DNA from: Escherichia coli
Lineage (GTDB): Bacteria > Pseudomonadota > Gammaproteobacteria > Enterobacterales > Enterobacteriaceae
NCBI RefSeq assembly: GCF_030013595.1
Contig: NZ_CP122768.1
Strand: one strand, 5' to 3'
DNA length: 64,000 nt
The notes under the pieces are model-generated. The model was not told the origin of the DNA, searched no databases, and saw only the letters and a list, made by a program, of their open reading frames with translations. Made by a program: the position numbers and the translations under genes. Shown here one piece after another: positions 1 through 64,000 of this stretch. Within the stretch, counting starts at the first letter, position 1, and each line of letters begins with the position of its first letter.

Positions 1-232
1 AGCGGCGGCAAAGTGGCAGCAGCTACAACGCGGAGCCGCAGCGTTCTCCATCACATTGGCACGTGGACGCGCAGAACTCTACCCCGAAATGCATGGCACG
101 GTAACAGGCTTTAAAAGCGAGATTGATAATCAGGACTGGATTATTGCGAAAGCCGAGCACACCATTGATAACAGCGGCTTTACCACGCAGCTTGAGCTTG
201 AGGCAAAAATCCCGGAATGGATAGCAGAATGA
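1..232 (+). CDS. 3' fragment of a phage late/tail gene, probably P2 gpD-like (runs off window start)
   Basis: Open frame from window start to TGA at 230-232 (..FTTQLELEAKIPEWIAE*); plus-strand, immediately upstream of an ogr-like gene as in P2 (D then ogr). Identification from position and weak sequence memory only. Confidence 0.4.
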   Translation, partial: AAAKWQQLQRGAAAFSITLARGRAELYPEMHGTVTGFKSEIDNQDWIIAKAEHTIDNSGFTTQLELEAKIPEWIAE

Positions 233-396
233 GACTCTTAAATGTATTAGTCCAGACACGTACTAGCGGGCTAAACGGCACAGTCTTATCTGACCATCTG
301 CCCCTGACACAGAGCAGACGGTCCTTGATCTTACCCACTAATAATGGACGCGCGACTAATATAATTTATTGCTTTTTATTTATACCTCACTGAGAT

Positions 397-1032
397 TTAG
401 CGAGCTAATATATTCAAAGAATTTAACAATTGAGTGTCGAGTGTTTCAGTTGCAGGAATCGGTAATCCATTCGCAATGCGGTAATTTTTCACAGACAGCC
501 TTGTGGATGGCCCCATTATGCCGTCAATATTTCCGTTATAAAATCCCCTGTCCAGCAATGCGAACTGAACTCGCATAATCAATCGCTTACGTTTCTCTGC
601 ATCAGAAGCAAGCCCATTACTCGTACGGTTAACCTCTGAAGTTCCAACAGAACTCGTGTTAGTGGTTCTATTATTATCGTTAGAACGAAGTGCACGCACC
701 GAGGAAGAGGACGATGAGGAACTTGCACCTGAACTTGAAGAACCAGATGAACTTGGTGAGCTGTATGTTTTTGGATAATAGGGGGTACTTCCACCATAGT
801 ATCCACCACCTGATGAGGATCTATGAGAGCTATGGCTCCTATGAGAACTATGGCTTCGATGCCCTGCGATATAAAATGGGACTTCCGTGTTAAGTGGAGC
901 TATCACTAAATCATGCTCATTAAGAGTCATACCAGGTAAATCACTCGCTCCTGTAGATGAATCGCTTGCCCATACAGAATTGTTGAGAGCCAAAAATCCC
1001 GGAAGTAGAGCAGCAAAATTAAACTTTTTCAT
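397..1032 (-). CDS. hxsA: HxsA-type His-Xaa-Ser repeat protein (signal peptide, tandem H-x-S triplets, Ser/Gly/Tyr-rich tract, C-terminal peptidoglycan-binding domain)
   Basis: Translation from MKKFNFAALLPGFLALNNSVWA (Sec-like signal) contains HRSHSSHRSHSSHRS, then SSPSSSGSSSSGASSSSSSSS, then a PG_binding_1-like C-terminus (LLDRGFYNGNIDGIMGPSTRLSVKNYRIANGL). Start ATG overlaps upstream gene stop (ATGA). Confidence 0.8.
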   Translation of the reverse strand: MKKFNFAALLPGFLALNNSVWASDSSTGASDLPGMTLNEHDLVIAPLNTEVPFYIAGHRSHSSHRSHSSHRSSSGGGYYGGSTPYYPKTYSSPSSSGSSSSGASSSSSSSSVRALRSNDNNRTTNTSSVGTSEVNRTSNGLASDAEKRKRLIMRVQFALLDRGFYNGNIDGIMGPSTRLSVKNYRIANGLPIPATETLDTQLLNSLNILAR

Positions 1033-2141
1033 AAAATTGGTCTCGGTGATTGATGAAAACGGCCTTTTGAGGAACTGAAATAGCCAGCACAGGAAGGCTT
1101 CTGAGTACATTCATCACATTCTTTTGGATAGTAATTTTTCCAATCAGAGATCGACTGAACAGCAAGCTCCCTAGCCCTTTCAGGAAGATAACACAAAGGA
1201 TAATTAAAAATTGTCAGAGGTATGCCTGACCTGTATGCAGCGTCTATGGCAGAGATTATTTTCTCACTATAACTACTGTGATCAATGAAGATGGTGGACC
1301 AGTTTTTTCGTGCCCAACCGATAGGCTCCAACCCCATAAGGGAAATCTGATTGATGTTGGAGAACACACGGCCAGCGAATTCTACGATATCATCCAATTC
1401 GGTATAGTTAGCCAGTGTAGGAATAACTCTAAGTTCGATATTAATCCCCAAGTTTCCTGCATTGATTAACCCTTTAACCGTTTCATTAAATGCGCCATCA
1501 CTCCCTACCAGATGATCATGCACAAGTGGTCTTGATGAGTAGAGCGGGATACCAAAGGTGATTTTGATCTTTTTGCTTCGCTTTGCCATTTCCTGTGTAA
1601 AGTTGGTATCAGCAAATTTGCGTCCGTTTGTTAAAACATGTAAAGCAGTATCTGGTGAATTCTCGATGATAAAATCAATGAAGTGAAGGAAGTCATCCCC
1701 ATATAGCAAAGGTTCACCACCGCTGACCCCAACAACTCCGTTCAAGCCAAATGAAGCTATAGCAAGAGCTGATTGGGTAAGTAGCCAGTCATCATTTATT
1801 TTCTTTGGTGGCTGCGAACAAAACAGACACAAGTTATTGCAGCGTTCCGTAACTAAGACAGTATTATGATTGGCTTTGCGTGACAGAATAACGCGTATCA
1901 TATTGCCATTGTTGATTATCCCAATATCTCCATCTTCAATTGACTCAAATAATTCAGTGCTAATAACAGAGAAATCAAAGCATGGTGGAATGGCATCATT
2001 ATTGCCTTCAGCAACTACTAGCAAATTGGGCAAAAAGAATAAAGGGTTCACTGGTTTTTGTTTGCATAACCGATAGAACCCCGTGGGCACGTTCTCTGTA
2101 GAAGCAAAATGAAAGATATCGTTCCTGATAACCTCAGACAT
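1029..2141 (-). CDS. Radical SAM maturase of the His-Xaa-Ser system (HxsB/HxsC-type; which of the two is not resolved)
   Basis: 370 aa ORF with CNNLCLFC (CxxxCxxC radical SAM cluster) and a C-terminal Cys-rich region (CDECTQKPSCAGY); sits between the other rSAM gene and hxsA with overlapping stop/start codons. Confidence 0.8.
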   Translation of the reverse strand: MSEVIRNDIFHFASTENVPTGFYRLCKQKPVNPLFFLPNLLVVAEGNNDAIPPCFDFSVISTELFESIEDGDIGIINNGNMIRVILSRKANHNTVLVTERCNNLCLFCSQPPKKINDDWLLTQSALAIASFGLNGVVGVSGGEPLLYGDDFLHFIDFIIENSPDTALHVLTNGRKFADTNFTQEMAKRSKKIKITFGIPLYSSRPLVHDHLVGSDGAFNETVKGLINAGNLGINIELRVIPTLANYTELDDIVEFAGRVFSNINQISLMGLEPIGWARKNWSTIFIDHSSYSEKIISAIDAAYRSGIPLTIFNYPLCYLPERARELAVQSISDWKNYYPKECDECTQKPSCAGYFSSSKGRFHQSPRPIL

Positions 2142-3522
2142 ATGCCCATCCTTTTAGCATCTCAGCCTTCGAACCACCCTCTGAGATGCAGTTCATCAGA
2201 TACCTGAACATCCCCTTGTGATATTGACAAAACGTTGAACGACTCCTATCACCGACAGGCTCACCCTGTACACTTATGTTCTGGCATGGATCTGAACCAC
2301 AAAATGGTTGATATGCACATGTATCACAACCTGGCAGAGCAAAATTGAACGATGAACTCAATACTGCGTTATAGTAAGGACTATCAGAAAATGATAGCGT
2401 CTTAACTTCACCCGCACTGAACTCCGTTTCAGGATTCACCTTCTGCAACATACGGCTCTCATCGCTACCATATACTCGACCGTCATAATTGAAAAGAATA
2501 CTGTTAAGCACGACTCCACTTGGAGACTTTAAATCCGCATAACCACTAAAACCGGGATTGAAGATCCTTTTCAGATGAATGGAGGCCGAATGTTCCACAA
2601 CCCTTATCCCTTCATTATTAATCTTAAGGATTTCATCTATCAACGAGGCATAGAAGCTGAAGTATTCGTCCATAGAAAAGGTGAAAGAAGCTTTTTGTGC
2701 AAACCCATAGGGACTAACAGGTCGGATAAACATGTCCTTGAGACCAAGAGACAAGTGAGCCTGAACAATCGATTCAGGACGTCTGATAAGCTCTTTAGTA
2801 ACTGTAGTAACCGTTGCAACGCGGCCAGCACCTAAAGAGTGTTTGATAGCCTCTACCCCTGACACTGTTCTACTGTACGCAAGCCCACGACCAAGAATTC
2901 GATTACTGTTGTGAACAACTTCCTCACCATCAAGCGACACAGAGAACGTTATGTTCCGGTCTCTCGACCATTCAATCATATCCTCATTCAAGACAGACAG
3001 ACTTGATGCCACCACCATCTCAAAATTGGTTCTTCCCAGCGTTTCAGCACATTGATCATAGATGCTCTGAATTAAATCAAACCGCAAGAGAGGCTCCCCA
3101 CCCTGTATCTCTATTTTGTAAGGTGGCGTTGATAGTTTTTTAATAGCCGAAATAATATCGGGGATGAGCTCAGGATTTAGGTCGTAACCTGAGGCATTAA
3201 CAGAAGCTCTACTAACCTGGCAATACTTGCATGTATGGTCACAACGTAATGTGGGTACAATCATGAAAATTGGCCTGACAGCCAGTTCATTCATCAATCG
3301 TTTTGCAAAAGCAGAACTTAAAGCATAGGGAGTTATAGCAGATGAGCTTTCACTGGTTATGAAAAGCTTACTTTCTAGCACGTTTGATTGCTCCGAACTA
3401 ATTCGCTCATCAGAAAGATCAATAAGGTCTTGCTCACCAATGAAATGATGAAAACCTGCAAGGTTGCTTATAAACACCTGTCCATTAGGCAATCTGTCAA
3501 AATTAAATGGCATCAATTCCAT
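2134..3522 (-). CDS. Radical SAM/SPASM-type maturase of the His-Xaa-Ser system (HxsB/HxsC-type)
   Basis: 462 aa ORF with CDHTCKYC radical SAM motif and C-terminal auxiliary-cluster cysteines (CDTCAYQPFCGSDPCQ...FCQ); stop overlaps next gene start by 8 nt; start overlaps hxsD stop (TAATG). Confidence 0.8.
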   Translation of the reverse strand: MELMPFNFDRLPNGQVFISNLAGFHHFIGEQDLIDLSDERISSEQSNVLESKLFITSESSSAITPYALSSAFAKRLMNELAVRPIFMIVPTLRCDHTCKYCQVSRASVNASGYDLNPELIPDIISAIKKLSTPPYKIEIQGGEPLLRFDLIQSIYDQCAETLGRTNFEMVVASSLSVLNEDMIEWSRDRNITFSVSLDGEEVVHNSNRILGRGLAYSRTVSGVEAIKHSLGAGRVATVTTVTKELIRRPESIVQAHLSLGLKDMFIRPVSPYGFAQKASFTFSMDEYFSFYASLIDEILKINNEGIRVVEHSASIHLKRIFNPGFSGYADLKSPSGVVLNSILFNYDGRVYGSDESRMLQKVNPETEFSAGEVKTLSFSDSPYYNAVLSSSFNFALPGCDTCAYQPFCGSDPCQNISVQGEPVGDRSRSTFCQYHKGMFRYLMNCISEGGSKAEMLKGWAYV

Positions 3523-3836
3523 TATGAAAGCCTCTCATCAACACTGCGAAGCACTTTATGGACAATAGAGTCTCTCAACGCCCCTGTTTTATGCTGTAGC
3601 TTTTCTCGCAAAGAGTAATCATTAAGCAGCCTATCGAATTCATAAAGGAATTTGGGATTATCGTTTTCAAAAGAGATTATCCAGTGGGAAACGTCTTCAT
3701 GGAGTTTCCATCGAGTAAGCGGAGTCATCCAATATAGACTATTGCGTATAACCCATTCAGAATATAGTTCTTTCTCAAACACTCTTTCGCTCATTGCAAT
3801 TATCTTCCAATACAAATATTCATGATCAGCAACCAC
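3522..3836 (-). CDS. hxsD: HxsD-type small protein carrying the LLNDYxLRE signature
   Basis: 104 aa ORF containing FDRLLNDYSLREKLQ; first gene of the four-gene minus-strand operon. True start may be an internal Met (MSERVF). Confidence 0.75.
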   Translation of the reverse strand: MVADHEYLYWKIIAMSERVFEKELYSEWVIRNSLYWMTPLTRWKLHEDVSHWIISFENDNPKFLYEFDRLLNDYSLREKLQHKTGALRDSIVHKVLRSVDERLS

Positions 3837-3871
3837 TTTAAAGCGGATTTTTCCTATGGCAACAATAATAT

Positions 3872-3974
3872 AACATATCCATAGATATGTTACAGATGCC
3901 TTGTTTCCCGTTGACTAATACATCACAACGTTAGTAATGGCTATCACAATTGTGAACTTCCACTTTTCACACAA
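3872..3974. promoter_or_regulatory. Divergent hxsD/ogr control region with two dyad-symmetric elements
   Basis: AACATAT-N6-ATATGTT palindrome at 3872-3891 and TGTGAA-N9-TTCACA dyad at 3954-3974, both in the 210-bp gap between divergent hxsD and ogr starts. Confidence 0.3.
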
Positions 3975-4046
3975 GACAAGCTGTTAATTGGAATCTGTAT
4001 CAGTACAACTTAGAATATCGGAAGCACCACAGTAAGGGAGGTCGCT

Positions 4047-4307
4047 ATGTTCCGTTGTCCGCTTTGTGGCGCATCCGCCCGAATCCGCACCAGTCGTCCG
4101 GAAAATGATTCAAACACCGTGCGGCAAAAGTATTACCAATGTAACAACCTAGAATGCGGCGTATGCTTCTCAACACTGGAAGCTTTCCATAAATTCACAT
4201 CAAAACACGCCTCCGGCGCTCACTCTTCAGAAGGTATCCCGTGGCATGAACTGCCAGCTTCACACAAAGGAAACAATCAGATGAGTTTGCCCTTACCTCA
4301 AAATTAA
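4047..4307 (+). CDS. ogr: Ogr/Delta-family zinc-finger late-gene transcription activator
   Basis: MFRCPLCGASARIRTSR...YYQCNNLECGVCF matches the P2 Ogr pattern (MFHCPLC..ARTSR...YHQCQNVNCSATF); C-terminally extended relative to P2 Ogr. Confidence 0.75.
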   Translation: MFRCPLCGASARIRTSRPENDSNTVRQKYYQCNNLECGVCFSTLEAFHKFTSKHASGAHSSEGIPWHELPASHKGNNQMSLPLPQN

Positions 4308-4367
4308 CAGGCAGAATTGCCGGAGTAACAAAAAAGAGATAGATTACGCGCGGGTGCCTTTCGGCTG

Positions 4368-4631
4368 ATGGTCGGAGGGAATACCCGAAGGCCAGATGTG
4401 GAAAGGCCCCGGAAAACATTTCTGTTTAACCGAGGCCCTAACCGCATTACCTTGACAAGTGAAAGGTTAGCGCCTCTCCGGAAAAGGAGCAAGTGCTATG
4501 TCGCAAAAATCGCTTACGGCCATCATGTTCTGCGTGACGGCAATCCTCATCATCTGGATGTTGCACGGTTCGCTGTGCGAAATACGGATGAGATTCTGGG
4601 GAGCGGAGTTTGCGGCGTTCTTACAGTGTAA
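4368..4631 (+). CDS. mok-like reading frame overlapping hok (translational coupling frame of a hok/sok locus)
   Basis: 87-codon ORF in a different frame that starts upstream of and overlaps the hok-like frame, the arrangement typical of mok. Confidence 0.4.
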   Translation: MVGGNTRRPDVERPRKTFLFNRGPNRITLTSERLAPLRKRSKCYVAKIAYGHHVLRDGNPHHLDVARFAVRNTDEILGSGVCGVLTV

Positions 4632-4638
4632 GCAGTAA
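4498..4638 (+). CDS. hok: Hok/Gef-family type I toxin, 46 aa
   Basis: ATG at 4498 preceded by GGAGCA; peptide MSQKSLTAIMFCVTAILIIWMLHGSLCEIRMRFWGAEFAAFLQCKQ has one hydrophobic helix and the Hok-type C-x-T...SLCEIR motif; the 5' element GGGTGCCTT (4352-4360) is complementary to AAGGCACCC (4695-4703), resembling tac/fbi pairing. Confidence 0.7.
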   Translation: MSQKSLTAIMFCVTAILIIWMLHGSLCEIRMRFWGAEFAAFLQCKQ

Positions 4639-4724
4639 GGAAACCGCGACGGGGGAGCAATCCCCCGTCAATCGGTTGCCAGGGTAAGGTCGATAAGGCA
4701 CCCTATCTCACAGACATGAACAAC

Positions 4725-4760
4725 AAACCCGCAACGTAAAAACTGCGGGTTTTCTTTTTG
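4725..4760 (+). terminator. Rho-independent terminator downstream of hok
   Basis: aaacccgcaacgtaaaaactgcggguuu hairpin followed by a T-run. Confidence 0.6.
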
Positions 4761-4902
4761 GTGTCCTTACTGACTTGAAACGGTGATCAGACTATAAGAC
4801 AAAGCCCACAATGTAGCGGGCTTACTCCCCTCTCCCTCCACTGAATGTGGACACATGGTGGAACGAAGATATATAAAACATTATAAATCAATCGGTTACT
4901 GA

Positions 4903-4928
4903 AAGAAAAAAGGCCGCAGAGCGGCCTT
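4903..4928 (-). terminator. Rho-independent terminator ending the minus-strand lambdoid gene set
   Basis: aggccgcagagcggcct hairpin with an A-run on plus strand (T-run on minus strand) immediately 3' of the ORF ending at 4949. Confidence 0.55.
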
Positions 4929-4948
4929 TATGGTTTATTGACAATTGA

Positions 4949-5164
4949 TTAAGACGTGTGGCACTTATTGGCACACCAATAGCAACCATTCACCCGGGAA
5001 TATCCTTTGGCCTTTGCCTCTGTTACCGCCGAAGAACAATCACTATAGTAACCAAGGTAATCGCGGTTAGCTACAGCAGGAAGATATGAACATTCCTCAG
5101 CATGCACCTCATGATCGCCATTGCTCTGAGCATTTTTGTTCACGTAATAGTGTTTAAAAACCAT
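4949..5164 (-). CDS. Hypothetical small Cys-rich phage protein
   Basis: 71 aa ORF, terminator immediately downstream; no family recognised. Confidence 0.4.
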   Translation of the reverse strand: MVFKHYYVNKNAQSNGDHEVHAEECSYLPAVANRDYLGYYSDCSSAVTEAKAKGYSRVNGCYWCANKCHTS

Positions 5165-5287
5165 TGTATAACTCCATGTTGACGCTGATATTCAGCATTA
5201 ACATGCTATATCACCAATTACACAAACATAAGCTTGTTATTTCAATTAGTTGATAACGATCACCACTGAACTTTGGCCTTGCGAAAT

Positions 5288-5497
5288 TCAAATGTTTTTC
5301 TGACTATTATTGGGCCGATAAACAGATATTATTTGAGCGTTTTGGTTCATTACATAAGCAATATCTCCATCTTTCAGAATGACTTTCCCATCCTTTCCCG
5401 ATACGGCAATACTCCGCTGCTCAGGATGATAGCCAATGCTACGCCCGCAATGGATCTCTTCCCCACCATTTTGAGACATGACTTTTACAGTTAACAT
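5288..5497 (-). CDS. Hypothetical small phage protein
   Basis: 69 aa ORF; no family recognised. Confidence 0.35.
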   Translation of the reverse strand: MLTVKVMSQNGGEEIHCGRSIGYHPEQRSIAVSGKDGKVILKDGDIAYVMNQNAQIISVYRPNNSQKNI

Positions 5498-5584
5498 TTT
5501 TCTGCTCCTATTTAGATGCCCTTTCCATCCGGGCCACTGTTCAAAGTAAATTTAGATTCAACAATATTCTGCTCTTACAGGCGA

Positions 5585-5767
5585 TCAGTTCTGCATACAC
5601 TGCCGAACACCGTCGACAATTTCACAGACCTGAGAAGCTGTATCGAAAAGCTGGCGCGCCTTATCCAGGCTGACGCATCCCACCAGGAAAAAAGGCACCA
5701 GTATCGCTACCAGTGCCCATTTCGCCGCCGTTCGCGGCATTCTGTGTGTCCAGTGTTTTCGCTTCAT
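5585..5767 (-). CDS. Small predicted lipoprotein (possible o-spanin or exclusion lipoprotein)
   Basis: MKRKHW... with hydrophobic signal and lipobox LVGC; lies downstream of the lysis cassette. Confidence 0.4.
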   Translation of the reverse strand: MKRKHWTHRMPRTAAKWALVAILVPFFLVGCVSLDKARQLFDTASQVCEIVDGVRQCMQN

Positions 5768-6266
5768 CTCACTATCCACCAATCAATCCGGATAAGCTCA
5801 ATACTCGCCAGGCGGTGGAAATGAAAATGGCAACCAACATTGCTGAAAATGAAAGGCCAACAACCACACAGAGAATTCGCGCCAGTTTTATAATGCTATC
5901 TGACATATTTACCCCTGCCCCACTTACGATTTCACAGCAATGAGCAATTTTGCCATCCCATACAGCATCGGAGACACAGCGATACCGACCGCCACCCACT
6001 TAATGGCAAAAGCCACCGCTCTGCTGATGTCATCAGTTACAGGCGCTTTCAATTCAAGGCCGTTTTTCATAGTCAACCTCAACAGAATTAGTTTATACTT
6101 CCTCATGTTCTCCTTTGCCTTACCCAAGGCCAGAAACAGAAAACCCCGGACTGTTACCGCAGCCGGGGTTTTTGCTATCTGATGCTATGCCCCTTACTTT
6201 CGCTCATCGTAGCCCCAGAAAAGAGCCTGCATGAGTTGAGGGTGTTCAGCACTTCAGTGTCAGTTT

Positions 6267-6812
6267 TTAAACCACCACGCGCTCTTTCATCCAGCCATAG
6301 ACAAACGACTCATTGGCCTCGCGTTTCTCTGCCAGCTCCAGATAACGCTCGCCCTGCGTACAGTTCAGGGCTTTCACCAGTACCAGTTCACCATCCCTGC
6401 TGCGATTTTTCAGATATGCCCGTAATGCATTAAGAGTACGCGGCCCGATGCGTCCATCAGCATCCATATCCGGATAGAGTTTCCCGCGCAGGTTGAAAAC
6501 GTTCAGCCAGCGCTGAAGCATTCTGGACGCCACAGTTGGCCCCATGTTCACGCCCGTATCGCACAACTCTGCGGCAATATCCGGAGACAGGTCCTCAACC
6601 TGGTCGAATCGTGGTCCGTACCAGTAGTCCGCCTCGAGTATTTCCAGCGCCTGCCCACGCGTCAGGTCACGCATATCGCCCTGATAACCGTGTGCACGGG
6701 CAACTTTTTCAGTGATGCCCCATTTAGTCGGACCACCTTTATCATCCGGGTGATTGACGTAACCGCCCTCTTTTCCCAGAATTTCGTCAAAAATTTCATC
6801 TTTCGACTTCAT
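6267..6812 (-). CDS. Endolysin, GH108-like muramidase with peptidoglycan-binding region
   Basis: MKSKDEIFDEILGKEGGYVNHPDDKGGPTKWGITE N-terminus typical of GH108 lysozyme-like phage proteins; follows two holin-like membrane genes. Confidence 0.65.
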   Translation of the reverse strand: MKSKDEIFDEILGKEGGYVNHPDDKGGPTKWGITEKVARAHGYQGDMRDLTRGQALEILEADYWYGPRFDQVEDLSPDIAAELCDTGVNMGPTVASRMLQRWLNVFNLRGKLYPDMDADGRIGPRTLNALRAYLKNRSRDGELVLVKALNCTQGERYLELAEKREANESFVYGWMKERVVV

Positions 6813-6813
6813 A

Positions 6814-7104
6814 TCAGCGCCTTCGTAATACAAGGATTTTTGATACGTTCCCGCGTGCTCGTATCACCAGCACGCAGAACACCAGGTTAATCAGGACGAC
6901 CAGCCAGTTACCGGGAGGAAAGCGACCACACAGATAACAAAGCGGCGCAAAGGCATAAAGCAGCATCAGCAGCCAGGCCAGCCACGACATCAGCGGTTTA
7001 TGTCTCGACTCACCACGACGATAAAAAAAGAGCGTCAGCACGATAACCGTGCTTAACACCACATTCAGTAATCCGGGAAGGTTACTTAACATTACCGCCT
7101 CCAC
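6814..7104 (-). CDS. Small multi-pass membrane protein, holin/antiholin-like
   Basis: 96 aa, strongly hydrophobic segments, wedged between holin-like gene and endolysin. Confidence 0.45.
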   Translation of the reverse strand: MEAVMLSNLPGLLNVVLSTVIVLTLFFYRRGESRHKPLMSWLAWLLMLLYAFAPLCYLCGRFPPGNWLVVLINLVFCVLVIRARGNVSKILVLRRR

Positions 7105-7471
7105 CCCGCAGACGGGAGAACAGCCCGGATACCAGCGATGCGATATCCTGCTGGTGGATGAATGAGAGAATCTTCACCGACACCACCGATACCAGTACCG
7201 CACAAAGCGCGTCGAGAGATGTGCTGTGGAGATTCAATTTTTCGACCAGCCAGGACGCAAGGACATCCGCCCCCAGCACGCCAACAATGAACGACACCAG
7301 AAAATGCGCCGCCACACGCCAGACAGAAATCACCTGTGGCATCGTGGCCACAAACAACGCCCCGGCAAACGCGCCAAACACAATCCCGAAATCCGTCCCG
7401 GTAAACAGCCCGAATACCGTCGCCCCGCCGAGCGCCACAGCAGTGCTGGAACCGGATAAGGGTTCAGACAT
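7082..7471 (-). CDS. Holin-like membrane protein
   Basis: Start MSEPLSG at 7471 with GGAGAA RBS; Gly/Ala-rich transmembrane segments; first gene of the lysis cassette. Confidence 0.5.
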   Translation of the reverse strand: MSEPLSGSSTAVALGGATVFGLFTGTDFGIVFGAFAGALFVATMPQVISVWRVAAHFLVSFIVGVLGADVLASWLVEKLNLHSTSLDALCAVLVSVVSVKILSFIHQQDIASLVSGLFSRLRGGGGNVK

Positions 7472-7670
7472 ATTTATTCTCCTGTAAATAAAAAGGACCA
7501 TCAGCGGCCCCGTAACTGACATTTTATTAACGTTTGAAGATATGGATATTTATCAGGGTTTACCGTTTTCTGAACCCTGGATATGTTAAGCATTCAGCCC
7601 GCCAGTGGTGGGACGCTGGCTCATCATAGAGAAAGAGGGATGGCTGATTACCTCTGATCAGGGAAATCAC

Positions 7671-7940
7671 ATGCAGTTTTTACATAAAAGAATGCATTTA
7701 AATGCAGGAGATACGGTAGTGGTTGACTGCTCTCATCAGTGCAATATTTTGCTGATGACAGATACAAACTTTAATAACTACCGCAACGCAAGAAGCTTTC
7801 ATCATCACGGTGGTGGCGGTTTTTTTCAGAGATTACCGGCCCACCTTCATGTACCGCATTCAGGTTACTGGAATATTACAATTGATTTAGGAGGCGGAAG
7901 TGCAGCTATTCGGCACTCCATTTCCGTCATCCCAGCATAG
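7671..7940 (+). CDS. Hypothetical phage protein, antisense to the late operon
   Basis: ATG at 7671 with AGGGA RBS (the listed ORF begins at a GTG at 7605); hairpin plus T-run downstream at about 8196-8235. Confidence 0.4.
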   Translation: MQFLHKRMHLNAGDTVVVDCSHQCNILLMTDTNFNNYRNARSFHHHGGGGFFQRLPAHLHVPHSGYWNITIDLGGGSAAIRHSISVIPA

Positions 7941-8298
7941 CAACTCGCCTTTAGCCTGAGTAAATGCGTCCTCAAGGACGGCAACGAGTCGCAGTTGCGT
8001 GCCGTCCTTTACACAGCGTGTGCAGGCAATACCTTCAGAACTTTCATTATGCCGAGCTCATACAATTTCACCATTTTGTTCAACTACAACGCTCATAATT
8101 TTCTTACACTTTTTTAATAAACCACACCAATAACAACCATCACCGATACCTTTTGTATGCTGTTATTTTGCATTACGGTGTAACGGCAAGAGCCCCCTCC
8201 CCGCCCTGAAAGGCTCTGTGTTTTTGATGTGCGCCTGATGTGGCTCAGATACAAAAAAGCTCGCAGTAGCGAGCTAACAGAAAATATGAAGCATGTTT

Positions 8299-8577
8299 TT
8301 ATCCACGAAGTATGACGTTGAATTCATCCATACCGACACGGCTGGCTATCTCGTTGTATTCCTCAACAAGAGCCAGCAATTCTGAATTAGCAGCCATGAA
8401 CTCTTCAAAAACCTTATGGATGGCATCACTGTTTAATAAAACAATGTTCTTTCCTGAAAGGCGATCAGGGGTAGAAAATATAACTGTCAAACGACTAAAG
8501 GCCCTGGCTCGTTCAGCATTAACATCCTCAATACGCTGCAACAAGCTGGAGCACCTGGAAATATCATCAATATTCAC
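8299..8577 (-). CDS. Hypothetical protein (cargo between Q and lysis genes)
   Basis: 92 aa ORF followed by a minus-strand hairpin terminator (gctcgcagtagcgagc with T-run) near 8254-8280. Confidence 0.4.
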   Translation of the reverse strand: MNIDDISRCSSLLQRIEDVNAERARAFSRLTVIFSTPDRLSGKNIVLLNSDAIHKVFEEFMAANSELLALVEEYNEIASRVGMDEFNVILRG

Positions 8578-9095
8578 TCTACTCCTGCCATCTGGATGAT
8601 AATCATTTCACGGAGAGAAGCACTCAGAAGTACCACTGAAGTATAGCTGGTGACCAGCTACTTACACATCTATTGCCATCCTGCTGATGATAAGTCGACA
8701 TTAGCCCTTCTGTCTATAAACGAAACAAAGGATAAGTTCAGGTTTTAAACACACTGCCAGGATAAAGTATTGTATACAGTATAGAAGAGCGTTATTGAAT
8801 GACATAAAAAACCAGACCTAATCCCTTATCCGGAAGATATATCAAATAAACGGGGAAAATGTATTAAGATGGCGTTCCTATTCTCTCCATCCCTGATGTC
8901 CACGTAACTCGTTATAGAATCAGAACGCCATCTGAATACACACAAAAAAGCTGACTTCACACCCTCCAGATGTGTGAACGCAGTGCCCGACCACGTGCTT
9001 TCGCAACCAGCACAAATCATTTTAAAGCATCGAAAAACGATCAGAATATATCAGAACTTCCTAGCATCCTGCTTGGCTTAGATATTAATCGAGGA

Positions 9096-10181
9096 TTAGC
9101 TCCTGTTCTTATCTAATTGTGCATTTCGCAATTTATCGTTCAGCACCAATATTTCACCAACTGTTTGTTCAAAACGCCCGGACTCAAGTTCAACCCCAAT
9201 CGTGCGACGCCCCAATCCCATTGCTGCTTTTATTGTTGCCCCCGATCCCATAAAAAAATCCGCAACCACATCCCCCGGACGACTGCTGGCAGAAATTATC
9301 TGACGCAACATATCCGCCGGTTTTTCGCAGGGATGCTTACCCGGATAATACTGCACGGGCTTATGCGTCCAGACGTCCGTATAAGGAACGGCGGCCGATA
9401 CAGAAAAATAACGCCGCAGAGATTTGTATTCCTCAAGCAGACTGGCATATTGCCGGTTCAGTTCACTGTATGTGCTGACCAGTTGCTGGTGTGGCGTTGC
9501 CAGCTCCCCACGCTGGTGCTTTTCTTCTGCAACACACGCGAACAGCGCCTGCAGTTTTCTGTAATCAGCTTCGTTCGGTAACTGCCACTGACAGGTACCA
9601 AACCAGTGCGACACCATGTTTTTCTTTCCGGTGGCTTCCGCTATCTGTTTGGACGTTATCCCCAGTGATTCACGCGCATCACGGAAGTAAGAAATCAGCG
9701 GGGCCATGACGTGTTGTTTAAGCTCGCGCTCCTTTGCCGCATAGCCATCATTTTTTGGCTGGTATGGCCCCTGATAATGTTCGGCAAACAGAATGCGCTC
9801 TGTTGCCGGGAAATACGCCCGCAGGCTTTCTTTGTTGCACCCGTTCCAGCGTCCGGATGGCTTCGCCCAGATAATGTGGTTCAGCACATTAAAGCGCTCA
9901 CGCATCATGATTTCGGTGTCAGATGCCAGGCGATGACCACAGAACAGGTAGAGACTTCCGGCAGGTTTCAGTACCCGCCAGAACTGAGCCAGACACTGAT
10001 CCAGCCATTTCAGGTAATCATCGTCGCCCTTCCACTGGTTATCCCAGCCCTCGGGCTTCACTTTAAAGTATGGCGGGTCTGTGACTATCAGATCGACAGA
10101 GTTTTCCGGTAAGGTCTGGATAAATTCCAGGCAATCAGCGTTGATTAACTCACAACTGGATATTTTTACAGTATCAACCAT
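9096..10181 (-). CDS. Orphan DNA N6-adenine (or N4-cytosine) methyltransferase, beta class
   Basis: LIVTDPPYF (motif IV) precedes DFFMGSGATIKAA (motif I); no adjacent restriction endonuclease gene. Confidence 0.75.
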   Translation of the reverse strand: MVDTVKISSCELINADCLEFIQTLPENSVDLIVTDPPYFKVKPEGWDNQWKGDDDYLKWLDQCLAQFWRVLKPAGSLYLFCGHRLASDTEIMMRERFNVLNHIIWAKPSGRWNGCNKESLRAYFPATERILFAEHYQGPYQPKNDGYAAKERELKQHVMAPLISYFRDARESLGITSKQIAEATGKKNMVSHWFGTCQWQLPNEADYRKLQALFACVAEEKHQRGELATPHQQLVSTYSELNRQYASLLEEYKSLRRYFSVSAAVPYTDVWTHKPVQYYPGKHPCEKPADMLRQIISASSRPGDVVADFFMGSGATIKAAMGLGRRTIGVELESGRFEQTVGEILVLNDKLRNAQLDKNRS

Positions 10182-10331
10182 AGATCAATAAGCACTTCTC
10201 TGATAGGCTCATACCGCTTTTGCGCAAAGCAGATGGGCCTGAGGTTTGCTTGTGACCCTAACGCATGAGCAGATGGCTGGCAGGTGCCGCTAACACCCAC
10301 CAGCCGCCCATTACCACAAATGAAAAAACCT

Positions 10332-10529
10332 TCACTGCGGAAGGCGTCTGTAACAACCGAACTGATAATCTGCCAGACCCGCCATAACAAGCTGGGTCAG
10401 TATTAACTGACAGCGTTCGCGTGAAAGGTAAGTATTCTGCGCAATTTCCCCAACTGTTGCCGGTTCAGTGACGCTTAATTCATTAAACACCACTCTGGCT
10501 GTTTCGGTCATATCCTGCTGTTTTAGCAT
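10332..10529 (-). CDS. Small hypothetical protein, possibly DNA-binding
   Basis: 65 aa ORF upstream of the methyltransferase. Confidence 0.3.
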   Translation of the reverse strand: MLKQQDMTETARVVFNELSVTEPATVGEIAQNTYLSRERCQLILTQLVMAGLADYQFGCYRRLPQ

Positions 10530-10702
10530 GTCTTTTTCTCTTTATTGGTTAACGTGACATACCAATAACTCTTGTCGAAAAAGCCAGCAAGCTGAAAGAC
10601 CGGTATTAATAACCACCTGCACATTTTATGTACCGAACCATTTTTCTGGCATAAAAAACCTCTCAATGGCGGGCGGTAAAAATCTTTGTTACTCAAGAAA
10701 TT

Positions 10703-11416
10703 TTAACGCACTCTGACTGTATTAATTTCAAAATCATTAATATTTCCGCTATTAAATATAACGAATTTCTTACCCCCACTCCTGTATGATTTCGATAACA
10801 CCAGACGATCATCATAACGCGCAATAATGTAATACCATACATTCTCATAGTGGATCGCCTGATATTCCCTCTTAAACTGTGGTTTGTACCAACCGGCAAT
10901 AAGAGAGAATGCCCAGAAATAAATCATAAACCCAGCCATCATGAACTCAATTCGGTGATGACGAATAAAAGACATTTCCGAAAAACATTTGACTGAAACA
11001 AGTCTTCTTCCAAACCTGACAAAAAGCGTGATTGTAAAGGCAGCAAGAATGCAGAAAATCAGTACATCTGGCTCAACATGCTGATGGATTACCGAAAACT
11101 CCAGAACAGGTGGAATAAAAAGCAGCAATATCGCGAGAAAAAGCCGGATAAAACTCAAATTTTGTATATTGCGCTTTTGTTTTATGCCCAAAAAGAAAAC
11201 AATACCAACTCCCCATCCAATAAGGAATATAACGATAACTGTCACAGCATAAAACAAACTTCGTGCTACATCATCGACACCAGCCCCGACAACCCACCAT
11301 GGAAAGCCATAGTAAAATGAAGTACCCCATCCATAGAAATAAGCGCTTCCCCATCCTAGACAGCCCATATAAGCAACAAAAAGTGAAGAGTTTCTGAGCA
11401 GAGCACTGTCATCCAT
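10703..11416 (-). CDS. Multi-pass membrane protein of unknown function (first gene after pR'/tR')
   Basis: 237 aa with about four hydrophobic helices and an approx 50 aa soluble C-terminus; lies in a visibly AT-rich segment. Confidence 0.5.
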   Translation of the reverse strand: MDDSALLRNSSLFVAYMGCLGWGSAYFYGWGTSFYYGFPWWVVGAGVDDVARSLFYAVTVIVIFLIGWGVGIVFFLGIKQKRNIQNLSFIRLFLAILLLFIPPVLEFSVIHQHVEPDVLIFCILAAFTITLFVRFGRRLVSVKCFSEMSFIRHHRIEFMMAGFMIYFWAFSLIAGWYKPQFKREYQAIHYENVWYYIIARYDDRLVLSKSYRSGGKKFVIFNSGNINDFEINTVRVR

Positions 11417-11554
11417 AGTAACACCATTAACAACTCAAAAATATCAACACATATTACATAACAAATTGGATTCCATGCAGTCAAGGGGCGTCATTGATGG
11501 AGAAAGTATTGGCACAATCATCATCACGTTTAATGTCTATGCCATTTTTTTGGG

Positions 11555-11583
11555 GATAAAAAAACCCGCTCGGTCACGGGTTT
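11555..11583 (-). terminator. tR'-like Rho-independent terminator
   Basis: aaacccgtgaccgagcggguuu hairpin followed by T-run on the minus strand, about 50 nt downstream of the putative pR'. Confidence 0.55.
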
Positions 11584-11637
11584 TACTAGCTTTGCCATCA
11601 CGTATAAAAACGGCAAAATATCAGATTCACACGAAAT

Positions 11638-11666
11638 ATATGCCTTTTTATCTACTTTTGCAATAC
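11638..11666 (-). promoter_or_regulatory. pR'-like late promoter immediately downstream of Q
   Basis: Minus-strand TTGCAA, 17 nt spacer, TATATT; positioned between Q stop (11671) and the terminator. Confidence 0.45.
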
Positions 11667-11670
11667 TTTG

Positions 11671-12342
11671 CTATGAAAATGCCGCCTTTTGTTTTGAACG
11701 TGTTCCCTCCACCAACAATAAAGCTTCACCATCCAGCCGATGAAAAATGTGTTTCATTGCAACCCAGTGACCAGTAAATGTCTTGGACCAGTTTTTGGTT
11801 GTTACTCCCACCAGTAACGCCAGTTCCTGGTATTCGTAACCTTCCCCACCAAAAAGCTCAGCTTTTACCGCCTGCGCCGCCAACCAGATCAACGTCTTCA
11901 GGCGCACCAGAGTTTTTCCTGCAATTTTTCTGGTACCGGATTGAGCATTAAATTCAGTCCACGCCCACTGCGTTATCGCGATCTGATGCTCCCAGCAAAT
12001 GCTACCGCTGTAACACCACAGCAGCCAGGCTTTATGATGTTCTTCAAGAGACAGAACGGCGCGTCGCCATGATGATGTCGAAAACTCAACCGGACTGACC
12101 AGGGCAATTGATGAACCTTTCACCAGCGATTGCTTTCCCGGGATCGGTGGATTATCCAGCGTTACTATTTTTCCAGTGACCTTATCGCGGTACCGGATTT
12201 TTTTACGTCTGTAACGCCCTGTATTGAACATGGCATTCTCCTGCCAGGCTTCAAGCTGACCTTTTGTTGCTCCACTCAAATCAGCGGTGGCGATCATGAG
12301 CTGCTCACGCACAAACTGTAAATACTGGTTATTCATGCGCAC
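11671..12342 (-). CDS. Probable late antiterminator (Q-like)
   Basis: 223 aa ORF directly upstream of a promoter/terminator pair and downstream of rusA, the canonical Q position; family assignment by context only. Confidence 0.45.
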   Translation of the reverse strand: MRMNNQYLQFVREQLMIATADLSGATKGQLEAWQENAMFNTGRYRRKKIRYRDKVTGKIVTLDNPPIPGKQSLVKGSSIALVSPVEFSTSSWRRAVLSLEEHHKAWLLWCYSGSICWEHQIAITQWAWTEFNAQSGTRKIAGKTLVRLKTLIWLAAQAVKAELFGGEGYEYQELALLVGVTTKNWSKTFTGHWVAMKHIFHRLDGEALLLVEGTRSKQKAAFS

Positions 12343-12692
12343 TCCAGTTCTGTGATTTTTATCCCCAGCCGACCACCGGGAACAACCTGACCGCGCATAA
12401 TATTAACTTCATCAAACTGCTCATCGTCGATAAGCAGTCCCGCATGTGTCAGCGCATCCAGTGGTGCCTTCAGGATATTGTCCAGGTCGCGGCGGCGCTT
12501 ATCCGGTGGCTCTGCAATAATTTTTATTGCCAGCCTTCCGGACAGGTTTAATTTCAGTCGCTGCTGGCGAACAATAAGCGCCACATCACGGCGATAACGC
12601 TCACCGGCTTTTGATACAAAATATGTGCTGCCACGACGTCGCCAGTAGGTGTTCACCGTTGGCGGGTAAGGCAAAACAAATTCTATCCCCAT
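12333..12692 (-). CDS. rusA: RusA-family Holliday junction resolvase
   Basis: 119 aa; PYPPTVNTYWRRRG...RRRDLDNILKAPLDALTHAGLLIDD matches RusA conserved motifs. Confidence 0.85.
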   Translation of the reverse strand: MGIEFVLPYPPTVNTYWRRRGSTYFVSKAGERYRRDVALIVRQQRLKLNLSGRLAIKIIAEPPDKRRRDLDNILKAPLDALTHAGLLIDDEQFDEVNIMRGQVVPGGRLGIKITELECA

Positions 12693-12704
12693 CAGTAACC
12701 TCTT

Positions 12705-13754
12705 TTATCCGAGTACGCCTGTTGCAAAGGCGTGATCAAGAAAACGAAAAATTAAATCAACCTGAGAACCATGTTTTTCTTCGAATGCCTGCGGATCCGC
12801 ATGAAGCTCGTTGTGATGCTCCCGACACAGCGGCAACGTAAAAATATCGTGGGCCTTTGTTCCCATCCCTCCCTGACCGTGACCAATCAGGTGATGGGGA
12901 TCGTCGGCTGGCTTACCACAACACGCACACGGCTGTGTCTTCACCCAGCGTGTGTATTTCTCATTTACCCAACGGCGACGTTTAGGTCGCTTCATGAAAG
13001 ATTCCGGAGACTCAGGATCAACGGCAATGCTGACCACCGTCTTTTCCTGTGGTGTGTTCTGTTGCTGGTGGACGTGAGGCAACGGCGCAAGATTTTTTGT
13101 GCGCTGCTTCAGTATGCTGGTGGCGGTCTGCTCTCCCGGTACGATGTCGCTTTCGCGGTAAACCGTGCGGATTTTTTCCGCACGTAATCCCAGAGAACGA
13201 CGTAATACTGCCTCCGGTAGCGCGTCCGCCACCTGATTGCAGACCGCCCACCAGGATAATTCAGCCAGCGATAATTCCCGTTCCTGTGCACCACTTATTG
13301 CGTGACGTATGACGTCAATCATCCAGGCTGTCAGATTTTGTTGAGCAAGCTGCCCGAGTGATTCGGATGTCTGGTCGCGCAGCTGGTTGTCGCAGTGCCA
13401 GCACAACAACATTGCGCCGGTACCGTAACGATGTATGACGGTTTCACTGTGGTGATAGTCTCCATGAGGCCACTGGCAGGATTTAACATGACGCAGGAGC
13501 CAGTCAGACAGTGCGCCAGCGCCGCCAGCAGCACGAATCACACGCTCATCGCTGAAAAACGGCAGCAATGTTTTATCTTCCGCCAGCGGCTGGCGAACGG
13601 CAGGAACGACTCCGGACGGCATACCGCGCATGTTTTTCGGTTCCGGCTCCACCAGCACCCTGCCGTTATGGAATACCTGCATGGATTCACGCCCCGGCTT
13701 AAGGACCACCAGCCCGAGTTCCGGTACCGGAACAGGTCGAAGTAATACCCGCAC
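12705..13754 (-). CDS. DUF968-like lambdoid nin-region protein with C-terminal Cys/His cluster
   Basis: 349 aa; C-terminus CACCGKPADDPHHL...CREHHNELH; family assignment from memory of YdfU-like prophage proteins. Confidence 0.5.
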   Translation of the reverse strand: MRVLLRPVPVPELGLVVLKPGRESMQVFHNGRVLVEPEPKNMRGMPSGVVPAVRQPLAEDKTLLPFFSDERVIRAAGGAGALSDWLLRHVKSCQWPHGDYHHSETVIHRYGTGAMLLCWHCDNQLRDQTSESLGQLAQQNLTAWMIDVIRHAISGAQERELSLAELSWWAVCNQVADALPEAVLRRSLGLRAEKIRTVYRESDIVPGEQTATSILKQRTKNLAPLPHVHQQQNTPQEKTVVSIAVDPESPESFMKRPKRRRWVNEKYTRWVKTQPCACCGKPADDPHHLIGHGQGGMGTKAHDIFTLPLCREHHNELHADPQAFEEKHGSQVDLIFRFLDHAFATGVLG

Positions 13755-13755
13755 G

Positions 13756-14028
13756 TTACCTCCAGATGCGTTGCTGGAATGTGCGGGACGGACGCGGCGG
13801 GCGTTCGGAATAAGGGAGCCTGACGTAGATTATCCAGTGATGGTAGTCGAGGCTAAGGGCTTTCTTAAACTCATACCCACGTCTGCGGTAGTTATGAATC
13901 AGCCATTCGGCCTGTTCTTCAGTGCAGGGATCGTGCTGATACCAGTCATATTTGAATGTGTGAGAACACCGCCCTTGCCTGCTGGCAGGGGCGGTATCAG
14001 AATTGTGATGTTTGGTATTGTGCGCCAT
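13756..14028 (-). CDS. Hypothetical nin-region protein
   Basis: ORF; likely start MAHNTKHH. Confidence 0.35.
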   Translation of the reverse strand: MAHNTKHHNSDTAPASRQGRCSHTFKYDWYQHDPCTEEQAEWLIHNYRRRGYEFKKALSLDYHHWIIYVRLPYSERPPRPSRTFQQRIWR

Positions 14029-14163
14029 CGGTTTTCTCTGCTGGCGCAGCAGGTGCCAGTTGTTCAAGCTGGCGTGCGGCAATATTGTCTCTGATTTCTG
14101 TTGTCGTCAACAGGCAACGTGCTATCATCGAATGGTGTTCTATCCTACTCCGTGAGGTTTACC

Positions 14164-14421
14164 ATGCGTACAACCCAACAATTCAGCATTACATTAACTA
14201 ACGAAATGGCTGACATGGTGCGCGCCCGTGTGGCTTCCGGTGCCTATGCTTCAGAAAGCGAGGTCATTCGTGAAGGGCTTCGCGCACTGAATGAGCGCGA
14301 TAAAGCAATCGAAGCGTGGTTAACGCATTCAGCCGCCCCCTCTCTTGATTCTATCCGCGAAACCCCAAACAACGGACGCTCCATTTCACAGGTTCGCGCC
14401 GCGATTCGATCCGGGAAGTAA
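14164..14421 (+). CDS. parD: ParD-family antitoxin (ribbon-helix-helix)
   Basis: 85 aa; MRTTQQFSITLTNEMADMVRARVASGAYASESEVIREGLRAL typical ParD; immediately upstream of a ParE-like gene. Confidence 0.8.
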   Translation: MRTTQQFSITLTNEMADMVRARVASGAYASESEVIREGLRALNERDKAIEAWLTHSAAPSLDSIRETPNNGRSISQVRAAIRSGK

Positions 14422-14426
14422 TCTGC

Positions 14427-14726
14427 ATGACATATGAAGTCATCATTACTCCTGAGGCCGAACAACAAATAATCAACCTGCACAGGTATATAACGGAGAA
14501 AGCAGGGAACGTCATTGCTGACAATTATGCCAATGCGCTTCTTGATTATCTTGATGGGTTTTCTACATTCCCGCATCGGGGCAATAAACGCGATGATATT
14601 CGCCAGGGGATGCGGGTAACTCATTTCCGCCACAGAACGATTATTGCTTTTGCCGTTGATAGCAGAAAAGTCTTTATTGTCGGTATCTATCATGGTGGGC
14701 AAAGTTATGAAACCGATTTCTTATAA
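14427..14726 (+). CDS. parE: ParE/RelE-family toxin
   Basis: 99 aa; starts 6 nt after parD stop; a hairpin terminator follows. Confidence 0.75.
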   Translation: MTYEVIITPEAEQQIINLHRYITEKAGNVIADNYANALLDYLDGFSTFPHRGNKRDDIRQGMRVTHFRHRTIIAFAVDSRKVFIVGIYHGGQSYETDFL

Positions 14727-14807
14727 ACTTTTACCCACATCATTCCGGTGTTAGAATTAACCGTCCGCCCCCTCTCTTACTGGCGGATTCGTAGGCTATA
14801 TAAATCA

Positions 14808-14845
14808 AAGATCCCGGCTCATGTTTGTGTCGGGATCTTTTTTCG
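14808..14845 (+). terminator. Rho-independent terminator after parDE
   Basis: gatcccgg..ccgggatc hairpin followed by TTTTTT. Confidence 0.6.
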
Positions 14846-14850
14846 GCGAT

Positions 14851-14934
14851 TTATCCCCAGCGGCAAATCGAATACACCACCAGCGCCACCGCCATCGCAA
14901 TTCCTACCGTTGTGAATGCTTCAGGCCAGGTCAT
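14851..14934 (-). CDS. Possible 27-aa hydrophobic peptide translationally coupled to the upstream gene
   Basis: ATG overlaps stop of the 114-aa gene (ATGA); peptide [27 protein letters not shown]. Below the ORF-track length cutoff, so speculative. Confidence 0.25.
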
Positions 14935-15275
14935 CGTAAAATATCCTCCACGCTTATCAGTCCGTTCCGCTCCAGATAACTCATCGCCTTATCCGGTAAT
15001 TTGCAGTCTGGCTTCGCTTTCCTCAGTTGCCAGGTTAACTGCTTTACCAGCATGGTTAACTCATCGACCAGACGCTGATATCCCACTGGTTTGTATTCAT
15101 GCAATTTACCGGCTGGCTCTGCTGCCAGCGATACCAGTGCGATTTCCAGAACAGCAATATCCATCTTATATGTGCGGATGATGTCATGGTCGATTGTGCC
15201 CGGTATGCACAGTCTCTGTGCTTCAATAGTCTCCTCTGCGTGAGCTATTAACTGCTCTCTGGTAAAAGTCGTCAT
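14931..15275 (-). CDS. Hypothetical phage protein
   Basis: 114 aa ORF overlapping the HNH gene stop by 4 nt. Confidence 0.4.
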
Positions 15276-15637
15276 GCCGTAGCCCCTTCTTGATATTTTT
15301 CAAACCAGAACACAACTGGGTCAGATTTCATTTCAACCAATCCCATACGAACCAGCGCTTTGCCTTTCCCGGACGCAAGGAATTCACGACGACCATCACT
15401 GATAATTCGCCGATAATCTTCCAGACTACTGCAATGCTTGTGCAGATTGCATGGGTGGCATGCCGGAACCATGTTGGATATATCGTCACGTTCCTGGTGA
15501 AGCATATTTCCATCAAAACGAATGACCGGTTTTACATGGTCTGCATGCCACTTTTCGCCAAGTTCGCAGCCGCAATAAGCACAGCGACCGCCGAACTTCA
15601 TGCGCAGCTCTGCACGTTGTTTTTTCGTCAGTGCCAT
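15272..15637 (-). CDS. HNH endonuclease
   Basis: Start MALTKKQ with AGGAAA RBS; CAYCGC...HADHVKP...N...[11 protein letters not shown] Cys/His-Asn-His motifs. Confidence 0.7.
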
Positions 15638-15638
15638 A

Positions 15639-15857
15639 TCAGCTTTCCTTATACGGATTAATTTTATTGTGCAGTGTGTTGAACGACGCCCACACCACGT
15701 CGTTATACAATTCAATAACTGGCTCAATTATTTTCACGATAAACCAGACCAGTAATAGCGGGGATATCGGTATCATCAACACGATAAATATAATGAGAAA
15801 CAAAAATTCTGTCGCTCTACTTTTTCTCGGATATTCTTTTCTGAATAATGTAGTCAT
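15639..15857 (-). CDS. Small membrane protein
   Basis: 72 aa with one long hydrophobic segment. Confidence 0.35.
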   Translation of the reverse strand: MTTLFRKEYPRKSRATEFLFLIIFIVLMIPISPLLLVWFIVKIIEPVIELYNDVVWASFNTLHNKINPYKES

Positions 15858-15889
15858 TTCTTACCGCCCTTTCGGGCGGCCTCCTGACA

Positions 15890-16102
15890 TTAATCATTGT
15901 GATAACTCATAGTTTCATTTGCAGCATCAACTGGATCAACATCCCACCAGCAATAATTTTGGTCGAGTCCTTCAGGTGTCCACGGCTCTAATTCATTTTT
16001 TACCGCATTCTCGTCACCAGTAATTTTAAAAATCTGCTCAGAAAATTTCCTCACCCACTCGTTATATTTTTCCGCATTAATGGTTTTCTGTGTATTTAAC
16101 AT
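15890..16102 (-). CDS. Hypothetical phage protein
   Basis: 70 aa ORF. Confidence 0.3.
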   Translation of the reverse strand: MLNTQKTINAEKYNEWVRKFSEQIFKITGDENAVKNELEPWTPEGLDQNYCWWDVDPVDAANETMSYHND

Positions 16103-16152
16103 AGATATGCCTCCAGTTAAGGATTTGATTTTATTTACAGTGCTAAATTTAA

Positions 16153-16509
16153 TTATTCAGTTCTGGATTTTGTCGCCCTGCGTATCCGCGCTTTCGCGTT
16201 ACGCTCAATCTGAATTAACTTTTCTATATTTTTCCGTCTTTCCTGTTCCTCCTGGCGCAATAGCCTTACATCATCTGCCAGTCTGGTTTCTCTTTTCGCC
16301 ACAGAGAGCATCCAGTCAAACGGCTCCACAACTGCACCGCAGATTTTACAGCGGACCTGACGCTCTTTTTCGTCAACCCGAACAGAGGCGTGATGACAAT
16401 ATGCTCTTTCCGATGGCTCATAAAGAAAATTAACCTGATTACGTGGGTCATCCTCTTTTACCGGAAATAAAACGATATTGCTTAACTCATCTTCTGGTTT
16501 TATTTCCAT
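16153..16509 (-). CDS. Hypothetical phage protein with Cys pair (possible zinc ribbon)
   Basis: Start MEIKPE with GGAGAAG RBS; CKICG motif. Confidence 0.4.
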   Translation of the reverse strand: MEIKPEDELSNIVLFPVKEDDPRNQVNFLYEPSERAYCHHASVRVDEKERQVRCKICGAVVEPFDWMLSVAKRETRLADDVRLLRQEEQERRKNIEKLIQIERNAKARIRRATKSRTE

Positions 16510-16566
16510 GCTCTTCTCCTTTGATGTGAATGCCAGCGGTAATTGAAGCCTGATAGCTAATTTCAT

Positions 16567-16989
16567 TCACAGTATCGCCTCCTGAAATTTACCCTGATAG
16601 AAAGCCAGTACACGCTGCATAGCTGCGCTCTTCCGGCACTCGCTACAGATTATGTTCTGACGCCTGTCGTAGCGGCGTATTTCTCCGTCTGGTAATGACC
16701 AGATAAGGTCCGGATCAACCACAGATGTTTTCTTCAGATTTGCCCTTGAGAGTTTTTTGCGGGCATTTTGCCAGTCCTTACGCGCCTGCGCTGACGGGAA
16801 TAACCCGTAACCAGAGTTGTATACATCGCCGCTGGCAACCAGCTCTCTTGCGAGAACGCTCATCAGATATCTTGTTGCCCCAGTTTTAGCTTCCAGTTGT
16901 CGTAACGTCTCTCGCCCGCTCTGGCGTACGAGATCAACAATCTGCCCTTTAATTTTTTCCCGCTCTTCCTGTGTAAATACTTTTGCCAT
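16567..16989 (-). CDS. Hypothetical phage protein
   Basis: Start MAKVFTQ with GGAGGG RBS. Confidence 0.4.
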   Translation of the reverse strand: MAKVFTQEEREKIKGQIVDLVRQSGRETLRQLEAKTGATRYLMSVLARELVASGDVYNSGYGLFPSAQARKDWQNARKKLSRANLKKTSVVDPDLIWSLPDGEIRRYDRRQNIICSECRKSAAMQRVLAFYQGKFQEAIL

Positions 16990-17005
16990 AAGCCCTCCCC
17001 TGGAA

Positions 17006-17731
17006 TCACTTTTCCGACACAATACGACTGGAGGAATCAACAATCTGTCGGACAATATCCCGGTGCTTGTTCAGCTCCCGCAGCGCGGCGCAGACTCGCT
17101 CCCACTTCTGGACATGACTTTTCGCCCGGCGCAGTTCGCGGTTTGCCATATGCAGCGATGGTAAAATCAGGCCATTCGCTCGCGTTTCAGTGAACGATGG
17201 CAGTGACTGCACAAGGTCCGCCACAGTTTCTGTTTTAATTTCCTCCTGTGTTGCCGCTTCCTGTACTGGTAACGCAACACCGGCTGGCTGAGGAAAGGCT
17301 TTACCAGATGTTTTCGCTACCGATACAACTTTCGGCTCTGCTGGTAAATTACCGTCCGGCAGGCAGTAACGAAATTTACCGTTCTGATTTACGCGAATCA
17401 GACGACCTTTGCTGATGGCCATAGCCAGCGATGAGTTCACCCTGCGGGAAGTAATTCTGAATATCAGTGCAAGTTCATCAGCCGCTTTAGGGCCATGCTG
17501 TTCAATCGCCTCGATCAGCATTTGCGCTGTCACTTTAGAAGCCTGTGCCACAGATGCGTTTTCGTCGGTTTGAGTCAACCACCACATCGGGCCCTTGTTA
17601 TCAGCTTCCCCGCGACGCTTCAGTTTCCACAGCTCGTTAATCGCCTCATCCCGGGTCATTCCCAGACGTGCTGCCACTTCCTGGGAAGAGGCTTTTCCCA
17701 TTGCTTTCAGTGCGTCAAAAACGGTCTCCAT
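17006..17731 (-). CDS. Hypothetical phage protein (nin/replication region)
   Basis: Start METVFD with GGGAGG RBS; 241 aa. Confidence 0.4.
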   Translation of the reverse strand: METVFDALKAMGKASSQEVAARLGMTRDEAINELWKLKRRGEADNKGPMWWLTQTDENASVAQASKVTAQMLIEAIEQHGPKAADELALIFRITSRRVNSSLAMAISKGRLIRVNQNGKFRYCLPDGNLPAEPKVVSVAKTSGKAFPQPAGVALPVQEAATQEEIKTETVADLVQSLPSFTETRANGLILPSLHMANRELRRAKSHVQKWERVCAALRELNKHRDIVRQIVDSSSRIVSEK

Positions 17732-17765
17732 TAAAATTTCCTCCCGGTAAAAATTACTTCTCAAC

Positions 17766-18431
17766 TCAAACAAAACCAGCCGCTTTCCGGCGTTCATATT
17801 CCTGTTTCAGCAACTCAATTGGCGTTGGTCCCGACGGGTGTTTGGGTGCCGCCAGTTGTCGCCGGACTGGCGGAATGCTCAGGCCATTACCAACATGCTT
17901 TGCCCATTTCGTCAGTTGCCATTCTGCAAGCCGTTTTAACTCCCCTTCGGTCATCTGGCGCTCAATCCCCTTTGAACGCATCTCGAGGCAAATGTGATAC
18001 AGCACAGGCTGAGACCACGGGTACTTATCACTTCCGTCGTATCGCCAGGACTCATTGCGCCAGCGGCGGTACTCCTCCATCACAGCATCCACCGTCAGAC
18101 CAAATGGATTGGCTCCGCTTTCCGAAATCAGCGCCACAAACTCAGCCAGGTCCGGAGGCCATGTTTCACCCGCCCGGCAGCGGTCCATGCACTGGCGGCA
18201 GACCTGCCGGATTTGCTGCTCAGTCATCGCGCCAATCTGTGCAATCCAGAGCTTCGAAGGTGCGGCCCCGTTCTTCTGGGTCCAGCGGTTCGAATAAACC
18301 TCCCCCATGAGTTCCCACAGCTTCCAGGCCGTTTCCGTCGCTGATAAATCCGTTTTCACGTTCCCACTGCTCACGTGCTGCCCGAATTTCCTGAACTGCT
18401 CGTGATGCGGTGCCACCTGGTGCTGCTGCAT
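17766..18431 (-). CDS. Replication protein P-like (helicase loader)
   Basis: C-terminal region resembles lambda P (YPWSQPVLYHICLEMR.. vs YPWKSNAHYWLVTNLY..); strong RBS AAGGGGG before ATG at 18431; start overlaps the O-like frame by about 210 nt, so start or O end is uncertain. Confidence 0.55.
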   Translation of the reverse strand: MQQHQVAPHHEQFRKFGQHVSSGNVKTDLSATETAWKLWELMGEVYSNRWTQKNGAAPSKLWIAQIGAMTEQQIRQVCRQCMDRCRAGETWPPDLAEFVALISESGANPFGLTVDAVMEEYRRWRNESWRYDGSDKYPWSQPVLYHICLEMRSKGIERQMTEGELKRLAEWQLTKWAKHVGNGLSIPPVRRQLAAPKHPSGPTPIELLKQEYERRKAAGFV

Positions 18432-19245
18432 GGTTTACCCCCTTGCTGACTGGTTTAACCTGCGCCCTGACGTGATTTACGTGACGGGCGAATTTCTGCT
18501 CCCACTGAATCTGCGTGAACACTTTCCCCTCCGCTGCCCAGTAGTCCCGGAAGGCTGCAAATTCAGCTGGTGTAAATTCCGGCTCAGGCAGAGCCACTCC
18601 CCACAGAGCAGCCCGTCGTCGAAAATCCGGCGACGGATGCCAGCCATCGGTCATCGGAAATTTCCCGATGGGTTCGCTCATGCCGTCCAGATATTCGGGC
18701 TCCGGTGTCTGCGATGGCGTACCGTTCGACTCACTGGTCGTAGCTCTCTCGCGCACGCGCGCGTTATGTGTGGGGTTTAATTCTTTATCTGTATCTTTAT
18801 CTGTCGTGACTCGTCGTGACATGTCGTGACATATGCGTGACTCGTCGTGACACCCCTCATTCTGTTTTCGTAATTTTTCCCTCTCGCGCTGCGCTCTCTT
18901 GCGCTCTGCCGGGGATTTCGCGGTTTGTGAAACGTTGCCATTGTCCTCTTTCAGTACCTGGCGTTTTTCCCATCCAGTGATTAAATCACCATCAAGTACC
19001 CGCCCCTGCATCGTCTGCAAAATTGAATCAATTACCTCTTCTGTCACGTCGAGCGCACTTGCCAAATCTTCTGTCGTGACATCAATGTGACCTCGCGTGA
19101 CATTTCGTGACGCGCTCACCAGGAGGTGGATATACACTGCCATCACTGTTGCAATTGGCTGCCCTGACACCCTGGCAATTGTTCGCCACTTAGGGTCATT
19201 TGGCATGTCATGCCATAATCTGAGCCAAGCGTTAGCCATACTCAC
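18220..19245 (-). CDS. Replication initiator O-like protein containing the origin iterons
   Basis: 341 aa ORF directly upstream of P-like gene; two clusters of GTCGTGAC-type direct repeats inside the coding sequence, as with ori in lambda O. Confidence 0.55.
   Translation of the reverse strand: MSMANAWLRLWHDMPNDPKWRTIARVSGQPIATVMAVYIHLLVSASRNVTRGHIDVTTEDLASALDVTEEVIDSILQTMQGRVLDGDLITGWEKRQVLKEDNGNVSQTAKSPAERKRAQREREKLRKQNEGCHDESRICHDMSRRVTTDKDTDKELNPTHNARVRERATTSESNGTPSQTPEPEYLDGMSEPIGKFPMTDGWHPSPDFRRRAALWGVALPEPEFTPAEFAAFRDYWAAEGKVFTQIQWEQKFARHVNHVRAQVKPVSKGVNHAAAPGGTASRAVQEIRAAREQWERENGFISDGNGLEAVGTHGGGLFEPLDPEERGRTFEALDCTDWRDD
18801..18852. repeat. Iteron cluster 1 (putative replication origin)
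   Basis: Five tandem approx 10-bp units ending in CGTGAC, preceded by an AT-rich tract. Confidence 0.6.
19070..19113. repeat. Iteron cluster 2
   Basis: Four further GTGAC-containing repeats. Confidence 0.45.
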
Positions 19246-19310
19246 CTCTTCTGATACCGAATCTTTTTACTCACGAGTTGCCGGAAGTGATTCGATATGG
19301 CTATTGTCAG

Positions 19311-19736
19311 TCAATGTACTGCCACAGCATTTCCTGCCGGGCCACCACGGTTCATCTGATTGAAACCGGCGATTGCCACTGCGACAAAATCATCAGCGTC
19401 TCTCACCAGTCGCTCCCGCGTCTCCACCAGCTCCCGAAAATAAGCTGAACTGTGGCTGCGCATTCTGGCCACCAGCAAAGGTGGCATTGCCTTTTCGATC
19501 GCTGGTAACAACGTCTGAATTTTTTCAACTGCATCAGGGGTGTCTTTCTCTACCCAGCGGAAAATTTTCTGGGTATTGCGAGCCAGGGCTTCCGGATGGC
19601 TATCGTCATACAGTTCAGGAAACGTCATACCCAACTCAAAATAAGCCTGGGTTATTCCAGCTGCTGGAACTTTTTCGCCATCAGGACGCGCCCAGGCATT
19701 CATCGCCATGCGGATGTGTTCATGCTTGATTTTCAT
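19311..19736 (-). CDS. YdaT-like protein (CII-position gene downstream of cro)
   Basis: 141 aa ORF in the position and size of Rac ydaT. Confidence 0.4.
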   Translation of the reverse strand: MKIKHEHIRMAMNAWARPDGEKVPAAGITQAYFELGMTFPELYDDSHPEALARNTQKIFRWVEKDTPDAVEKIQTLLPAIEKAMPPLLVARMRSHSSAYFRELVETRERLVRDADDFVAVAIAGFNQMNRGGPAGNAVAVH

Positions 19737-19758
19737 GAATCATTTGCCTCTTGATGTT

Positions 19759-20055
19759 TCAGGTATGATCAAATGAGGATTTGTTACTGTCATTTAGTTG
19801 CTTCACTGACATATTCTGCGAACAACATGCCGAACGTCGTAAATATGACCAGTCAATATCAGGACGAAGTTCTTCGCACAGAACCTCACCTCTTGTTGCA
19901 CGTTCAATTGCTGGACATCTCTCGGCAGGCAATTGACGTACCCCTTTGATCCATTGATTTACGCTTGGAGGTGATACACCTAAAAGCCTAGCCATTGCTG
20001 ATTGCCCACCGACAACAGCACAAGCTTGCTTGAATGAATAGTTCTCTTTTTTCAT
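19759..20055 (-). CDS. Cro-like HTH regulator (YdaS-like)
   Basis: 98 aa; divergent from repressor gene across an operator-rich gap; GGAG RBS. Confidence 0.6.
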   Translation of the reverse strand: MKKENYSFKQACAVVGGQSAMARLLGVSPPSVNQWIKGVRQLPAERCPAIERATRGEVLCEELRPDIDWSYLRRSACCSQNMSVKQLNDSNKSSFDHT

Positions 20056-20084
20056 CGAATGAACTCCAAAAACACACAGAAATA

Positions 20085-20150
20085 TTAGGCGACGCCTAAC
20101 ACAAATGTCAATAGGCTGTGCCTAATGCGATAAAGGTAGGAATTGCCTAA
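20085..20150. promoter_or_regulatory. OR-like operator cluster with divergent promoters
   Basis: Three sites matching TTAGGC-N3-GCCTAA (20085-20099 perfect palindrome; 20111-20125; 20137-20150); minus-strand TTGACA/TAATAT promoter candidate overlaps them. Confidence 0.55.
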
Positions 20151-20178
20151 TACAATGAGCATAGGAGAATATTAAGCA

Positions 20179-20655
20179 ATGCTTAGTGGTAAAGACTTAG
20201 GCCGAGCGATAGAGCAGGCCATTAACAAAAAAATCGCATCGGGATCCGTCAAATCAAAGGCGGAGGTCGCACGCCACTTCAAAGTCCAACCACCATCAAT
20301 TTATGACTGGATTAAGAAAGGCTCTATAAGTAAAGATAAACTTCCAGAATTATGGCGTTTCTTTTCTGATGTTGTTGGTCCAGAGCATTGGGGGCTTAAC
20401 GAATACCCCATACCAACCCCCACCAATTCAGATACAAAAAGTGAACTTTTAGATATAAACAACCTTTATCAAGCAGCCTCTGATGAAATAAGAGCGATTG
20501 TAGCTTTCCTGTTATCTGGAAATGCTACAGAACCAGATTGGGTTGACCACGATGTTCGCGCCTACATAGCAGCGATGGAAATGAAAGTGGGTAAGTATCT
20601 GAAAGCTCTAGAATCTGAACGGAAAAGCCAGAACATCACAAAAACTGGAACTTAA
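20179..20655 (+). CDS. Prophage repressor (CI-like, no peptidase domain; RacR-like size)
   Basis: 158 aa with N-terminal HTH-like region; flanked on both sides by the same operator motif. Confidence 0.55.
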   Translation: MLSGKDLGRAIEQAINKKIASGSVKSKAEVARHFKVQPPSIYDWIKKGSISKDKLPELWRFFSDVVGPEHWGLNEYPIPTPTNSDTKSELLDINNLYQAASDEIRAIVAFLLSGNATEPDWVDHDVRAYIAAMEMKVGKYLKALESERKSQNITKTGT

Positions 20656-20750
20656 ACTTATATGGTCTGACGGAAAACTCCTGGATTCCGTTATTTAACC
20701 CCCCATCACTTTCTGCTGTCGCCATCACCTATTAGGTTACGATCAAAACA

Positions 20751-20793
20751 TTAGGCATAGCCTATTGACAATCAATTAGGCATTACCTATAGT
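20751..20793 (+). promoter_or_regulatory. OL/PL-like: two operator sites overlapping a near-consensus sigma70 promoter
   Basis: TTAGGCATAGCCTAT and TTAGGCATTACCTAT; TTGACA (20765-20770), 17 nt spacer, TATAGT (20788-20793). Confidence 0.6.
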
Positions 20794-20892
20794 TCCAGCA
20801 TACCACCCACCCCGCCCCACAGAACGCAGGGCAATACTTCGAGTTACCAGGCAGTGGTCAGGGGTTAAGTAGCCAGCCCGAGGCGTAAGAAC

Positions 20893-21126
20893 ATGACGGC
20901 AGGGTTCAACTTTAACTATGCAGCAGGTTTTTGTTCCGCCACCCCGGCGTTAAGGGGAAATGAGGTCAGCATGGATACTATCGATCTTGGCAACAGCGAA
21001 TCTCTGGTATGTGGCGTGTTCCCCAACCAGGACGGCACGTTCACTGCGATGACGTATACCAAAAGCAAAACGTTTAAAACCGAATCTGGCGCGCGTCGCT
21101 GGCTGGAAAGAAACTCAGGTGAGTGA
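20893..21126 (+). CDS. Hypothetical early-left protein (start uncertain)
   Basis: ORF; alternative ATG at 20971. Confidence 0.3.
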   Translation: MTAGFNFNYAAGFCSATPALRGNEVSMDTIDLGNSESLVCGVFPNQDGTFTAMTYTKSKTFKTESGARRWLERNSGE

Positions 21127-21127
21127 T

Positions 21128-21259
21128 ATGGATTTCGACACAATCATGGAAAAGGCTTACGAAGAATACTTCGAAGGCCTTGCCGAAGGCGAAGAAGCTC
21201 TCAGCTTCAGTGAGTTTAAACAGGCGCTTTCCAGCTCGGCAAAATCTAACGGCTGATAA
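21128..21259 (+). CDS. Small acidic hypothetical protein, 43 aa
   Basis: ATG with AGGTGAG RBS; below ORF-track cutoff. Confidence 0.3.
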
Positions 21260-21285
21260 GCGAAGCAGCACCGCGAGGAATCAGT

Positions 21286-21504
21286 ATGCAGAAACGAGAA
21301 CCCGTCATCATCGCGCCAGACTATACCGATGATGAACTTTATGAGTGGATGCGCCAGAAAATTAATGCAGCGCAGGATCTGAAATGGGCCAATGAAGCCA
21401 GGGCTAAGCAGGCTGAAAATCTGTCCGCTCTGGAGCAGGATATCACCAGGCTGGAAAAAGCAGCGGCATTAAGCATTGCCAGAATGATTTCATACCCGCG
21501 TTAA
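21286..21504 (+). CDS. Hypothetical early-left protein
   Basis: 72 aa ORF with GAGGA RBS. Confidence 0.4.
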   Translation: MQKREPVIIAPDYTDDELYEWMRQKINAAQDLKWANEARAKQAENLSALEQDITRLEKAAALSIARMISYPR

Positions 21505-21639
21505 TAGCTAACCAACGAAGCTAAGGTTGGTAATTAAGGAGTTCTCCACGGGTCAGGTGGAGTGCGTGCGCCGGACACGGGTGAGCATCCGGTACGTTCT
21601 TTAAAAATCTGGATAGTCCCAACTTATTTAAACGGTTAA

Positions 21640-22071
21640 TTATCTTGAGTTCATCCAGAACTTATTATTGCAAGCGAGGCAAAAAGTACGAAAATGAGCA
21701 TCAAAGCGCATTATTTCCATTGGCTGAAGTACAGATATTACCTTTTTTCCAAAACATTGTGGGCAAAGATACACAGTTATCTCAGTATCGCCTATAAATT
21801 GCTTCTTGGAATATACAAGGGTTCCAGAATCAAGCTTGTTAAGCTTGTAACCTTCCGCCTGTCGCTGAAAATCTTCTGTCTCTGCAATTTTTGCTTTGAG
21901 ATGCATTATCTCTTCATCACGAAAGCGGATCGCATCGCAAAGAGAGAAGCATTCCGCCTGAAGCGTGATTAGTTTGTTCTGAAGTTCAATAGTTGCGGCT
22001 TTAACTTCTGCATCCGTTTTTGCGTCATTAATAACCTTAGCGAGACCAGCTGTCTCCTTTATCGCAGCCAT
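21640..22071 (-). CDS. Coiled-coil protein with C-terminal zinc-ribbon, encoded antisense to the early-left operon
   Basis: Probable start MAAIKETAG; CPQCFGK...CLACNNKF motifs; AT-rich segment. Confidence 0.4.
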   Translation of the reverse strand: MAAIKETAGLAKVINDAKTDAEVKAATIELQNKLITLQAECFSLCDAIRFRDEEIMHLKAKIAETEDFQRQAEGYKLNKLDSGTLVYSKKQFIGDTEITVYLCPQCFGKKVISVLQPMEIMRFDAHFRTFCLACNNKFWMNSR

Positions 22072-22411
22072 AGCCGCTGACAGTTCTGCTATCACGTTGA
22101 GTACTCTTCTCGTTGTTGGGGATATCCGGATTATACAAATTTCTTGTTGTTGGGGAATAACAGGAACCACCTCGCCTGACGTGGTTAAAAGCAGGCACAC
22201 AACGCGAAAGCGTACGGCGAGGTAGCTGGTTCATAGATAGCCTGTCGTTAAATTTTCGTCGACCGTGCACTTCCGGTTGTGGCAATCCGCGAAATGGCGC
22301 GGCGGTAAGTATGGCTGGGTTATCCTTACCCCATTAGTGGCACCGGGTTGTCAGGTTGACCATACGCTTAAGTGACAACCCCGCTGCAACAACCCATGTT
22401 GATTACCTTTT

Positions 22412-22622
22412 GGCGGGTATCCGTTTTTTGTTTTCCCTTGTGATACCCGCCCTTTTTAAAGTGAATTTTGTGATGCGGTGAATGCGGCTCAGCGCACGCG
22501 GAACAGTTAAAAAGGCCAGTTGACTTCCGTATTGGTTCTTATGGGTGGGTTCTCTGTATCCGGCGTTAATTATTAACTGGTTAACGTCACCTGGAGGCAC
22601 CAGGCACCGCATCACAAAATTC
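22412..22622 (+). promoter_or_regulatory. Nested inverted repeats in a 570-bp non-coding gap
   Basis: 10-bp perfect IR GGCGGGTATC/GATACCCGCC (22412-22421, 22442-22451) followed by T-run; 18-bp perfect IR GAATTTTGTGATGCGGTG (22463-22480) and its reverse complement (22605-22622). Confidence 0.4.
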
Positions 22623-22640
22623 ATTGTTGAGGATGCGATA

Positions 22641-22823
22641 ATGGAAACGTTATTACCAAACGTCAATACGTCTGAAGGTTGTTTTGAAATTGGTGTCAGA
22701 ATCAGTAACCCTGTATTTACTGAAGATGCCATTAATAAGAGAAAACACGAACGGGAGCTATTAAATCAAATATGCATTGTTTCAATGCTGGCCCGTTTAC
22801 GCCTGATGCAAAAAGGACGATGA
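22641..22823 (+). CDS. Small hypothetical protein
   Basis: METLLP start with GAGGA RBS. Confidence 0.3.
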   Translation: METLLPNVNTSEGCFEIGVRISNPVFTEDAINKRKHERELLNQICIVSMLARLRLMQKGR

Positions 22824-23029
22824 CAATGAATACAGTATTTGCACTCGTTCTGACGGTTTTTCTTAATACAGGCGAGCCAGTCGATCTTGTTATTGGTATA
22901 CATGACTCAATGAAAGAATGCATGGCTGCCGCAGCGGAACAGAAAATTCCCGGCAACTGTTATCCGGTTGATAAAGTTATTCGCATGGACAATAACGAAA
23001 TCCCGGCAGGACTTAAAACAGCACCGTAA
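22820..23029 (+). CDS. Small hypothetical protein with N-terminal hydrophobic segment
   Basis: ORF; AAGGA RBS. Confidence 0.35.
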   Translation: MTMNTVFALVLTVFLNTGEPVDLVIGIHDSMKECMAAAAEQKIPGNCYPVDKVIRMDNNEIPAGLKTAP

Positions 23030-23109
23030 TTAATATCCGGTTTCATTTTTATATGCCAGCAATGGCAGGGATTTGTTCACCCTTAAATCTGTAATGAGGT
23101 TAAAACAAA

Positions 23110-25581
23110 ATGAGTAAAGTCTTTATTTGCGCCGCCATTCCGGACGAACAGGCAATAAAGGAAGAAGGTGCAGTCGCTGTAGCCACTGCCATTGAAGCCG
23201 GCGACGAACGCCGCGCCCGAGCCAAATTTACCTGGCAATTCCTGGAGCAATATCCGGCTGCTCAGGACTGCGCTTATAAATTTCTTGTTTGCGAGGATAA
23301 ACCCGGCATGCCCCGCCCTGCCATCGACTCCTGGGATACCGAATATATGCAGGAAAACTGCTGGGATGAGGAATCCGCTTCCTTTATTCCGGTCGAACCA
23401 GAATCCGATCCGATGAACGTCAATTTTGACAAGCTGTCCCCTGAAGTACAGAACGCGGTCCTGGTTAAGTTCGACACATGTGAAAACATCACCGTTGATA
23501 TGGTTATTAGCGCACAGGAATTGTTGCAGGAAGACATGGCAACATTCGACGGACATATCGTTGAAGCGTTGATGAAAATGCCAGAAGTTAACGCCATGTA
23601 TCCGGAGCTTAAGTTGCACGCCATTGGGTGGGTTAAGCATAAATGTATTCCTGGTGCTAAATGGCCCGAAATTCAGGCAGAGATGCGCATCTGGAAAAAA
23701 CGTCGCGAAGGTGAACGCAAGGAAACCGGAAAATACACGTCTGTTGTTGATCTCGCCCGCGCCAGAGCCAATCAACAGTACACTGACAATTCAACAGGAA
23801 AAATCAGCCCGGTCATTGCTGCCACTCATCGCGAATACAAGCAGACATGGAAAACACTGGATGACGAACTGGCCTACGCTCTCTGGCCTGGTGATGTGGA
23901 TGCCGGAAACATTGACGGCAGCATCCATCGCTGGGCAAAAAATGAAGTTATCGACAACGACCGCGAAGACTGGAAGCGTATCTCGGCATCAATGCGCAAA
24001 CAGCCTGATGCCCTTCGCTACGACCGCCAGACTATTTTTGGCCTTGTCCGTGAACGTCCGATCGACATTCACAAAGACCCTGTGGCACTGAACAAATACA
24101 TTACTGAATACCTGACTACAAAGGGCGTGTTTGAAGATGAAGGAAGAAATCAGAGCGCAACTGATACTCTCTCGTCGCCAGTACCAGAAACTGATGCAGT
24201 GGAAACGGCAATTCCGGACAACGAAAAAACCGAATGCAAAGTGGAAGTCGAACCATCTGTAGAGCGTGAGGGGCCGTTCTACTTCCTCTTCACCGACAAG
24301 GATGGCGAAAAATATGGTCGCGCAAACAAACTTTCTGGTCTGAATAAGGCGCTGACTGCAGGGGCTACTGAAATCACGAAAGAAGAATATTTTGCCCGTA
24401 AAAACGGTACATACTCAGGTTCACAACAAAATACTGGTGCATCTGACACGACCGCACAACCAGAGCCGGTAAAAGTTACCGCTGACGAAGTAAACAAAAT
24501 TATGCAGGCAGCCAATATCAGCCAGCCTGACGCCGATAAGTTGCTTGCTGTATCACGTGGTGAATTTGTTGCAGGGATTAGCGACCCGAATGATCCGAAA
24601 TGGGTGAAGGGGATTGAAACCCGCGATTCAGTGAATCAGAACCAGCAAGAAACGGAACAGAACGACCAGAAAGCGGAACAAAACAGCCCAAATGCGTTAC
24701 AAAACGAGCCAGAAACGAAACAACCTGAGCCAGTAGCGCAACAGGAAGCGGAAAAAGTCTGCACCGCCTGCGGTCAGACCGGCGGCGGCAACTGCCCTGA
24801 TTGTGGTGCGGTGATGGGCGACGCAACATACCAGGAAACATTCGATGACAAGAACCAGGTTGAAGTTCAGGAAGACGATTCGGAGAAAATGGAAGGCGCT
24901 GAACATCCACACAAAGAGAATGCTGGCAGCGCTCAGGATCACGCCAGCGATAGTGAAACTGGCGAGACGGCAGATCCCTTAATTACGGTGAACGGTCATC
25001 ACGTTATCACATCCACCAGCAGGACGTGTGACCATCTAATGATCGACCTTGAAACCATGGGAAAAAATCCTGATGCCCCGATTATCTCAATAGGTGCAAT
25101 ATTTTTCGATCCGCAAACCGGAGATATGGGACCGGAATTTAGTAAGACTATCGATCTGGAAACTGCTGGCGGAGTCATTGATCGGGACACCATTAAATGG
25201 TGGCTTAAGCAATCACGCGAAGCGCAATCTGCCATTATGACCGATGAAATCCCGTTAGATGATGCACTGTTACAATTGCGGGAATTTATCGACGAAAACT
25301 CCGGTGAATTTTTTGTTCAGGTCTGGGGAAATGGAGCCAACTTCGACAACACGATTTTGCGCCGTTCATACGAACGGCAGGGGATCCCCTGCCCGTGGCG
25401 TTACTACAACGATCGCGATGTACGCACAATCGTTGAGCTGGGGAAAGCCATAGACTTCGATGCCAGAACGGCTATTCCATTCGAAGGTGAGCGCCATAAT
25501 GCACTTGATGACGCCCGTTACCAGGCAAAATACGTTTCAGCAATCTGGCAAAAACTGATCCCGAATCCGGTTGATTTTTAA
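23110..25581 (+). CDS. Large protein with C-terminal DnaQ-like DEDDh 3'-5' exonuclease domain (RecE-position gene)
   Basis: 823 aa; C-terminus has LMIDLETMG (Exo I), WGNGANFDNTIL (Exo II), HNALDDARYQAKY (Exo III); long acidic/Gln-rich linker. Confidence 0.6.
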   Translation: MSKVFICAAIPDEQAIKEEGAVAVATAIEAGDERRARAKFTWQFLEQYPAAQDCAYKFLVCEDKPGMPRPAIDSWDTEYMQENCWDEESASFIPVEPESDPMNVNFDKLSPEVQNAVLVKFDTCENITVDMVISAQELLQEDMATFDGHIVEALMKMPEVNAMYPELKLHAIGWVKHKCIPGAKWPEIQAEMRIWKKRREGERKETGKYTSVVDLARARANQQYTDNSTGKISPVIAATHREYKQTWKTLDDELAYALWPGDVDAGNIDGSIHRWAKNEVIDNDREDWKRISASMRKQPDALRYDRQTIFGLVRERPIDIHKDPVALNKYITEYLTTKGVFEDEGRNQSATDTLSSPVPETDAVETAIPDNEKTECKVEVEPSVEREGPFYFLFTDKDGEKYGRANKLSGLNKALTAGATEITKEEYFARKNGTYSGSQQNTGASDTTAQPEPVKVTADEVNKIMQAANISQPDADKLLAVSRGEFVAGISDPNDPKWVKGIETRDSVNQNQQETEQNDQKAEQNSPNALQNEPETKQPEPVAQQEAEKVCTACGQTGGGNCPDCGAVMGDATYQETFDDKNQVEVQEDDSEKMEGAEHPHKENAGSAQDHASDSETGETADPLITVNGHHVITSTSRTCDHLMIDLETMGKNPDAPIISIGAIFFDPQTGDMGPEFSKTIDLETAGGVIDRDTIKWWLKQSREAQSAIMTDEIPLDDALLQLREFIDENSGEFFVQVWGNGANFDNTILRRSYERQGIPCPWRYYNDRDVRTIVELGKAIDFDARTAIPFEGERHNALDDARYQAKYVSAIWQKLIPNPVDF

Positions 25582-25647
25582 TGTTCAACCCTGATCGCCG
25601 TCCCCGAATTATATTGGCGGCGGTCATGCTGTAAGGCACGTGACCAC

Positions 25648-25899
25648 ATGTACGAATTAACTCTATCGCCAGCAGAGATTCAAGAGATCACGAAATACGA
25701 GCGATACACAAAACAGCAACACCAGTTAAGGCTGCACGGTATCCCATTTGTAATCGGTCCTAAAAACGAACCAATAGTTCTTCGCAGGGATATTCCACAC
25801 GGACTGACTACGATGCCAAAAGCACCTGAACTGGTTTCCGCTGAACCCGATTTTGAGGCGCTGAACAATGGGAAGACCAAGAAAAAACAAAAAAGATAA
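25648..25899 (+). CDS. Probable excisionase / small recombination directionality protein
   Basis: 83 aa ORF overlapping the integrase start by 32 nt; assignment by position. Confidence 0.4.
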   Translation: MYELTLSPAEIQEITKYERYTKQQHQLRLHGIPFVIGPKNEPIVLRRDIPHGLTTMPKAPELVSAEPDFEALNNGKTKKKQKR

Positions 25900-26887
25900 T
25901 GCACTACCACCGCGTGTTAGATCGAATGGTTACAGTTACGTATGGAAACCCGAAGGAAGCACAAGAACTATAGGGCTCGGAAGAGTGCGGGAAACCAGCG
26001 TAGCTAAAGTCTGGCAAAATTATGAGCTGGAAAAAGCAAAACTCCACAACATAATGACAGTAGCTAAATTATGGCACATGTTTATGGACTCCCCTGCATT
26101 TACAGAACTGGCCCCCCGAACCCAAAAAGATTATCGGCAACATCAAAGGGCATTGTTGGCAGTATTCGGAAAAGTGCTTGCTGATAATGTAAAAATTGAA
26201 CAGGTAAGAATTTTCATGGATAAGCGAGGACTTGAGAGCAAGACCCAAGCAAACCATGAACTGGCAAGTCTGAGCCGTGTATACGGATGGGGATATGAGC
26301 GTGGGTATGTGAAAAATAATCCATGCAAAGGAGTCAGAAAATTCACACTTAAAGCCCGTACTGTTTACATCACCGATGAACAGTATGCTGCAATATATGC
26401 GGAAGCAATTCCACAGTTACGTATTGCAATGGAGATATCCTATCTTTGTGCGGCAAGGCTCGGTGATGTACTCGAGCTGAAATGGCAGGATATTATGGAG
26501 AAAGGGATTTACATTGAGCAAAACAAGACCGGCACTAAACAAATCAAGGAATGGTCTCCGCGATTACGTACGGCGATCCAGTTAGCCCGAAATGTATCTT
26601 CCGGCACATGCGAGTATGTGATCAACACAACCAAAGGCGGGAAGGTAATAGCCAAGACGCTGAACAACTGGTGGAATCAGGCTAAACGTGCAGCCGAGCA
26701 AAAAGCCGGCGTTCCGTTTGGGTGCAACTTCCATGACATAAAAGCCAAAGGGATTTCAGATTACGAAGGCAGCAGTCGCGACAAACAAATTTTCAGTGGA
26801 CACAAAACAGAAAATCAGGTGTTGATTTACGATCGTAAAACCAAAATAACACCAACACTGGATTTGCCGCTTGTGGTCAGTAAGTAG
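25868..26887 (+). CDS. Tyrosine-type site-specific integrase
   Basis: 339 aa; catalytic-region motifs (LCAARLGD, HDIKAKG, LIYDRK); adjacent to tRNA-derived att. Confidence 0.85.
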   Translation: MGRPRKNKKDNALPPRVRSNGYSYVWKPEGSTRTIGLGRVRETSVAKVWQNYELEKAKLHNIMTVAKLWHMFMDSPAFTELAPRTQKDYRQHQRALLAVFGKVLADNVKIEQVRIFMDKRGLESKTQANHELASLSRVYGWGYERGYVKNNPCKGVRKFTLKARTVYITDEQYAAIYAEAIPQLRIAMEISYLCAARLGDVLELKWQDIMEKGIYIEQNKTGTKQIKEWSPRLRTAIQLARNVSSGTCEYVINTTKGGKVIAKTLNNWWNQAKRAAEQKAGVPFGCNFHDIKAKGISDYEGSSRDKQIFSGHKTENQVLIYDRKTKITPTLDLPLVVSK

Positions 26888-27028
26888 GCAATACAGAAAA
26901 TTTTCTGGCAAAAAGACTTGGTATATTAACTCTGAATAACTCCCTAATATATTGATTTTTCTTGGTGTCAAGTCTGATTAACTTTTCGGATATTTTCCGT
27001 ATTATACTGATTTTTCTTTATTTTTCTT

Positions 27029-27088
27029 CGGTCTTGAAAACCGGCGACCCGAAAGGGTTCCAGAGTTCGAATCTCTGCGCTTCCGCCA
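27029..27088 (+). repeat. att core: truncated 3' 60 nt of tRNA-Ser (serT) ending in CCA; not a functional tRNA
   Basis: ggtcttgaaaaccggcgacccgaaagggttccagagttcgaatctctgcgcttccgcca matches anticodon stem to acceptor 3' end; the 5' 28 nt are replaced by AT-rich phage sequence. Confidence 0.8.
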
Positions 27089-27294
27089 AATAAGATAAGG
27101 GGTTAGCTAAATGCTACCCCCTTTTTCTTTTGCCTGTCGAAATTCTCAGGGCGTTATATTTGCTTAATGACCTGATAATCCGCTGTTAAACCTGTTCCAG
27201 ATCAAATGCGTAAAGATGGGTAAAACTTCTGGGTGCCCTTACGCATTATCATTATGCTGCTTAATTAATTACATCTGTCATAGAGAGTGACTCA

Positions 27295-27954
27295 ATGGAT
27301 CGTATTGTTAGTTCTTCACATGACCGTACATCGCTGCTTAGCACCCATAAGGTGCTGCGTAATACCTATTTTCTGCTGAGCCTGACGCTGGCCTTTTCTG
27401 CGATTACCGCAACTGCCAGTACGGTGCTGATGCTGCCATCTCCGGGTCTGATTCTGACGCTGGTGGGTATGTATGGTTTGATGTTCCTGACCTATAAAAC
27501 GGCGAATAAGCCGACCGGGATTATCTCCGCATTCGCCTTTACCGGTTTTCTGGGTTATATCCTCGGACCAATTCTGAATACCTATCTGTCTGCCGGAATG
27601 GGTGACGTAATCGCTATGGCACTGGGCGGAACGGCGTTAGTGTTCTTCTGCTGCTCTGCATATGTGCTGACCACCCGCAAAGATATGTCGTTCCTCGGCG
27701 GTATGCTGATGGCGGGTATTGTGGTGGTGCTGATTGGTATGGTTGCTAATATCTTCCTGCAACTGCCTGCTCTGCATCTGGCGATCAGCGCGGTCTTCAT
27801 TCTGATCTCCTCTGGCGCTATTTTGTTTGAAACCAGCAACATCATTCATGGCGGTGAAACGAACTATATTCGTGCCACGGTTAGCCTGTATGTTTCGCTG
27901 TACAACATCTTCGTCAGCCTGCTGAGCATTCTGGGCTTCGCCAGCCGCGATTAA
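27295..27954 (+). CDS. yccA: YccA, FtsH modulator (Bax inhibitor-1 family membrane protein)
   Basis: 219 aa; sequence and synteny match E. coli yccA. Confidence 0.9.
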
Positions 27955-28044
27955 TCTCGCCCAGGGTTACTTACCGAGCCTCGCTTTATGCGGGGCTTTG
28001 TTTTTTGTTACACTGCCGCCAGTCTGATTAAGGTAGTAATAATT

Positions 28045-28374
28045 ATGCTGATCTTCGAAGGTAAAGAGATAGAAACGGATACCGAAGGCTATCTCAAAGA
28101 AAGCAGCCAGTGGAGTGAGCCGCTGGCGGTGGTGATTGCAGAGAACGAAGGGATTACGCTGTCGCCAGAACACTGGGAAGTGGTGCGTTTTGTGCGTGAT
28201 TTCTATCTGGAATTCAATACTTCTCCGGCGATTCGTATGCTGGTAAAAGCGATGGCGAATAAATTTGGCGAAGAAAAAGGTAACAGCCGCTATTTATACC
28301 GACTGTTTCCGAAAGGTCCGGCTAAGCAAGCCACCAAAATTGCTGGCCTGCCAAAACCGGTAAAATGTATTTAA
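28045..28374 (+). CDS. tusE: Sulfur transfer protein TusE
   Basis: 109 aa from [12 protein letters not shown]. Confidence 0.9.
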
Positions 28375-28649
28375 CGGATACGAAAATCGGTTAATTCCCC
28401 CGAGGGATGATGCGGCTCGCTGAGCACCCGTTCTACACGCGCAGAACGCGGGCCGCCACTCTTTAACCACTGCATTAATTTTTCTACCTGCCCTTCTTCA
28501 CCGCAGGCAACCACTTCCACGCTGCCATCGTCAAGATTTTTGGCGTACCCGGCTAATCCCAGTTTTTTCGCTTCGTACTGCGTGGTATAGCGAAATCCAA
28601 CGCCCTGAACTCGCCCGTAAACCCAGGCAATTATGCAGACTTTCGACAT
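28371..28649 (-). CDS. yccX: Acylphosphatase
   Basis: 92 aa from [21 protein letters not shown]. Confidence 0.9.
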
Positions 28650-28743
28650 TGCTGCTCTCCTTATCCTTAATGGACGCGTTGCAAATCCATGGAAAACTCC
28701 GGACAATGACGCCCATTTCTTTGCATCGACAGAAAAGTAAATT

Positions 28744-29934
28744 ATGAGTGTACGTTTAGTGTTAGCCAAAGGGCGCGAAAAATCATTACTTCGTCGCCAT
28801 CCGTGGATCTTTTCCGGGGCCGTTGCCCGCATGGAAGGTAAAGCCAGCCTCGGTGAAACCATCGATATTGTTGATCATCAGGGAAAATGGTTAGCACGCG
28901 GCGCTTATTCGCCAGCTTCGCAAATCCGGGCGCGCGTCTGGACGTTTGACCCGAATGAATCTATCGACATTGCTTTTTTTTCCCGCCGTTTGCAACAAGC
29001 ACAAAAATGGCGTGACTGGCTGGCGCAAAAAGATGGCCTCGACAGTTATCGTTTAATCGCCGGAGAATCTGATGGCCTGCCGGGTATTACTATCGATCGT
29101 TTCGGTAATTTTCTGGTGCTGCAACTACTGAGTGCTGGCGCAGAATATCAGCGCGCGGCATTAATTAGCGCCCTGCAAACGCTGTACCCGGAATGTGCGA
29201 TTTACGATCGCAGCGATGTTGCGGTACGTAAAAAAGAAGGGATGGAGCTGACCCAGGGCCCCGTCACCGGCGAGTTGCCGCCTGCCCTGCTGCCGATTGA
29301 AGAACACGGCATGAAGCTGCTGGTGGATATTCAACACGGACACAAAACGGGCTACTACTTGGATCAGCGTGATAGCCGCCTGGCTACCCGCCGCTACGTT
29401 GAAAATAAACGCGTACTGAACTGTTTCTCCTATACCGGTGGTTTCGCCGTATCGGCACTGATGGGCGGTTGCAGCCAGGTTGTCAGCGTTGATACCTCCC
29501 AGGAAGCCCTGGATATTGCACGGCAGAACGTTGAGCTGAACAAACTGGATCTGAGCAAGGCTGAGTTTGTCCGTGATGATGTCTTTAAATTGCTGCGTAC
29601 CTATCGCGATCGCGGTGAAAAATTTGACGTTATCGTGATGGACCCGCCGAAGTTTGTTGAGAATAAAAGCCAGTTGATGGGCGCGTGTCGTGGTTATAAA
29701 GACATCAACATGCTGGCGATTCAGTTGCTGAATGAAGGCGGTATTCTCCTGACTTTCTCCTGTTCCGGTCTGATGACCAGCGATTTATTTCAGAAAATCA
29801 TCGCGGATGCCGCAATTGATGCCGGTCGTGATGTACAATTTATAGAGCAGTTCCGTCAGGCAGCCGATCATCCGGTGATCGCTACCTATCCGGAAGGGCT
29901 ATATCTGAAAGGGTTTGCCTGTCGCGTCATGTAA
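28744..29934 (+). CDS. rlmI: 23S rRNA m5C1962 methyltransferase RlmI
   Basis: 396 aa; synteny. Confidence 0.9.
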
Positions 29935-30309
<375 letters not shown>

Positions 30310-30321
30310 TCCCTGAACAAA

Positions 30322-30356
30322 TCCCCGGAAGGTTTTTGCCTTCCGGGGATTTTTTA
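30322..30356 (+). terminator. Rho-independent terminator after hspQ
   Basis: ccccggaagg..ccttccgggg hairpin followed by T-run. Confidence 0.6.
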
Positions 30357-30767
30357 TTTGGCCAGGCCCAGGCGAGGGATCTCAATAGCCGGGCAGCGAT
30401 CCATCACTACATTTAACCCGGCATCCCGTGCCAGTACTGCCGCTTGCTCATTAATCACCCCCAGTTGCATCCAGAGGGTTTTCGCGCCAATGGCAATAGC
30501 TTCCTGCGCTACGCCCCACGCCGCTTCTGAATTCCGGAAAACATCGACCATATCGACTTTTTCAGGAACTTCTGCCAGCGTGCCATACCCCTGCTGGCCC
30601 AGCAGTGTTTTGCCGGCAACTTTTGGCGAAACCGGAATGACGTGATACCCCTGGTCGAGTAGATATTTCATCACACGATAGCTGGGACGATCGGGTTTGT
30701 CGCTTGCCCCCACCAGCGCAATGGTGTGAGTGGACGTTAAAATGCCTGCAATATCGGTTTCTTTCAT
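30354..30767 (-). CDS. yccU: CoA-binding protein YccU
   Basis: 137 aa from [22 protein letters not shown]. Confidence 0.9.
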
Positions 30768-30939
30768 TATTTCCTCCAGACTGTTTAACAAAGTGTACGA
30801 CAAAGCCGACATGCCAACCATGCAGCTAATACGAATGAATGAGAGCAAAAGCGGGAAATATGTCTATATGTTAGTAAGTATGATTAAAGAAAAATTTTGA
30901 CACATTATTATTCGGGCGGTCTTTTGACAGGAGCTACCT

Positions 30940-31602
30940 ATGAAAACCGGCATCGTGACCACCTTGATTGCATTATGTTTGCCGGTATCCGTTTTTGCCA
31001 CCACGCTGCGGCTTTCAACCGATGTCGATCTTCTGGTACTCGACGGCAAGAAGGTTTCCAGCTCTCTGCTGCGCGGTGCGGACAGCATTGAACTGGATAA
31101 CGGACCGCATCAGTTAGTGTTTCGCGTTGAGAAGACGATTCATCTTTCCAATAGTGAAGAACGGCTGTATATCTCCCCACCGCTGGTGGTCAGTTTTAAT
31201 ACCCAGCTCATCAACCAGGTCAATTTTCGCCTGCCTCGCCTGGAGAATGAGCGGGAAGCTAACCATTTTGATGCCGCGCCGCGCCTTGAATTGTTGGATG
31301 GCGATGCGACGCCGATTCCGGTAAAGCTGGATATTCTCGCCATTACCTCAACGGCAAAAACGATTGATTATGAGGTCGAGGTTGAACGCTATAACAAATC
31401 CGCGAAACGCGCTTCACTACCGCAATTTGCCACGATGATGGCAGATGACAGTACGCTGCTTTCGGGTGTTTCCGAGCTGGATGCTATTCCACCGCAGTCT
31501 CAGGTGCTCACAGAACAACGGCTGAAGTATTGGTTTAAACTGGCTGACCCACAAACGCGAAATACTTTTCTGCAATGGGCGGAAAAACAACCATCTTCCT
31601 GA
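30940..31602 (+). CDS. yccT: Periplasmic protein YccT
   Basis: 220 aa with signal peptide; synteny. Confidence 0.85.
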
Positions 31603-31698
31603 GATTTTTGTGCCTGTGCGCAGGCTTTTTCGGTCTTTATCTTGCAGCGATAAGTGCTTACAGTAATCTGTAGGAAAGTTAACTACGGATGTAACATT

Positions 31699-32157
31699 AT
31701 GGAACTGACGACACGCACTTTACCTGCGCGGAAACATATTGCGCTGGTGGCACACGATCACTGCAAACAAATGCTGATGAGCTGGGTGGAACGACATCAA
31801 CCGTTACTGGAACAACACGTACTGTATGCAACAGGCACTACCGGTAACTTGATTTCCCGTGCAACCGGCATGAACGTCAACGCGATGTTGAGTGGCCCAA
31901 TGGGGGGTGACCAGCAGGTTGGCGCATTGATCTCAGAAGGGAAAATTGATGTATTGATTTTCTTCTGGGACCCACTAAATGCCGTTCCGCACGATCCTGA
32001 CGTGAAAGCCTTGCTGCGTCTGGCGACGGTATGGAACATTCCGGTTGCCACCAACGTGGCAACGGCAGACTTCATTATCCAGTCGCCGCATTTCAACGAC
32101 GCGGTCGATATTCTGATCCCCGATTATCAGCGTTATCTCGCGGACCGTCTGAAGTAA
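31699..32157 (+). CDS. mgsA: Methylglyoxal synthase
   Basis: 152 aa from [21 protein letters not shown]. Confidence 0.95.
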
Positions 32158-32162
32158 TATTG

Positions 32163-32190
32163 CACAGGTGGCAAACGCCACCTGTTTCTT
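32163..32190. terminator. Hairpin terminator between convergent mgsA and helD
   Basis: caggtggcaaacgccacctg followed by T-run. Confidence 0.5.
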
Positions 32191-34243
32191 ACGGTTTTCT
32201 CGCCACCGGCACATCCAGATTTTTCAGTATTTCCACAAAGGGAGAGGGATTCTCTTTGTTAAACAGTGCCCATACCCGATGGCGTGCCCGGGTCAGCGCC
32301 ACGTACATTAACCGCCGTTCTTCAGCGTCCGGGAAATCCTCAACCGGTGGCAGTAGCGCCTCTTCCATAATCGACTCCCGCGCCGCAGCCGGAAAACCAT
32401 CACTCCCCTCCTGCAAGCCAACGATGATGACGTAATCCGCCTGTTGCCCTTTGCTGGCATGAATGGTCATAAAGTCGATTTGCAACTTCGGCCAGCGTGT
32501 TGCCGCTTTTTCCAGGCTGGCAGGCCTCATGTGATGGTAACGCGCCAGGATCAGAATGCGCTCTTCCGGTTTGGCATAACCAGAGAGCTTATCCAGCAAA
32601 GCGTCAAGATGGCTCTCATCCAATAACGTGACGGCTTTTTTGTCTCCATTGGTTAAGCTGTTTAGCGGCTTTTTCAGCTGGCCTGGGTTCTGCTGAATAA
32701 ACCGGTTTGCCACCTCACCGATACGACTGTTAAAACGGTAAGTCGTGTCTAAATCGCAGCGATCACCTTCACCAAAGTTTTCATGGAAAGCGGTGGTGAG
32801 CGACATTTGCGCACCGCTGAAGCGATAAATCGCCTGCCAGTCATCACCAACGGCGAACAACGTCGTCTGACTGTTTTGCTTGCGTAATGCCGCTAACAAC
32901 GCTGCGCGCTGCGGCGAGATATCCTGAAATTCATCAACCAGAATATGCTTCCACGGGCTGATAAAGCGACCTTTCTCCAGAATCACAATCGCCTGGTGAA
33001 TAAGGCCCGAAAAATCGACAGCGTTTTCTGCCTTCAGCGCACCTTTCCAGGCTTTTAATAACGGGGCCATCAACTTGATACGTTTACTGAACAGATCGCG
33101 AATCTCTTCGGGTGCACTGGCAATCATTTCTGCCTGTGCACCACCGTGCATCCGCATCAGACTTACCCAACGATCGAGGCGTGAGGCAAGACGACGCTGT
33201 AATTTTTCATCATCCCAGAAGTTACCTTCTGGCACTGACCACTGCATTTCTTCCGTCAGCCATTGCCGCCAGCCCTTCGCCTGCGCTTTCTTTTCGCTGC
33301 ATTGCTTGCGCCACTCAGCAATAAAGAGTTCATGACGGGCAGCGGTATCATTTTCCAGTTTGCTGACTATCGGAACTTTTTTGCTGCCCTGCTGAATAAT
33401 ATGCAGCGCCAGCGCATGAAACGTGCGTGCGGTAATGTCTTCGGTATGTAGCCGTTCGCGAATACGCTCGTCCATCTCTTCAGCGGCTTTGCGACCAAAC
33501 GCCAGCAATAAAATTTGCTCAGGGGACGCTTCACCACGCGCCAGCAACCAGCCTGCACGGGCCACCAGCACCGACGTTTTTCCGCTTCCTGCACCAGCCA
33601 GCACTAACAAAGAATGCTCGCCATTAACGACTGCCCGGGCCTGCGCCGGATTCAGCGGTGAAGACTCGACCTGGCGGAAAAAATCCGCATACTCGGTAAG
33701 CATGGCTTCGGTATACGCCTGATTATGCTGCAACCGAGCGCTTTCAATATCTTTCAACCAGGCCTGACATTTACGCCACGCCTCACGGCAGTTATCGAAT
33801 TCTTCCAGTCGGTTAACCGGCAACGGCAACGCCGACAAAGCCTGGCGGATTTGTTGCTGCACGCCAGAGGTTTGCTCACGCGTCAGCCATTTATTTTCTC
33901 CAGTACGCGTGGCAATCAAATCCAGTTGCTGGCGTAAAACACCAGACGCAATTTCGCTCATCTCGCCACTCCACCGCCGCCAGTGAGCATCAAGATGATG
34001 GTAAAAACGCTGCGTCTCGCCCCATTCGGTGCCGTGCAGACGCACCACTTTTTCGTCCGGCAGTACAAACTCCAGCTCGCCCCATACCAGACCGCGCTTA
34101 CAGTGAATCGCCAGTAATTGATTGAAAGGAATAAGGTATTCGTGGCGATCGCCGGAGACTTTAATCCCGGCATTGAGGATCACCGCCCGATCGTAAGGGT
34201 GCTGTGCCAGACGTTTTCCAAGCGTTGTCGCTTTCAGTTCCAT
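32189..34243 (-). CDS. helD: DNA helicase IV
   Basis: 684 aa from MELKATTLGKRLAQHPYDR; Walker A GAGSGKT. Confidence 0.95.
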   Translation of the reverse strand: MELKATTLGKRLAQHPYDRAVILNAGIKVSGDRHEYLIPFNQLLAIHCKRGLVWGELEFVLPDEKVVRLHGTEWGETQRFYHHLDAHWRRWSGEMSEIASGVLRQQLDLIATRTGENKWLTREQTSGVQQQIRQALSALPLPVNRLEEFDNCREAWRKCQAWLKDIESARLQHNQAYTEAMLTEYADFFRQVESSPLNPAQARAVVNGEHSLLVLAGAGSGKTSVLVARAGWLLARGEASPEQILLLAFGRKAAEEMDERIRERLHTEDITARTFHALALHIIQQGSKKVPIVSKLENDTAARHELFIAEWRKQCSEKKAQAKGWRQWLTEEMQWSVPEGNFWDDEKLQRRLASRLDRWVSLMRMHGGAQAEMIASAPEEIRDLFSKRIKLMAPLLKAWKGALKAENAVDFSGLIHQAIVILEKGRFISPWKHILVDEFQDISPQRAALLAALRKQNSQTTLFAVGDDWQAIYRFSGAQMSLTTAFHENFGEGDRCDLDTTYRFNSRIGEVANRFIQQNPGQLKKPLNSLTNGDKKAVTLLDESHLDALLDKLSGYAKPEERILILARYHHMRPASLEKAATRWPKLQIDFMTIHASKGQQADYVIIVGLQEGSDGFPAAARESIMEEALLPPVEDFPDAEERRLMYVALTRARHRVWALFNKENPSPFVEILKNLDVPVARKP

Positions 34244-34365
34244 GACTCTGTAGATCCACACGAAATGATTTCTTATCAGTGTAACCGTCAGAGAAAACGT
34301 GCTCCAGCCCAAAAAAACGTTACAATTGCCGCCCATTACTGAAAACCACAGTAAAGCGAGGTTTT

Positions 34366-34812
34366 ATGCGTACCGTTTTGAACATTCTGAACTTTGTGCT
34401 TGGCGGATTTGCCACCACTCTGGGCTGGCTGTTGGCGACTCTGGTCAGTATTGTGCTGATTTTTACCTTACCGCTGACACGATCCTGCTGGGAGATCACT
34501 AAACTGTCTCTGGTGCCTTATGGCAATGAAGCTATTCATGTCGATGAACTGAACCCGGCTGGCAAAAATGTGCTGCTGAATACTGGCGGTACGGTATTGA
34601 ATATTTTCTGGCTGATTTTCTTTGGCTGGTGGTTATGCCTGATGCACATTGCAACGGGCATCGCACAATGTATTTCCATCATTGGCATTCCTGTCGGCAT
34701 TGCGAACTTTAAAATTGCCGCTATTGCACTATGGCCGGTCGGTCGTCGCGTGGTATCGGTAGAAACAGCGCAAGCTGCGCGTGAAGCCAATGCACGTCGT
34801 CGTTTTGAATAA
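34366..34812 (+). CDS. yccF: Inner membrane protein YccF
   Basis: 148 aa; synteny. Confidence 0.9.
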   Translation: MRTVLNILNFVLGGFATTLGWLLATLVSIVLIFTLPLTRSCWEITKLSLVPYGNEAIHVDELNPAGKNVLLNTGGTVLNIFWLIFFGWWLCLMHIATGIAQCISIIGIPVGIANFKIAAIALWPVGRRVVSVETAQAAREANARRRFE

Positions 34813-34830
34813 TCCACTAATATGGCCTTT

Positions 34831-36984
34831 ATGCTAAGTCCTTTGCTCAAACGCTATACCTGGAACAGCGCCTGGCTGTATTACGCGCGTATTTTTATTG
34901 CGCTTTGTGGAACCACAGCGTTTCCGTGGTGGCTGGGTGATGTAAAACTGACGATTCCGCTGACGCTGGGGATGGTGGCAGCGGCGCTGACCGATCTCGA
35001 TGACCGACTGGCGGGACGTTTGCGTAACCTCATCATTACGCTGTTCTGCTTTTTTATCGCCTCGGCCTCAGTAGAACTGCTGTTTCCCTGGCCCTGGCTA
35101 TTTGCGATTGGCTTAACGCTCTCAACCAGCGGCTTCATTTTGCTCGGCGGTCTGGGTCAACGCTATGCAACAATTGCCTTCGGTGCGTTACTGATCGCCA
35201 TTTACACTATGTTGGGGACGTCACTGTATGAGCACTGGTATCAGCAGCCGATGTATCTGCTGGCCGGTGCCGTCTGGTACAACGTCCTGACACTTATTGG
35301 TCATCTACTGTTCCCGGTCCGCCCGCTGCAGGACAACCTGGCGCGTTGCTATGAACAACTGGCGCGTTACCTTGAGCTCAAGTCGCGCATGTTTGATCCT
35401 GATATTGAAGATGAAAGCCAGGCACCGCTGTACGATTTGGCTCTCGCCAACGGTCAGCTGATGGCGACATTGAATCAGACGAAACTCTCGCTGCTGACCC
35501 GCTTACGTGGCGATCGTGGTCAACGGGGAACGCGTCGCACGCTGCATTATTACTTCGTCGCGCAGGATATTCACGAGCGTGCCAGCTCTTCTCATATTCA
35601 GTATCAAACATTGCGTGAACATTTTCGCCACAGCGACGTGCTGTTCCGTTTTCAGCGGCTGATGTCGATGCAGGGCCAGGCGTGCCAGCAACTGTCACGC
35701 TGTATTTTGTTGCGTCAGCCTTATCAACATGATCCGCATTTCGAGCGCGCTTTTACGCATATTGATGCTGCGCTGGAGCGGATGCGCGATAACGGCGCAC
35801 CTGCCGATTTACTCAAAACACTGGGATTTTTGCTGAACAATTTACGCGCCATTGATGCCCAACTGGCAACAATTGAATCAGAACAGGCCCAGGCACTGCC
35901 CCATAATAATGACGAAAATGAGCTCGCTGATGACAGCCCGCACGGATTGAGTGATATCTGGCTGCGTCTTAGCCGTCACTTCACGCCGGAATCCGCCCTC
36001 TTCCGTCATGCGGTAAGAATGTCGCTGGTGTTGTGCTTCGGCTACGCCATCATTCAGATAACCGGAATGCATCACGGGTATTGGATCTTGCTGACAAGTT
36101 TGTTTGTCTGCCAGCCAAACTATAACGCCACGCGCCACCGCCTGAAGTTAAGGATTATTGGTACGCTGGTAGGTATCGCCATTGGCATTCCTGTGCTGTG
36201 GTTTGTACCGTCACTGGAAGGGCAACTGGTGCTACTGGTTATTACCGGCGTGCTCTTTTTTGCCTTCCGTAACGTGCAATACGCCCATGCAACGATGTTC
36301 ATCACACTTTTGGTGCTACTTTGTTTTAACTTGCTGGGTGAAGGTTTTGAAGTGGCGTTACCTCGCGTAATCGATACGCTGATTGGTTGTGCCATTGCGT
36401 GGGCGGCGGTGAGCTACATCTGGCCTGACTGGAAGTTTCGCAATCTGCCGCGCATGCTCGAACGTGCCACCGAGGCCAACTGTCGCTATCTCGATGCCAT
36501 ACTGGAGCAATACCATCAGGGGCGTGATAACCGTCTGGCGTATCGTATTGCCCGCCGCGATGCACACAACCGTGATGCTGAACTGGCGTCGGTGGTATCA
36601 AATATGTCCAGCGAGCCGAACGTTACCCCGCAAATTCGCGAGGCCGCGTTTCGGTTGCTGTGCCTTAACCATACGTTTACCAGCTATATCTCAGCCCTCG
36701 GTGCTCACCGGGAGCAGTTAACTAATCCTGAAATTCTGGCGTTTCTTGATGACGCAGTTTGCTATGTTGATGACGCGCTACATCATCAACCTGCTGATGA
36801 AGAACGCGTCAATCAGGCATTAGCTGACCTGAAACAGCGGATGCAGCAACTTGAACCGCGGGCAGACAGCAAAGAACCTCTGGTCGTACAACAAGTCGGG
36901 TTATTGATTGCATTACTGCCAGAGATTGGTCGTCTGCAACGCCAGATTACTCAAGTTCCGCAGGAAACTCCTGTTTCGGCGTAA
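34831..36984 (+). CDS. yccS: Inner membrane protein YccS
   Basis: 717 aa from MLSPLLKRY (an in-frame ATG 9 nt upstream also exists). Confidence 0.9.
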   Translation: MLSPLLKRYTWNSAWLYYARIFIALCGTTAFPWWLGDVKLTIPLTLGMVAAALTDLDDRLAGRLRNLIITLFCFFIASASVELLFPWPWLFAIGLTLSTSGFILLGGLGQRYATIAFGALLIAIYTMLGTSLYEHWYQQPMYLLAGAVWYNVLTLIGHLLFPVRPLQDNLARCYEQLARYLELKSRMFDPDIEDESQAPLYDLALANGQLMATLNQTKLSLLTRLRGDRGQRGTRRTLHYYFVAQDIHERASSSHIQYQTLREHFRHSDVLFRFQRLMSMQGQACQQLSRCILLRQPYQHDPHFERAFTHIDAALERMRDNGAPADLLKTLGFLLNNLRAIDAQLATIESEQAQALPHNNDENELADDSPHGLSDIWLRLSRHFTPESALFRHAVRMSLVLCFGYAIIQITGMHHGYWILLTSLFVCQPNYNATRHRLKLRIIGTLVGIAIGIPVLWFVPSLEGQLVLLVITGVLFFAFRNVQYAHATMFITLLVLLCFNLLGEGFEVALPRVIDTLIGCAIAWAAVSYIWPDWKFRNLPRMLERATEANCRYLDAILEQYHQGRDNRLAYRIARRDAHNRDAELASVVSNMSSEPNVTPQIREAAFRLLCLNHTFTSYISALGAHREQLTNPEILAFLDDAVCYVDDALHHQPADEERVNQALADLKQRMQQLEPRADSKEPLVVQQVGLLIALLPEIGRLQRQITQVPQETPVSA

Positions 36985-37576
36985 GAGAGTCAGCCCATTC
37001 TGCAAGCTCCTGGCGGCGTGCCACCGGGAGCGCAGCTTCATGAATGCCGATAATGGCCCCTTCAAGCATAAACAGAATCTTTTCTGTCACCAGACTGTTT
37101 TGCTGCCGCAGTCGCAACCAACACATTTTTGCCCCAAGTATACGTAACGCCCGTACATCCTTAATCCCCACCTCCCCGAGAATCGCTTCCAGATGAAAAG
37201 ACATATTGGGCAAATCTTTCAGTCTTTCCCGGGTATTGCGCGTGCTTTTCTCTTTCAGCGCTGCATCGAGAGAATATTTCGACAGACGCACCAGCTTCAG
37301 TTGATTTCGCCATAGACTTTCATCAACCCGATAGTAATTGAGGGTAACGGATCGGCCACACTTTTTATATGTCAGCCAGACAGGCGGATGTTTTACACAG
37401 TACTGTGCACTTTGCTCACAAGCCCGAAGATACAACTCACCATCAGAAACCATCGCAAACACCGTGTCATCAACGGTCAGGCTGTAACTACCAAACAATG
37501 ATCGGTATTCAATTGTGCCCAACGTTGCCAGGTATTCTTGTGATTTATAGATCCGCTTATAGGAGAGGCTTTTCAT
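36947..37576 (-). CDS. sxy: Competence regulator Sxy/TfoX
   Basis: 209 aa; 3' end overlaps the convergent yccS 3' end. Confidence 0.9.
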   Translation of the reverse strand: MKSLSYKRIYKSQEYLATLGTIEYRSLFGSYSLTVDDTVFAMVSDGELYLRACEQSAQYCVKHPPVWLTYKKCGRSVTLNYYRVDESLWRNQLKLVRLSKYSLDAALKEKSTRNTRERLKDLPNMSFHLEAILGEVGIKDVRALRILGAKMCWLRLRQQNSLVTEKILFMLEGAIIGIHEAALPVARRQELAEWADSLTPKQEFPAELE

Positions 37577-37752
37577 AAAATTCCTTTTAAAATCATAACA
37601 TAAAAGAATGATTCACATTAACGGATCCGTTAACTACGAAAATAGGCAACTTATTCTTAAGGGGCAAGATTAATTTATGTTTTCCCGTCACCAACGACAA
37701 AATTTGCGAGGCTCTTTCCGAAAATAGGGTTGATCTTTGTTGTCACTGGATG

Positions 37753-37772
37753 TACTGTACATCCATACAGTA
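37753..37772. promoter_or_regulatory. LexA box (SOS operator) of sulA
   Basis: TACTGTACATCCATACAGTA about 20 bp upstream of the sulA start. Confidence 0.9.
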
Positions 37773-37794
37773 ACTCACAGGGGCTGGATTGATT

Positions 37795-38304
37795 ATGTAC
37801 ACTTCAGGCTATGCACATCGTTCTTCGTCGTTCTCATCCGCAGCAAGTAAAATTGCGCGTGTCTCTACGGAAAACACTACAGCCGGGCTTATCAGTGAAG
37901 TTGTCTATCGCGAAGATCAGCCCATGATGACGCAACTTCTACTGTTGCCATTGTTACAGCAACTCGGTCAGCAATCGCGCTGGCAACTCTGGTTAACACC
38001 GCAACAAAAACTGAGTCGCGAATGGGTTCAGGCATCTGGGCTACCCTTAACGAAAGTAATGCAGATTAGCCAGCTCTCCCCTTGCCACACCGTGGAGTCA
38101 ATGGTTCGCGCTTTACGCACGGGCAATTACAGCGTGGTGATCGGTTGGTTGGCAGATGATTTGACTGAAGAAGAGCATGCTGAACTTGTTGATGCGGCAA
38201 ATGAAGGTAACGCTATGGGGTTTATTATGCGTCCGGTAAGTGCATCCTCTCACGCCACGAGACAACTTTCCGGGCTAAAAATTCACTCTAATTTGTATCA
38301 TTAA
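37795..38304 (+). CDS. sulA: SOS cell division inhibitor SulA
   Basis: 169 aa from [23 protein letters not shown]. Confidence 0.95.
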
Positions 38305-38659
38305 GTAAATTTAGGATTAATCCTGGAACTTTTTTTGTCGCCCAGCCAATGCTTTCAGTCGTGACTAATTTTCCTTGCGGAGGCTTGTCTGAAGCGGTTT
38401 CCGCGATTTTCTTCTGTAAATTGTCGCTGACAAAAAAGATTAAACGTACCTTATACAAGACTTTTTTTTCATATGCCTGACGGAGTTCACACTTGTAAGT
38501 TTTCAACTACGTTGTAGACTTTACATCGCCAGGGGTGCTCGGCATAAGCCGAAGATATCGGTAGAGTTAATATTGAGCAGATCCCCGGTGAAGGATTTAA
38601 CCGTGTTATCTCGTTGGAGATATTCATGGCGTATTTTGGATGATAACGAGGCGCAAAAA

Positions 38660-39700
38660 ATGAAAAAGACAGCTATCGCGATTGCAGTGGCACTGGCTGG
38701 TTTCGCTACCGTAGCGCAGGCCGCTCCGAAAGATAACACCTGGTACACTGGTGCTAAACTGGGCTGGTCCCAGTACCATGACACTGGTTTCATCAACAAC
38801 AATGGTCCGACCCATGAAAACCAACTGGGCGCTGGTGCTTTTGGTGGTTACCAGGTTAACCCGTATGTTGGCTTTGAAATGGGTTATGACTGGTTAGGTC
38901 GTATGCCATACAAAGGCAGCGTTGAAAACGGTGCATATAAAGCTCAGGGCGTTCAGCTGACCGCTAAACTGGGTTACCCAATCACTGACGATCTGGACGT
39001 ATACACTCGTCTGGGTGGTATGGTATGGCGTGCAGACACTAAATCCAACTTTGATGGTAAAAACCACGATACCGGCGTTTCTCCGGTCTTCGCTGGCGGT
39101 GTTGAGTATGCGATCACTCCTGAAATCGCTACCCGTCTGGAATACCAGTGGACCAACAACATCGGTGACGCACACACCATCGGTACTCGTCCGGACAACG
39201 GCATGCTGAGCCTGGGTGTTTCCTACCGTTTCGGTCAGGGCGAAGCAGCTCCAGTAGTTGCTCCGGCTCCAGCTCCGGCACCGGAAGTACAGACCAAGCA
39301 CTTCACTCTGAAGTCTGACGTTCTGTTCACCTTCAACAAAGCAACCCTGAAACCGGAAGGTCAGGCTGCTCTGGATCAGCTGTACAGCCAGCTGAGCAAC
39401 CTGGATCCGAAAGACGGTTCCGTAGTTGTTCTGGGTTACACCGACCGCATCGGTTCTGACGCTTACAACCAGGGTCTGTCCGAGCGCCGTGCTCAGTCTG
39501 TTGTTGATTACCTGATCTCTAAAGGTATCCCGGCAGACAAAATCTCCGCACGTGGTATGGGCGAATCCAACCCGGTTACTGGCAACACCTGTGACAACGT
39601 GAAACAGCGTGCTGCACTGATCGACTGCCTGGCTCCGGATCGTCGCGTAGAGATCGAAGTTAAAGGTATCAAAGACGTTGTAACTCAGCCGCAGGCTTAA
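38660..39700 (+). CDS. ompA: Outer membrane protein A
   Basis: 346 aa from [21 protein letters not shown]; [10 protein letters not shown] hinge; C-terminal OmpA domain. Confidence 0.97.
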
Positions 39701-39713
39701 GTTCTCGTCTGGT

Positions 39714-39743
39714 AAAAAACCCCGCAGCTGCGGGGTTTTTTTT
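39714..39743 (+). terminator. ompA Rho-independent terminator
   Basis: ccccgcagctgcgggg hairpin followed by eight T. Confidence 0.8.
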
Positions 39744-39775
39744 CGCCTTTAGTAAATTGAAGTGACTTTTGACAG

Positions 39776-40228
39776 TTATTCCTTACCCAGCAATGCCTGC
39801 AGATCCTGCTTCAAAGAAGACATTTTATTCGCGTATTTCTCTTTGTTTTCCGCATCTTCAATCAGCTGAACAATCGTTTCAGAAAGCGTTTTACCGCGAC
39901 GCTGCGCAAGACCAGCCAGACGTTGCCAGACAATAAATTCCAGATCGATCGATTTTTTGCGCGTATGCTGGTGTTCCGCATTAAAATGGCGCTTCCGTCT
40001 GGCCCGAATGGTTTGCTTCATGCGATTGACCAGTTCCGGATTCATATGCTTGTCAATCCAGCCATTTACCAGCACGGGTTCATTTTCCAGCGAGAGCAAC
40101 ACATCGACGGCTTCCTGGGCGGCACTGGCTTCTATGTAACGGGTGATTAACTCCCCTTCGCGGTGCTTCTTCACCAGATACTTCCATTTCCAACCGCTTT
40201 CAAGATTTTCAAGTTGTTGATATTTCAT
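39776..40228 (-). CDS. matP: Macrodomain Ter protein MatP
   Basis: 150 aa from [26 protein letters not shown]. Confidence 0.95.
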
Positions 40229-40413
40229 AGCGATCTCAATGTTACCGTGTAACTCTTTACAGAATATCAGCTTTTTGGGCCAGTGAAGAAAAGAATCTCC
40301 ATCCTGTGAGCTTTAACGCCCATGCCAGGAGTATTGTCGGTGCTTTCTACGTGTGCTGTAGTGCCGGTTACGGTATAATCGCGGCTTTGACAACAGACTA
40401 AAAAACATCAACT

Positions 40414-42174
40414 TTGACCATTACGAAACTTGCATGGCGTGACCTGGTTCCTGATACCGATAGCTATCAGGAAATATTTGCTCAGCCACATTTGATTGAC
40501 GAAAACGATCCTTTATTCAGTGATACTCAACCGCGACTGCAATTTGCGCTGGAGCAGTTGCTGCATACGCGAGCATCCTCCTCTTTTATGCTGGCGAAGG
40601 CCCCGGAAGAGTCTGAGTATCTGAATCTTATTGCCGATGCCGCGCGTGCGCTACAAAGCGATGCAGGCCAACTGGTGGGCGGTCACTATGAGGTTTCCGG
40701 GCACACCATCCGCTTACGTAACGCAGTGAGTGCAGATGATAATTTTGCGACTTTAACGCAAGTTGTCGCTGCCGACTGGGTAGAAGCGGAACAACTCTTT
40801 GGCTGCCTGCGCCAGTTTAATGGCGACATTACCCTGCAGCCAGGTCTGGTGCATCAGGCAAATGGCGGTATTCTCATCATCTCTTTGCGTACACTGCTGG
40901 CGCAACCTCTGCTGTGGATGCGGCTGAAAAATATCGTTAACCGCGAGCGTTTTGACTGGGTTGCGTTTGATGAGTCGCGCCCTCTCCCCGTCTCTGTGCC
41001 TTCGATGCCATTGAAGCTGAAAGTCATTCTGGTAGGCGAACGCGAATCATTGGCTGATTTCCAGGAGATGGAGCCAGAGCTTTCAGAGCAGGCTATTTAT
41101 AGCGAATTTGAAGATACTCTGCAGATTGTCGATGCGGAGTCAGTAAGCCAGTGGTGTCGCTGGGTAACATTGACCGCCAGACATAATCACTTACCTGCAC
41201 CGGGAGCGGATGCCTGGCCGGTACTTATCCGCGAAGCAGCCCGCTACACCGGTGAACAAGAAACACTTCCGCTTAGCCCGCAGTGGATCCTCCGCCAGTG
41301 TAAAGAGGTCGCCTCCCTGTGCGATGGCGACACCTTCTCCGGCGAGCAGCTAAACTTAATGCTACAGCAGCGTGAATGGCGCGAAGGTTTCCTCGCTGAA
41401 CGCATGCAGGATGAGATTCTTCAGGAGCAAATCCTGATTGAAACCGAAGGCGAACGCATCGGGCAAATTAACGCCCTTTCGGTCATTGAATTTCCGGGTC
41501 ATCCACGCGCTTTTGGCGAACCTTCTCGCATTAGCTGCGTTGTGCATATTGGCGATGGTGAATTCACCGACATCGAACGCAAAGCGGAGCTTGGCGGCAA
41601 TATCCATGCGAAAGGGATGATGATCATGCAGGCGTTCCTGATGTCGGAACTACAGCTTGAGCAACAGATCCCCTTCTCAGCATCGCTGACATTTGAGCAG
41701 TCATACAGTGAAGTGGATGGCGATAGCGCCTCGATGGCTGAACTCTGCGCCCTGATAAGCGCCCTCGCCGATGTGCCGGTGAATCAGAGTATCGCTATCA
41801 CAGGTTCAGTCGATCAGTTCGGTCGTGCCCAGCCGGTCGGTGGTTTAAATGAGAAAATCGAAGGCTTCTTTGCTATTTGCCAGCAACGTGAGTTAACCGG
41901 GAAACAAGGTGTCATTATCCCCACTGCTAACATTCGCCATTTAAGTCTTCACAGTGAACTGGTGAAAGCGGTAGAAGAAGGCAAATTCACCATCTGGGCA
42001 GTAGACGATGTGACTGACGCACTGCCGTTATTATTAAATCTGGTGTGGGATGGCGAAGGCCAAACGACGCTGATGCAAACCATCCAGGAACGTATCGCGC
42101 AAGCATCGCAACAGGAAGGACGTCACCGTTTTCCATGGCCATTACGTTGGCTGAACTGGTTTATTCCGAACTGA
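40414..42174 (+). CDS. ycbZ: Lon-like protease homologue YcbZ (LonH)
   Basis: 586 aa; synteny between matP and fabA. Confidence 0.9.
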
Positions 42175-42242
42175 TCGGACTTGTTCAGCGTACACGTGTT
42201 AGCTATCCTGCGTGCTTCAATAAAATAAGGCTTACAGAGAAC

Positions 42243-42761
42243 ATGGTAGATAAACGCGAATCCTATACAAAAGAAGACCTTCTTGCCTCTGGTCGCGGTG
42301 AACTGTTTGGCGCTAAAGGCCCGCAATTGCCAGCACCGAACATGCTGATGATGGACCGTGTGGTCAAAATGACCGAAACGGGTGGTAACTTCGACAAAGG
42401 GTATGTTGAAGCAGAACTGGATATCAATCCGGATCTGTGGTTCTTCGGATGCCACTTCATTGGCGATCCGGTTATGCCAGGATGCCTGGGCCTGGACGCA
42501 ATGTGGCAGCTGGTAGGGTTCTACCTCGGCTGGCTGGGCGGCGAAGGTAAAGGCCGCGCGCTGGGCGTTGGCGAAGTGAAATTCACTGGTCAGGTACTGC
42601 CGACAGCGAAAAAAGTGACCTACCGTATTCACTTTAAACGCATTGTTAATCGTCGTCTGATTATGGGTCTGGCAGATGGCGAAGTGCTGGTTGATGGTCG
42701 TCTGATCTATACCGCCAGCGACCTGAAAGTCGGTCTGTTCCAGGATACGTCTGCCTTCTGA
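42243..42761 (+). CDS. fabA: 3-hydroxydecanoyl-ACP dehydratase/isomerase
   Basis: 172 aa from [23 protein letters not shown]. Confidence 0.95.
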
Positions 42762-42787
42762 TTATAATCAGACAGTGTATCAAAAGG

Positions 42788-42820
42788 CGAAACCTCCGCA
42801 ATGCGGAGGTTTCTTTTTAA
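42788..42820. terminator. Bidirectional hairpin terminator between fabA and rmf
   Basis: cctccgcaatgcggagg flanked by A-run and T-run. Confidence 0.7.
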
Positions 42821-42830
42821 AGAGACAGAA

Positions 42831-42998
42831 TCAGGCCATTACTACCCTGTCCGCCATGGCTTCTCGCCAGCCTCCCAGCCATTGTGACCTTTGATTCAGC
42901 GTCTGATAGGGACACATTTCTTTTGAGCGTCCGGCGATGCCGGCCTGATAACCACGTTGATGTGCCCGTTCCAGGCGATCTCGTTTTTGTCTCTTCAT
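42831..42998 (-). CDS. rmf: Ribosome modulation factor
   Basis: 55 aa MKRQKRDRLERAHQRGYQAGIAGRSKEMCPYQTLNQRSQWLGGWREAMADRVVMA read from the minus strand; absent from the ORF track because under 60 aa. Confidence 0.9.
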   Translation of the reverse strand: MKRQKRDRLERAHQRGYQAGIAGRSKEMCPYQTLNQRSQWLGGWREAMADRVVMA

Positions 42999-43253
42999 GC
43001 CTCGTTTCCCTCATACTGGTTTCTGGTGGAAAAGAAAACAGTGATTACTAAATGTGCAATCACAGTTAAGCAATACCGCGAATCATAACTGCCGTCAATG
43101 CGCAAAATTCACGCCACGGTCATATTTGTGAGCTACACGGGCATGTCGGTTGTACAAAAAATGTGAAGAGGAACAACTTTTTCCGCAAGTTAGAAACAAA
43201 AAAACCGCCTCAGGCAACATACCGGAGACGGTTATATTTACAAATCTTTATGA

Positions 43254-43817
43254 TTACGGTAGACGCTTTATCTCTTGCGCAATAGAAGCGGCTTCCTGAC
43301 TCCAGACACTGGCCAGCACTTTAACCATTTCATCGTAACCATCCTGAGTTTGCACCCCTTCCAGACGGAACGGACGTTTGATCAGTTGTCCCTGGTGGTT
43401 CAACAGCCACTCACCACTGACAATGACCTTGCCATCATATCGCCCGTTAAACTCCGTTACGGTAACATTGAGCGTGTCCTGGGCGCTTCCCAGAGGCTGG
43501 GATGCAACCACCCAGCCGGGCAGTTGCGTGCTCAGGTTGGCAACCAGAGTGTTGCGCAACTGTTGATCCAACGGGCTGGCCCACAAGTTGTTGTTGGCAA
43601 TCACATACTTCACATCACTGGTTTGATAAACCACACCATTTCCGGCCAGATAGTCAGGAACAGCGACCTGCTCTACCCATAACAGGCGATTACCCTGGCT
43701 GGCGGTACTTTGTGTACCGCTCTGCACCACAGGTAACTGGTAATAGTTTTTATTTATTTCGCCGGAGCTGCATCCGGCCAGCCACAGTGCTGCAATCGTC
43801 ACTAGCCACTTTTTCAT
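43254..43817 (-). CDS. pqiC: Paraquat-inducible lipoprotein PqiC (YmbA)
   Basis: 187 aa with lipobox LAGC; synteny. Confidence 0.9.
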   Translation of the reverse strand: MKKWLVTIAALWLAGCSSGEINKNYYQLPVVQSGTQSTASQGNRLLWVEQVAVPDYLAGNGVVYQTSDVKYVIANNNLWASPLDQQLRNTLVANLSTQLPGWVVASQPLGSAQDTLNVTVTEFNGRYDGKVIVSGEWLLNHQGQLIKRPFRLEGVQTQDGYDEMVKVLASVWSQEAASIAQEIKRLP

Positions 43818-45454
43818 TGTTTCGCCCTCTTCGGCTCTGGATCTTTTTTGTCCTTCGCTTCAAATACCAGCGCGTTACTCTTCTCATTGAGCGTTTTCAG
43901 CACCGGTTGCAGTTCTCGCAACACCTGATCAAGGCGCTGCATATCCGCCACCATCTTGTTGTAGGCTGCTGAGCCAGGCTGGAAGCCCTGCATACTGCGA
44001 TTCAATTCACGCAACGTTGACTGCATATCCGTCGGTAACTGCTGCATCGACTGGCTGGCGAGGATCTTGTTCATGCTATCCAGCGTCGTTTGCAGGTTTT
44101 TCATTGTGCGCTGACTTTCAGAAAGCGTACTGGTTGCCTGTTCAATCATCGGATTCAATGGCAGTTTGTTGATCTTATCCAACGCTTCCATCAGTCGTTG
44201 CTGGATTTGCGCCAGACCGCCGCTAACGGTCGGGATAATCTGATAACCATTAAATTCACGAATACCGGTTATTGCAGGCGTATTTGGATAGAAATCGAGA
44301 TCAACATACAGTGCGCCAGTGACCAGGTTTCCGGTTTTCAGCGATCCGCGTAAACCACGTTTCAACAATTCGCCAAGGTGCTCAACAACATCCGCATTTT
44401 CGCCAAGCTGCATTTTCAGCCGCTCTGGCTCGATACGAATCAGTACCGGAATACGGTAATCATCGTTAAATGTCTGACGCATATTCGGCGCAAAGAATGG
44501 CACTTTGCTTACGGTACCCAGGCGAATACCCCGGAATTCTACCGGAGCTCCCGGTTGCAGACCGCGTACCGAATCTTTAAAGAACATCAGATAATCAATG
44601 TGATCGGTGTACAACGAATCCTGAATGCTCTTCTGATCATCATACAAAACGAAAGCTGTTTTCGGTGCCACTGGCTGCCCTAAATCCAGACCTTCCGGCA
44701 CATCAAAGCTGACACCGCCACTAAGCAGCGTTGTCAATGAGCCCATCTCCACACGCATTCCCGCTGACGTCAAATCAACCGCAATGCCACTATCTTTCCA
44801 GAAGCGAACATTGCTGGTCACCAGACGGTCATAAGGTGCATTGATGAACAGTTGATAGCTGATATTGCGTTTTTGCGTATCGAAGGTGCTGGTTTCAACC
44901 GAACCTACCCGATAGCCACGGAACAGCACGGGATCTCCTGGCGAGAGCTGCCCGGCTTTTTTGCTATCGAGAATCACACGGATACCTTTCGCATCAGGCG
45001 GGGCCAACGGTGGCGAGTCCAGCAAATCGTATTTATCCATTTTGCTGCCTTTCGCGCCTGGCTGCAGTTCGATATAAACCCCAGACAGCAGCGTTCCCAG
45101 GCCGCTAATCCCTTCTCGACCAATCTGCGGTTTCACCACCCAAAAGACGGTATCTTTATGCAGCAATTTTTCCATACCGGAATTCAGCCGCGCTTTGATT
45201 TCAACGTGCGTCAAATCATCAGCCAGTGTGGCGCTTTCAACCACGCCGACGTCAACGCTACGGCTTTTAATGGTGGTTTTACCACCTTCTATTCCTTCCG
45301 CATTCGCGGTGATCAGGGTCACTTCCGGCCCCTGATGGCTGTAATGATAAAATAGAACCCAGGCCCCAATGAGCGCCGTGACGATAGGAAATATCCACAC
45401 GGGAGACCAGTTCTTCACTTTCTGGATTTTGGCTTCCCCATTATTAGATTCCAT
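43814..45454 (-). CDS. pqiB: Paraquat-inducible protein B (MCE-domain)
   Basis: 546 aa from MESNNGEAKIQKVKNWSPVW. Confidence 0.9.
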   Translation of the reverse strand: MESNNGEAKIQKVKNWSPVWIFPIVTALIGAWVLFYHYSHQGPEVTLITANAEGIEGGKTTIKSRSVDVGVVESATLADDLTHVEIKARLNSGMEKLLHKDTVFWVVKPQIGREGISGLGTLLSGVYIELQPGAKGSKMDKYDLLDSPPLAPPDAKGIRVILDSKKAGQLSPGDPVLFRGYRVGSVETSTFDTQKRNISYQLFINAPYDRLVTSNVRFWKDSGIAVDLTSAGMRVEMGSLTTLLSGGVSFDVPEGLDLGQPVAPKTAFVLYDDQKSIQDSLYTDHIDYLMFFKDSVRGLQPGAPVEFRGIRLGTVSKVPFFAPNMRQTFNDDYRIPVLIRIEPERLKMQLGENADVVEHLGELLKRGLRGSLKTGNLVTGALYVDLDFYPNTPAITGIREFNGYQIIPTVSGGLAQIQQRLMEALDKINKLPLNPMIEQATSTLSESQRTMKNLQTTLDSMNKILASQSMQQLPTDMQSTLRELNRSMQGFQPGSAAYNKMVADMQRLDQVLRELQPVLKTLNEKSNALVFEAKDKKDPEPKRAKQ

Positions 45455-45458
45455 ACTG

Positions 45459-46712
45459 TCAGGACTCCTCATGCTCTGATTCAGGTTGACGATCCCACGA
45501 CAAACGCGGGTCAAACGTCATAGCAGAAAACATTGTCATTATGACGACTAAAGCAAACATTAATGCACCCATTGCCGGATAAATACTCATTAAACCTCCC
45601 ATACGCACCAGCGCCGAGAGCACCGCGATAACGAAAACGTCAATCATCGACCAGCGGCCTACAAACTCAACAACTTCATAAATCAAATGCATTCTTTCAC
45701 TGTCGCGCTTGCCATGCCCTTTGGCATCCCAACACAGCCACGCGATGGCGATCATCTTTAACGTTGGCACCATAATACTGGCAAGAAAGATCACCGCAGC
45801 GACGGGATAAGAGCCTTCGCTCCATAACAGGATGACCCCAGCGAGAATCGTCGACGGCATCTTCGAGCCTAATAAATCCGTCACCATGATGGGCAAAATA
45901 TTAGCCGGAAGATACAGCATGATGGACGTAACAAGCAGCGCGAGTGTCCATTGCAGGCTGTTTCTACGTCGAACGTACCCTTTGGTACTACAGCGCGGGC
46001 ATACGGGTTCGTCAGCAGGAAGGATTGCCGTACAACAGGAGCACGAACGCAGCCCCTGACGTATCCCCGTGACGCCTGGTTTTAGCGGCTGGTGCAGTTC
46101 TGGCATCGGGGCGATATCGTCCCATAACCAGCGACGATCAACGCACTGAAAGGCGCGCAGTTGCAGGACACAAAATAAACACCAGGGGAGAAAGCTGCTG
46201 CCGACACCAATGCTGCCGTAGGCCATCAGTTTAACGAAACTGACCAGCACACCCGCGAGGAAAATCTCCGCCATTCCCCAGGTTTTGAGTTGAAAAAGCA
46301 CCCGTGCCAGTTGCTCTTTTAAACGGACCGGTAATTCCGCGCGATTCACCAGTAACAGAATGGTTATCAGACAAAACGCGGGAACCAGTTGCACAAACAA
46401 CAGGAAAAAGGTGCCGAGGCTGGCGTAGTCCTCAGAAAAAAGCACGCCGGGAATTTCCAGTAATGTAATTTCACTGGTGACTCCCGCAACGTTCATATTC
46501 ACAAAAGGAAACAAGTTGGACAGCAACAGCATGAACAGTGCAGCCAACGCATAGGCGGTGGGACGCTGCCGAGGGGCATCCCACGCCACGGTTAACGTTG
46601 TGCCACACCGGGGACATGCCGCTTTCTGACCATGCTCAAGGCGCGGTAACGCCACCAGCATGTCACACTGCGAGCACAGGATGTGCTTCGCGGCATGATG
46701 ATGTTCGCACAT
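45459..46712 (-). CDS. pqiA: Paraquat-inducible protein A
   Basis: 417 aa membrane protein with paired CxxC motifs; synteny. Confidence 0.9.
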   Translation of the reverse strand: MCEHHHAAKHILCSQCDMLVALPRLEHGQKAACPRCGTTLTVAWDAPRQRPTAYALAALFMLLLSNLFPFVNMNVAGVTSEITLLEIPGVLFSEDYASLGTFFLLFVQLVPAFCLITILLLVNRAELPVRLKEQLARVLFQLKTWGMAEIFLAGVLVSFVKLMAYGSIGVGSSFLPWCLFCVLQLRAFQCVDRRWLWDDIAPMPELHQPLKPGVTGIRQGLRSCSCCTAILPADEPVCPRCSTKGYVRRRNSLQWTLALLVTSIMLYLPANILPIMVTDLLGSKMPSTILAGVILLWSEGSYPVAAVIFLASIMVPTLKMIAIAWLCWDAKGHGKRDSERMHLIYEVVEFVGRWSMIDVFVIAVLSALVRMGGLMSIYPAMGALMFALVVIMTMFSAMTFDPRLSWDRQPESEHEES

Positions 46713-46841
46713 TGGTACTCCTTAATGATGCGCTATTTTACAGATGACGAACAAAGTGTTGGTTTTCATGCCTGATAAACCCAGTTCATCAGGCAATTTT
46801 ACCGTTGTCAGCTGTCTCTGTTTAAATCGACTATTTTGCGA

Positions 46842-48749
46842 TCAGCCACCATTTTTTAACGCTTCAAGATACTCCCAGCGTTCAAAGGCTTGCTCCAGCT
46901 CCTGCTCTGCAGCAGCCATATCGGCGAGCACTTTTTGCGTCTGCTCATGGGGCTGAGTGAAGAAGGAAGCATCCGCCACCTGCGTCTGTAGGGCTTCCAG
47001 CTTCGCCTCCAGATCTTCGAGCAATTGCGGTAGCTGCTCCAGTTCGCGCTGCAATTTATAGCTTAGTTTGCTACTGCTGCGTTTTACAGTTTCTGCTTTT
47101 GGCGCGGCGGCTTCTTCGATTTTTTTCACCGCAGGCTGTTTGAGCGCCACATACTGTTCTTGCTGACCACGGGCATCATGATAACCGCCGACATAACGAC
47201 CAATTTTTCCGCCGCCTTCGAAGATCCAGCATTCTGTAACGGTGTTATCGACAAACTGACGATCGTGGCTCACCAGCAATACCGTGCCCTGGTAGCTGTC
47301 GATCAGTTCTTCCAGCAGTTCCAGCGTTTCAACATCAAGATCGTTGGTCGGTTCGTCAAGAATCAATAAGTTGCTTGGTTTGAGGAACAAACGCGCCAAT
47401 AACAAGCGGTTACGCTCACCGCCAGAAAGCGCACGTACCGGCGTCATCGCCCGTTTCGGATGGAACAGGAAGTCCTGCAAATAGCCCAAAACATGGCGTG
47501 GCTTGCCGTTAACCATCACCTCTTGCTTACCTTCAGCAAGGTTATCCATCACCGTTTTATCGGGATCCAATTCCGCACGGTGCTGATCGAAATAAGCCAC
47601 TTCCAGTTTGGTGCCAACGTGAATACGCCCGCTGTCCGCCTGAAGCTGACCGAGCATCAGTTTCAGCAGCGTGGTTTTGCCGCATCCATTCGGACCAATC
47701 AGGGCAATTTTGTCGCCACGTAGAACCTGGGCAGAAAAATCTTTCACCAGTTGCTTACCGTCGACCTGGTAGCAAACGTCTTCCATTTCGAAAACGATCT
47801 TACCGGAGCGGCTGGCCTCTTCCACCTGCATCTTTGCGGTACCCATCACTTCGCGACGTTCGCCACGCTCGCGACGCATTGCTTTCAGGGCGCGTACGCG
47901 GCCTTCATTACGGGTACGGCGTGCTTTGATCCCCTGGCGGATCCACACCTCTTCCTGCGCCAGTTTGCGATCGAACTCGGCATTTTGTAGTTCTTCCACA
48001 CGCAGAGCTTCTTCTTTTTCCAGCAGGTACTGGTCGTAATTCCCTGGATAGGTCACAAGTTTGCCGCGATCGAGATCAACAATGCGCGTCGCCATATTGC
48101 GGATAAACGAACGGTCGTGGGAGATGAAAATTATCGTCCCATTGAAGGTTTTAAGGAATCCTTCCAGCCAGTCGATGGTTTCGATATCCAGGTGGTTAGT
48201 CGGTTCGTCGAGCAGCAATACGCGCGGATTGCTCACCAGCGCGCGTCCTAATGCCGCTTTACGCAACCAGCCGCCGGAAAGCGACGACAGCGCAACGTTA
48301 GGATCTAACCCCAGTTGCGCCAGCACTTCGTTAATGCGGTTTTCCAGCTGCCACAGGTTGTGGTGATCCAACTGTTCCTGAACCTTCGCCAGTTCGTTGA
48401 GATTTTTCTCGCTCGGGTCGTTCATCACCAGGCGCGAAATATCGTGATAGCGTTTCAGGTATTCCGCTTGTTCTTCAATGCCTTCGGCAACGAAATCATA
48501 AACACTCCCCTCAACGTTACGCGGCGGATCCTGTTGCAGACGAGCTACAATCAAATCTTGCTCGTAAATAATGCGACCGTCATCCAGCCCTTGTTCACGG
48601 TTGAGGATTTTCATTAACGTCGATTTGCCTGCGCCGTTGCGGCCCACCAGACAAACACGTTCGTTATCTTCGATATGCAGTTCTGCGTTATCGAGAAGCG
48701 GCGCGTCGCTGAACGACAGCCATGCGCCATGCATACTGATTAATGACAT
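46842..48749 (-). CDS. uup: ABC-F ATPase Uup
   Basis: 635 aa; two ABC cassettes (GRNGAGKST, GPNGCGKTT). Confidence 0.95.
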   Translation of the reverse strand: MSLISMHGAWLSFSDAPLLDNAELHIEDNERVCLVGRNGAGKSTLMKILNREQGLDDGRIIYEQDLIVARLQQDPPRNVEGSVYDFVAEGIEEQAEYLKRYHDISRLVMNDPSEKNLNELAKVQEQLDHHNLWQLENRINEVLAQLGLDPNVALSSLSGGWLRKAALGRALVSNPRVLLLDEPTNHLDIETIDWLEGFLKTFNGTIIFISHDRSFIRNMATRIVDLDRGKLVTYPGNYDQYLLEKEEALRVEELQNAEFDRKLAQEEVWIRQGIKARRTRNEGRVRALKAMRRERGERREVMGTAKMQVEEASRSGKIVFEMEDVCYQVDGKQLVKDFSAQVLRGDKIALIGPNGCGKTTLLKLMLGQLQADSGRIHVGTKLEVAYFDQHRAELDPDKTVMDNLAEGKQEVMVNGKPRHVLGYLQDFLFHPKRAMTPVRALSGGERNRLLLARLFLKPSNLLILDEPTNDLDVETLELLEELIDSYQGTVLLVSHDRQFVDNTVTECWIFEGGGKIGRYVGGYHDARGQQEQYVALKQPAVKKIEEAAAPKAETVKRSSSKLSYKLQRELEQLPQLLEDLEAKLEALQTQVADASFFTQPHEQTQKVLADMAAAEQELEQAFERWEYLEALKNGG

Positions 48750-48760
48750 TACTATTCCTT

Positions 48761-50869
48761 TCAGGCTGCGGTAATCAGCCAGCAGTTGTGGATCTGGCGG
48801 TTACGGGCGAAATCCTGGGAGAGCGTTTTTTGCGTAATTTCTTGTGCTTTCAGTCCCAGTTTTGCCAGGCCGTCGAGATCCATACGGAAGCCACGTTTGT
48901 TGTTCGAGAACATGATCGTCCCACCTGCACGCAGCAGACGTTTCAAATCTTTCATCAGCGCCAGATGATCGCGCTGAACATCAAACGCATCTTCCATTCG
49001 TTTTGAGTTAGAGAAGGTTGGCGGATCGATAAAGATCAGATCGAACTGTTCATTTGCCTCACGCAGCCACGCCAGGCAATCGGCTTGAATCAGGCGATGC
49101 GCACGCCCGGTTAGGCCATTCAGACGCAGGTTGCGTTCTGCCCACTCCAGATAAGTACGTGACATATCCACGGTGGTGGTGCTGCGTGCACCGCCTAATC
49201 CCGCATGCACGGTGGCGCTGCCGGTATAAGAGAACAGGTTGAGGAAATCTTTGCCTTTGCTCATCTGACCGAGCATACGACGGGCGATACGGTGATCGAG
49301 GAACAGACCGGTATCGAGGTAATCCGTCAGGTTCACCCACAAGTGAGCGTTATATTCGGTGACTTCGAGAAACTCGCCCTTCTCGCCCAGTTTCTGGTAC
49401 TGATTTTTGCCCTTCTGGCGTTCGCGGGTTTTCAGTACCAGTTTGTTTGGCGCAATCCCCAGTACCGAAATGGTTGCAGCGATAATATCGAACAGACGCT
49501 GACGCGCTTTGTGCGCATCAATAGTTTTTGGCGGCGCATACTCCTGCACCACCACCCAGTCGGCATAACGGTCAACTGCAACGTTGTATTCCGGTAGATC
49601 GGCGTCGTACAGGCGGTAGCATTCAATGCCTTCCTGACGCGCCCACTTCTCGAATTTTTTGAGGTTCTTACGCAGACGGTTGGCGTAGTCTTCTGCCACC
49701 ATTGCCGGTTTGCTGTCTGGTGTGCTTTCGGCAACGTGGTAATTTTTCTGCACGCAGTCTAATGGACCGTTTTTCGCTTTGTACTGTTTGTCTGCACGCA
49801 ACTGCAGGCAACTTAACAGATCCGGCGAGGCACTAAACAAAGAGAGATTCCAGCCACCGAACTGGTTTTTCATGATTCGGCCCAGCAGACTATGCAGCGC
49901 AATCAGCGCCGGTTCGCTGTCCAGACGTTCACCGTATGGCGGGTTGCTCAACACTGTACCGTACGGCCCTTTCGGCAGCGGATTGGTCAGTTGCGCGACA
50001 TCTTTCACCTCAAAGGTGATCAGTTCACCAATCCCCGCAAGACGGGCGTTAGTGCGCGCACGTTGAATCACCCGTGCGTCGCTGTCCGAACCGTAAAAAT
50101 GAGAGCTATACTCAGCCAGGCCTTTACGGGCGCGGGTTTGCGCTTCTGCTTTCACTTCCTGCCAGATGGCTTCATCATGCTGTGCCCAGCCGCTAAAGCC
50201 CCAACGTCCACGGTGCAAGCCTGGTGCGCGATCGGTCGCCAGCATCGCCGCTTCAATCAACAACGTACCGGAACCACACATCGGATCGAGCAGCGGTGTT
50301 CCTGGCTGCCAGCCGGATCGCATAACAATCGCGGCGGCCAGGGTTTCTTTGATCGGCGCAATACCAGCACGATCGCGATAGCCACGCAGATGTAAACCAT
50401 CACCACTGAGATCAAGGGCGATACTGGCGGTTTCTTTATGCAGCCAGACGTTAACGCGAATATCCGGCGCATCGCGATCAACATTTGGACGCGGCAGATT
50501 TTTCCGCGTGAAAGCATCGACAATCGCGTCTTTCACTTTCATCGCACCGTACTGACTGTTGCGGATGGTGTCATTCAAACCACTGAAGTGGACAGCGAAG
50601 GTCGCGCCAGGATTAAACATCTCTGTCCAGTTGATCGCCTGAACACCGAGATAGAGGTCTAAATCGCTGTAAACCTTACACTCGCCCAGCGGCAACATAA
50701 TACGCGAGGCCAGGCGGCTCCACATCAGGCTCTGGTAAACAAGCCGTGTGTCGCCCTTGAAATGGACCCCACCCTGAACCACCTGGCATTCAACGGCCTC
50801 CAGGTTTTCCAGTTCAGTTTTTAACAGCTCTTCCAGCCCACGGGCCGTACTGGCAAACAGAGAATTCAT
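48761..50869 (-). CDS. rlmL: Bifunctional 23S rRNA methyltransferase RlmKL
   Basis: 702 aa; synteny. Confidence 0.95.
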
Positions 50870-51112
50870 ATCGTCACTTTTACTCTAAGAGCCTACCGCA
50901 GTAGGCGTAATTGTTGCAGTCAGTCTGGACATGGACAGCGCGGAGAAACCGGAGCGTACACAAGTACGTGAGGATTTCGAGCACTTCCCTGGGCCAAACT
51001 GACAAATAAAATAGCCTAATGGGACAGGCGCTAAGAAAATTGTTGCGCATTATAGCTAATAAGCGCGTCATGTCATAAAGTTGAGGGCTTATTTTCATTT
51101 GAGGACCGCACC

Positions 51113-52222
51113 GTGGCGACATTAACCCGGCTTTTTATTCATCCTGTTAAATCGATGCGCGGCATTGGTCTTACACATGTTCTGGCAGATGTCAGTGGTC
51201 TGGCCTTCGATCGCATCTTTATGATCACGGAACCTGACGGTACGTTTATTACCGCTCGCCAGTTTCCCCAGATGGTACGGTTTACTCCTTCACCTGTGCA
51301 TGATGGCTTGCATCTCACCGCACCAGATGGCAGTAGCGCATATGTTCGTTTTGCTGATTTCGCCACACAAGACGCACCAACCGAAGTTTGGGGCACACAT
51401 TTTACCGCGCGAATTGCACCAGACGCGATCAACAAATGGCTAAGTGAATTTTTCTCCCGCGAAGTGCAGTTGCGCTGGGTGGGGCCACAAATGACGAGGC
51501 GCGTGAAACGCCACAACACTGTACCCCTGTCATTTGCTGATGGCTATCCTTACCTTCTTGCTAACGAAGCCTCGTTACGTGATCTCCAACAACGTTGTCC
51601 GGCCAGTGTAAAAATGGAGCAATTCCGCCCCAATCTGGTGGTTTCCGGCGCGTCAGCCTGGGAAGAAGATAGCTGGAAAGTGATTCGCATTGGTGATGTG
51701 GTATTTGATGTGGTTAAACCTTGTAGCCGCTGTATTTTCACCACCGTCAGCCCAGAAAAAGGGCAAAAACATCCGGCAGGCGAACCATTAAAAACATTGC
51801 AATCTTTCCGCACTGCCCAGGATAACGGCGATGTCGATTTTGGTCAGAATTTAATTGCCCGTAATAGCGGCGTAATTCGCGTTGGCGATGAGGTGGAAAT
51901 TCTGGCAACGGCTCCGGCTAAAATTTACGGCGCAGCCGCCGCTGATGATACCGTCAACATCACGCAACAACCGGACGCAAATGTAGATATTGACTGGCAG
52001 GGACAGGCATTTCGTGGAAATAACCAGCAGGTGTTGCTGGAGCAATTAGAAAATCAGGGAATTCGTATCCCTTATTCTTGCCGCGCGGGCATTTGTGGAA
52101 GTTGCCGTGTTCAGCTTTTAGAAGGCGAAGTCACGCCGCTGAAAAAATCAGCAATGGGCGATGATGGCACCATTCTTTGCTGTAGCTGTGTACCGAAGAC
52201 TGCGCTTAAGCTGACGCGTTAG
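51113..52222 (+). CDS. ycbX: MOSC/2Fe-2S ferredoxin-domain protein YcbX
   Basis: 369 aa; C-terminal CRAGICGSC ferredoxin motif. Confidence 0.9.
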
Positions 52223-52761
52223 ACTGCCTGTTCGAGGCTGAAGCTGTCAACATTAACCTGCGGTTTCAGCCTGTCGTTCATGATTTTGATGGCGTCGCCC
52301 AGCTGCATCGCGCGACCCGCAATAACAACGCAGGGTTGTGCCAGCAGGCATAGTGCGGCATTTTCGCCAGATTCAACGACCAGCAAATTGACTTGCTCGT
52401 GAGTGTCGCTCAACCAAACGCAGGCCGCATCGCCCGGCATGGGCACCCACATTTCACCATGGGAAACAAAATGCCAGCTTTTCGGCATTTGCGGTTTGAG
52501 ATAACGAATTGCTACCAGCGCATTAAGCACCAGTTCGGCTTTTTGTTCTTTAGATAAATTAAAATCGCGGCATTTTTCTTCAAATGAGAAATAGAGCGCG
52601 GCGTCGTCAACGCAAAAGCCTGCGGGAGAAAAGGCATCTGGAGTCAACATTTTGCGCGCAAAACGTGAGCGAAATAGCATACCATTGGCTAAATCGAGCA
52701 TCATTCGATCGTGCTCTTCATCGTAATACCAACGCCAGTTATCGTCTGGTTTAATTCGCAT
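52219..52761 (-). CDS. zapC: Cell division protein ZapC
   Basis: 180 aa from [21 protein letters not shown]. Confidence 0.9.
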
Positions 52762-52934
52762 TTGCCTCCCCCCTACCCTATAAAACCGCAGCAACACAAT
52801 CCATTGTCGCTTCGCTTAATAACCTCAACAATAAAAGTACAAAATGTCTAAATAAGCAACAGCGATGAATATAAAACAACCAGGGCTTAAAATAAAGCCC
52901 TGATTATCTTATAAAGAGGAATTCGAAGAAATAA

Positions 52935-53945
52935 TTAGATATGGGTAACGATTTCTTTAATCAGCGGCGGACCTTTAAAAATAAAACCAGAATAAATTTG
53001 CACCAGTGAGGCCCCCGCAGCAATCTTTTCACGCGCAGCGATAACCGAGTCAATGCCGCCAACACCGATGATCGGTAAGCGACCGTTTAATTCCTGTGAC
53101 AAGCGGCGAATAATTTCTGTGCTTTTTAACTGAAGCGGACGACCACTTAAGCCACCGGTTTGATCACAATTTTTCATTCCCTGAACCAGAGAACGATCGA
53201 GCGTGGTATTGGTTGCAATAACGCCATCAATATTATGGCGAACTAAACTATCGGCAACCTGGATCAATTCTTCTTCAGAAAGATCCGGCGCGATCTTCAC
53301 TGCGATCGGCACATATTTATGGTGCATCGCTTGCAAATCATTTTGCTTATTTTTAATCGCGGTTAAGAGATCATCCAGCGCTTCGCCATATTGCAGTGTG
53401 CGTAGTCCTGGGGTATTCGGCGATGAAATATTGATGGCGATATATCCCGCATAAGCATAGATTTTTTCCATACAAATCAGATAGTCATCTTTACCCTGCT
53501 CCACCGGCGTATCTTTATTTTTGCCGATGTTAATACCCAGGACGCCATCATAATGGGCTTTTTTTACGTTCTCTACGAGGTTATCAACGCCAAGATTATT
53601 AAAGCCCATACGGTTGATCAAACCTTCGGCATCTACCAGACGAAAGAGACGCGGCTTGTCATTACCTGGCTGTGGACGTGGCGTGACGGTACCGATCTCG
53701 ATCGATCCAAATCCCATCGCGCCTAACGCGTCAATGCACTCCCCGTCTTTATCAAGACCGGCTGCCAGACCAAGCGGATTTTTAAACGTCAGGCCCATGC
53801 AGTTAACAGGTTTCGCAGGCACTTTCTGCCGCACCAGTGCTTCAAACGGCGTTCCTGTAATACGGCGTAATTGCTGAAAAGTAAACTCATGAGCACGCTC
53901 TGGATCGAGCTGGAAAAGGGCTTTACGAACGAAGGGGTAGTACAT
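52935..53945 (-). CDS. pyrD: Dihydroorotate dehydrogenase (quinone)
   Basis: 336 aa from [21 protein letters not shown]. Confidence 0.95.
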
Positions 53946-54181
53946 GAACTCTCCTGGATTCCCGGTGTGCAAACCGGGGGCGTATTATGTGCGAGTTCGG
54001 ACCAAAAGGGAATTGACCTGTGGCAATAAATAGCAAACGTTTTCTTATTGCGCTTTTTTTATGCTTTTTTTGGCTTTTCTTCCTCAGATAAATCATTTCG
54101 ACTCGCGGACGCCCTCTGTCAGACTGACCGAATTGTTATCAATGTTAACAAAACAAGAACAATTGGTTATAAGGAGAGAGT

Positions 54182-54757
54182 ATGCGTGTCATCACCCTGG
54201 CGGGTAGTCCTCGCTTTCCTTCTCGTTCCAGCTCCTTGCTGGAATATGCGCGGGAAAAACTAAATGGCCTGGATGTAGAGGTTTATCACTGGAATCTGCA
54301 AAACTTCGCCCCGGAAGATCTACTTTATGCTCGTTTCGATAGTCCGGCACTCAAAACCTTCACCGAACAGCTGCAACAGGCCGATGGGCTGATTGTCGCC
54401 ACGCCTGTGTATAAAGCCGCCTATTCCGGTGCGCTGAAAACCCTGCTCGACCTACTGCCAGAACGTGCGTTGCAAGGCAAAGTGGTGCTACCGCTGGCGA
54501 CGGGCGGTACGGTGGCCCATCTGCTGGCGGTCGATTATGCCCTTAAGCCAGTTTTAAGTGCGCTGAAAGCCCAGGAGATCCTGCACGGCGTGTTTGCCGA
54601 TGACTCACAGGTGATTGATTACCACCACAAGCCGCAGTTCACGCCAAATCTGCAAACCCGTCTTGATACCGCGCTGGAAACTTTCTGGCAGGCGCTGCAC
54701 CGCCGCGATATTCAGGTTCCCGATCTTCTGTCTCTGCGAGGTAATGCCCATGCGTAA
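54182..54757 (+). CDS. ssuE: NADPH-dependent FMN reductase SsuE
   Basis: 191 aa; first gene of ssuEADCB. Confidence 0.95.
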   Translation: MRVITLAGSPRFPSRSSSLLEYAREKLNGLDVEVYHWNLQNFAPEDLLYARFDSPALKTFTEQLQQADGLIVATPVYKAAYSGALKTLLDLLPERALQGKVVLPLATGGTVAHLLAVDYALKPVLSALKAQEILHGVFADDSQVIDYHHKPQFTPNLQTRLDTALETFWQALHRRDIQVPDLLSLRGNAHA

Positions 54758-55708
54758 CATCATTCAACTGGCGCTGGCGGGATTACTTAGCGTCTCTACG
54801 ATTGCGGTTGCTGCAGAATCCTCTCCTGAAGCGTTACGTATAGGCTATCAGAAAGGCAGTATTGGTATGGTGCTGGCAAAAAGCCACCAGTTACTGGAAA
54901 AACGCTATCCGCAAACCAAAATCTCCTGGGTGGAGTTCCCGGCTGGCCCACAGATGCTGGAGGCGTTAAACGTTGGCAGTATTGATCTCGGCAGTACCGG
55001 GGATATTCCGCCAATCTTTGCCCAGGCTGCCGGGGCTGATTTGGTATACGTGGGCGTCGAGCCGCCGAAGCCCAAAGCCGAAGTGATTCTGGTGGCAGAT
55101 AACAGCCCGATCAAAACCGTAGCCGATCTTAAAGGTCACAAAGTTGCCTTTCAGAAAGGTTCCAGCTCGCACAATCTTTTACTACGCGCACTACGCCAGG
55201 CCGGGCTTAAATTCACGGATATCCAGCCCACTTACCTGACACCTGCCGATGCCCGCGCCGCGTTCCAGCAAGGTAACGTCGACGCCTGGGCTATCTGGGA
55301 TCCCTACTACTCCGCTGCATTATTACAGGGCGGCGTGCGGGTGCTAAAAGACGGCACCGATCTCAATCAGACCGGATCGTTTTATCTGGCTGCCCGTCCG
55401 TATGCAGAAAAAACGGCGCATTTATTCAGCGTGTGCTGGCAACCTTTAGTGAAGCCGATGCGTTAACCCGCAGCCAGCGCGAGCAAAGCATCGCTTTACT
55501 GGCAAAAACAATGGGCTTACCGGCACCGGTGATTGCCTCTTACTTAGATCATCGCCCTCCTACCACCATCAAACCGGTTAACGCCGAGGTTGCCGCCTTA
55601 CAGCAGCAAACGGCAGATCTGTTTTATGAAAACCGTCTGGTGCCGAAAAAAGTCGATATTCGCCAGCGCATCTGGCAGCCCACTCAACTGGAAGGAAAAC
55701 AATTATGA
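54750..55708 (+). pseudogene. ssuA: ssuA (aliphatic sulfonate binding protein) interrupted by an apparent -1 frameshift in an A-run
   Basis: Frame from ATG 54750 stops at 55464-55466 (..PYAEKTAHLFSVCWQPLVKPMR*); homology continues in the +1 frame (LATFSEADALTRSQ.. to 55708). One extra A in the A6 run at 55408-55413 would restore a 319-aa product. Confidence 0.6.
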
Positions 55709-56850
55709 GTCTGAATATGTTCTGGTTTTTACCGACCCACGGTGACGGGCACTATCTGGGAACGGAAGAAGGTTCACGTCCGGTTGATCACGGTTATCTG
55801 CAACAAATTGCGCAAGCGGCGGATCGTCTGGGCTATACCGGTGTGCTGATCCCAACGGGGCGATCGTGTGAAGATGCGTGGCTGGTGGCGGCGTCGATGA
55901 TCCCGGTGACGCAGCGGCTGAAGTTTCTTGTCGCCCTGCGCCCCAGCGTAACCTCACCTACCGTTGCCGCTCGCCAGGCCGCCACGCTTGACCGTCTCTC
56001 AAATGGTCGTGCGTTGTTTAATCTGGTCACAGGCAGCGATCCACAAGAGCTGGCAGGCGACGGCGTGTTCCTTGATCATAGCGAGCGCTACGAAGCCTCG
56101 GCGGAATTTACCCAGGTCTGGCGGCGCTTATTGCTGGGGGAAACCGTCGATTTCAACGGTAAACATATTCATGTGCGGGGAGCCAAACTGCTCTTCCCGC
56201 CGATTCAACAGCCGTATCCTCCGCTTTACTTTGGCGGATCGTCAGACGTCGCCCAGGAGCTGGCGGCAGAACAAGTTGATCTCTACCTCACCTGGGGCGA
56301 ACCGCCGGAACTGGTTAAAGAGAAAATCGAACAAGTGCGGGCGAAAGCTGCCGCGCATGGACGCAAAATTCGTTTCGGTATTCGCCTGCATGTGATTGTT
56401 CGTGAAACTAACGACGAAGCGTGGCAGGCCGCCGAGCGGTTAATCTCGCATCTTGATGATGAGACTATCGCCAAAGCACAGGCCGCATTCGCCCGGACGG
56501 ATTCCGTAGGACAACAGCGGATGGCGGCGTTACATAACGGCAAGCGCGACAATCTGGAGATTAGCCCCAATTTATGGGCGGGCGTTGGCTTAGTGCGCGG
56601 CGGTGCCGGGACGGCGCTGGTGGGCGATGGTCCGACGGTCGCCGCGCGAATCAACGAATACGCTGCACTTGGCATCGACAGTTTTGTGCTTTCGGGCTAC
56701 CCGCATCTGGAAGAAGCGTATCGGGTTGGCGAGTTGCTGTTTCCGCATCTGGATGTTGCCATCCCGGAAATACCCCAGCCACAACCGCTGAATCCGCAAG
56801 GCGAAGCGGTGGCGAATGATTTTATCCCCCGTAAGGTCGCGCAAAGCTAA
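55705..56850 (+). CDS. ssuD: Alkanesulfonate monooxygenase SsuD
   Basis: 381 aa; synteny. Confidence 0.95.
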
Positions 56851-56860
56851 GGAAGAAATA

Positions 56861-57652
56861 ATGGCAACGCCAGTGAAGAAGTGGTTATTGCGCGTTGCCC
56901 CCTGGTTTTTACCGGTGGGCATCGTGACGGTGTGGCAACTAGCCTCCTCAGTTGGCTGGCTGTCGACGCGTATTTTGCCCTCTCCGGAAGGAGTGGTGAC
57001 GGCGTTCTGGACGCTCTCCGCCAGCGGCGAATTGTGGCAGCATCTGGCGATCAGCTCCTGGCGGGCGTTGATTGGCTTTTCAATTGGCGGATCGCTGGGC
57101 TTGATTTTGGGACTGATTAGCGGGCTATCTCGCTGGGGAGAACGGCTGCTGGATACCTCCATTCAAATGTTGCGCAACGTGCCGCATCTGGCGCTGATCC
57201 CGCTGGTGATTTTGTGGTTTGGCATTGATGAATCCGCAAAAATCTTTCTGGTGGCGCTCGGCACGCTATTCCCCATTTATATCAACACCTGGCACGGCAT
57301 CCGTAATATCGATCGCGGTCTGGTGGAAATGGCGCGTAGCTATGGATTATCCGGCATACCGCTGTTTATCCATGTGATCCTGCCTGGTGCCCTGCCCTCC
57401 ATTATGGTCGGCGTGCGTTTTGCGTTGGGCCTGATGTGGCTGACGCTGATTGTTGCCGAAACCATTTCTGCCAATTCCGGCATTGGTTATCTGGCGATGA
57501 ATGCGCGGGAGTTTCTGCAAACGGACGTGGTGGTGGTCGCCATTATTCTTTACGCCCTGCTCGGCAAACTGGCTGACGTCAGCGCACAGCTGTTAGAGCG
57601 CCTCTGGTTGCGCTGGAACCCGGCTTATCATTTGAAGGAGGCCACGGTATGA
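56861..57652 (+). CDS. ssuC: Alkanesulfonate ABC permease SsuC
   Basis: 263 aa from [15 protein letters not shown]. Confidence 0.95.
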
Positions 57653-58416
57653 ATACTGCTCGTCTGAACCAGGGCACGCCATTGTTGCTCAATGCAGTAA
57701 GCAAACATTACGCGGAAAATATCGTTCTGAACCAACTGGATTTACATATTCCGGCTGGTCAGTTTGTGGCGGTGGTGGGCCGCAGCGGTGGTGGCAAAAG
57801 TACCCTGCTGCGCCTGCTGGCAGGTCTGGAAACGCCAACCGCTGGCGATGTGTTAGCGGGTTCCACACCGCTGGCTCAGATTCAGGAAGACACGCGAATG
57901 ATGTTTCAGGATGCGCGTCTGCTGCCGTGGAAATCGGTGATTGATAACGTTGGGTTAGGCCTTAAAGGCCAGTGGCGCGATGCCGCGCGTCGGGCGTTGG
58001 CTGCAGTAGGACTGGAGAATCGCGCAGGGGAATGGCCTGCCGCACTTTCAGGCGGGCAGAAACAGCGAGTGGCGCTGGCAAGAGCGTTGATTCATCGACC
58101 GGGTTTATTGTTGCTTGATGAACCGCTCGGGGCGCTGGACGCCTTAACGCGACTCGAGATGCAGGATTTGATTGTGTCACTTTGGCAGGAGCACGGCTTT
58201 ACCGTACTGTTGGTGACGCATGATGTTAGCGAAGCGGTGGCAATGGCTGACCGGGTGTTGTTAATTGAAGAGGGAAAAATTGGTCTGGATTTGACGGTGG
58301 ATATCCCCCGTCCGCGCCGGTTAGGGTCGGTGCGATTAGCGGAGCTGGAAGCGGAAGTGTTGCAACGGGTGATGCAGCGTGGTGAATCTGAAACTCGCCT
58401 GAGAAAACAGGGGTAA
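57649..58416 (+). CDS. ssuB: Alkanesulfonate ABC ATPase SsuB
   Basis: 255 aa; Walker [10 protein letters not shown]. Confidence 0.95.
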
Positions 58417-58420
58417 ATTC

Positions 58421-58460
58421 CCGAATGGCGGCGCTATTGCCGCCATTCGGTTATTTTTTA
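58421..58460. terminator. Bidirectional terminator between ssuB and pepN
   Basis: ccgaatggcggc..gccgccattcgg hairpin followed by T-run. Confidence 0.7.
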
Positions 58461-61070
58461 AGCCAGTGCTTTGGTGATCTTCTCGTACAGATCGCCAGAG
58501 AGATTTTCCAGCCCTTTCAACTGCTCCAGCGCCGCGCGCATTTTCTCCTGACGTTTGGCATCGTAACGTTTCAGGCGAATCAGCGGTTCAATCAGACGTG
58601 AAGCCACCTGCGGGTTACGGCTGTTGAGGTCGGTAAGCATTTCCACCAGGAACTGGTAACCGCTGCCATCTTCAGCATGAAACGCTGCCGGGTTGCTGCC
58701 CGCAAATGCGCCAATCAACGAACGAATACGGTTCGGGTTGCTCATGGTAAATGAGCGATGCTGCAACAGGCCGCGCACCGTCTCCAGCACATTCGCCGCC
58801 GGGCTGGTGGCTTGCAGGATAAACCATTTATCCATCACCAGACCGTCCTGATGCCACTTGTCGTCGTACTCCTGCATCAGCGCGTCACGGCAAGGCAGCT
58901 GTGCGGCAACCGCCGCAGAAAGCGCCGCCAGCGCATCAGTCATATTGTTTGCTTCGTGGAACTGCTTGCTCACCAGCACATCAGCCAGATGCGTTTCACC
59001 AAAAGCGAGGAAGCGCAGGCAGGCATTTCGCAGAGTGCGTTTTGCAATATCGTCATGCTCAACACGGTACTCGCTCTGGTAATTCGCGTTGTAAATAGCC
59101 AGTAGCTCATCCGCCAGTTCAGTCGCCAGAGTACGAGTGAGTGCTTCGCGTACTTCAGCAATAGCAATCGGGTCGATGATATCGAACAGTTCTGCCATTT
59201 CATTGACGGAAGGCAGCGTCAGGATTTCTGCCGCCAGTGCCGGATCAATCTTCTCATCAAGCAGTACCGCGCGGAAAGCATCAGCCACATGCACCGGCAG
59301 AGACAGCGGCTGACCTTGCTGATGACGCGCGACGTTCAGCTTGATGTAGGTTGCCTGCAGGCTTTGCGCCGCATCCCAGCGGGAGAAATCATTACGCGCA
59401 TGGCGCATCAGGAAGGTCAGTTGCTGATCGCTCCACTTATATTCCAGTTTCACTGGCGCAGAGAATTCGCACAGCAGCGCAGGCACCGGCTGGAAGTAGA
59501 CATTATCAAAGACAAAGGTCTGTTCCGCCTGGGTGACGTTCAGCACCGAATTCACCGGGTGACCGCCTTTCTGCAACGGGATCACTTTGCCTTCGTTATC
59601 ATACAGTTCGATGGCAAACGGAATATGCAGCGGCTGTTTTTCTGCCTGATCCGGCGTAGCAGGCGTACGCTGGCTGATGGTCAGGGTGTACTGCTCGGTT
59701 TCCGGATTGTAGTCATCTTTGACGGTCACAACCGGCGTACCGGACTGGCTGTACCAACGGCGGAAATGGGAGAGATCGACATTTGACGCATCTTCCATTG
59801 CCTGAACAAAATCGTCGCAGGTTGCCGCGCTGCCATCATGGCGCTCGAAATAAAGCTGCATCCCTTTCTGGAAGTTTTCTTCGCCCAGCAGGGTGTGGAT
59901 CATGCGAATCACTTCCGCGCCCTTCTCGTAAACGGTCAGGGTGTAGAAGTTGTTCATCTCAATGACCATATCCGGGCGGATCGGGTGCGCCATCGGGCTG
60001 GCGTCTTCCGCAAACTGCAATCCGCGCATGGTGCGCACGTTGTTGATACGGTTTACCGCGCGGGAACCAAGGTCAGAGCTGAATTCCTGATCGCGGAAGA
60101 CGGTTAAACCTTCTTTCAGGCTGAGCTGGAACCAGTCGCGGCAGGTCACACGGTTACCGGTCCAGTTGTGGAAATATTCGTGACCAATAACACGCTCAAT
60201 ATCGAGGTAATCTTTATCGGTGGCGGTGTCGGTACGGGCCAGCACATATTTGGAGTTAAAGATATTCAGACCTTTATTCTCCATTGCGCCCATATTAAAG
60301 AAATCCACCGCGACGATCATATAGATGTCGAGGTCATACTCCAGGCCGAAGCGTTCTTCATCCCATTTCATGGAGTTTTTCAGCGAGGTCATCGCCCACG
60401 GCGCACGATCAAGGTTGCCGCGATCGACGTACAGCTCCAGCGCAACTTCGCGACCAGAACGCGTGGTGAAGGTGTCGCGCAGCACGTCGAAGTCGCCTGC
60501 CACCAGCGCAAACAGGTAGCACGGTTTAGGGAACGGGTCCTGCCACTGTACCCAGTGACGTCCGTTTTCCAGTTCGCCTTGCGCAACGCGGTTACCGTTG
60601 GAAAGAAGGAAGGGATATTTGGTTTTATCGGCAATAATTTTGGTGGTAAAACGCGCCAGCACGTCCGGGCGGTCGAGATAATACGTAATATGGCGGAAAC
60701 CTTCGGCTTCACACTGGGTGCAAAGCGCATCGCCTGACTGATAAAGCCCTTCCAGCGCGGTATTCGTCGCCGGGCTAATTTCATTAACGATCTTAAGCGT
60801 AAAACGCTCCGGCAAATTACTGATGACCAGTGCGCCCTCTTCTTCTTTCCAGGCGGTCCACGGCTCATCATTAATATGAACAGAAACCAGTTTAAGATCT
60901 TCGCCATCAAGACGAAGCGGAGCATCTGATGCACCATGACGGACAGCCTGGCTGACCGCGGTAACGACCGTCTTTTGCGCGTCCAGGTCAAAGGTCAAGT
61001 CAATATCAGTAATCTGGTAATCCGGCGCACGATAATCGTGACGGTATTTGGCTTGTGGCTGTTGAGTCAT
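58458..61070 (-). CDS. pepN: Aminopeptidase N
   Basis: 870 aa; HEYFHNWTGN zinc-binding motif. Confidence 0.97.
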   Translation of the reverse strand: MTQQPQAKYRHDYRAPDYQITDIDLTFDLDAQKTVVTAVSQAVRHGASDAPLRLDGEDLKLVSVHINDEPWTAWKEEEGALVISNLPERFTLKIVNEISPATNTALEGLYQSGDALCTQCEAEGFRHITYYLDRPDVLARFTTKIIADKTKYPFLLSNGNRVAQGELENGRHWVQWQDPFPKPCYLFALVAGDFDVLRDTFTTRSGREVALELYVDRGNLDRAPWAMTSLKNSMKWDEERFGLEYDLDIYMIVAVDFFNMGAMENKGLNIFNSKYVLARTDTATDKDYLDIERVIGHEYFHNWTGNRVTCRDWFQLSLKEGLTVFRDQEFSSDLGSRAVNRINNVRTMRGLQFAEDASPMAHPIRPDMVIEMNNFYTLTVYEKGAEVIRMIHTLLGEENFQKGMQLYFERHDGSAATCDDFVQAMEDASNVDLSHFRRWYSQSGTPVVTVKDDYNPETEQYTLTISQRTPATPDQAEKQPLHIPFAIELYDNEGKVIPLQKGGHPVNSVLNVTQAEQTFVFDNVYFQPVPALLCEFSAPVKLEYKWSDQQLTFLMRHARNDFSRWDAAQSLQATYIKLNVARHQQGQPLSLPVHVADAFRAVLLDEKIDPALAAEILTLPSVNEMAELFDIIDPIAIAEVREALTRTLATELADELLAIYNANYQSEYRVEHDDIAKRTLRNACLRFLAFGETHLADVLVSKQFHEANNMTDALAALSAAVAAQLPCRDALMQEYDDKWHQDGLVMDKWFILQATSPAANVLETVRGLLQHRSFTMSNPNRIRSLIGAFAGSNPAAFHAEDGSGYQFLVEMLTDLNSRNPQVASRLIEPLIRLKRYDAKRQEKMRAALEQLKGLENLSGDLYEKITKALA

Positions 61071-61335
61071 AAATAACCTTTAGCATCTTTTATAGAGTCT
61101 GGTGTTCAGTCTATTCCTGTTGCGTAAATCGCGCTATGCAGAATCTTCATCTTTTCAGGTACAAACGCCTTTATTGCTACATTTTTATAACATACACCGC
61201 GTAATGCCATCGACCAGAAAGGTGGCATATGGTGTGATCGGGGTTCAATAAATTGCGAAACAAGGTATACTCCAGCAGTTCCTGAAGATGTTTATTGTAC
61301 TAAACGCTCCTGTACGAGGACGCTACTGCGCACCT

Positions 61336-62538
61336 ATGACACAATTCGCTTCTCCTGTTCTGCACTCGTTGCTGGATACAGATGCTTATAAGTTGCATAT
61401 GCAGCAAGCCGTGTTTCATCACTATTACGATGTGCATGTCGCGGCGGAGTTTCGTTGCCGAGGTGACGATCTGCTGGGTATTTATGCCGATGCTATTCGT
61501 GAACAGGTTCAGGCGATGCAGCACCTGCGCCTGCAGGATGATGAATATCAATGGCTCTCAGCCCTGCCTTTCTTTAAGGCCGACTATCTTAACTGGCTAC
61601 GCGAGTTCCGCTTTAACCCGGAACAAGTCACCGTGTCCAACGATAATGGCAAGCTGGATATTCGTTTAAGCGGCCCGTGGCGTGAAGTCATCCTCTGGGA
61701 AGTTCCTTTGCTGGCGGTTATCAGTGAAATGGTACATCGCTATCGCTCACCGCAGGCCGACGTTGCGCAAGCCCTCGACACGCTGGAAAGCAAATTAGCC
61801 GATTTCTCGGCATTAACCGCCGGTCTTGATATGTCGCGCTTCCATCTGATGGATTTTGGCACCCGCCGACGTTTTTCTCGTGAAGTACAAGAAACCATCG
61901 TGAAACGTCTCCAACAGGAATCCTGGTTCGTGGGCACCAGCAACTACGATCTGGCGCGTCGGCTTTCCCTCACGCCGATGGGAACACAGGCACACGAATG
62001 GTTCCAGGCGCATCAGCAAATCAGCCCGGATCTAGCCAACAGCCAGCGAGCTGCACTTGCTGCCTGGCTGGAAGAATATCCCGACCAACTTGGCATTGCA
62101 TTAACCGACTGCATCACTATGGATGCTTTCCTGCGTGATTTCGGTATCGAGTTCGCCAGTCGCTATCAGGGCCTGCGTCATGACTCCGGCGACCCGGTTG
62201 AATGGGGTGAAAAAGCCATTGCACATTATGAGAAGCTGGGAATTGATCCACAGAGTAAAACGCTGGTTTTCTCTGACAATCTGGATTTACGCAAAGCGGT
62301 TGAGCTATACCGCCATTTCTCTTCCCGCGTGCAATTAAGTTTTGGTATTGGGACTCGCCTGACCTGCGATATCCCCCAGGTAAAACCCCTGAATATTGTC
62401 ATTAAGTTGGTTGAGTGTAACGGTAAACCGGTGGCGAAACTTTCTGACAGCCCTGGCAAAACTATCTGCCACGATAAAGCGTTTGTTCGGGCGCTGCGTA
62501 AAGCGTTCGACCTTCCGCATATTAAAAAAGCCAGTTAA
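61336..62538 (+). CDS. pncB: Nicotinate phosphoribosyltransferase
   Basis: 400 aa from [24 protein letters not shown]. Confidence 0.95.
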
Positions 62539-62544
62539 TATCAT

Positions 62545-62574
62545 CAGGGAGCTAATCGGCTCCCTTTTTTTACC
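62545..62574 (+). terminator. pncB Rho-independent terminator
   Basis: gggagctaatcggctccc followed by seven T. Confidence 0.7.
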
Positions 62575-62707
62575 TTTAATTCCGAAATCTTTCGCTGCAT
62601 TTGCGAATTCTGCTTGTCTGATTGCAGATGCCAGGTAACATAGGTATCCCCCCCATTTACGGGTGGACAAGTGTTTATTTTTTCCGACTATTAACAGAGA
62701 GAATATT

Positions 62708-64000
62708 ATGAGCGTTGTGCCTGTAGCCGACGTACTCCAGGGCCGCGTAGCCGTTGACAGCGAAGTCACCGTACGCGGATGGGTACGTACCCGCCGAGAT
62801 TCAAAAGCTGGCATCTCCTTCCTCGCCGTTTATGACGGTTCCTGCTTTGATCCTGTACAGGCTGTCATCAATAATTCTCTGCCCAATTACAATGAAGACG
62901 TCTTGCGTCTGACCACCGGTTGCTCGGTCATTGTGACGGGTAAAGTCGTGGCATCGCCGGGCCAGGGGCAACAATTTGAAATTCAGGCCAGCAAGGTTGA
63001 AGTTGCTGGTTGGGTTGAAGATCCAGACACTTACCCGATGGCGGCAAAACGCCACAGCATTGAGTATCTGCGTGAAGTCGCTCACCTGCGTCCGCGCACA
63101 AACCTGATTGGTGCCGTCGCGCGCGTTCGCCATACGCTGGCGCAGGCGCTGCATCGCTTCTTTAACGAGCAGGGATTCTTCTGGGTTTCAACGCCACTGA
63201 TTACTGCGTCTGATACCGAAGGGGCTGGCGAAATGTTCCGCGTTTCTACGCTGGATCTGGAAAACCTGCCGCGTAACGATCAGGGCAAAGTGGATTTCGA
63301 CAAAGACTTCTTTGGTAAAGAGTCTTTCCTGACCGTATCTGGCCAGTTGAACGGCGAAACCTACGCTTGCGCATTGTCCAAAATTTATACCTTCGGCCCG
63401 ACTTTCCGTGCTGAAAACTCCAACACCAGCCGTCACCTGGCGGAATTCTGGATGCTGGAGCCGGAAGTGGCGTTTGCTAACCTGAACGATATCGCGGGTC
63501 TGGCTGAAGCCATGCTGAAATATGTCTTCAAAGCGGTTCTCGAAGAACGCGCTGACGACATGAAATTCTTCGCTGAACGCGTAGATAAAGATGCCGTTTC
63601 ACGTCTGGAACGCTTCATTGAAGCCGATTTTGCGCAGGTGGATTACACCGACGCAGTGACTATTCTCGAAAACTGCGGCAGGAAGTTTGAAAACCCAGTT
63701 TACTGGGGCGTTGATCTCTCTTCTGAGCATGAGCGTTATCTGGCGGAAGAACACTTTAAAGCACCGGTAGTGGTTAAAAACTATCCGAAAGATATTAAAG
63801 CGTTCTATATGCGCCTTAACGAAGACGGTAAAACCGTTGCGGCTATGGACGTTCTGGCTCCGGGCATCGGTGAGATCATTGGTGGCTCCCAGCGTGAAGA
63901 ACGTCTGGACGTGCTGGACGAGCGTATGCTGGAAATGGGCCTGAATAAAGAAGATTACTGGTGGTATCGCGATCTGCGTCGCTACGGTACTGTTCCGCAT
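62708..64000 (+). CDS. asnS: Asparaginyl-tRNA synthetase (3' end beyond window)
   Basis: Open frame from ATG 62708 to window end, [31 protein letters not shown]...; not in ORF track because it is unterminated. Confidence 0.95.

Follow-up and report, generated by a model that had tools for sequence, protein, structure and literature searches.

What is the AT-rich DNA that lies between gene D and ogr of a P2-like prophage, and how did it come to be there? The question is raised by the beginning of a 64,000-nucleotide stretch of Escherichia coli DNA (the window), in which an earlier note had described about 3.8 kb of oppositely oriented cargo at a place where P2 has none. Our analysis indicates that positions 233-4046 are very probably accessory cargo in a hypervariable D-ogr hotspot, consisting of an intact HXS operon; with lower confidence, we propose that the slot was opened by insertion and its cargo later exchanged at short repeated cores.

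The plus-strand frame 2-232 at the start of the window encodes 76 residues, which align to residues 307-378 of P2 gpD with 57% identity (E 6e-27); at the DNA level window 1-232 is 94-96% identical to the annotated gpD of P88, PhiR44_2 and Xuanwuvirus phages, and the fragment is indeed gpD, as the earlier note had supposed. The Ogr protein of the window shares 38% identity with P2 Ogr and retains its Cys pairs, and in an O26:H11 record that is 99.6% identical to the locus the gene is annotated as an ogr/Delta-like zinc finger. Between the gpD stop (232) and the ogr start (4047) lie 3,814 bp with a GC content of 0.41, against 0.50-0.51 on the gpD-end and ogr/hok sides, and the extent, composition and opposite orientation described for this cargo hold to the base. 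The comparison drawn with P2 also stands: in NC_001895 gene D runs to 23954 and ogr begins at 24036, with a terminator, attP and int after it. This gpD, ogr, attachment site order of the P2-family right late end is present in the window, with a hok/sok module as an extra between ogr and the attachment site. The Rfam sok match at 4352-4511 scores 49 bits, which is under the gathering score, and the Hok ORF at 4498-4638 is annotated as Hok/Gef in relatives. We place the phage/host junction at about 4711, where phages integrated elsewhere part from the window after ...ACCCTATCTCAC. The phage that hosts the slot is P88-like (Xuanwuvirus/Gemsvirus, Peduoviridae) and not P2 proper. The window starts inside gpD; the full upstream gene set is seen in the 99.6% identical O26:H11 11368 locus, a prophage of about 35 kb that runs from an integrase beside btuC to hok beside ihfA and carries the full P2-type complement of integrase, replication, portal, terminase, capsid, lysis and tail genes. 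The gpD annotated there is shorter than that of the phages, and this prophage may therefore be defective.

Table 1. Features at the right end of the prophage, in window coordinates.
Feature	Position	Strand	Basis or remark
gpD 3' end (tail/late gene D)	1..232	+	stop codon 230-232 (TGA); window begins within gene
Degenerate left-hand copy, GACTCTTAAA, of empty-site GCAACTTAGA	233..242	.	21 slot classes compared with the empty PhiR44_2 slot
Left border element	243..330	.	leave-one-out nhmmer profile; ssDNA fold
hxsA, effector precursor	397..1032	-	TIGR03979, 161 bits (NCBIfam equivalog cut-off 122)
hxsC, radical SAM/SPASM maturase	1029..2141	-	TIGR03977, 398 bits (cut-off 268)
hxsB, radical SAM/SPASM maturase	2134..3522	-	TIGR03978, 559 bits (cut-off 370)
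hxsD, small accessory protein	3522..3794	-	TIGR03976, 91 bits (cut-off 50)
hxs upstream (promoter) region	3795..3907	-	pairwise alignments with L005/L006
Right border element	3945..4016	.	nhmmer; identity to borders of other classes; promoter scan
ogr, late-transcription zinc-finger activator	4047-4307	+	P2 Ogr identity; O26 RefSeq annotation
hok/mok/sok-type toxin-antitoxin module, then right prophage end	4340..4711	+	Rfam sok, Hok ORF, relatives

The gap is filled by an intact hxsD-B-C-A operon of contiguous, overlapping ORFs (3794-397), and all four long ORFs of the gap lie on the minus strand; the longest ORFs would extend hxsA to 1110 and hxsD to 3836. Judged by their profile scores, all of which exceed the equivalog cut-offs, the Hxs identity of the four ORFs is far beyond chance. 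HxsA has a 22-residue signal peptide, MKKFNFAALLPGFLALNNSVWA, and then five HxS repeats (residues 58-72); its C-terminus matches a SleB-type peptidoglycan-binding region. HxsB has a CxxxCxxC cluster at Cys 94/98/101 and a second Cys cluster at 399/402, positioned as in Li et al. 2026, and the cysteines of HxsC (101/105/108 and 342/345) occupy the positions of the residues mutated in that work. HxsD carries the motifs LYW (residues 20-22) and LLNDYxLRE (residues 56-64). Homology to an hxs copy on an ssrA island spans about 375 to about 3907 in pairwise alignments with loci L005 and L006; the upstream region thus travels with the operon. It contains promoter-like hexamers at 3893-3865 and 3862-3835, upstream of hxsD, which are consensus matches only. 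Among the 40 best-matching E. coli records, 21 have an IS within the 4.7-kb segment, and the cargo is therefore often disrupted or targeted.

HXS has already been published as a defence that blocks the entry of phage DNA (Li et al., Nat Commun 2026, PMC13128918). The operon tested, from E. coli MEM, was expressed from a plasmid in laboratory strains, where it restricted 110 of 113 coliphages, required all four genes and did not act by abortive infection; T7 escape mutations mapped to gp15 and gp16, which are ejectosome genes (PMC13128918). The window copy resembles the MEM system in gene order, HxsB and HxsC cysteine positions, signal peptide, five HxS repeats, peptidoglycan-binding HxsA C-terminus and the LYW and LLNDYxLRE motifs of HxsD, and differs in that it is prophage cargo and in that the numbering of the HxsD motifs is offset by two residues. 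By transfer of function from the published operon, the cargo would be an intact HXS anti-phage system. In the mechanism so transferred, HxsB, HxsC and HxsD would convert cytoplasmic HxsA to its mature form through N-terminal processing and a radical-SAM-dependent modification; HxsA would then pass to the periplasm, bind peptidoglycan through its C-terminal domain and stop the entry of incoming phage DNA without cell death. Since hxs has its own upstream region and opposes the late operon, it should be expressible from a repressed prophage, and expression in the lysogen would shield the lysogen, hence the prophage, from other phages. Superinfection exclusion at the step of DNA entry is familiar from single small membrane proteins such as P22 SieA, T4 Imm and HK97 gp15. 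Prophage-borne HXS would likewise halt incoming DNA at the envelope and spare the host cell; unlike these proteins, it relies on a radical-SAM-matured periplasmic protein and has a very broad range.

We think it very unlikely that Hxs serves here in some other lysogenic conversion, for instance as a matured periplasmic His/Ser-rich protein with a metal-binding or wall-remodelling role. NCBIfam names the hxs genes only as the radical-SAM maturation system of a His-Xaa-Ser repeat protein, and PADLOC-DB 2.0.0 (2023 release) holds no HXS model, so that the call of defence rests on one paper with plasmid expression in laboratory strains. The breadth of restriction, the dependence on four genes and the T7 gp15/gp16 escapes reported in that paper nevertheless argue for defence, as do the hxs neighbourhoods in both slot and islands, which are full of known or candidate defence genes.

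The operon is present in 155 of 5,426 complete E. coli genomes, and in 45 of the 155 it lies in the D-ogr slot. A chromosomal setting was sought among relatives of the window variant (at least 99% identity), and all 45 E. coli genomes that carry it have it in the D-ogr slot of a P2-family prophage, in the constant arrangement gpD-hxs-ogr-hok; four IMG/VR proviruses also carry hxs in this slot. The two other E. coli variants make up the remaining 110 positive genomes, and the six of these loci that were sampled all adjoin integrase/relaxase genes. As a family, hxs is thus carried by integrative mobilisable islands more often than by phages, and the island copies are without the slot borders. 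It follows that the description of Hxs as phage accessory cargo, offered in the earlier note, holds for the lineage of the window and fails for Hxs in general. HXS has been called 'typically chromosomally encoded', 77% of E. coli hxs operons fall outside geNomad prophage calls, and the P2-family slot is not described (Li et al., PMC13128918). The high share outside prophage calls, the island setting of two of the three variants and the mere 232 bp of gpD held by the window could suggest that gpD and ogr are relics, and that the proper setting of hxs is the chromosome or an island, with an accidental phage association. This reading is extremely improbable and is already contradicted by the single arrangement in 45/45 genomes, by the O26 copy inside an element with a full P2-type gene set, and by sequenced viruses with identical flanks and an empty slot.

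The slot itself is variable, as expected for a phage accessory site. Among 80 viral contigs with gpD at least 98% identical, it is empty (42 bp) in 39 and occupied in 35, by 19 classes of cargo with a GC content of 0.32-0.43; between classes only the slot borders are common. The earlier proposal of an insertion at a phage variable site is thereby supported. In addition to HXS, defence genes recur among the 20 cargo proteins scanned, which include PifA (E 1e-64), PDC-S06 (E 2e-277), PDC-S31 (E 4e-27) and a PsyrT-like PRTase; the enrichment is judged by these hits. Accessory hotspots of P2 have been described at old/tin, which is flanked by gpA and the portal gene, and in the G-FI interval, where fun(Z) lies (Rousset et al., 2022, PMC9122126; Egorov and Atkinson, preprint, 10.1101/2024.10.15.618418; 10.64898/2026.02.27.708500). 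The D-ogr cargo is like theirs in being AT-rich, variable, defence-rich, set between conserved genes and often on the opposite strand, and is unlike theirs in position. Minor hotspots near int/att and within late genes have been mentioned, with neither D-ogr nor HXS named (10.64898/2026.02.27.708500), and one of these may be the D-ogr slot. As HXS is published and the slot is variable, what the window shows is a hotspot of a familiar kind with a new occupant.

The edges of the slot bear on how cargo arrives. The sequence GCAACTTAGA occurs once in empty slots and flanks both sides of occupied ones. The left border opens with a terminal block, TGTATTAGTCCAGAC, at 243-257 and contains a hairpin-capable dyad core at 294-323; a leave-one-out nhmmer profile, built from the left borders of other slots and run against the whole 64-kb window, matches 236-302 (E 2e-7) and 294-323 (E 0.04), and single-stranded DNA of 285-330 folds at -7.8 kcal/mol (z -3.0). 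In the right border, 3945-3998 is a degenerate copy of the left one in inverted orientation, found by the same profile on the minus strand (3998-3945, E 0.05) as the third-best match in the window, in the expected place and orientation; the right copy of the 9-bp CAACTTAGA lies at 4006-4014. In locus L073 both copies of the 9-bp sequence carry the same variant. The border consensus sequences are inverted copies of each other, the right edge of L057 matches the left-edge profile (E 3e-5), and inverted core pairs are present in L002, L057 and L085; in most loci taken singly, the two borders show no significant complementarity. Thus, terminal inverted repeats and a 9-bp target duplication stand at the exact insertion edges of the D-ogr slot, the repeats being degenerate in the window. 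No Rfam match with E <= 1 was found at the slot borders of the window, L001, L055 or L057. The right border is 77-82% identical to those of unrelated cargo classes, and a promoter scan finds TTGGAA-17-TAGAAT at 3988-4016, facing ogr from 30 bp upstream, with TAGAAT the most conserved part of the border. This promoter-like site could by itself account for the conservation of the right border.

The 24-nt dyad core of the borders, GTCCGCTyTGTGCCArrAGCGGAC, also stands on either side of AT-rich cassettes in P2 itself (at fun(Z)), in the nin region of lambdoid phages and in CP4-like islands; one bracketed cargo is in a CP4-like island, next to a GTPase gene. Consecutive copies in viral contigs are oriented (+,-) 62 times, at spacings of 392-5,772 bp, and enclose DNA with a GC content of 0.38, against 0.485 outside; the 20 (-,+) pairs are, in 18 cases, less than 40 bp apart and represent junction doublets, placed back to back between cassettes in arrays. 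P2 G-FI slots and non-P2 contigs share cassettes that are 96-99.8% identical, with homology that stops inside the cores: the inner 24-nt core and the cargo are common, the outer 45-70 nt of the ends are not, and these outer parts resemble each other between different targets. Near-identical cassettes on unrelated backbones, with homology ending in the cores, suggest from sequence comparison a mechanism of cassette exchange. We propose, with lower confidence, that the slot was first opened by an element with imperfect inverted ends of about 95 nt and a 9-bp target duplication, CAACTTAGA, and, again with lower confidence, that its cargo was then replaced by recombination at the dyad core in each end; the same core would bound exchangeable AT-rich cassettes in other enterobacterial phage and island hotspots. 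The slot-edge result is less expected than the HXS cargo: the conserved repeat found there also brackets swappable cargo in numerous further phages and islands. This may already have been noted in a paper from 2004.

Two other accounts of the borders have to be weighed against this proposal. The borders could be only regulatory DNA, an ogr promoter on the right and a late-operon end or insulator on the left, with cargo turnover left to ordinary homologous recombination within the flanking genes gpD and ogr, or to illegitimate events, and with a core that plays no part in mobility. The promoter-like hexamers before ogr and the poor complementarity of the borders fit such an account, and gpD and ogr are near-identical among phages with different cargo, so that flanking homology is ample. 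We consider it unlikely, since the core brackets cargo that has no ogr or late operon, in the lambdoid nin region and the CP4-like island, core doublets separate arrayed cassettes, and shared cassettes lose homology inside the cores and not in the flanking genes. Furthermore, in the P2 record it is another hairpin that is labelled as terminator of the V operon, the core bears no annotation, and no U-tract follows the core. The bordered units could instead be non-autonomous transposons (mobile insertion cassettes) moved by a transposase encoded elsewhere, each cargo having transposed in. The direct duplication and imperfect inverted ends seen against the empty site speak for this, as do units in several unrelated targets and tandem units that abut with 3-18 bp between inverted ends; the duplication can be checked at the D-ogr slot only, the sole target for which an empty site was found. 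Sampled units have no linked transposase gene, however, and cassettes found in different contexts share only core and cargo, and the outer ends resemble each other between different targets, which makes transposition of each cargo an unlikely explanation. Exchange at the cores has points against it as well: changes in the core stem are not compensatory, no recombinase is common to the core-bearing hotspots, and island-borne hxs has no such borders.

Exchange at the cores has partial parallels. In the hyperplastic regions of T4-type phages, promoter/stem-loop (PeSL) cassettes have a short conserved motif repeated at the edges of variable ORFs, for which modular shuffling by recombination has been proposed (Arbiol et al., 2010, PMC2839356; Comeau et al., 2014, PMC4122927). 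The elements described here likewise repeat a short conserved core at the borders of variable cargo, but the core sequence is unrelated, the carriers are temperate phages and islands, the cores are inverted around each cassette with doublets between cassettes, and no early-promoter function is evident. Integron attC cassettes and mobile insertion cassettes (MICs) are promoter-poor or self-contained units in head-to-tail arrays, with imperfect palindromes of about 70 nt. The present cassettes are similarly arrayed with imperfect palindromes, and the outermost element has inverted ends and a target duplication; they differ in having no IntI or transposase nearby, cargo genes in either orientation and no evident RYYYAAC/GTTRRRY boxes. 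An integron cassette array was considered and rejected, as the arrays in P2 G-FI, D-ogr and lambdoid contexts have no integrase beside them, the core orientation alternates and cargo genes lie on both strands. As single-stranded DNA, some core doublets form a single long, imperfect hairpin (-18 and -23 kcal/mol, z about -5), and others give two separate small hairpins.

The left end of the window holds the terminal part of a P88-like prophage of the P2 family, in which the interval between gene D and ogr is filled by the hxsD-hxsB-hxsC-hxsA operon. An earlier note had described a gpD end, oppositely oriented AT-rich cargo and ogr in this order, and every particular was correct, from the identities of gpD and Ogr to the GC content, the strand of the ORFs and the gene order in P2. 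The fragment at 1-232 is gpD both by its protein similarity to P2 and by its DNA, which shares 94-96% identity with gene D as annotated in P88, PhiR44_2, Xuanwuvirus P884B11 and related Peduoviridae; ogr is annotated as ogr/Delta-like in a 99.6% identical locus of E. coli O26:H11 11368. The 3,814 bp between the two genes have a GC content of 0.41, against about 0.50 on both sides. In P2 itself D is followed after 81 bp by ogr, then by a terminator, attP and int. The junction of prophage and host lies at about 4711, where phages from other integration sites diverge and the O26 chromosome still matches; past it, some 220 bp of the window match the O26-type btuC-ihfA chromosome. A tRNA or tmRNA gene was considered as the integration target, and none is present in the whole window; the att site is the btuC-ihfA intergenic region. 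Many lambdoid phages of the Stx-converting kind carry related copies of the hok/mok/sok-type module, at about 80% identity. At 4907-4936 lies a 29-bp hairpin, which is the ihfA terminator in O26; here the sequence changes to that of an internal part of a lambdoid prophage, with genes for a GH108 lysin, holins, a DNA methyltransferase and Q, and ihfA is absent from its expected place beyond the prophage end. This join is present in none of 5,426 genomes; a rearrangement, a tandem prophage or a join made during assembly could account for it.

Features of the hxs-carrying slot in the window, and core sites in comparison loci
Feature	Position	Strand	Remarks
gpD 3' end	window left edge to stop at 230-232	+	76 residues, 57% identical to P2 gpD C-terminus, E 6e-27
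Empty-site copies	233-242 (degenerate) and 4006-4014		
Core/border sites	236-330 and 3945-4016		
hxsA	1032-397	-	over NCBIfam equivalog cut-off
hxsC	2141-1029	-	over NCBIfam equivalog cut-off
hxsB	3522-2134	-	over NCBIfam equivalog cut-off
hxsD	3794-3522	-	over NCBIfam equivalog cut-off
ogr	4047-4307	+	86-residue zinc-finger protein, 38% identical to P2 Ogr
hok/mok/sok-type module	4340-4700		toxin-antitoxin, between ogr and att site; found in P88-like phages
Core sites, L212 (P2)	1317-1362 and 3429-3471		
Core array, L107 (non-P2 contig)	2226-5314		
Core sites, comparison locus L089	4996-5043 and 6813-6854		
Core sites, comparison locus L090	4996-8206		

The note's suggestion that the cargo sits at a variable site of the phage is borne out by related phages. 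We took 80 IMG/VR contigs whose gpD shares 98% or more identity with the PhiR44_2 protein, located ogr in each, and found the slot empty in 39 and occupied in 35, the contig ending before ogr in the other six. The empty slot measures 42 bp from the gpD stop to the ogr start, and by size and sequence 19 classes can be told apart among the occupied slots. The classes span 1.0-3.8 kb, with a GC content of 0.32-0.43 and genes on either strand, and have in common the first ~100 bp and the last 60-90 bp and nothing more. A PADLOC scan of 20 cargo proteins gave four matches, to PifA (E 1e-64), PDC-S06 over its full length (E 2e-277), PDC-S31 (E 4e-27) and a PsyrT-like phosphoribosyltransferase (E 1e-07). 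The D-ogr slot has the features of the phage defence hotspots described at the gpA-portal and G-FI loci of P2 (Rousset et al., 2022, PMC9122126). A 2026 preprint (10.64898/2026.02.27.708500) reports minor hotspots near int/att and inside the late genes, naming D-ogr in neither; either may correspond to the slot described here. The note's observation is confirmed, and its interpretation finds support; the window presents an already known defence system as a new occupant of a known kind of phage hotspot.

The occupant consists of four overlapping genes with all ORFs intact. A reading of the Hxs proteins as viperins, returned by PADLOC, reflects weak, generic radical-SAM similarity to pVip and was rejected in view of the far higher scores of the equivalog HXS models. 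HXS, published in March 2026, restricted 110 of 113 coliphages; all four genes are needed, the infected cell is not killed by the system, adsorption is unaffected and phage DNA is kept from entering (PMC13128918). Cleavage of HxsA and its +8 Da modification require HxsB, HxsC and HxsD, and HxsA must reach the periplasm and bind peptidoglycan (PMC13128918). The window proteins are co-linear with those of the published system: HxsB and HxsC carry the cysteine pairs 98/101 and 399/402, and 105/108 and 342/345, respectively, a signal peptide of 22 residues and five HxS repeats are present in HxsA, and HxsD has the LYW and LLNDYxLRE motifs. Since the proteins are co-linear and the four ORFs intact, we infer that the window copy probably acts by the published mechanism. 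The operon has its own upstream region and faces away from the late operon, an arrangement that would provide what expression from a repressed prophage needs. An unusually broad and recently described anti-phage system is hereby assigned to a mobile vehicle, by which it can pass to any host lysogenised by a P2-family phage; its block on DNA entry may also affect which phages and satellites are later able to enter the lysogen.

This placement bears on how hxs has been described in E. coli, where 77% of operons lie outside geNomad prophage calls and HXS was considered typically chromosomal (Li et al., PMC13128918). Among 5,426 complete E. coli genomes, 155 carry hxs, in three variants: that of the window (at least 99% identity, 45 genomes), a second about 90-91% identical to it (46) and a third about 72% identical (64). 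In keeping with the note's view of the operon as phage accessory cargo, the window's variant lies in a single match over at least 80% of the gpD-hxs-ogr-hok query in all 45 genomes, and the resulting prophage share of 29% agrees with the 23% of Li et al. (PMC13128918). All six sampled copies of the other two variants are on islands, among other defence-type genes, each flanked on one side, at a few kilobases, by a relaxase or mobilisation gene and on the opposite side by whole or fragmentary integrase or recombinase genes; two of the six directly adjoin ssrA. Every one of the 51 copies examined is thus on a prophage or an integrase/relaxase island, 45 by gpD-to-hok coverage and six by neighbourhood, and the 'chromosomal' remainder is, as far as sampled, on integrative mobilisable elements, which corrects a simplification in the literature. 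Four IMG/VR proviruses carry the window's cargo, and for two hxs-carrying P88-like prophages (L337 and L339, on the contigs of loci L060 and L082) the provirus call stops early, once inside hxsB and once inside ogr. Automated boundary callers can therefore evidently clip terminal hxs cargo, which bears on published estimates of prophage-borne hxs.

Several further observations concern these carriers. The O26:H11 prophage, about 35 kb long, has an integrase next to btuC at one end, hok next to ihfA at the other and a full P2-type gene set; because its gene D is annotated as 264 residues plus a fragment, against 369 residues (L004, the O26:H11 11368 locus, 19385-20232), this hxs-carrying prophage may be defective. 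Insertion sequences (IS2, IS600, ISVsa5, ISCro1/IS66 and an IS3-family element) lie inside the 4.7-kb gpD-to-hok segment in 21 of the best 40 E. coli records with the window's hxs cargo (H31-H68 among them), and within the hxs operon, intact in the window, in at least two. A DUF6119/TIGR04141 gene immediately follows hxsA in six of the seven loci inspected outside the P2 slot (the island copies L005, L006, L007, L345, L346 and L342), as a pseudogene in two, and is absent from the P2-slot cassette; the association may be functional or merely a shared island backbone.

The HXS occupant is of modest interest in itself, and the repeat at the borders of the slot is more worth following up. Comparison of occupied with empty slots shows that the empty-site sequence GAG-CAACTTAGA-ATAGCGG is found on both sides of the insertion, the left edge reading ...TGA G-CAACTTAGA-TGCATTAG... 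and the right edge ...GCTAGTA-CAACTTAGA-ATAGCGG...; in cargo class L073 both duplicated copies have the same variant. The conserved edges, about 95 nt on the left and 45-95 nt on the right, are 76-98% identical between unrelated cargo classes, and when they are compared as profiles each is an inverted copy of the other. With the window's class left out of the profile, the left border is still recovered at 236-302 (E 2e-7 over the whole window), and an inverted copy at 3998-3945, in the expected place, as third-best match (E 0.05). Divergence between the two edges prevents a significant pairwise test in most single loci, and a repeat search at the borders gave arms of ~72%, no better than background pairs. 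Long-range pairing and a simple perfect inverted repeat were both rejected: in local alignments within each locus, the left edge against the reverse-complemented right edge beat shuffles in only two of 20 classes. The inversion shows clearly only in profiles or consensus sequences and in a 24-nt dyad, GTCCGCT-yTGTGCCArr-AGCGGAC, the best-conserved part of the border and hereafter the core. The borders are not a high-copy E. coli repeat, the 113-nt left border matching a median of one place per positive genome, nor part of the hxs module: the island copies share only ~375-3907, including about 110 bp upstream of hxsD, without core matches, and the borders therefore belong to the slot. Structured RNA was also rejected, with no Rfam match. 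The loop is as conserved as the stem, and stem variation is not compensatory (CG 100, CA 25, TG 25, TA 5 at the variable pair); what is kept is the sequence and not the structure. As single-stranded DNA, some doublets of the core fold as one long imperfect hairpin (z about -5) and others as two small ones.

The core extends well beyond this slot. BLAST with one left border gave matches in 847 of 5,426 E. coli genomes, always in unannotated DNA, and the sampled places, one P2-type G-FI (fun/Z) slot and two CP4-like islands beside a YeeP-type GTPase gene, each have variable cargo following the border. P2 itself has an inverted core pair around fun(Z), unannotated in its richly annotated reference record. 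An exact-pattern scan of viral contigs found the core in at least 120 stretches; among the matches listed, 62 pairs of consecutive cores are convergent (+,-), with 392-5,772 bp between the cores, and enclose DNA with a GC content of 0.38 against 0.485 outside; 20 pairs are (-,+), 18 of them with copies less than 40 bp apart. These close copies are back-to-back doublets between neighbouring cassettes, which form arrays of up to three (L107). The contexts include the G-FI and D-ogr slots and the region downstream of gpA in P2-type phages, lambdoid phages and CP4-like islands. A cassette of the L107 array shares 96% identity with the cargo in the G-FI slot of Peduovirus P22H4, with homology stopping inside both cores; three P2 G-FI slots and two non-P2 contigs have in common an FRG-domain cassette at 99.7-99.8% identity, the alignments ending 13-20 nt inside each ~45-nt core match; and a two-cassette block is common to L107 and a G-FI slot. 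At the level of sequence, this points to the cores as breakpoints of cassettes common to unrelated backbones.

We suggest that on one or more occasions an element whose long ends are imperfectly inverted entered the D-ogr slot and so opened it, with a 9-bp target duplication, and that the cargo of the slot may since have been replaced by recombination at the cores. A purely regulatory role of the border, as ogr promoter and insulation of late transcription, would account for the right border at this slot, which contains a promoter-like TTGGAA-17-TAGAAT 30 bp upstream of ogr, but leaves the core doublets, the lambdoid and island occurrences and the breakpoints unexplained. With exchange at the cores as the preferred reading, a dedicated recombinase may act on the doublets, which are attC-like; cassettes may be moved by transposition in trans; or short-homology recombination may suffice, the widely shared core being simply the best handle available. 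No recombinase gene is common to the hotspots. We propose, tentatively and as a possibility rather than as the probable account, that the core and its longer flanking pads are the signature of a previously uncharacterised system that, through a dedicated recombinase on attC-like doublets or short-homology recombination, moves self-contained, AT-rich and largely anti-phage cassettes between hotspots of unrelated enterobacterial elements, the HXS cassette being one unit. The hotspots so linked may be the G-FI, A-Q and D-ogr slots of P2, lambdoid early/nin regions and CP4-like islands.

Of the systems already described, the PeSL motif of T4-type phages comes closest: it borders variable ORFs, and a role in modular shuffling has been proposed for it (PMC2839356, PMC4122927). 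Border motifs are not mentioned in the 2026 survey of P2/P4 hotspots, which leaves the swapping process to be elucidated (10.64898/2026.02.27.708500). If the border repeat holds up, it matters more than the placement of HXS: a defined 24-nt site at the breakpoints would open the swapping process to experiment, and the core would serve as a sequence tag by which new cargo, unknown defence systems among it, could be found in phages and islands. Searched as a sequence string in open-access papers, the core returned nothing relevant. Priority for the border motif is uncertain because Nilsson, Karlsson and Haggard-Ljungquist in 2004, to go by the title, reportedly may already have described conserved border sequences in P2-like phages.

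About 70 chance matches to the core pattern are expected in the 298 Gb searched, so that multi-copy loci alone are informative and single matches outside Enterobacterales are within chance expectation. Among the matches listed, the core occurs, often in several copies, in Pantoea, Erwinia, Mixta, Citrobacter, Enterobacter and other Enterobacterales, and multi-copy loci come from Pantoea (L317-L319, Candidatus Pantoea deserta, among them), Erwinia, Mixta, Citrobacter, Escherichia, one betaproteobacterial MAG and one Hyphomicrobiales MAG (L219-L223). Both MAGs have a core with a longer stem in same-orientation copies; in the betaproteobacterial one (L300) the stem is GAATGTCCGCT...AGCGGACATTC, and the single copies, 0.7-2.3 kb apart, resemble a cassette array. 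Directly after the last core of the three-cassette array in L107, a 275-residue ORF (5402-6229) has a GIY-YIG-like N-terminus (YVYRL...FYVGKGKGNR) and may be either cargo or a nuclease with a part in moving cassettes.

Follow-up and report, generated by a model that had tools for sequence, protein, structure and literature searches.

The stretch of DNA analysed here, a window of 64,000 nucleotides from Escherichia coli (contig NZ_CP122768.1), contains close to its start an intact four-gene HXS (HxsABCD) system, which is cargo of a P2-like prophage. The system is an already known one and is already annotated by RefSeq, where identical operons are named hxsA-D. It is very probable that the locus is a complete and apparently functional HXS anti-phage system, a cassette of 3.5 kb that occupies the prophage's gpD-ogr slot, and by analogy this copy would work like its characterised homologue. 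The HxsA-D family set (TIGR03976-03979) was reportedly defined by Haft and Basu in 2011. Before 2026, the family was known from its computational definition only (PMC9062424). The view that it has no experimentally established function, held in an earlier sequence-only reading of this DNA, has been outdated since January-March 2026, and the role favoured in the same reading, defence against phages or exclusion of superinfecting ones, has been experimentally shown for the HXS family (PMC13128918).

All four ORFs lie on the minus strand, at full length and with zero frameshifts, in the order D-B-C-A: hxsD (3794 to 3522), hxsB (3522 to 2134), hxsC (2141 to 1029), and hxsA (1032 to 397). The same gene order, hxsD-hxsB-hxsC-hxsA, is found in 99.6% of described systems (PMC13128918). 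The junctions overlap, with apparent translational coupling, by ATGA at D/B and at C/A and by 8 nt at B/C. Start codons were taken as RefSeq uses them in relatives, and each gene is as long as its RefSeq orthologue. The end of the operon had been placed at 3836; this position is an upstream GTG, while the family model and the RefSeq orthologues set the hxsD start at the ATG at 3794. The family test consisted of the NCBIfam models TIGR03976-03979 with the curated cut-offs of NCBI, and all four proteins exceed these by wide margins, far beyond chance: HxsD (TIGR03976) scores 90.6 bits vs a cut-off of 50, HxsC (TIGR03977) 398.4 vs 267.9, HxsB (TIGR03978) 558.9 vs 370, and HxsA (TIGR03979) 161.1 vs 121.65. 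The scores of the HxsA2, HxsA3, and HxsC4 variant models in the NCBIfam profile search are far under their cut-offs. The locus is the classic four-gene form, with matches to all four equivalog models and no difference from the family set, and the assignment to HxsA-D made from the letters alone is confirmed. So is the AT-richness noted by eye, with a computed GC content of 41.7% for the operon compared to 48.5% in positions 1-396, 49.0% in 4047-4935, and 49.4% in the whole window.

HxsD (3522-3794, minus strand) is a small protein of 90 aa and the partner of HxsC; an HxsC-HxsD complex has been reported (PMC13128918). It contains the motif LYW at residues 20-22 and LLNDYSLRE at 56-64, the latter being the LLNDYxLRE signature already recognised in the first reading. 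The residues L20, Y21, W22, N58, D59, and L62 do not vary among 41 homologues, and conservation is at least 90% at L56, L57, R63, and E64. The AlphaFold2 model of HxsD has a pLDDT of 94.5. The two radical SAM maturases, HxsB (462 aa, 2134-3522, minus strand) and HxsC (370 aa, 1029-2141, minus strand), match Pfam Radical_SAM (PF04055) with E 6e-10 and E 7.5e-11, respectively. Their CxxxCxxC motifs, CDHTCKYC in HxsB (C94/C98/C101) and CNNLCLFC in HxsC (C101/C105/C108), are real and not frame artefacts. C-terminal Cys clusters are located at positions 399/402/408/413/432/445 of HxsB and 342/345/351 of HxsC, and HxsC also matches phrog_15140 (E 4e-165). The Pfam search proposed earlier was thus borne out for PF04055 in both enzymes but not for SPASM (PF13186), to which neither HxsB nor HxsC gives a match at E <= 10. 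Since its alignments to several SPASM enzyme models span the full length and a CX2CX5CX4C cluster is present, HxsB may be SPASM-like, though it is not filed as a SPASM member.

HxsA (397-1032, minus strand; 211 aa) would be both the substrate of these enzymes and the exported effector. Its layout comprises a signal-like segment (1-22), a required segment (23-47), the HxS repeats (58-72), a Gly/Tyr stretch, a Ser-rich linker, and a peptidoglycan-binding domain. The N-terminus, read by eye, is MKKFNFAALLPGFLALNNSVWA followed by SD: 22 residues that begin with basic amino acids, continue with a hydrophobic core, and end in V-W-A (-3 to -1). The tandem His-x-Ser triplets seen in the first reading are five in number (HRS-HSS-HRS-HSS-HRS at 58-72), with SHRSS at 69-73. 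This architecture is common to 106 full-length homologues, among which five repeats are the most frequent number (67 proteins; six in 23 and four in 12). PG_binding_1 (PF01471) matches residues 154-191 with a modest score (E 3e-4), and a PF01471 match is precomputed for many homologues. Between alleles, the first 99 codons of hxsA differ from two other E. coli alleles at 41 and 32 nt with zero amino-acid changes, whereas the remaining 112 aligned codons contain 32 and 20 changes. Such purely synonymous divergence fits a strictly constrained substrate/effector segment in the N-terminal 99 codons, and published mutagenesis agrees with this constraint (PMC13128918).

The experimental data come from Li et al. 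(Nat Commun 2026), who tested the HXS system of E. coli strain MEM and showed that it delays the entry of phage DNA and in this way restricts 110 of 113 coliphages; for T7, entry was slowed from ~8-12 min to ~30-50 min (PMC13128918). The phenotype, described in a single study with the cloned operon on a plasmid under its native promoter, requires all four genes and also the Cys clusters and each HxS repeat (PMC13128918). HxsB, HxsC, and HxsD were found to mature HxsA into a periplasmic effector, and both a +8 Da change on SHRSS and the N-terminal processing of HxsA depend on them (PMC13128918). The mutated residues were C98/C101 and C399/C402 in HxsB and C105/C108 and C342/C345 in HxsC; HxsA of the characterised system has a signal peptide of residues 1-22 and five HxS repeats (PMC13128918). 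Every residue that Li et al. mutated or found necessary is present in the window copy. The two systems share the four families, the D-B-C-A order, the residue numbers of the Cys in both maturases, an HxS array of five repeats with SHRSS at its end, the peptidoglycan-binding domain, and an HxsD with LYW and LLNDYxLRE; as read by eye, the N-terminus of HxsA here is likewise signal-like over 22 residues. They differ in numbering, which is shifted by two residues for the MEM HxsD and reaches residue 214 for the MEM HxsA, compared to 211 residues here. The mass implied for the modified HxsA peptide of Li et al. does not match residues 48-78 of HxsA in the window. Strain MEM is absent from the 45 genomes with the window's allele, and the MEM operon may be another allele. 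The window copy is also prophage-borne, whereas HXS has been described as typically chromosomal.

In the homologue of Li et al., the precursor HxsA is modified in the cytoplasm by the radical SAM enzymes HxsB and HxsC, the latter in complex with HxsD: the last HxS repeat (SHRSS) receives the +8 Da modification, and N-terminal processing is driven by the same enzymes. Mature HxsA then reaches the periplasm and is anchored to peptidoglycan by its C-terminal domain, and the basic HxS array is proposed to delay or arrest the entry of incoming phage DNA; adsorption is not blocked and the cell is not killed (PMC13128918). The copy in the window would work in the same manner. Because it is carried by a prophage, the system would act as a broad superinfection-exclusion module shielding the lysogen and the prophage. 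A different explanation of how entry is stopped, which we consider rather unlikely, keeps the defence role and dispenses with electrostatic capture of DNA: mature HxsA would sense or plug the trans-envelope channel of the phage, or alter the peptidoglycan/inner-membrane interface, and ejection would stall. The authors themselves raise the point that phage DNA crosses the periplasm within a protein conduit and is little exposed (PMC13128918). The mutations by which T7 escapes affect gp15 and gp16, proteins of its ejectosome, and not DNA features, the peptidoglycan-binding domain of HxsA is essential, and a truncated HxsA merely placed in the periplasm is insufficient for defence (PMC13128918). 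However, no interaction of HxsA with gp15 or gp16 was seen in pull-downs, periplasmic HxsA shifts DNA in vitro, and the very broad phage range of the block argues against the recognition of one specific protein (PMC13128918). The DNA-binding model itself rests on such a shift assay, and the paper lists alternatives (PMC13128918).

A role outside defence was an open reading before 2026, when the family was only computational. The genes would then produce a radical SAM-modified periplasmic protein acting as a His-rich metal-binding or redox-cofactor protein, or as a cell-wall-remodelling factor. An analogue exists in the radical SAM-matured small subunit of quinohemoprotein amine dehydrogenase; HxsB weakly matches models of the quinohemoprotein amine dehydrogenase maturase and the anaerobic sulfatase maturase, and HxsA has a high His and Ser content and bears a peptidoglycan-binding domain. 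We regard this role as highly improbable. The strong and broad anti-phage phenotype depends on the whole gene set as well as on the Cys clusters and every HxS repeat (PMC13128918), the contexts of hxs are mobile defence-type loci rather than metabolic operons, and no metal-transport or dehydrogenase genes occur near hxs. The direct experiments (PMC13128918) and these contexts largely refute it, and the metal-binding or envelope-remodelling alternatives of the sequence-only reading are unsupported.

The conserved upstream region (3795-3898, minus strand) lies within the homology to the island copies and probably contains the native hxs promoter. Two sigma-70-like hexamer pairs were found upstream of hxsD (3893-3865 and 3862-3835); promoter-like matches in this region are not enriched over shuffled sequences (12 found vs 11.5 expected). 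This chance level would suit a silent or decaying passenger, with genes present but unexpressed or inactive in the host. IS elements interrupt hxsB or hxsC in several genomes with the window's allele, so loss of hxs does occur, and the end of the window's prophage is fused to another prophage in an arrangement found in no complete genome. Nevertheless, such a passenger is improbable: the four ORFs are intact, the operon is kept at 99.7-99.9% identity across 45 complete genomes of varied pathotype and host, the N-terminal codons of hxsA diverge only synonymously, and the published phenotype was obtained with the native promoter (PMC13128918). The preferred reading is that of an apparently functional system.

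The surroundings of the operon are those of a P2-like prophage. At the start of the window, the P2-type tail gene D (gpD) is present with its 3' part (1-232, plus strand, stop at 230-232), which matches phrog_12925 (tail protein; E 2.4e-34) and is 96% identical in DNA to gpD of phages PhiR44_2 and 500465-2. On the other side is an ogr/Delta-like zinc-finger late-gene activator (4047-4307, plus strand; phrog_603, E 3.6e-15); the NCBIfam model PRK09678 gives it 43 bits, under its cut-off, and the identical gene is annotated in RefSeq relatives as an ogr/Delta-like zinc finger family protein. The flanking genes named in the first reading, a tail-gene fragment and ogr, are confirmed, but the fragment is a window-edge effect: the gpD frame is open from base 2 and continues past the window start. 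Next comes a hok/gef-family toxin gene (4498-4638, plus strand), the last of the prophage, called Hok/Gef in relatives and MokW-like in phage records. The window begins inside gpD, so its flanks show the prophage end only; P2-type gpD and ogr are adjacent in PhiR44_2. Window positions 1-229 and 4006-4713 align to PhiR44_2 1501-1729 and 1740-2447, with only ~10 nt between these segments in the phage, so that the 3.8 kb of 230-4005 are inserted in the slot between gpD and ogr; the P2-like prophage is of the P88-like (Xuanwuvirus/Gemsvirus-type) kind. The slot holds a different 1.25-kb cargo in phage 500465-2 and a different 0.9-kb cargo in phage 520873. In the O26:H11 strain 11368, the gpD-hxs-ogr-hok block comes after a full P2-type set of genes for head, lysis, baseplate, and tail and extends as far as ihfA, and IMG/VR prophage contigs of 35-36 kb end with the same block; none of the deposited phage genomes carries it. 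As judged from these alignments, the hxs operon is cargo of a P2-like prophage, as the first reading held. In the window, homology to the O26 and ETEC1730 prophage stops at 4929, at a GC-rich hairpin (4909-4929, found on both strands by a terminator scan) whose sequence lies directly downstream of ihfA in relatives. Homology to an unrelated lambdoid prophage starts at 4907.

Among 5,426 complete E. coli genomes, 151 carry hxs. The allele of the window (at least 99% identical) occurs in 45 of these carriers, always in the gpD-hxs-ogr-hok context, and prophage carriage is thus the minority state for E. coli hxs. This is in line with the published survey, in which 23% of systems are prophage-borne and 77% lie outside predicted prophages (PMC13128918). 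All three other alleles sampled are in islands integrated at ssrA. The mobile unit appears to be the cassette 394-3898 (minus strand), consisting of the four genes and ~100 nt upstream: homology to the ssrA-integrated copies ends at its borders, with identities of 91.0% (EC4) and 89.7% (O55:H7). The hxs of strain H6 is 72.4% identical over 396-3818, and E. coli alleles diverge up to ~28% in DNA and 37% in HxsD protein. Other copies adjoin ABC-three-component systems in the ssrA islands, or Gabija; together with the variable prophage slot, such neighbours place hxs, as far as gene order indicates, in a defence-type context.

It may be, with chances slightly below even, that P88-like P2-type phages have an undescribed hotspot of defence cargo at the gpD-ogr junction and that HXS, as a discrete cassette of 3.5 kb, travels between this site and mobilisable islands integrated at ssrA. 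If so, ~30% of E. coli HXS would be phage-encoded modules of broad superinfection exclusion and not the "intrinsic bacterial" systems of PMC13128918, and the slot genes that lack an annotation in phage 500465-2 (340 aa) and in phage 520873 (132 aa) would become candidates for new defence genes.

Compared to known radical SAM/SPASM maturases, HxsB can be aligned over most of its length to the PapB, anSME, and CbpB models (E 1e-19 to 4e-14), and the solved structure nearest to it by sequence is CteB (5wgg; E 8e-6). CteB/PapB/anSME and Hxs follow a common RiPP logic, in which a precursor is served by maturases together with a small partner protein. However, the Hxs substrate is an exported protein of 211 residues with a folded domain and not a short peptide, two radical SAM enzymes are needed, Pfam SPASM has no match in the pair, and HxsD bears no resemblance to PqqD-type recognition elements. 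With regard to prophage cargo, the published anti-phage hotspot of P2-like phages is gpA-gpQ (old/tin) (Rousset et al., 2022; PMC9122126). The principle is the same: a variable slot holds a defence module of AT-rich DNA, which shields the lysogen from other phages (PMC9122126). The hxs site, however, is flanked by tail gene D and ogr and lies at the other end of the prophage, and hxs would act by a periplasmic block of DNA entry, unlike the gpA-gpQ cargo. Ogr, gpD, and radical SAM are not mentioned in Rousset et al. (PMC9122126); the gpD-ogr slot is a cargo site outside the published P2 hotspot work and a small addition to it. Finally, T4 Imm and Sp, phage-encoded superinfection exclusion proteins that also block DNA entry, are described as single small proteins of narrow range (PMC13128918). 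HXS, in contrast, is broad (110/113 phages), and its effector needs radical SAM maturation (PMC13128918).

The region 397-3836 holds four overlapping open reading frames on the minus strand, namely hxsD (3522-3794, 90 aa), hxsB (2134-3522, 462 aa), hxsC (1029-2141, 370 aa), and hxsA (397-1032, 211 aa), which overlap by ATGA at the D/B and C/A junctions and by 8 nt at B/C. The start codons are those backed by family models and RefSeq orthologues; the starts proposed by a mechanical ORF scan, GTG 3836 for hxsD and ATG 1110 for hxsA, add upstream codons outside the family models. All four proteins exceed the NCBI curated equivalog thresholds: HxsA with 161.1 bits (TIGR03979, cut-off 121.65), HxsC with 398.4 (TIGR03977, 267.9), HxsB with 558.9 (TIGR03978, 370), and HxsD with 90.6 (TIGR03976, 50). 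The CxxxCxxC motifs (HxsB C94/C98/C101; HxsC C101/C105/C108) are no frame artefacts, since the Pfam Radical_SAM domain is matched in both enzymes. Cysteine clusters are also present at the C-termini (HxsB 399/402/408/413/432/445; HxsC 342/345/351); the check for SPASM proposed in the sequence-only reading turned out negative, the Pfam model matching neither HxsB nor HxsC. The GC content of the operon is 41.7%, compared with 48.5-49.0% in the flanks and 49.4% in the whole window. The sequence-only reading of a four-gene Hxs set is thus confirmed in full with respect to ORFs, motifs, family, and AT-richness. The hxs gene names are already given in RefSeq, and the operon is an ordinary member of a system whose characterisation dates from 2026. 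A promoter and terminator scan gave nothing above chance for the operon, and an Rfam search of window 1-12000 gave no match.

In HxsA, a signal-like N-terminus of 22 residues can be read from the sequence, residues 58-72 form five tandem HxS triplets with SHRSS at the array end, and a Gly/Tyr stretch, a Ser-rich linker, and a PG_binding_1 domain (residues 154-191, E 3e-4) follow. Every array among 106 full-length homologues starts with HRS and closes with HRS-S-S/A-G; the repeat number is 4-6 in nearly all of them, most commonly five. Among solved structures, the SCIFF maturase CteB is nearest to HxsB in sequence (E 8e-6); a sequence search found no solved structure for HxsC, and no informative one was found for HxsD (3522-3794). 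HxsD is predicted with high confidence (pLDDT 94.5) to fold into a sheet of three strands, a single short helix, and a C-terminal helix of 43 residues carrying LLNDYxLRE.

The view that no function had been established experimentally for Hxs proteins is out of date, and the proposal of anti-phage defence as the most probable role has been borne out for the operon of E. coli strain MEM (Li et al., Nat Commun 17:3910, 2026; PMC13128918; preprint January 2026). Of 113 coliphages, 110 were restricted by the MEM hxsDBCA operon cloned together with its native promoter, and those that escaped were T4, P1, and one further Tequatrovirus; all four genes were required, adsorption was unaffected, and no abortive-infection collapse was seen (PMC13128918). 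Under HXS, T7 DNA entry took about 30-50 min instead of about 8-12 min, and T7 escape mutations mapped to the ejectosome proteins gp15 and gp16 (PMC13128918). Neither the signal peptide nor the PG-binding domain of HxsA is dispensable, and the protein occurs in the periplasm in processed form, with a modification of +8 Da that maps to SHRSS; residues 23-47 and every single HxS repeat were essential (PMC13128918). Cys-to-Ala substitutions at HxsB C98/C101 or HxsC C105/C108 abolished HxsA processing and changes at HxsB C399/C402 or HxsC C342/C345 reduced it; in HxsD the LYW and LLNDYxLRE motifs are important, and this protein is bound by HxsC (PMC13128918). Electrostatic capture of DNA is one of several options for the authors themselves (PMC13128918). 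HXS was presented as the first bacterial defence demonstrated to target the ejection of phage DNA, and as the first whose protein effector undergoes maturation by radical SAM enzymes, which makes the window copy biologically meaningful. PADLOC-DB v2 (2023) contains no Hxs models, and its only matches here were weak ones to pVip of a generic radical SAM kind; this negative is a matter of the library's date, which precedes the HXS paper, and is no argument against a defence role.

The prophage-cargo context suggested from the sequence holds. The operon lies between the P2-type tail gene D (gpD) and ogr, which are about 10 nt apart in the isolated P2-like phage PhiR44_2 and 3.8 kb apart (230-4005) in the window. 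The neighbouring tail gene was correctly recognized, and its description as a fragment was a window-edge effect: the window starts inside gene D, which reads open from base 2 onward. A P2-type prophage abutting ihfA terminates in the gpD-hxs-ogr-hok block in both O26:H11 str. 11368 and ETEC1730, and the former shows the complete complement of head, lysis, baseplate, and tail genes; prophage contigs of 35-36 kb in IMG/VR end with the same block. It could be argued that the O26 prophage is defective through an inversion, its minus-strand tail operon standing beside a plus-strand gpD. This was rejected because PhiR44_2, 500465-2, and 520873 share the layout. No close hxs match by DNA or protein was found in deposited phage genomes, the only annotated hxsC there being that of Leptospira phage LE1 (35% identity); the evidence for prophage carriage accordingly comes from prophage annotation and the IMG/VR contigs and not from an isolated virion. 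In the set of 5,426 complete E. coli genomes there are 151 with hxs; the window allele is present in exactly 45, as is the whole 1-4906 block, and the flanks of the operon are matched in about 1,600 E. coli genomes. The prophage-borne window allele thus accounts for 30% of E. coli carriers, close to the 23% of operons reported to overlap predicted prophages (PMC13128918). Insertions of IS2, IS3, or IS4-family elements occur within the operon in 13KWH46, TD225-C4, B1S11, EC21Z-048, and others, where evident splitting hxsB or hxsC, and the system is therefore sometimes inactivated; ETEC strains have an IS66 element in or adjoining gpD.

In phages 500465-2 and 520873 the gpD-ogr slot is occupied by other, unrelated cargo, 1.25 kb and 0.9 kb long, respectively. 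The slot gene of the first (1859-2881 of its stretch, L008, minus strand, 340 aa) and that of the second (1909-2307 of L009, plus strand, 132 aa) are of unknown function and gave no PADLOC match; both are candidates for a cargo or defence role. Published work places the P2 defence hotspot at the gpA-gpQ (old/tin) locus and not at gpD-ogr (Rousset et al., 2022; PMC9122126). The window is a clean example of HXS on a P2-like prophage, in a slot that hotspot surveys have left out. The last gene of this prophage is a hok/gef-family toxin gene (4498-4638), followed by three terminator-like hairpins (4647-4823); in the Rfam search neither sok nor hok RNA reached threshold there.

Homology to the P2-like prophage ends at window 4929 and that to an unrelated lambdoid prophage begins at 4907. 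The 23-nt overlap (4907-4929) is a palindromic GC-rich hairpin (AAAGGCCGCAGAGCGGCCTTT), located in relatives just downstream of ihfA. The P2-like end and the lambdoid part occur together in none of the 5,426 complete E. coli genomes, and in strain EC42405 the lambdoid sequence runs on leftward into terminase and head genes missing from the window. Either the junction reflects a genuine rearrangement involving both prophages, or the assembly was joined here at a short palindrome. From 4930 to about 27000 the lambdoid segment lacks head and tail genes; it encodes a GH108 endolysin (6267-6833), holins (6814-7522), a DNA methyltransferase (9096-10181), antiterminator Q (11671-12342), RusA (12333-12692), a DUF968 gene (12705-13754), a RecE-like exonuclease VIII (23110-25581), and a likely integrase (25868-26887). 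Beyond it lie the chromosomal genes rlmI, helD, yccS, pqiB, uup, rlmL, and pepN.

At least four hxs alleles exist in E. coli. By DNA identity to the window allele, 45 carrier genomes fall at 99% or more, 35 at 90-95%, 13 at 80-90%, and 58 at 60-80%. For each of the three remaining alleles one representative was considered (EC4, O55:H7 USDA5905, and H6), and all lie in ssrA-integrated islands carrying an integrase and a relaxase/mobilisation gene, so these sampled non-prophage alleles are likewise on mobile elements. The two nearer ones adjoin ABC-three-component system genes. In each island a 'sporadically distributed' DUF6119/TIGR04141 gene lies 18-68 nt downstream of hxsA, outside the cassette found in the prophage. 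Homology between the prophage and the two closer island copies covers 394-3898 and ends there, and that to the most distant allele (H6) covers 396-3818; these borders define a 3.5-kb hxs cassette. The gpD-ogr cargo slot and the movement of this cassette between P2-like prophage and ssrA islands are mildly new. On a metagenome contig from IMG/VR (L016), an hxsDBCA operon (5246-8955) with HxsC 78% identical is directly followed by Gabija (GajA E 1e-231, GajB E 1e-284).

Comparison of the alleles bears on whether the published function can be transferred to the window copy. The H6 proteins are 75% (HxsB), 80% (HxsC), and 63% (HxsD) identical to those of the window. Codons 1-99 of hxsA (736-1032), spanning the signal peptide, residues 23-47, the HxS array, and the GGGYY stretch, show 41 nucleotide differences from the H6 allele and 32 from the EC4 allele with no amino-acid change, whereas the remaining 112 aligned codons show 32 (H6) and 20 (EC4) amino-acid changes. 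The effector/substrate segment is thus effectively identical across the three other sampled alleles, with the exception of a 7-residue deletion (aa 24-30) in HxsA of O55:H7. This marks the first 99 codons as the constrained part, the other proteins of the compared alleles differing by 20-37%, and the segment can usefully direct work on the +8 Da chemistry. The modified peptide of the paper (m/z 714.5, 5+) requires about 3559.5 Da, while HxsA residues 48-78 of the window give 3380.55 Da, and the mass fits none of the four E. coli HxsA alleles over these residues. Strain MEM (CP012378) is outside the E. coli genome set searched and is not among the 45 carriers of the window allele. Every residue mutated in the paper is present in the window proteins, with the same cysteine numbers and HxsD positions offset by two. 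We consider it highly probable that the window operon would work as the published HXS system, with lower confidence for the electrostatic DNA-capture step specifically. Because the HxsA effector/substrate segment is effectively identical across the sampled alleles, the window HXS is very likely functionally equivalent to the tested one, whichever allele that was.

Follow-up and report, generated by a model that had tools for sequence, protein, structure and literature searches.

What a 211-residue, apparently exported protein with a row of His-Xaa-Ser (HxS) triplets contributes to the cell in which it is encoded beside two radical SAM enzymes is the question raised by a minus strand gene at the start of a window of 64,000 nucleotides of Escherichia coli DNA (GCF_030013595.1, NZ_CP122768.1). 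The gene very probably encodes the protein that is both substrate and effector of a four-gene HXS anti-phage system, present here in full and carried as prophage cargo, with the supporting experiments having been performed on the system of E. coli strain MEM and the present allele being assigned to it by sequence. Haft and Basu (J Bacteriol 2011, as cited in PMC13128918, ref. 22, and in PMC9062424) defined the His-Xaa-Ser system by computation, and its function followed in 2026 when the HXS operon of strain MEM was cloned and found to act against phages (Li et al., Nat Commun 2026; PMC13128918). HXS restricts 110 of 113 diverse coliphages with all four genes being needed, it has no abortive-infection phenotype and leaves adsorption unchanged, and it delays the entry of T7 DNA several-fold with escape mutations arising in the ejectosome proteins gp15 and gp16 (PMC13128918). 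The locus described here is a further ordinary copy of this published and correctly named family, the biology of interest being that of a radical SAM-matured protein, apparently anchored in the wall, that stops phage DNA at the periplasm. The additions made here are modest, namely the place of the operon in a prophage, as cargo flanked by gpD and ogr, the restriction of divergence in codons 1-93 of hxsA to silent changes, and a conserved acidic segment ahead of the repeats.

Identity of hxsA and its operon

The gene had been read as hxsA in the initial annotation, an identification that stands. HxsA scores 161.3 bits against NCBIfam TIGR03979 (cut-off 121.65) in a full-length match that aligns residues 4-209 with positions 4-189 of the 190 in the profile, and all four Hxs proteins exceed the curated equivalog cut-offs with full-length matches (Table 1). 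In E. coli loci at least 99% identical to this one PGAP names the gene hxsA, and the gene is the known hxsA, already annotated. The architecture is without any difference from that of the His-Xaa-Ser system of NCBIfam/TIGRFAMs (TIGR03976-TIGR03979). The view of HxsA as a protein-sized substrate of an adjacent radical SAM pair is likewise borne out, with a product of 211 aa and hxsB and hxsC lying alongside.

The genes are arranged hxsD-hxsB-hxsC-hxsA, all on the minus strand with hxsA as the last gene, and stop and start codons overlap by 1 nt at hxsD/hxsB, 8 nt at hxsB/hxsC and 4 nt at hxsC/hxsA (ATGA), such that the four genes form a translationally coupled operon. With the PGAP start used in identical loci hxsD is 273 nt long. 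Promoter and terminator scans of the sequence gave counts that were not above those of shuffled sequence and none was assigned. HxsB carries CxxxCxxC at 94-101 (C94/C98/C101) together with C399 and C402, HxsC carries the same motif at 101-108 (C101/C105/C108) together with C342 and C345, and HxsD has the motifs LYW at 20-22 and LLNDYSLRE at 56-64. The open frame of hxsA extends 5′ to an ATG at 1110, which would give a protein of 237 aa. This start was rejected in favour of the ATG at 1032, which overlaps the stop codon of hxsC (ATGA), is the one used by PGAP in identical loci and corresponds to the common start of the homologues, whose N-termini always read MKK or MKR.

The MEM system has these four genes too, likewise arranged D-B-C-A. 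The cysteines mutated in MEM (HxsB 98, 101, 399 and 402; HxsC 105, 108, 342 and 345) are cysteines at the same numbers here, and HxsD of MEM has the motifs LYW and LLNDYxLRE, as here, with the numbering offset by 2. For HxsA of MEM, a signal peptide at 1-22 (SignalP 6.0), five HxS units and a PG-binding domain have been reported, and SHRSS in the last repeat was identified as the site of a +8 Da change (PMC13128918). All of these sequence features are common to HxsA here, where SHRSS lies at residues 69-73, the two proteins differing in length with 211 aa here and 214 aa in MEM. The matching cysteine positions together with SHRSS indicate that the copy here is collinear with the characterised MEM system. 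Judged from the residue numbers and from a 214-aa E. coli allele, the N-terminal region of HxsA is likely to be the same as that of MEM. The computed m/z (5+) of residues 48-78 here is 677.1 unmodified and 678.7 with +8 Da, compared with a published value of 714.5 for the +8 Da form of residues 48-78 (PMC13128918), and no simple sub-peptide of HxsA here fits m/z 714.5 within tolerance.

Table 1. Features of the hxs operon, of HxsA and of the flanking genes, with positions counted from the first nucleotide of the window.
Feature	DNA position	Strand	HxsA residues	Description or basis
P2-type tail gene D, 3′ end	1..232	+		window begins within the gene; phrog_12925 and phrog_52, tail protein; left flank of cargo slot
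hxsA CDS	397..1032	-	1-211	211 codons plus stop at 397-399, by translation
Predicted PG_binding_1-type three-helix domain	400..612	-	141-211	KRKR just before; Pfam, profile and fold
Conserved SSGGGY and low-complexity linker	613..816	-	73-140	predicted disordered, pLDDT 42-50
Ser-rich tract SSPSSSGSSSSGASSSSSSSS	700-762	-	91-111	translation
Five tandem HxS units, HRS HSS HRS HSS HRS (HRSHSSHRSHSSHRS)	817-861	-	58-72	translation
Acidic segment	862..966	-	23-57	net charge -5, ends in APLN..P.YIAG before the repeats; alignment and charge
Signal-peptide-like N-terminus, Sec/SPI-type, MKKFNFAALLPGFLALNNSVWA	967..1032	-	1-22	charge, hydrophobic core, VWA site
hxsC	1029..2141	-		radical SAM/SPASM maturase, 370 aa; TIGR03977, 398 bits (cut-off 268)
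hxsB	2134..3522	-		radical SAM/SPASM maturase, 462 aa; TIGR03978, 559 bits (cut-off 370)
hxsD	3522..3794	-		90 aa; TIGR03976, 90.6 bits (cut-off 50)
ogr/Delta-like zinc-finger late activator	4047..4307	+		annotation in identical loci and phrog_603 transcriptional regulator; right flank
hok	4498-4638			beyond ogr

Organisation and conservation of HxsA

A search of a large protein collection returned 622 relatives of HxsA, with 109 full-length homologues being analysed and 71 diverse sequences entering the alignment. The five-unit array lies exactly where it had been placed, both its residue numbers (58-72) and its coordinates (817-861) on the minus strand being correct. A periodicity of about 9 bp had also been proposed, which is true only at the level of the codon pattern, since Tandem Repeats Finder gives a period of 18 bp (1.9 copies, 94% matches, 821-855) and not one of 9 bp, making HRS-HSS the DNA unit.

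The repeat, whose number in homologues had been regarded as informative, is not absent from them. Two HxS units were counted in 2 of the 109 full-length homologues, three in 2, four in 12, five in 67 and six in 25, such that 104 of the 109 have four to six units with five being the commonest. The distance from the N-terminus to the array is fixed, the median first residue being 57, the first and last unit are nearly always HRS, and the X position is occupied by Arg in 293 of 548 units and by Ser in 181. Among the 71 aligned sequences H58, S69, H70 and S72 are invariant and the remaining His and Ser positions of the repeat are at least 90% conserved, and when the residues of HxsA itself were shuffled at least three tandem units arose in 6 of 200,000 trials. 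As judged from these comparisons the HxS repeat is not incidental.

The repeats are followed by SSGGGYY and then by a Ser/Asn/Thr-rich low-complexity stretch, with Ser making up 51% of residues 73-111. The Ser-rich tract singled out in the initial annotation is present, at residues 91-111, but is unconserved and lies within a linker of varying length (27-121 aa in homologues), in which the median fractions of Ser and Pro are 0.23 and 0.17 compared with 0.37 and 0.04 in HxsA here. On the evidence of the alignment the tract is part of a variable linker that is Pro/Ser-rich in other members of the family. Residues 114-139 of HxsA have been found to be dispensable (PMC13128918). Matches of HxsA to the Pfam families QWRF (E 0.1) and SSP160 (E 1.9) were dismissed as low-complexity noise.

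A PG_binding_1-like C-terminus had been recognised and is upheld by several lines of comparison. Pfam PG_binding_1 (PF01471) matches residues 154-191 (i-E 3e-4), and a profile of the 71-member family matches PG_binding_1 modules in the PDB (E 4e-7 to 8e-3), those of SleB, an L,D-transpeptidase, SltB3, SltB2, CtpB, phiKZ gp144 and the DD-peptidase 1lbu. The top PDB profile match, 9emm_E, owes its alignment at the HxS repeats to an expression His-tag, that stretch of the match being an artefact. The AlphaFold2 model of HxsA is confident only at about 141-211 (pLDDT 87-98), with helices at 144-161, 175-188 and 200-205, and the best 14 Foldseek matches to the PDB were all PG_binding_1 domains, headed by the N-terminal domain of SleB (rmsd 1.1 Å over 56 columns, target TM 0.70). 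According to profile and model the C-terminus has a PG_binding_1-type fold, with peptidoglycan binding itself being predicted.

At the other end of the protein, the N-terminal export signal that had been proposed is supported by heuristic sequence features, with MKKFNF at the N-terminus placing KK at residues 2-3, an 11-residue hydrophobic core (FAALLPGFLAL) whose Kyte-Doolittle values average 2.2, and V-W-A occupying -3/-1 ahead of S23. Among the 109 homologues the N-terminus is net-positive in 105, has a hydrophobic core in 106 and an AxA-like site in all 109, and the sequence of the region is unusually conserved, with LAALLPGFL standing in the family consensus. The SignalP 6.0 call on HxsA of MEM (PMC13128918) agrees with this reading. 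Neither a lipobox nor a twin-arginine motif was found in HxsA, there being no Cys anywhere and no RR at the N-terminus, and HxsA as a lipoprotein or a Tat-exported protein was ruled out on these grounds.

Between the signal-like region and the repeats lies an acidic segment which is net negative in 90% of the 109 homologues (median -4), whereas the repeat, the linker and the C-terminal domain of the family are net positive. A56 is invariant and an APLN/PxYxAG consensus is conserved immediately before the repeats. The segment is probably a pro-segment or a recognition region for the maturases. In MEM, residues 23-47 are needed for defence and are not recovered from the cleaved form (PMC13128918).

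E. coli alleles whose operons are 72-91% identical at the DNA level show how unevenly HxsA has diverged. Residues 1-93 are the same in these alleles, and identical in every full-length E. coli allele examined, with 30-36 silent and 0 replacement differences in codons 1-93, compared with 8-12 replacements in the last 65 residues and further differences in the linker. By this pattern of substitution the first 93 residues are under extreme purifying selection. The whole N-terminal third, beyond the repeats alone, is the constrained part, making it a region for biochemical focus. Cys is absent from HxsA and from 106 of the 109 homologues. Without Cys in the substrate the two radical SAM/SPASM enzymes cannot form thioether links, and HxsA as a substrate of the sactipeptide or ranthipeptide type was ruled out for want of Cys donors.

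Maturation, export and mode of action

The route that had been proposed for HxsA, from modification in the cytoplasm through export to anchoring at the wall, is the same model as that put forward by Li et al. (2026; PMC13128918). Replacement of the signal peptide abolishes both periplasmic HxsA and defence, mutation of the PG-binding region abolishes defence, and so does changing any single HxS unit to AAA (PMC13128918). Only processed HxsA is found in the periplasm, with processing needing HxsB, HxsC, HxsD and the cluster cysteines and with HxsD being bound to HxsC, and the stable periplasmic form spans residue 48 through the C-terminus, the repeats included (PMC13128918). Export and processing are, on these experiments, not a matter of simply removing a Sec signal. 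A signal peptide is needed, but a construct without it is still cleaved and cleavage depends on HxsB, HxsC and HxsD (PMC13128918).

Taken with the features described above, these results are consistent with a pathway in which a 211-aa preprotein, whose signal-like N-terminus is followed by the acidic segment and the five basic HxS units and whose disordered, Ser-rich linker leads on to a PG_binding_1 domain, would be matured in the cytoplasm by HxsB and HxsC with HxsD, through N-terminal processing and the +8 Da change on SHRSS. The acidic segment 23-57 may serve as a recognition or pro-region in this step. Matured HxsA would then be exported to accumulate in the periplasm, where the PG_binding_1 domain would tether it to peptidoglycan and the basic HxS array could bind or obstruct incoming DNA or its channel. 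Maturation and export are the best-supported steps, resting on the genetics and fractionation in PMC13128918. Tethering to the wall is suggested by homology, the predicted fold and the loss-of-function mutant, and capture of DNA by the HxS array by one in vitro gel shift obtained with periplasmic HxsA, for which the authors themselves list alternatives (PMC13128918).

The step at which the incoming phage is stopped can also be read differently, with matured HxsA being a peptidoglycan-bound obstacle to, or sensor of, the phage ejectosome or tail channel (gp15/gp16 in the case of T7) and not a device for electrostatic DNA capture. Such wall-level obstruction is a serious rival because escape mutations fall in channel proteins and the nearest structural relatives of the HxsA C-terminal domain are found in lytic transglycosylases; we regard it as a real, if rather doubtful, possibility. 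T7 gp16 carries a lytic transglycosylase. In structure the C-terminal domain of HxsA is closest to modules that bind peptidoglycan in lytic transglycosylases and cortex-lytic enzymes (SleB, SltB2, SltB3 and phiKZ gp144). T7 escapes through mutations in gp15 and gp16 and not in DNA, and translocating DNA is normally inside a protein channel, as the authors concede (PMC13128918). On the other side, a pull-down showed no interaction between periplasmic HxsA and gp15 or gp16, HxsA binds DNA in vitro, and the 110 of 113 phages restricted are diverse (PMC13128918). A further suggestion of the initial annotation, that a modified His-rich periplasmic protein could bind metal or alter the envelope, finds no echo in the published role, which is anti-phage defence by delayed DNA entry, the word metal appearing nowhere in PMC13128918. 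Five evenly spaced His residues, invariant or nearly so, and the +8 Da change on the repeat (PMC13128918) would leave room for a periplasmic Zn, Ni or Cu site with a role in metal handling or envelope modification and with phage resistance as a secondary effect. As the main role of HxsA this is nevertheless improbable and finds no support in the sequences analysed, as neither the operon nor its flanks hold a metal-related gene, the E. coli copies examined belong to prophages or integrative islands, next to genes of defence type, and not to metal regulons, and the strong and broad phage resistance needs all four genes (PMC13128918). Likewise, the predominance of Arg at X favours binding to a polyanion over binding to metal.

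A classical RiPP precursor, in which a small modified peptide would be the active product and the C-terminal part a mere carrier, is less probable still and can largely be set aside. RiPP maturases (PapB, CbpB and the SCIFF maturases) are among the relatives of HxsB and HxsC, N-terminal processing of HxsA does occur (PMC13128918), and short HxS-repeat proteins exist in HxsA2 (NF038296) and HxsA3 (NF038309). The tandem HxS repeat is common to these and to HxsA, but their models match only residues 54-77 here, with scores of 25 against a cut-off of 48 and 18.7 against 65, and being only 96 and 81 positions long they presumably describe proteins without a PG-binding domain. The periplasmic species running from residue 48 to the C-terminus with the repeats, and the loss of function upon mutation of the PG-binding region (PMC13128918), both speak against a small peptide as the product, as does a C-terminal domain that is conserved family-wide and confidently folded over some 70 aa of a 211-aa protein. 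Scarcely credible is the remaining alternative of an ordinary peptidoglycan-binding protein in which low complexity has arisen incidentally in both the repeat and the Ser tract. The Ser content of residues 73-111 and the lack of conservation of the Ser tract would agree with it, whereas the near-invariance and regular number of the HxS units across homologues, the freedom of codons 1-93 from replacements and the rarity of three or more units in shuffles do not, such that this reading is refuted for the HxS repeat and holds only for the Ser-rich linker.

The contrast that had been drawn with typical RiPP precursors is true, but HxsA is not without precedent. Exported, protein-sized substrates of radical SAM/SPASM enzymes are found among the sulfatases (anSME) and in the gamma subunit of quinohemoprotein amine dehydrogenase (QhpD). 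As with HxsA, a SPASM-type enzyme modifies the whole protein in the cytoplasm before export to the periplasm, and the matches of HxsB include both maturase families (TIGR03942, 1.4e-14; TIGR03906, 1.8e-8). The chemistry is different, with formylglycine or Cys-Asp/Glu thioethers being formed in these substrates and HxsA having no Cys, and so is the outcome, their products being enzymes whereas HxsA is a defence effector.

Prophage setting and distribution

The initial annotation made no mention of the prophage setting of the hxs operon. In identical loci the annotation of tail gene D is that of a contractile injection system protein of the VgrG/Pvc8 family, with P2 tail genes alongside, and by comparison with these loci the operon occupies, as cargo, the gpD-ogr interval in a P2-like prophage (Table 1). 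Among 5,426 complete E. coli genomes the same gpD-hxs-ogr arrangement, at no less than 99% identity, was found in 45-47, one of them being O26:H11 11368, where it forms the right end of a P2-like prophage adjoining ihfA. A cos-proximal hotspot between gpA and gpQ has already been described for P2, from which the gpD-ogr slot is distinct.

hxsA is present in 155 of the 5,426 complete genomes (2.9%), about 30% of these E. coli copies (45-47 of 155 genomes) being those with the D-ogr position in a P2-like prophage. The divergent alleles examined are in integrase-bearing islands, with ssrA adjoining in the two loci with a visible flank, and there the neighbours of hxs include a DUF6119/TIGR04141 gene along with others of defence type. 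Every E. coli copy examined lies in a mobile element, be it a P2-like prophage or an integrase island. In the closest complete genomes several hxs copies are broken by IS elements or frameshifts. A comparison of the operon DNA with deposited phage genomes gave no match, and a search of phage sequences with the HxsB protein recovered only two distant copies, one in Leptospira phage LE1 (annotated hxsB, 30% identity) and one in a faecal contig, such that no active coliphage carrying the hxs operon was found by either search. The PHROGs cover HxsC and the C-terminal half of HxsB but include no family for HxsA or HxsD. Scanning with PADLOC-DB 2.0.0 (2023) found no Hxs model, and defence annotation with this release overlooks HXS. 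Membership of pVip (viperin) was rejected, the similarity in PADLOC being a weak, generic radical SAM one (E 1e-7 to 1e-5).

The setting invites comparison with exclusion systems encoded by phages. T4 Imm and Sp confer superinfection exclusion through small membrane proteins of narrow spectrum. Like HXS they stop incoming phage DNA at the level of the envelope and do so without cell death, as discussed in PMC13128918, and they are phage-encoded as the copy here is prophage-borne; there is no sequence relationship, and HXS differs in being broad-spectrum and in its enzymatic maturation. A tentative and fairly unlikely extension of the preferred reading of HxsA as an anti-phage effector is that HXS acts here as a prophage-borne, broad superinfection-exclusion module in a second P2 cargo slot, between gpD and ogr, with the acidic segment as a charge-masking pro-segment of the HxS array. 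Were the charge-masking part to be true, the radical SAM-dependent removal of the acidic segment would arm HxsA, and the repeat might possibly coordinate metal as well.

The P2-like prophage that carries the present copy is a different setting from the chromosomal one stressed in the published work, in which HXS is regarded as 'intrinsic bacterial' with 77% of it lying outside predicted prophages (PMC13128918). The share of E. coli copies found on P2-like prophages qualifies this published emphasis on HXS as chromosomal and not prophage cargo.

Constraint and peptide mass of HxsA

The first 93 codons of hxsA (754-1032 in the window) differ at 30-36 nucleotides from those of three divergent E. 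coli versions carried in integrase islands (L003, L004 and L006), with 100% of these differences being synonymous. Among the same E. coli alleles replacements pile up in the linker and C-terminal domain of the protein. The signal peptide and the segment preceding the repeats are, like the repeats themselves, under unusually strong constraint. Residues 48-78 (799-891 in the window) have the same sequence in every full-length E. coli allele examined. For HxsA(48-78)+8 Da a precursor of m/z 714.5 (5+) has been published (Li et al., 2026; PMC13128918), whereas the value computed for these residues of the window HxsA with +8 Da is 678.7, a mismatch.

Prophage setting of the P2-borne operon

In the closest complete genomes, the P2-like prophage bearing the hxs operon looks rearranged (5386-12232 in L001; 10684-20232 in L002). 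In both, the tail block FI-FII-E-T-U and gene D lie on opposite strands with gene D truncated to 573-795 nt, an arrangement suggesting that the prophage of these genomes is probably defective. In ETEC1730 an IS66 element adjoins gene D. The window itself opens within gene D.

At the prophage end in the window, just past ogr, sits a hok/gef-family toxin ORF (see table). Likeness to the O26/ETEC locus ends at 4929, about 15 bp short of the position of ihfA in those genomes. From around 4907 onward, the matches are to a segment of lambdoid prophage. None of the best matches listed spanned the junction near 4929; the best of them covered only 89% of the query, from around 4907. In the source genome a second prophage seems to abut the P2-like prophage.

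The Leptospira phage vB_LnoZ_CZ214-LE1, a match of the HxsB protein search (H84; KF114877.1, 80102-81502), has an annotated hxsB with 30% identity to the window HxsB, and the PHROGs families include HxsC (phrog_15140) and the C-terminal half of HxsB (phrog_24150). Hxs genes in phage genomes thus extend beyond enterobacterial P2-like prophages.

Coordinates of features flanking the hxs operons
Feature	Location	Strand	Details
hok/gef-family toxin ORF	window 4498-4638	+	46 aa, MSQKSLTAIMFCVTAILIIWMLHGSLCEIRMRFWGAEFAAFLQCKQ
Lambdoid prophage segment	window 4907-14000		Q antiterminator, holin-like ORFs, DNA methyltransferase, DUF968
GH108 lysin	window 6267-6833		in lambdoid prophage segment
DUF6119/TIGR04141 gene	L003 7375-8982		integrase island
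DUF6119/TIGR04141 gene	L004 7301-8932		integrase island
DUF6119/TIGR04141 gene	L005 7120-8932		integrase island
DUF6119/TIGR04141 gene	L006 4284-5933		integrase island

Island versions and disrupted operons

The island versions of hxs lie in integrase islands, at ssrA wherever the flank is visible. Directly 3′ of hxsA and on the same strand, all four island loci examined carry a DUF6119/TIGR04141 "sporadically distributed" gene, which the P2-borne copy in the window lacks. This gene may encode an accessory part of the system or act in defence independently of it.

Several hxs operons, identical apart from the damage, are disrupted (NZ_CP035860.1, NZ_CP117717.1, NZ_CP074845.1 and NZ_CP155523.1), as is that of the island locus L005 (9612-10725). 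Insertions inside or adjoining hxs genes comprise IS2, ISVsa5 (splitting hxsC), IS600 and one IS3-family element, with O55:H7 CB9615 having a frameshift in hxsC. Such repeated inactivation may indicate that the system is costly, or is selected against in some lineages.

What the first reader, a model, noticed from the sequence alone, without database searches (positions are those of the whole stretch)
1029..3524. Two distinct radical SAM enzymes and tight translational coupling across the operon
Stop/start overlaps link all four genes: TAATG at 3520-3524 (hxsD to first rSAM), an 8-nt overlap at 2134-2141, and ATGA at 1029-1032 (second rSAM to hxsA). Two different rSAM maturases for one substrate suggests two chemically distinct modifications or a heterodimeric enzyme; stoichiometric co-expression seems to be enforced.
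Basis: seen in the sequence. Interest (0 to 1): 0.5.

Follow-up and report, generated by a model that had tools for sequence, protein, structure and literature searches.

The report
Known HXS anti-phage operon, overlapping genes
This is an intact copy of the already described four-gene HXS anti-phage defence operon, carried as cargo by a P2-like prophage; its two different radical SAM enzymes and its overlapping stop/start codons are real and conserved, but ordinary for this family.

Summary
On the minus strand, hxsD (3522-3794), hxsB (2134-3522), hxsC (1029-2141) and hxsA (397-1032) are joined by TAATG, ATGTCTGA and ATGA overlaps. RefSeq calls identical boundaries in near-identical E. coli loci, and homologue N-termini support all three downstream starts. 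Both radical SAM proteins have intact CxxxCxxC motifs and are only distant paralogues (21-23% identity).

All four proteins pass the curated NCBIfam cut-offs for HxsD, HxsB, HxsC and HxsA. This system was defined in silico by Haft and Basu and shown in 2026 (Li et al., Nat Commun, PMC13128918) to block phage DNA entry through a matured periplasmic HxsA.

New detail from 80 species:
- The B/C junction is tight in 70 of 71 loci (-8 in 35 of 39 DBCA-type loci).
- Each enzyme keeps only four conserved extra cysteines, enough for one auxiliary cluster rather than a full SPASM set.
- HxsD is not PqqD-like.

Both enzymes are required, but published pull-downs found HxsC-HxsD and no HxsB-HxsC complex, and only one +8 Da modification is known. 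Overlaps are also common in the neighbouring P2 genes (11 of 22), and hxsA is uncoupled in the second architecture. Low interest; already known.

The parts
3522..3794 (-). hxsD, a 90-aa accessory protein with the LYW and LLNDYxLRE motifs
   Evidence: TIGR03976 scores 90.6 bits against a cut-off of 50. RefSeq uses the same ATG start. Y21, D59, L62 and R63 are invariant in 49 homologues. The AF2 model has pLDDT 95 with a beta-alpha-beta-beta-long-helix topology.
2134..3522 (-). hxsB, a 462-aa radical SAM enzyme with a SPASM-related C-terminal region
   Evidence: TIGR03978 scores 558.9 bits against a cut-off of 370. CxxxCxxC lies at C94/C98/C101. The only other cysteines conserved across species are C399, C402, C408 and C432.
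1029..2141 (-). hxsC, a 370-aa radical SAM enzyme with an N-terminal all-beta domain
   Evidence: TIGR03977 scores 398.4 bits against a cut-off of 267.9. CxxxCxxC lies at C101/C105/C108. C317, C342, C345 and C351 are invariant. The AF2 model has pLDDT 88.
397..1032 (-). hxsA, a 211-aa effector precursor
   Evidence: TIGR03979 scores 161.3 bits against a cut-off of 121.65. It has a signal-peptide-like N-terminus (residues 1-22, window 967-1032) and Pfam PG_binding_1 at residues 154-191 (window 460-573).
814..861 (-). Five His-Xaa-Ser repeats plus one Ser (HRSHSSHRSHSSHRSS, residues 58-73). The last repeat, SHRSS, is the published site of the +8 Da modification.
   Evidence: Translation. Site assignment from PMC13128918.
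3520..3524 (-). hxsD/hxsB junction TAATG, a 1-nt overlap
   Evidence: The junction is -1 or -4 in 33 of 38 DBCA-type species.
2134..2141 (-). hxsB/hxsC junction ATGTCTGA, an 8-nt overlap, preceded by AAGGA seven nt upstream of the ATG
   Evidence: The junction is -8 in 35 of 39 DBCA-type species and falls between -7 and +6 in all 32 ADBC-type species.
1029..1032 (-). hxsC/hxsA junction ATGA, a 4-nt overlap
   Evidence: The junction is -4 in 34 of 40 DBCA-type species.
3795..4046 (.). Divergent intergenic region between hxsD and ogr, the presumed hxs promoter region
   Evidence: Promoter-like hexamers lie on the minus strand at 3893-3865 and 3862-3835, but such hits occur at the background rate for the region. 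Their function is inferred only.
233..4005 (.). 3.77-kb cargo cassette inserted between the gpD stop and the ogr leader of a P2-like prophage
   Evidence: Homology to the cargo-free phage PhiR44_2 ends at about window 229 and resumes at 4006.
1..232 (+). 3' end of the P2-type tail gene gpD (flank)
4047..4307 (+). ogr/Delta-like zinc-finger late-gene activator (flank)

Best explanation
The region is an intact hxsD-hxsB-hxsC-hxsA operon, the HXS anti-phage defence system. Here it is carried as a 3.77-kb cargo cassette between gpD and ogr of a P2-like prophage.

Shown by others for a near-identical E. coli operon:
- All four genes are needed for defence.
- Mature HxsA carries a +8 Da change on the last HxS repeat and accumulates in the periplasm.
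- The system blocks phage DNA entry without abortive infection.
- HxsC binds HxsD.

Shown here:
- HxsB and HxsC are distant paralogues. Each has a canonical CxxxCxxC plus exactly four further conserved cysteines built around a shared CX2CX5C motif.
- The fourth cysteine differs in position. It lies downstream in HxsB (C432) and upstream in HxsC (C317, at a position where HxsB has an invariant Ser353).
- HxsD is a small alpha/beta protein that does not resemble PqqD-type recognition elements.
- The D/B and B/C stop/start junctions overlap or abut in almost all of about 70 species. The A junction is tight only in the DBCA gene order.

Inferred:
- Each enzyme holds one auxiliary Fe-S cluster.
- The two enzymes perform non-redundant, probably sequential steps on the terminal H-x-S-S motif. 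HxsD acts as HxsC's substrate-presenting partner.
- The overlaps allow termination-reinitiation coupling, so the low-abundance maturation proteins are made together. They do not fix a 1:1 stoichiometry.
For: - Family assignment above curated cut-offs for all four proteins.
- Identical annotation and gene boundaries in RefSeq E. coli genomes.
- Cysteine numbering identical to the mutated residues in the experimental paper: HxsB C98/C101 and C399/C402, HxsC C105/C108 and C342/C345.
- Published function and interaction data (PMC13128918).
- Cysteine conservation in 70-71 species.
- hhalign alignment of B with C that includes the CX2CX5C motif.
- Junction statistics and junction sequences.
- Prophage cargo boundaries and their frequency in E. 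coli.
- PHROG families that match HxsC and the HxsB C-terminus.
Against: - No experiment was done on this exact copy. The published operon appears to be a close variant: its HxsA has 214 aa against 211 here, and its HxsD numbering is shifted by +2.
- PADLOC-DB 2023 has no HXS model, so that tool gives no independent defence call.
- The division of labour between HxsB and HxsC, the one-cluster inference and translational coupling are all untested.
- The junction RNA folds give no sign of structure-dependent coupling.
- Start calls in the divergent ADBC group rest on consensus-column picking and are less certain, especially for hxsD (19 of 31 at the consensus column).
Confidence: 0.9

Rival explanations
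1. HxsB and HxsC form an obligate heterodimeric maturase, and the overlapping cistrons exist to enforce equimolar synthesis.
For: - B and C are adjacent in 78 of 80 loci, and their junction falls between -16 and +6 nt in 70 of 71 species, despite turnover of the junction sequence.
- Both enzymes are essential for HxsA processing.
Against: - Published pull-downs found HxsC-HxsD but no stable HxsB-HxsC complex.
- No B-C fusion protein occurs in the 80 loci, nor among the 120 listed HxsC homologues, all of which are about 370 aa or shorter fragments.
- Legionella feeleii has an orphan HxsC.
- An overlap does not by itself fix a 1:1 ratio.
Confidence: 0.15
2. The overlaps have no regulatory role. 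They are a by-product of genome compaction in a mobile, phage-borne cassette and persist because removing an overlap requires coordinated changes.
For: - Of the same-strand junctions in the neighbouring P2 prophage genes, 11 of 22 overlap, against 0 of 7 in the adjacent host genes.
- The junction RNA folds are no more stable than shuffled sequences (z = 0.88, -1.18 and 1.53).
- No Shine-Dalgarno match was scored for hxsA or hxsD in this copy.
Against: - The -8 geometry at B/C is kept in 35 of 39 species across Enterobacterales, Vibrio, Marinobacter and Hahella while the eight nucleotides vary.
- Tightness at B/C persists in non-phage islands and in distant phyla.
- A Shine-Dalgarno-like AAGGA or GGAG often precedes the hxsC start.
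Confidence: 0.3
3. The operon makes a secreted, RiPP-like His/Ser-rich product, for example a metal-binding peptide, and is not primarily a defence system.
For: - The ADBC-type loci encode short secreted precursors of 85-110 aa whose HxS repeats sit at the extreme C-terminus, which is typical precursor-peptide anatomy.
- The nearest families to HxsB are RiPP maturases such as PapB, CteB and CbpB.
Against: - The DBCA-type system, with the same residues as this copy, gave at least 1000-fold protection against most of 110 of 113 coliphages, and HxsA stays in the periplasm through a peptidoglycan-binding domain.
- This copy has that domain and sits in a prophage cargo slot.
Confidence: 0.05

Closest known systems
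HXS anti-phage system of E. coli (Li et al. 2026, Nat Commun 17:3910, PMC13128918); families TIGR03976-TIGR03979 (Haft and Basu in-silico definition, as cited in PMC9062424)
   Same: - Same four families, all above the curated cut-offs.
- Same D-B-C-A gene order.
- Same cysteine positions as those mutated in the paper.
- Five HxS repeats ending in SHRSS, a signal peptide and a peptidoglycan-binding domain.
   Different: - This copy is prophage cargo between gpD and ogr of a P2-like phage. That class makes up 45 of 155 hxs-positive complete E. coli genomes.
- HxsA is 211 aa here against 214 aa in the paper, and the HxsD numbering is offset by two residues, so this is a close variant rather than the tested clone.
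SPASM-domain RiPP maturases (anSME, CteB 5wgg, PapB, CbpB)
   Same: - HxsB aligns to the anSME, PapB and CbpB models through its C-terminal region.
- It shares the CX2CX5C motif.
- Its best PDB sequence match is CteB.
   Different: - Only four conserved C-terminal cysteines are present, against the seven of the SPASM motif.
- The first hairpin cysteine is an invariant Ser in HxsB.
- Pfam reports no SPASM domain.
- One auxiliary cluster is inferred, not two.
Twitch-type and small radical SAM enzymes (SkfB 6efn, viperin, MoaA, BlsE, EpeE)
   Same: These are HxsC's closest solved relatives by sequence and by fold over the radical SAM core. A short C-terminal extension with few cysteines suggests a single auxiliary cluster.
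   Different: - TM-scores are only about 0.47, and the match covers the core alone.
- HxsC has a unique N-terminal all-beta domain (residues 1-90) and an invariant SISDWKN motif.
- Unlike viperin, the substrate is a protein and not a nucleotide.
PqqE-PqqD and other radical SAM enzymes paired with a RiPP recognition element
   Same: A small separate protein, HxsD, binds one radical SAM enzyme, HxsC, and is required for maturation of the precursor. This is functionally analogous to PqqD presenting PqqA to PqqE.
Two-radical-SAM peptide systems such as SynChlorMet ScmE/ScmF (named here from the NCBIfam hit list; thuricin CD TrnC/TrnD from my own knowledge)
   Same: One cassette encodes two distinct radical SAM enzymes. 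HxsC has weak matches to ScmE and ScmF.
   Different: The precursors and the chemistry are different. HXS targets a single protein effector that is retained in the periplasm.

Membership tests
HXS (His-Xaa-Ser) system | HxsA: a secreted protein with tandem His-Xaa-Ser repeats | tested here: met
   TIGR03979 scores 161.3 bits against a cut-off of 121.65. Five HxS repeats lie at residues 58-72. The N-terminus MKKFNFAALLPGFLALNNSVWA looks like a signal peptide by inspection; no signal-peptide predictor was run.
HXS (His-Xaa-Ser) system | HxsB radical SAM maturase with an intact CxxxCxxC | tested here: met
   TIGR03978 scores 558.9 bits against a cut-off of 370. The motif is C94/C98/C101.
HXS (His-Xaa-Ser) system | HxsC, a second and distinct radical SAM maturase with an intact CxxxCxxC | tested here: met
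   TIGR03977 scores 398.4 bits against a cut-off of 267.9. The motif is C101/C105/C108. Identity to HxsB is 21-23%.
HXS (His-Xaa-Ser) system | HxsD small protein with the LYW and LLNDYxLRE motifs | tested here: met
   TIGR03976 scores 90.6 bits against a cut-off of 50. LYW lies at residues 20-22 and LLNDYSLRE at 56-64.
HXS (His-Xaa-Ser) system | Contiguous co-directional D-B-C-A gene order | tested here: met
   The same order occurs in 40 of 80 species loci, and 32 have A-D-B-C.
HXS (His-Xaa-Ser) system | Peptidoglycan-binding domain in HxsA (the E. coli-type effector) | tested here: met
   Pfam PG_binding_1 matches residues 154-191 with i-Evalue 3e-4. SleB-like matches appear.
HXS (His-Xaa-Ser) system | Confers resistance by blocking phage DNA entry | not testable with these tools
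   Shown only for the published E. coli operon (PMC13128918).
SPASM-domain radical SAM enzymes | Seven-cysteine motif (CX9-15GX4C ... CX2CX5CX3C ... C) that ligates two auxiliary [4Fe-4S] clusters | tested here: not met
   - HxsB conserves only C399, C402, C408 and C432. C413 is present in 32 of 38 DBCA-type sequences and in none of 32 ADBC-type sequences.
- HxsC conserves only C317, C342, C345 and C351.
- Pfam reports no SPASM hit for either enzyme.
Twitch-domain radical SAM enzymes | A truncated C-terminal domain that binds a single auxiliary cluster | tested here: inconclusive
   Four conserved cysteines per enzyme fit a single cluster. No residue-level structural superposition or metal analysis was possible. 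The fold matches cover only the core.
PqqD-like RiPP recognition element (for HxsD) | Winged helix-turn-helix fold: a three-stranded sheet followed by three helices | tested here: not met
Prokaryotic viperins (pVip) | A full-length match to the pVip models, with a nucleotide substrate | tested here: not met
   Only weak partial matches to the radical SAM core: 28-29 bits, covering about 115 of 257 model positions. The NCBIfam viperin model scores 21 bits against a cut-off of 180.

The most novel reading that the evidence does not exclude
HxsB and HxsC may install two chemically different radical steps on the same terminal H-x-S-S motif. The published +8 Da, described as a '+C/-4H-type' change, would then be a composite of a carbon insertion and dehydrogenative cross-links. 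Each step would use a differently wired single auxiliary cluster. The conserved B/C overlap could reflect co-translational assembly of a transient B-(C-D) machine that pull-downs missed. This would be a new two-enzyme cross-linking chemistry on a folded protein effector.
Probability: 0.2. Interest if true: 0.55.

Novelty: already known. Interest (0 to 1): 0.2.

Why it matters
The system matters as a defence that stops phage DNA in the periplasm, but that has already been published. This analysis adds modest points.

- It confirms an intact copy riding in the gpD-ogr slot of a P2-like prophage.
- The maturation genes are kept in overlapping or abutting register across roughly 70 species.
- Neither enzyme is a full SPASM protein. 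Each conserves only four extra cysteines, with a different position for the fourth.
- HxsD is not a PqqD-type recognition element.
- A second, widespread A-D-B-C architecture exists, with short precursors that end in HYSS.

These details can guide mutagenesis and in vitro reconstitution. They do not open a new question.

Tried and rejected
- **Mis-called starts.** Rejected. RefSeq boundaries, HMM coverage and conserved N-termini all agree.
- **A degenerate radical SAM motif in one ORF.** Rejected.
- **HxsB and HxsC as recent duplicates** (the paper calls them 'twin-like'). Rejected, since they share only 21-23% identity.
- **HxsD as a PqqD/RRE protein.** Rejected by the fold search.
- **N-terminal domains of HxsB and HxsC as known recognition domains.** NCBIfam gave no hit outside the proteins' own families at E up to 10.
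- **A PADLOC defence call.** No HXS model exists in the 2023 release, and only weak pVip core hits appeared.
- **Structure-dependent translational coupling.** The junction RNA folds are no more stable than shuffles.
- **Internal promoters or terminators.** Hits occur at background rates: 12 promoter-like sites against 9.6 expected, and 6 terminator-like sites against 4.4 expected. No terminator was found after hxsA.
- **Conflict with the paper's statement that most hxs operons are outside prophages.** No conflict. 45 of 155 E. coli genomes (29%) carry the P2-cargo type, close to the paper's 23%.
- **PDB sequence searches.** They reach only the radical SAM cores, so auxiliary-cluster ligands could not be mapped onto a solved structure.
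- **First-pass start picking in the ADBC group.** Using the E. coli-based HMM was unreliable, so it was replaced by group-specific consensus columns. The hxsA starts in that group remain poor and were not used.


Full report
**Observation.** Four co-directional ORFs lie on the minus strand.

| Gene | Window coordinates | Length |
|---|---|---|
| hxsD | 3522-3794 (ATG; an upstream GTG at 3836 is not used by RefSeq) | 90 aa |
| hxsB | 2134-3522 | 462 aa |
| hxsC | 1029-2141 | 370 aa |
| hxsA | 397-1032 | 211 aa |

The ORF list gives a longer hxsA form starting at 1110. The conserved signal-peptide start is the ATG at 1032.

**The starts are sound.**
- RefSeq annotates the same boundaries in the 99.6%-identical locus of E. 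coli O26:H11 11368. It does the same in E. coli variants that are only 91% and 72% identical at the DNA level.
- The HxsB model aligns from residue 3.
- Across species, HxsB begins M-x-x-[ML]-PFNF and HxsA begins MKK...LAALL. HxsC residues M1, R6, D8 and F10 are invariant.

**Both enzymes are intact and distinct.** CxxxCxxC is present in HxsB (C94/C98/C101) and in HxsC (C101/C105/C108). The two proteins share 23% identity over 140 residues by BLASTP, and 21% over 275 aligned columns by hhalign at 90% probability.

**Identity.** All four products exceed the curated NCBIfam cut-offs.

| Protein | Model | Score (bits) | Cut-off (bits) |
|---|---|---|---|
| HxsD | TIGR03976 | 90.6 | 50 |
| HxsB | TIGR03978 | 558.9 | 370 |
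| HxsC | TIGR03977 | 398.4 | 267.9 |
| HxsA | TIGR03979 | 161.3 | 121.65 |

HxsA has five HxS repeats (residues 58-72, followed by Ser73), an N-terminal signal-peptide-like segment and a PG_binding_1 domain. PGAP names the genes hxsA to hxsD in the matching E. coli genomes. The system was predicted in silico by Haft and Basu, as cited in PMC9062424.

**Published function.** Li et al. (Nat Commun 2026, PMC13128918) characterised the system experimentally.
- The operon protected E. coli against 110 of 113 coliphages, without abortive infection and without loss of adsorption.
- All four genes were required.
- Double Cys-to-Ala changes at HxsB C98/C101 or HxsC C105/C108 abolished HxsA processing. 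Changes at HxsB C399/C402 or HxsC C342/C345 reduced it.
- Mature periplasmic HxsA carried a +8 Da change located on the SHRSS motif.
- Pull-downs found an HxsC-HxsD complex and no stable HxsB-HxsC association.

The mutated cysteine numbers coincide with those of the window proteins. This copy is therefore a close variant of the tested system.

**Context.** The operon is a 3.77-kb cargo cassette in a P2-like prophage.
- Homology to the cargo-free P2-like phage PhiR44_2 stops at the end of gpD (about window 229) and resumes at 4006, 41 nt before ogr. In that phage, gpD and ogr are 43 nt apart.
- In 5,426 complete E. coli genomes, 155 carry an hxs operon. It comes in three sequence classes: at least 99% identity (45 genomes), about 90% (46) and about 72% (64).
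- 45 genomes share the gpD-hxsA junction and 43 share the hxsD-ogr junction, out of roughly 1,130-1,200 genomes that have this gpD/ogr region.
- One representative of each of the other two classes was inspected. Both lie in integrase/relaxase islands beside DUF6119 or TIGR04141 genes.
- The P2-cargo share of 29% agrees with the paper's figure that 77% of operons lie outside predicted prophages.
- PHROGs holds families matching HxsC and the C-terminal part of HxsB.

**Are the overlaps more than chance?** In the local context they are not remarkable. Of the same-strand junctions among the neighbouring P2 genes in the O26:H11 locus, 11 of 22 overlap, including a run of five. In the adjacent host genes, 0 of 7 overlap.

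The geometry is conserved, however. I fetched 80 loci, each from a different species genome, out of 398 species that encode an HxsC relative. I identified the four families by iterative HMM search and placed starts by homology and by consensus column.

| Architecture | Loci | D/B | B/C | Junction involving hxsA |
|---|---|---|---|---|
| D-B-C-A (Gammaproteobacteria) | 40 | -4 in 23 and -1 in 10, of 38 | -8 in 35 of 39 | C/A: -4 in 34 of 40 |
| A-D-B-C (Beta- and Alphaproteobacteria, Legionella, actinobacteria, myxobacteria and others) | 32 | -4 or -8 in 20 of 31 | -7 in 12, -4 in 8, the rest -1 to +6, of 32 | A/D: usually a spacer, median about 56 nt |

The eight overlapping nucleotides at B/C vary between species (ATGTCTGA, ATGCCTGA, ATGGTTAA, ATGAGTAA and others) while the register stays fixed.

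The conserved feature is therefore tight linkage of D, B and C. Linkage of the substrate gene is specific to one architecture. RNA folds of the three window junctions are no more stable than shuffled controls. Any coupling would thus work by termination-reinitiation, not by unmasking a structure. This is inference; no experiment bears on it.

**What the two enzymes look like.**
- Conservation across 70-71 species shows that each enzyme keeps only four cysteines beyond the radical SAM triad. HxsB keeps C399, C402, C408 and C432. HxsC keeps C317, C342, C345 and C351.
- hhalign aligns the CX2CX5C motifs of the two proteins. It places HxsC C317 (FNYPLC) opposite the HxsB stretch FNYDGRVYGS, where Ser353 is invariant.
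- Pfam reports no SPASM domain in either protein.
- HxsB does align through its C-terminal region with the anSME, PapB and CbpB models. Its best PDB sequence match is CteB.
- HxsC's nearest solved relatives are SkfB, viperins, MoaA, BlsE and EpeE, over the core only and with TM-scores near 0.47.
- The HxsC AlphaFold model (pLDDT 88) has an N-terminal all-beta domain at residues 1-90, and no solved structure matched beyond the radical SAM core.
- I infer one auxiliary cluster per enzyme, with a different fourth ligand in each. This goes beyond the paper's description of 'two 4Fe-4S cluster domains', but it is untested.

**The substrate.** In the A-D-B-C loci, HxsA is a short secreted protein of 85-110 aa whose HxS repeats end the protein as ...SHYSS[R/Y]. 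The published modification site SHRSS in the E. coli type is the equivalent last repeat followed by Ser. The terminal H-x-S-S is thus the element shared by both architectures and is the likely common target. This is inference.

**Verdict on the interpretation.**
- Two distinct, non-redundant radical SAM enzymes: correct.
- Heterodimeric enzyme: not supported by the only interaction data available, nor by the absence of fusions. An orphan HxsC also exists in Legionella feeleii.
- Two distinct modifications: possible but unproven. The +8 Da shift, described by the authors as '+C/-4H-type', could be composite, but it has not been split between the enzymes.
- Enforced stoichiometry: over-reads a feature that is common in compact operons and that does not hold for hxsA in the other architecture.

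**Novelty.** The feature is a textbook member of a family that is already annotated automatically and now has a published function. The extra findings here are incremental: junction conservation, four-cysteine auxiliary sites, a non-RRE HxsD, the A-D-B-C class and the gpD-ogr cargo slot.

Noticed in passing
window 233-4005; L082 3990-4042: The hxs cassette sits exactly in the 43-nt gpD-ogr spacer of a P2-like prophage. Only about 45 of roughly 1,130-1,200 E. coli genomes with this gpD/ogr region carry it there, so this spacer acts as an occasional cargo slot.
   Followed up: partly
E. coli hits H1-H4, H10, H13-H15; H53, H68: In 8 of the 20 best-matching E. coli genomes, the otherwise near-identical operon is interrupted by an IS element (IS2/IS3 family, IS600 or ISVsa5). 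This suggests frequent inactivation. The window copy is intact.
   Followed up: no
L042-L081 (32 loci), e.g. L048 3689-4055: A second architecture, hxsA-D-B-C, occurs in Beta- and Alphaproteobacteria, Legionella, actinobacteria and myxobacteria. Its secreted HxsA is short (85-110 aa), ends in ...HxSHxSHYSS[R/Y] and usually lacks a peptidoglycan-binding domain. The published survey, which was seeded on the long HxsA, reports 99.6% D-B-C-A.
   Followed up: partly
L051 3629-4657 (Legionella feeleii): An HxsC homologue with all seven conserved cysteines stands alone. No HxsB, HxsD or HxS-repeat gene lies within 3.6 kb upstream or 6 kb downstream.
   Followed up: partly
L024 4608-6008 (Providencia stuartii); L029 4607-6008 (Morganella morganii): hxsB is split into two or three ORF pieces in these species genomes. 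These are probably pseudogenes or sequencing frameshifts.
   Followed up: no
L083 5375-6982; L084 3289-4932: In the non-prophage E. coli islands, hxsA is followed by a large TIGR04141 / DUF6119 family gene. An integrase lies nearby (next to ssrA in L084), together with relaxase genes. These look like mobilisable defence islands.
   Followed up: no
window 4498-4638 and 4647-4670: A Hok/Gef-type small toxin ORF follows ogr. It is followed in turn by a strong GC-rich hairpin with 10 pairs. The same hok gene follows ogr in E. coli O26:H11.
   Followed up: no
window 4907-24000: From about 4907 onwards, the window matches a different prophage at 99.9% identity. Its genes include a DNA methyltransferase, DUF968, an exonuclease and DUF1627. 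No complete E. coli genome in the collection has this region contiguous with the P2/hxs segment.
   Followed up: partly
window 6267-6833 (-): A 188-aa ORF shows lysozyme-like N-terminal motifs (EGGYVNHPDDKGGPTKWGIT). It is followed by two small hydrophobic ORFs at 6814-7104 and 7082-7522. Together they probably form a lysis cassette of the neighbouring prophage.
   Followed up: no
window 3522-3794 (HxsD model m99c48a6d3d92): HxsD is predicted with very high confidence, yet it has no close structural relative in the PDB. Its best matches are de novo designed beta-sheet heterodimers, which hints that it binds its partner by edge-strand pairing.
   Followed up: partly
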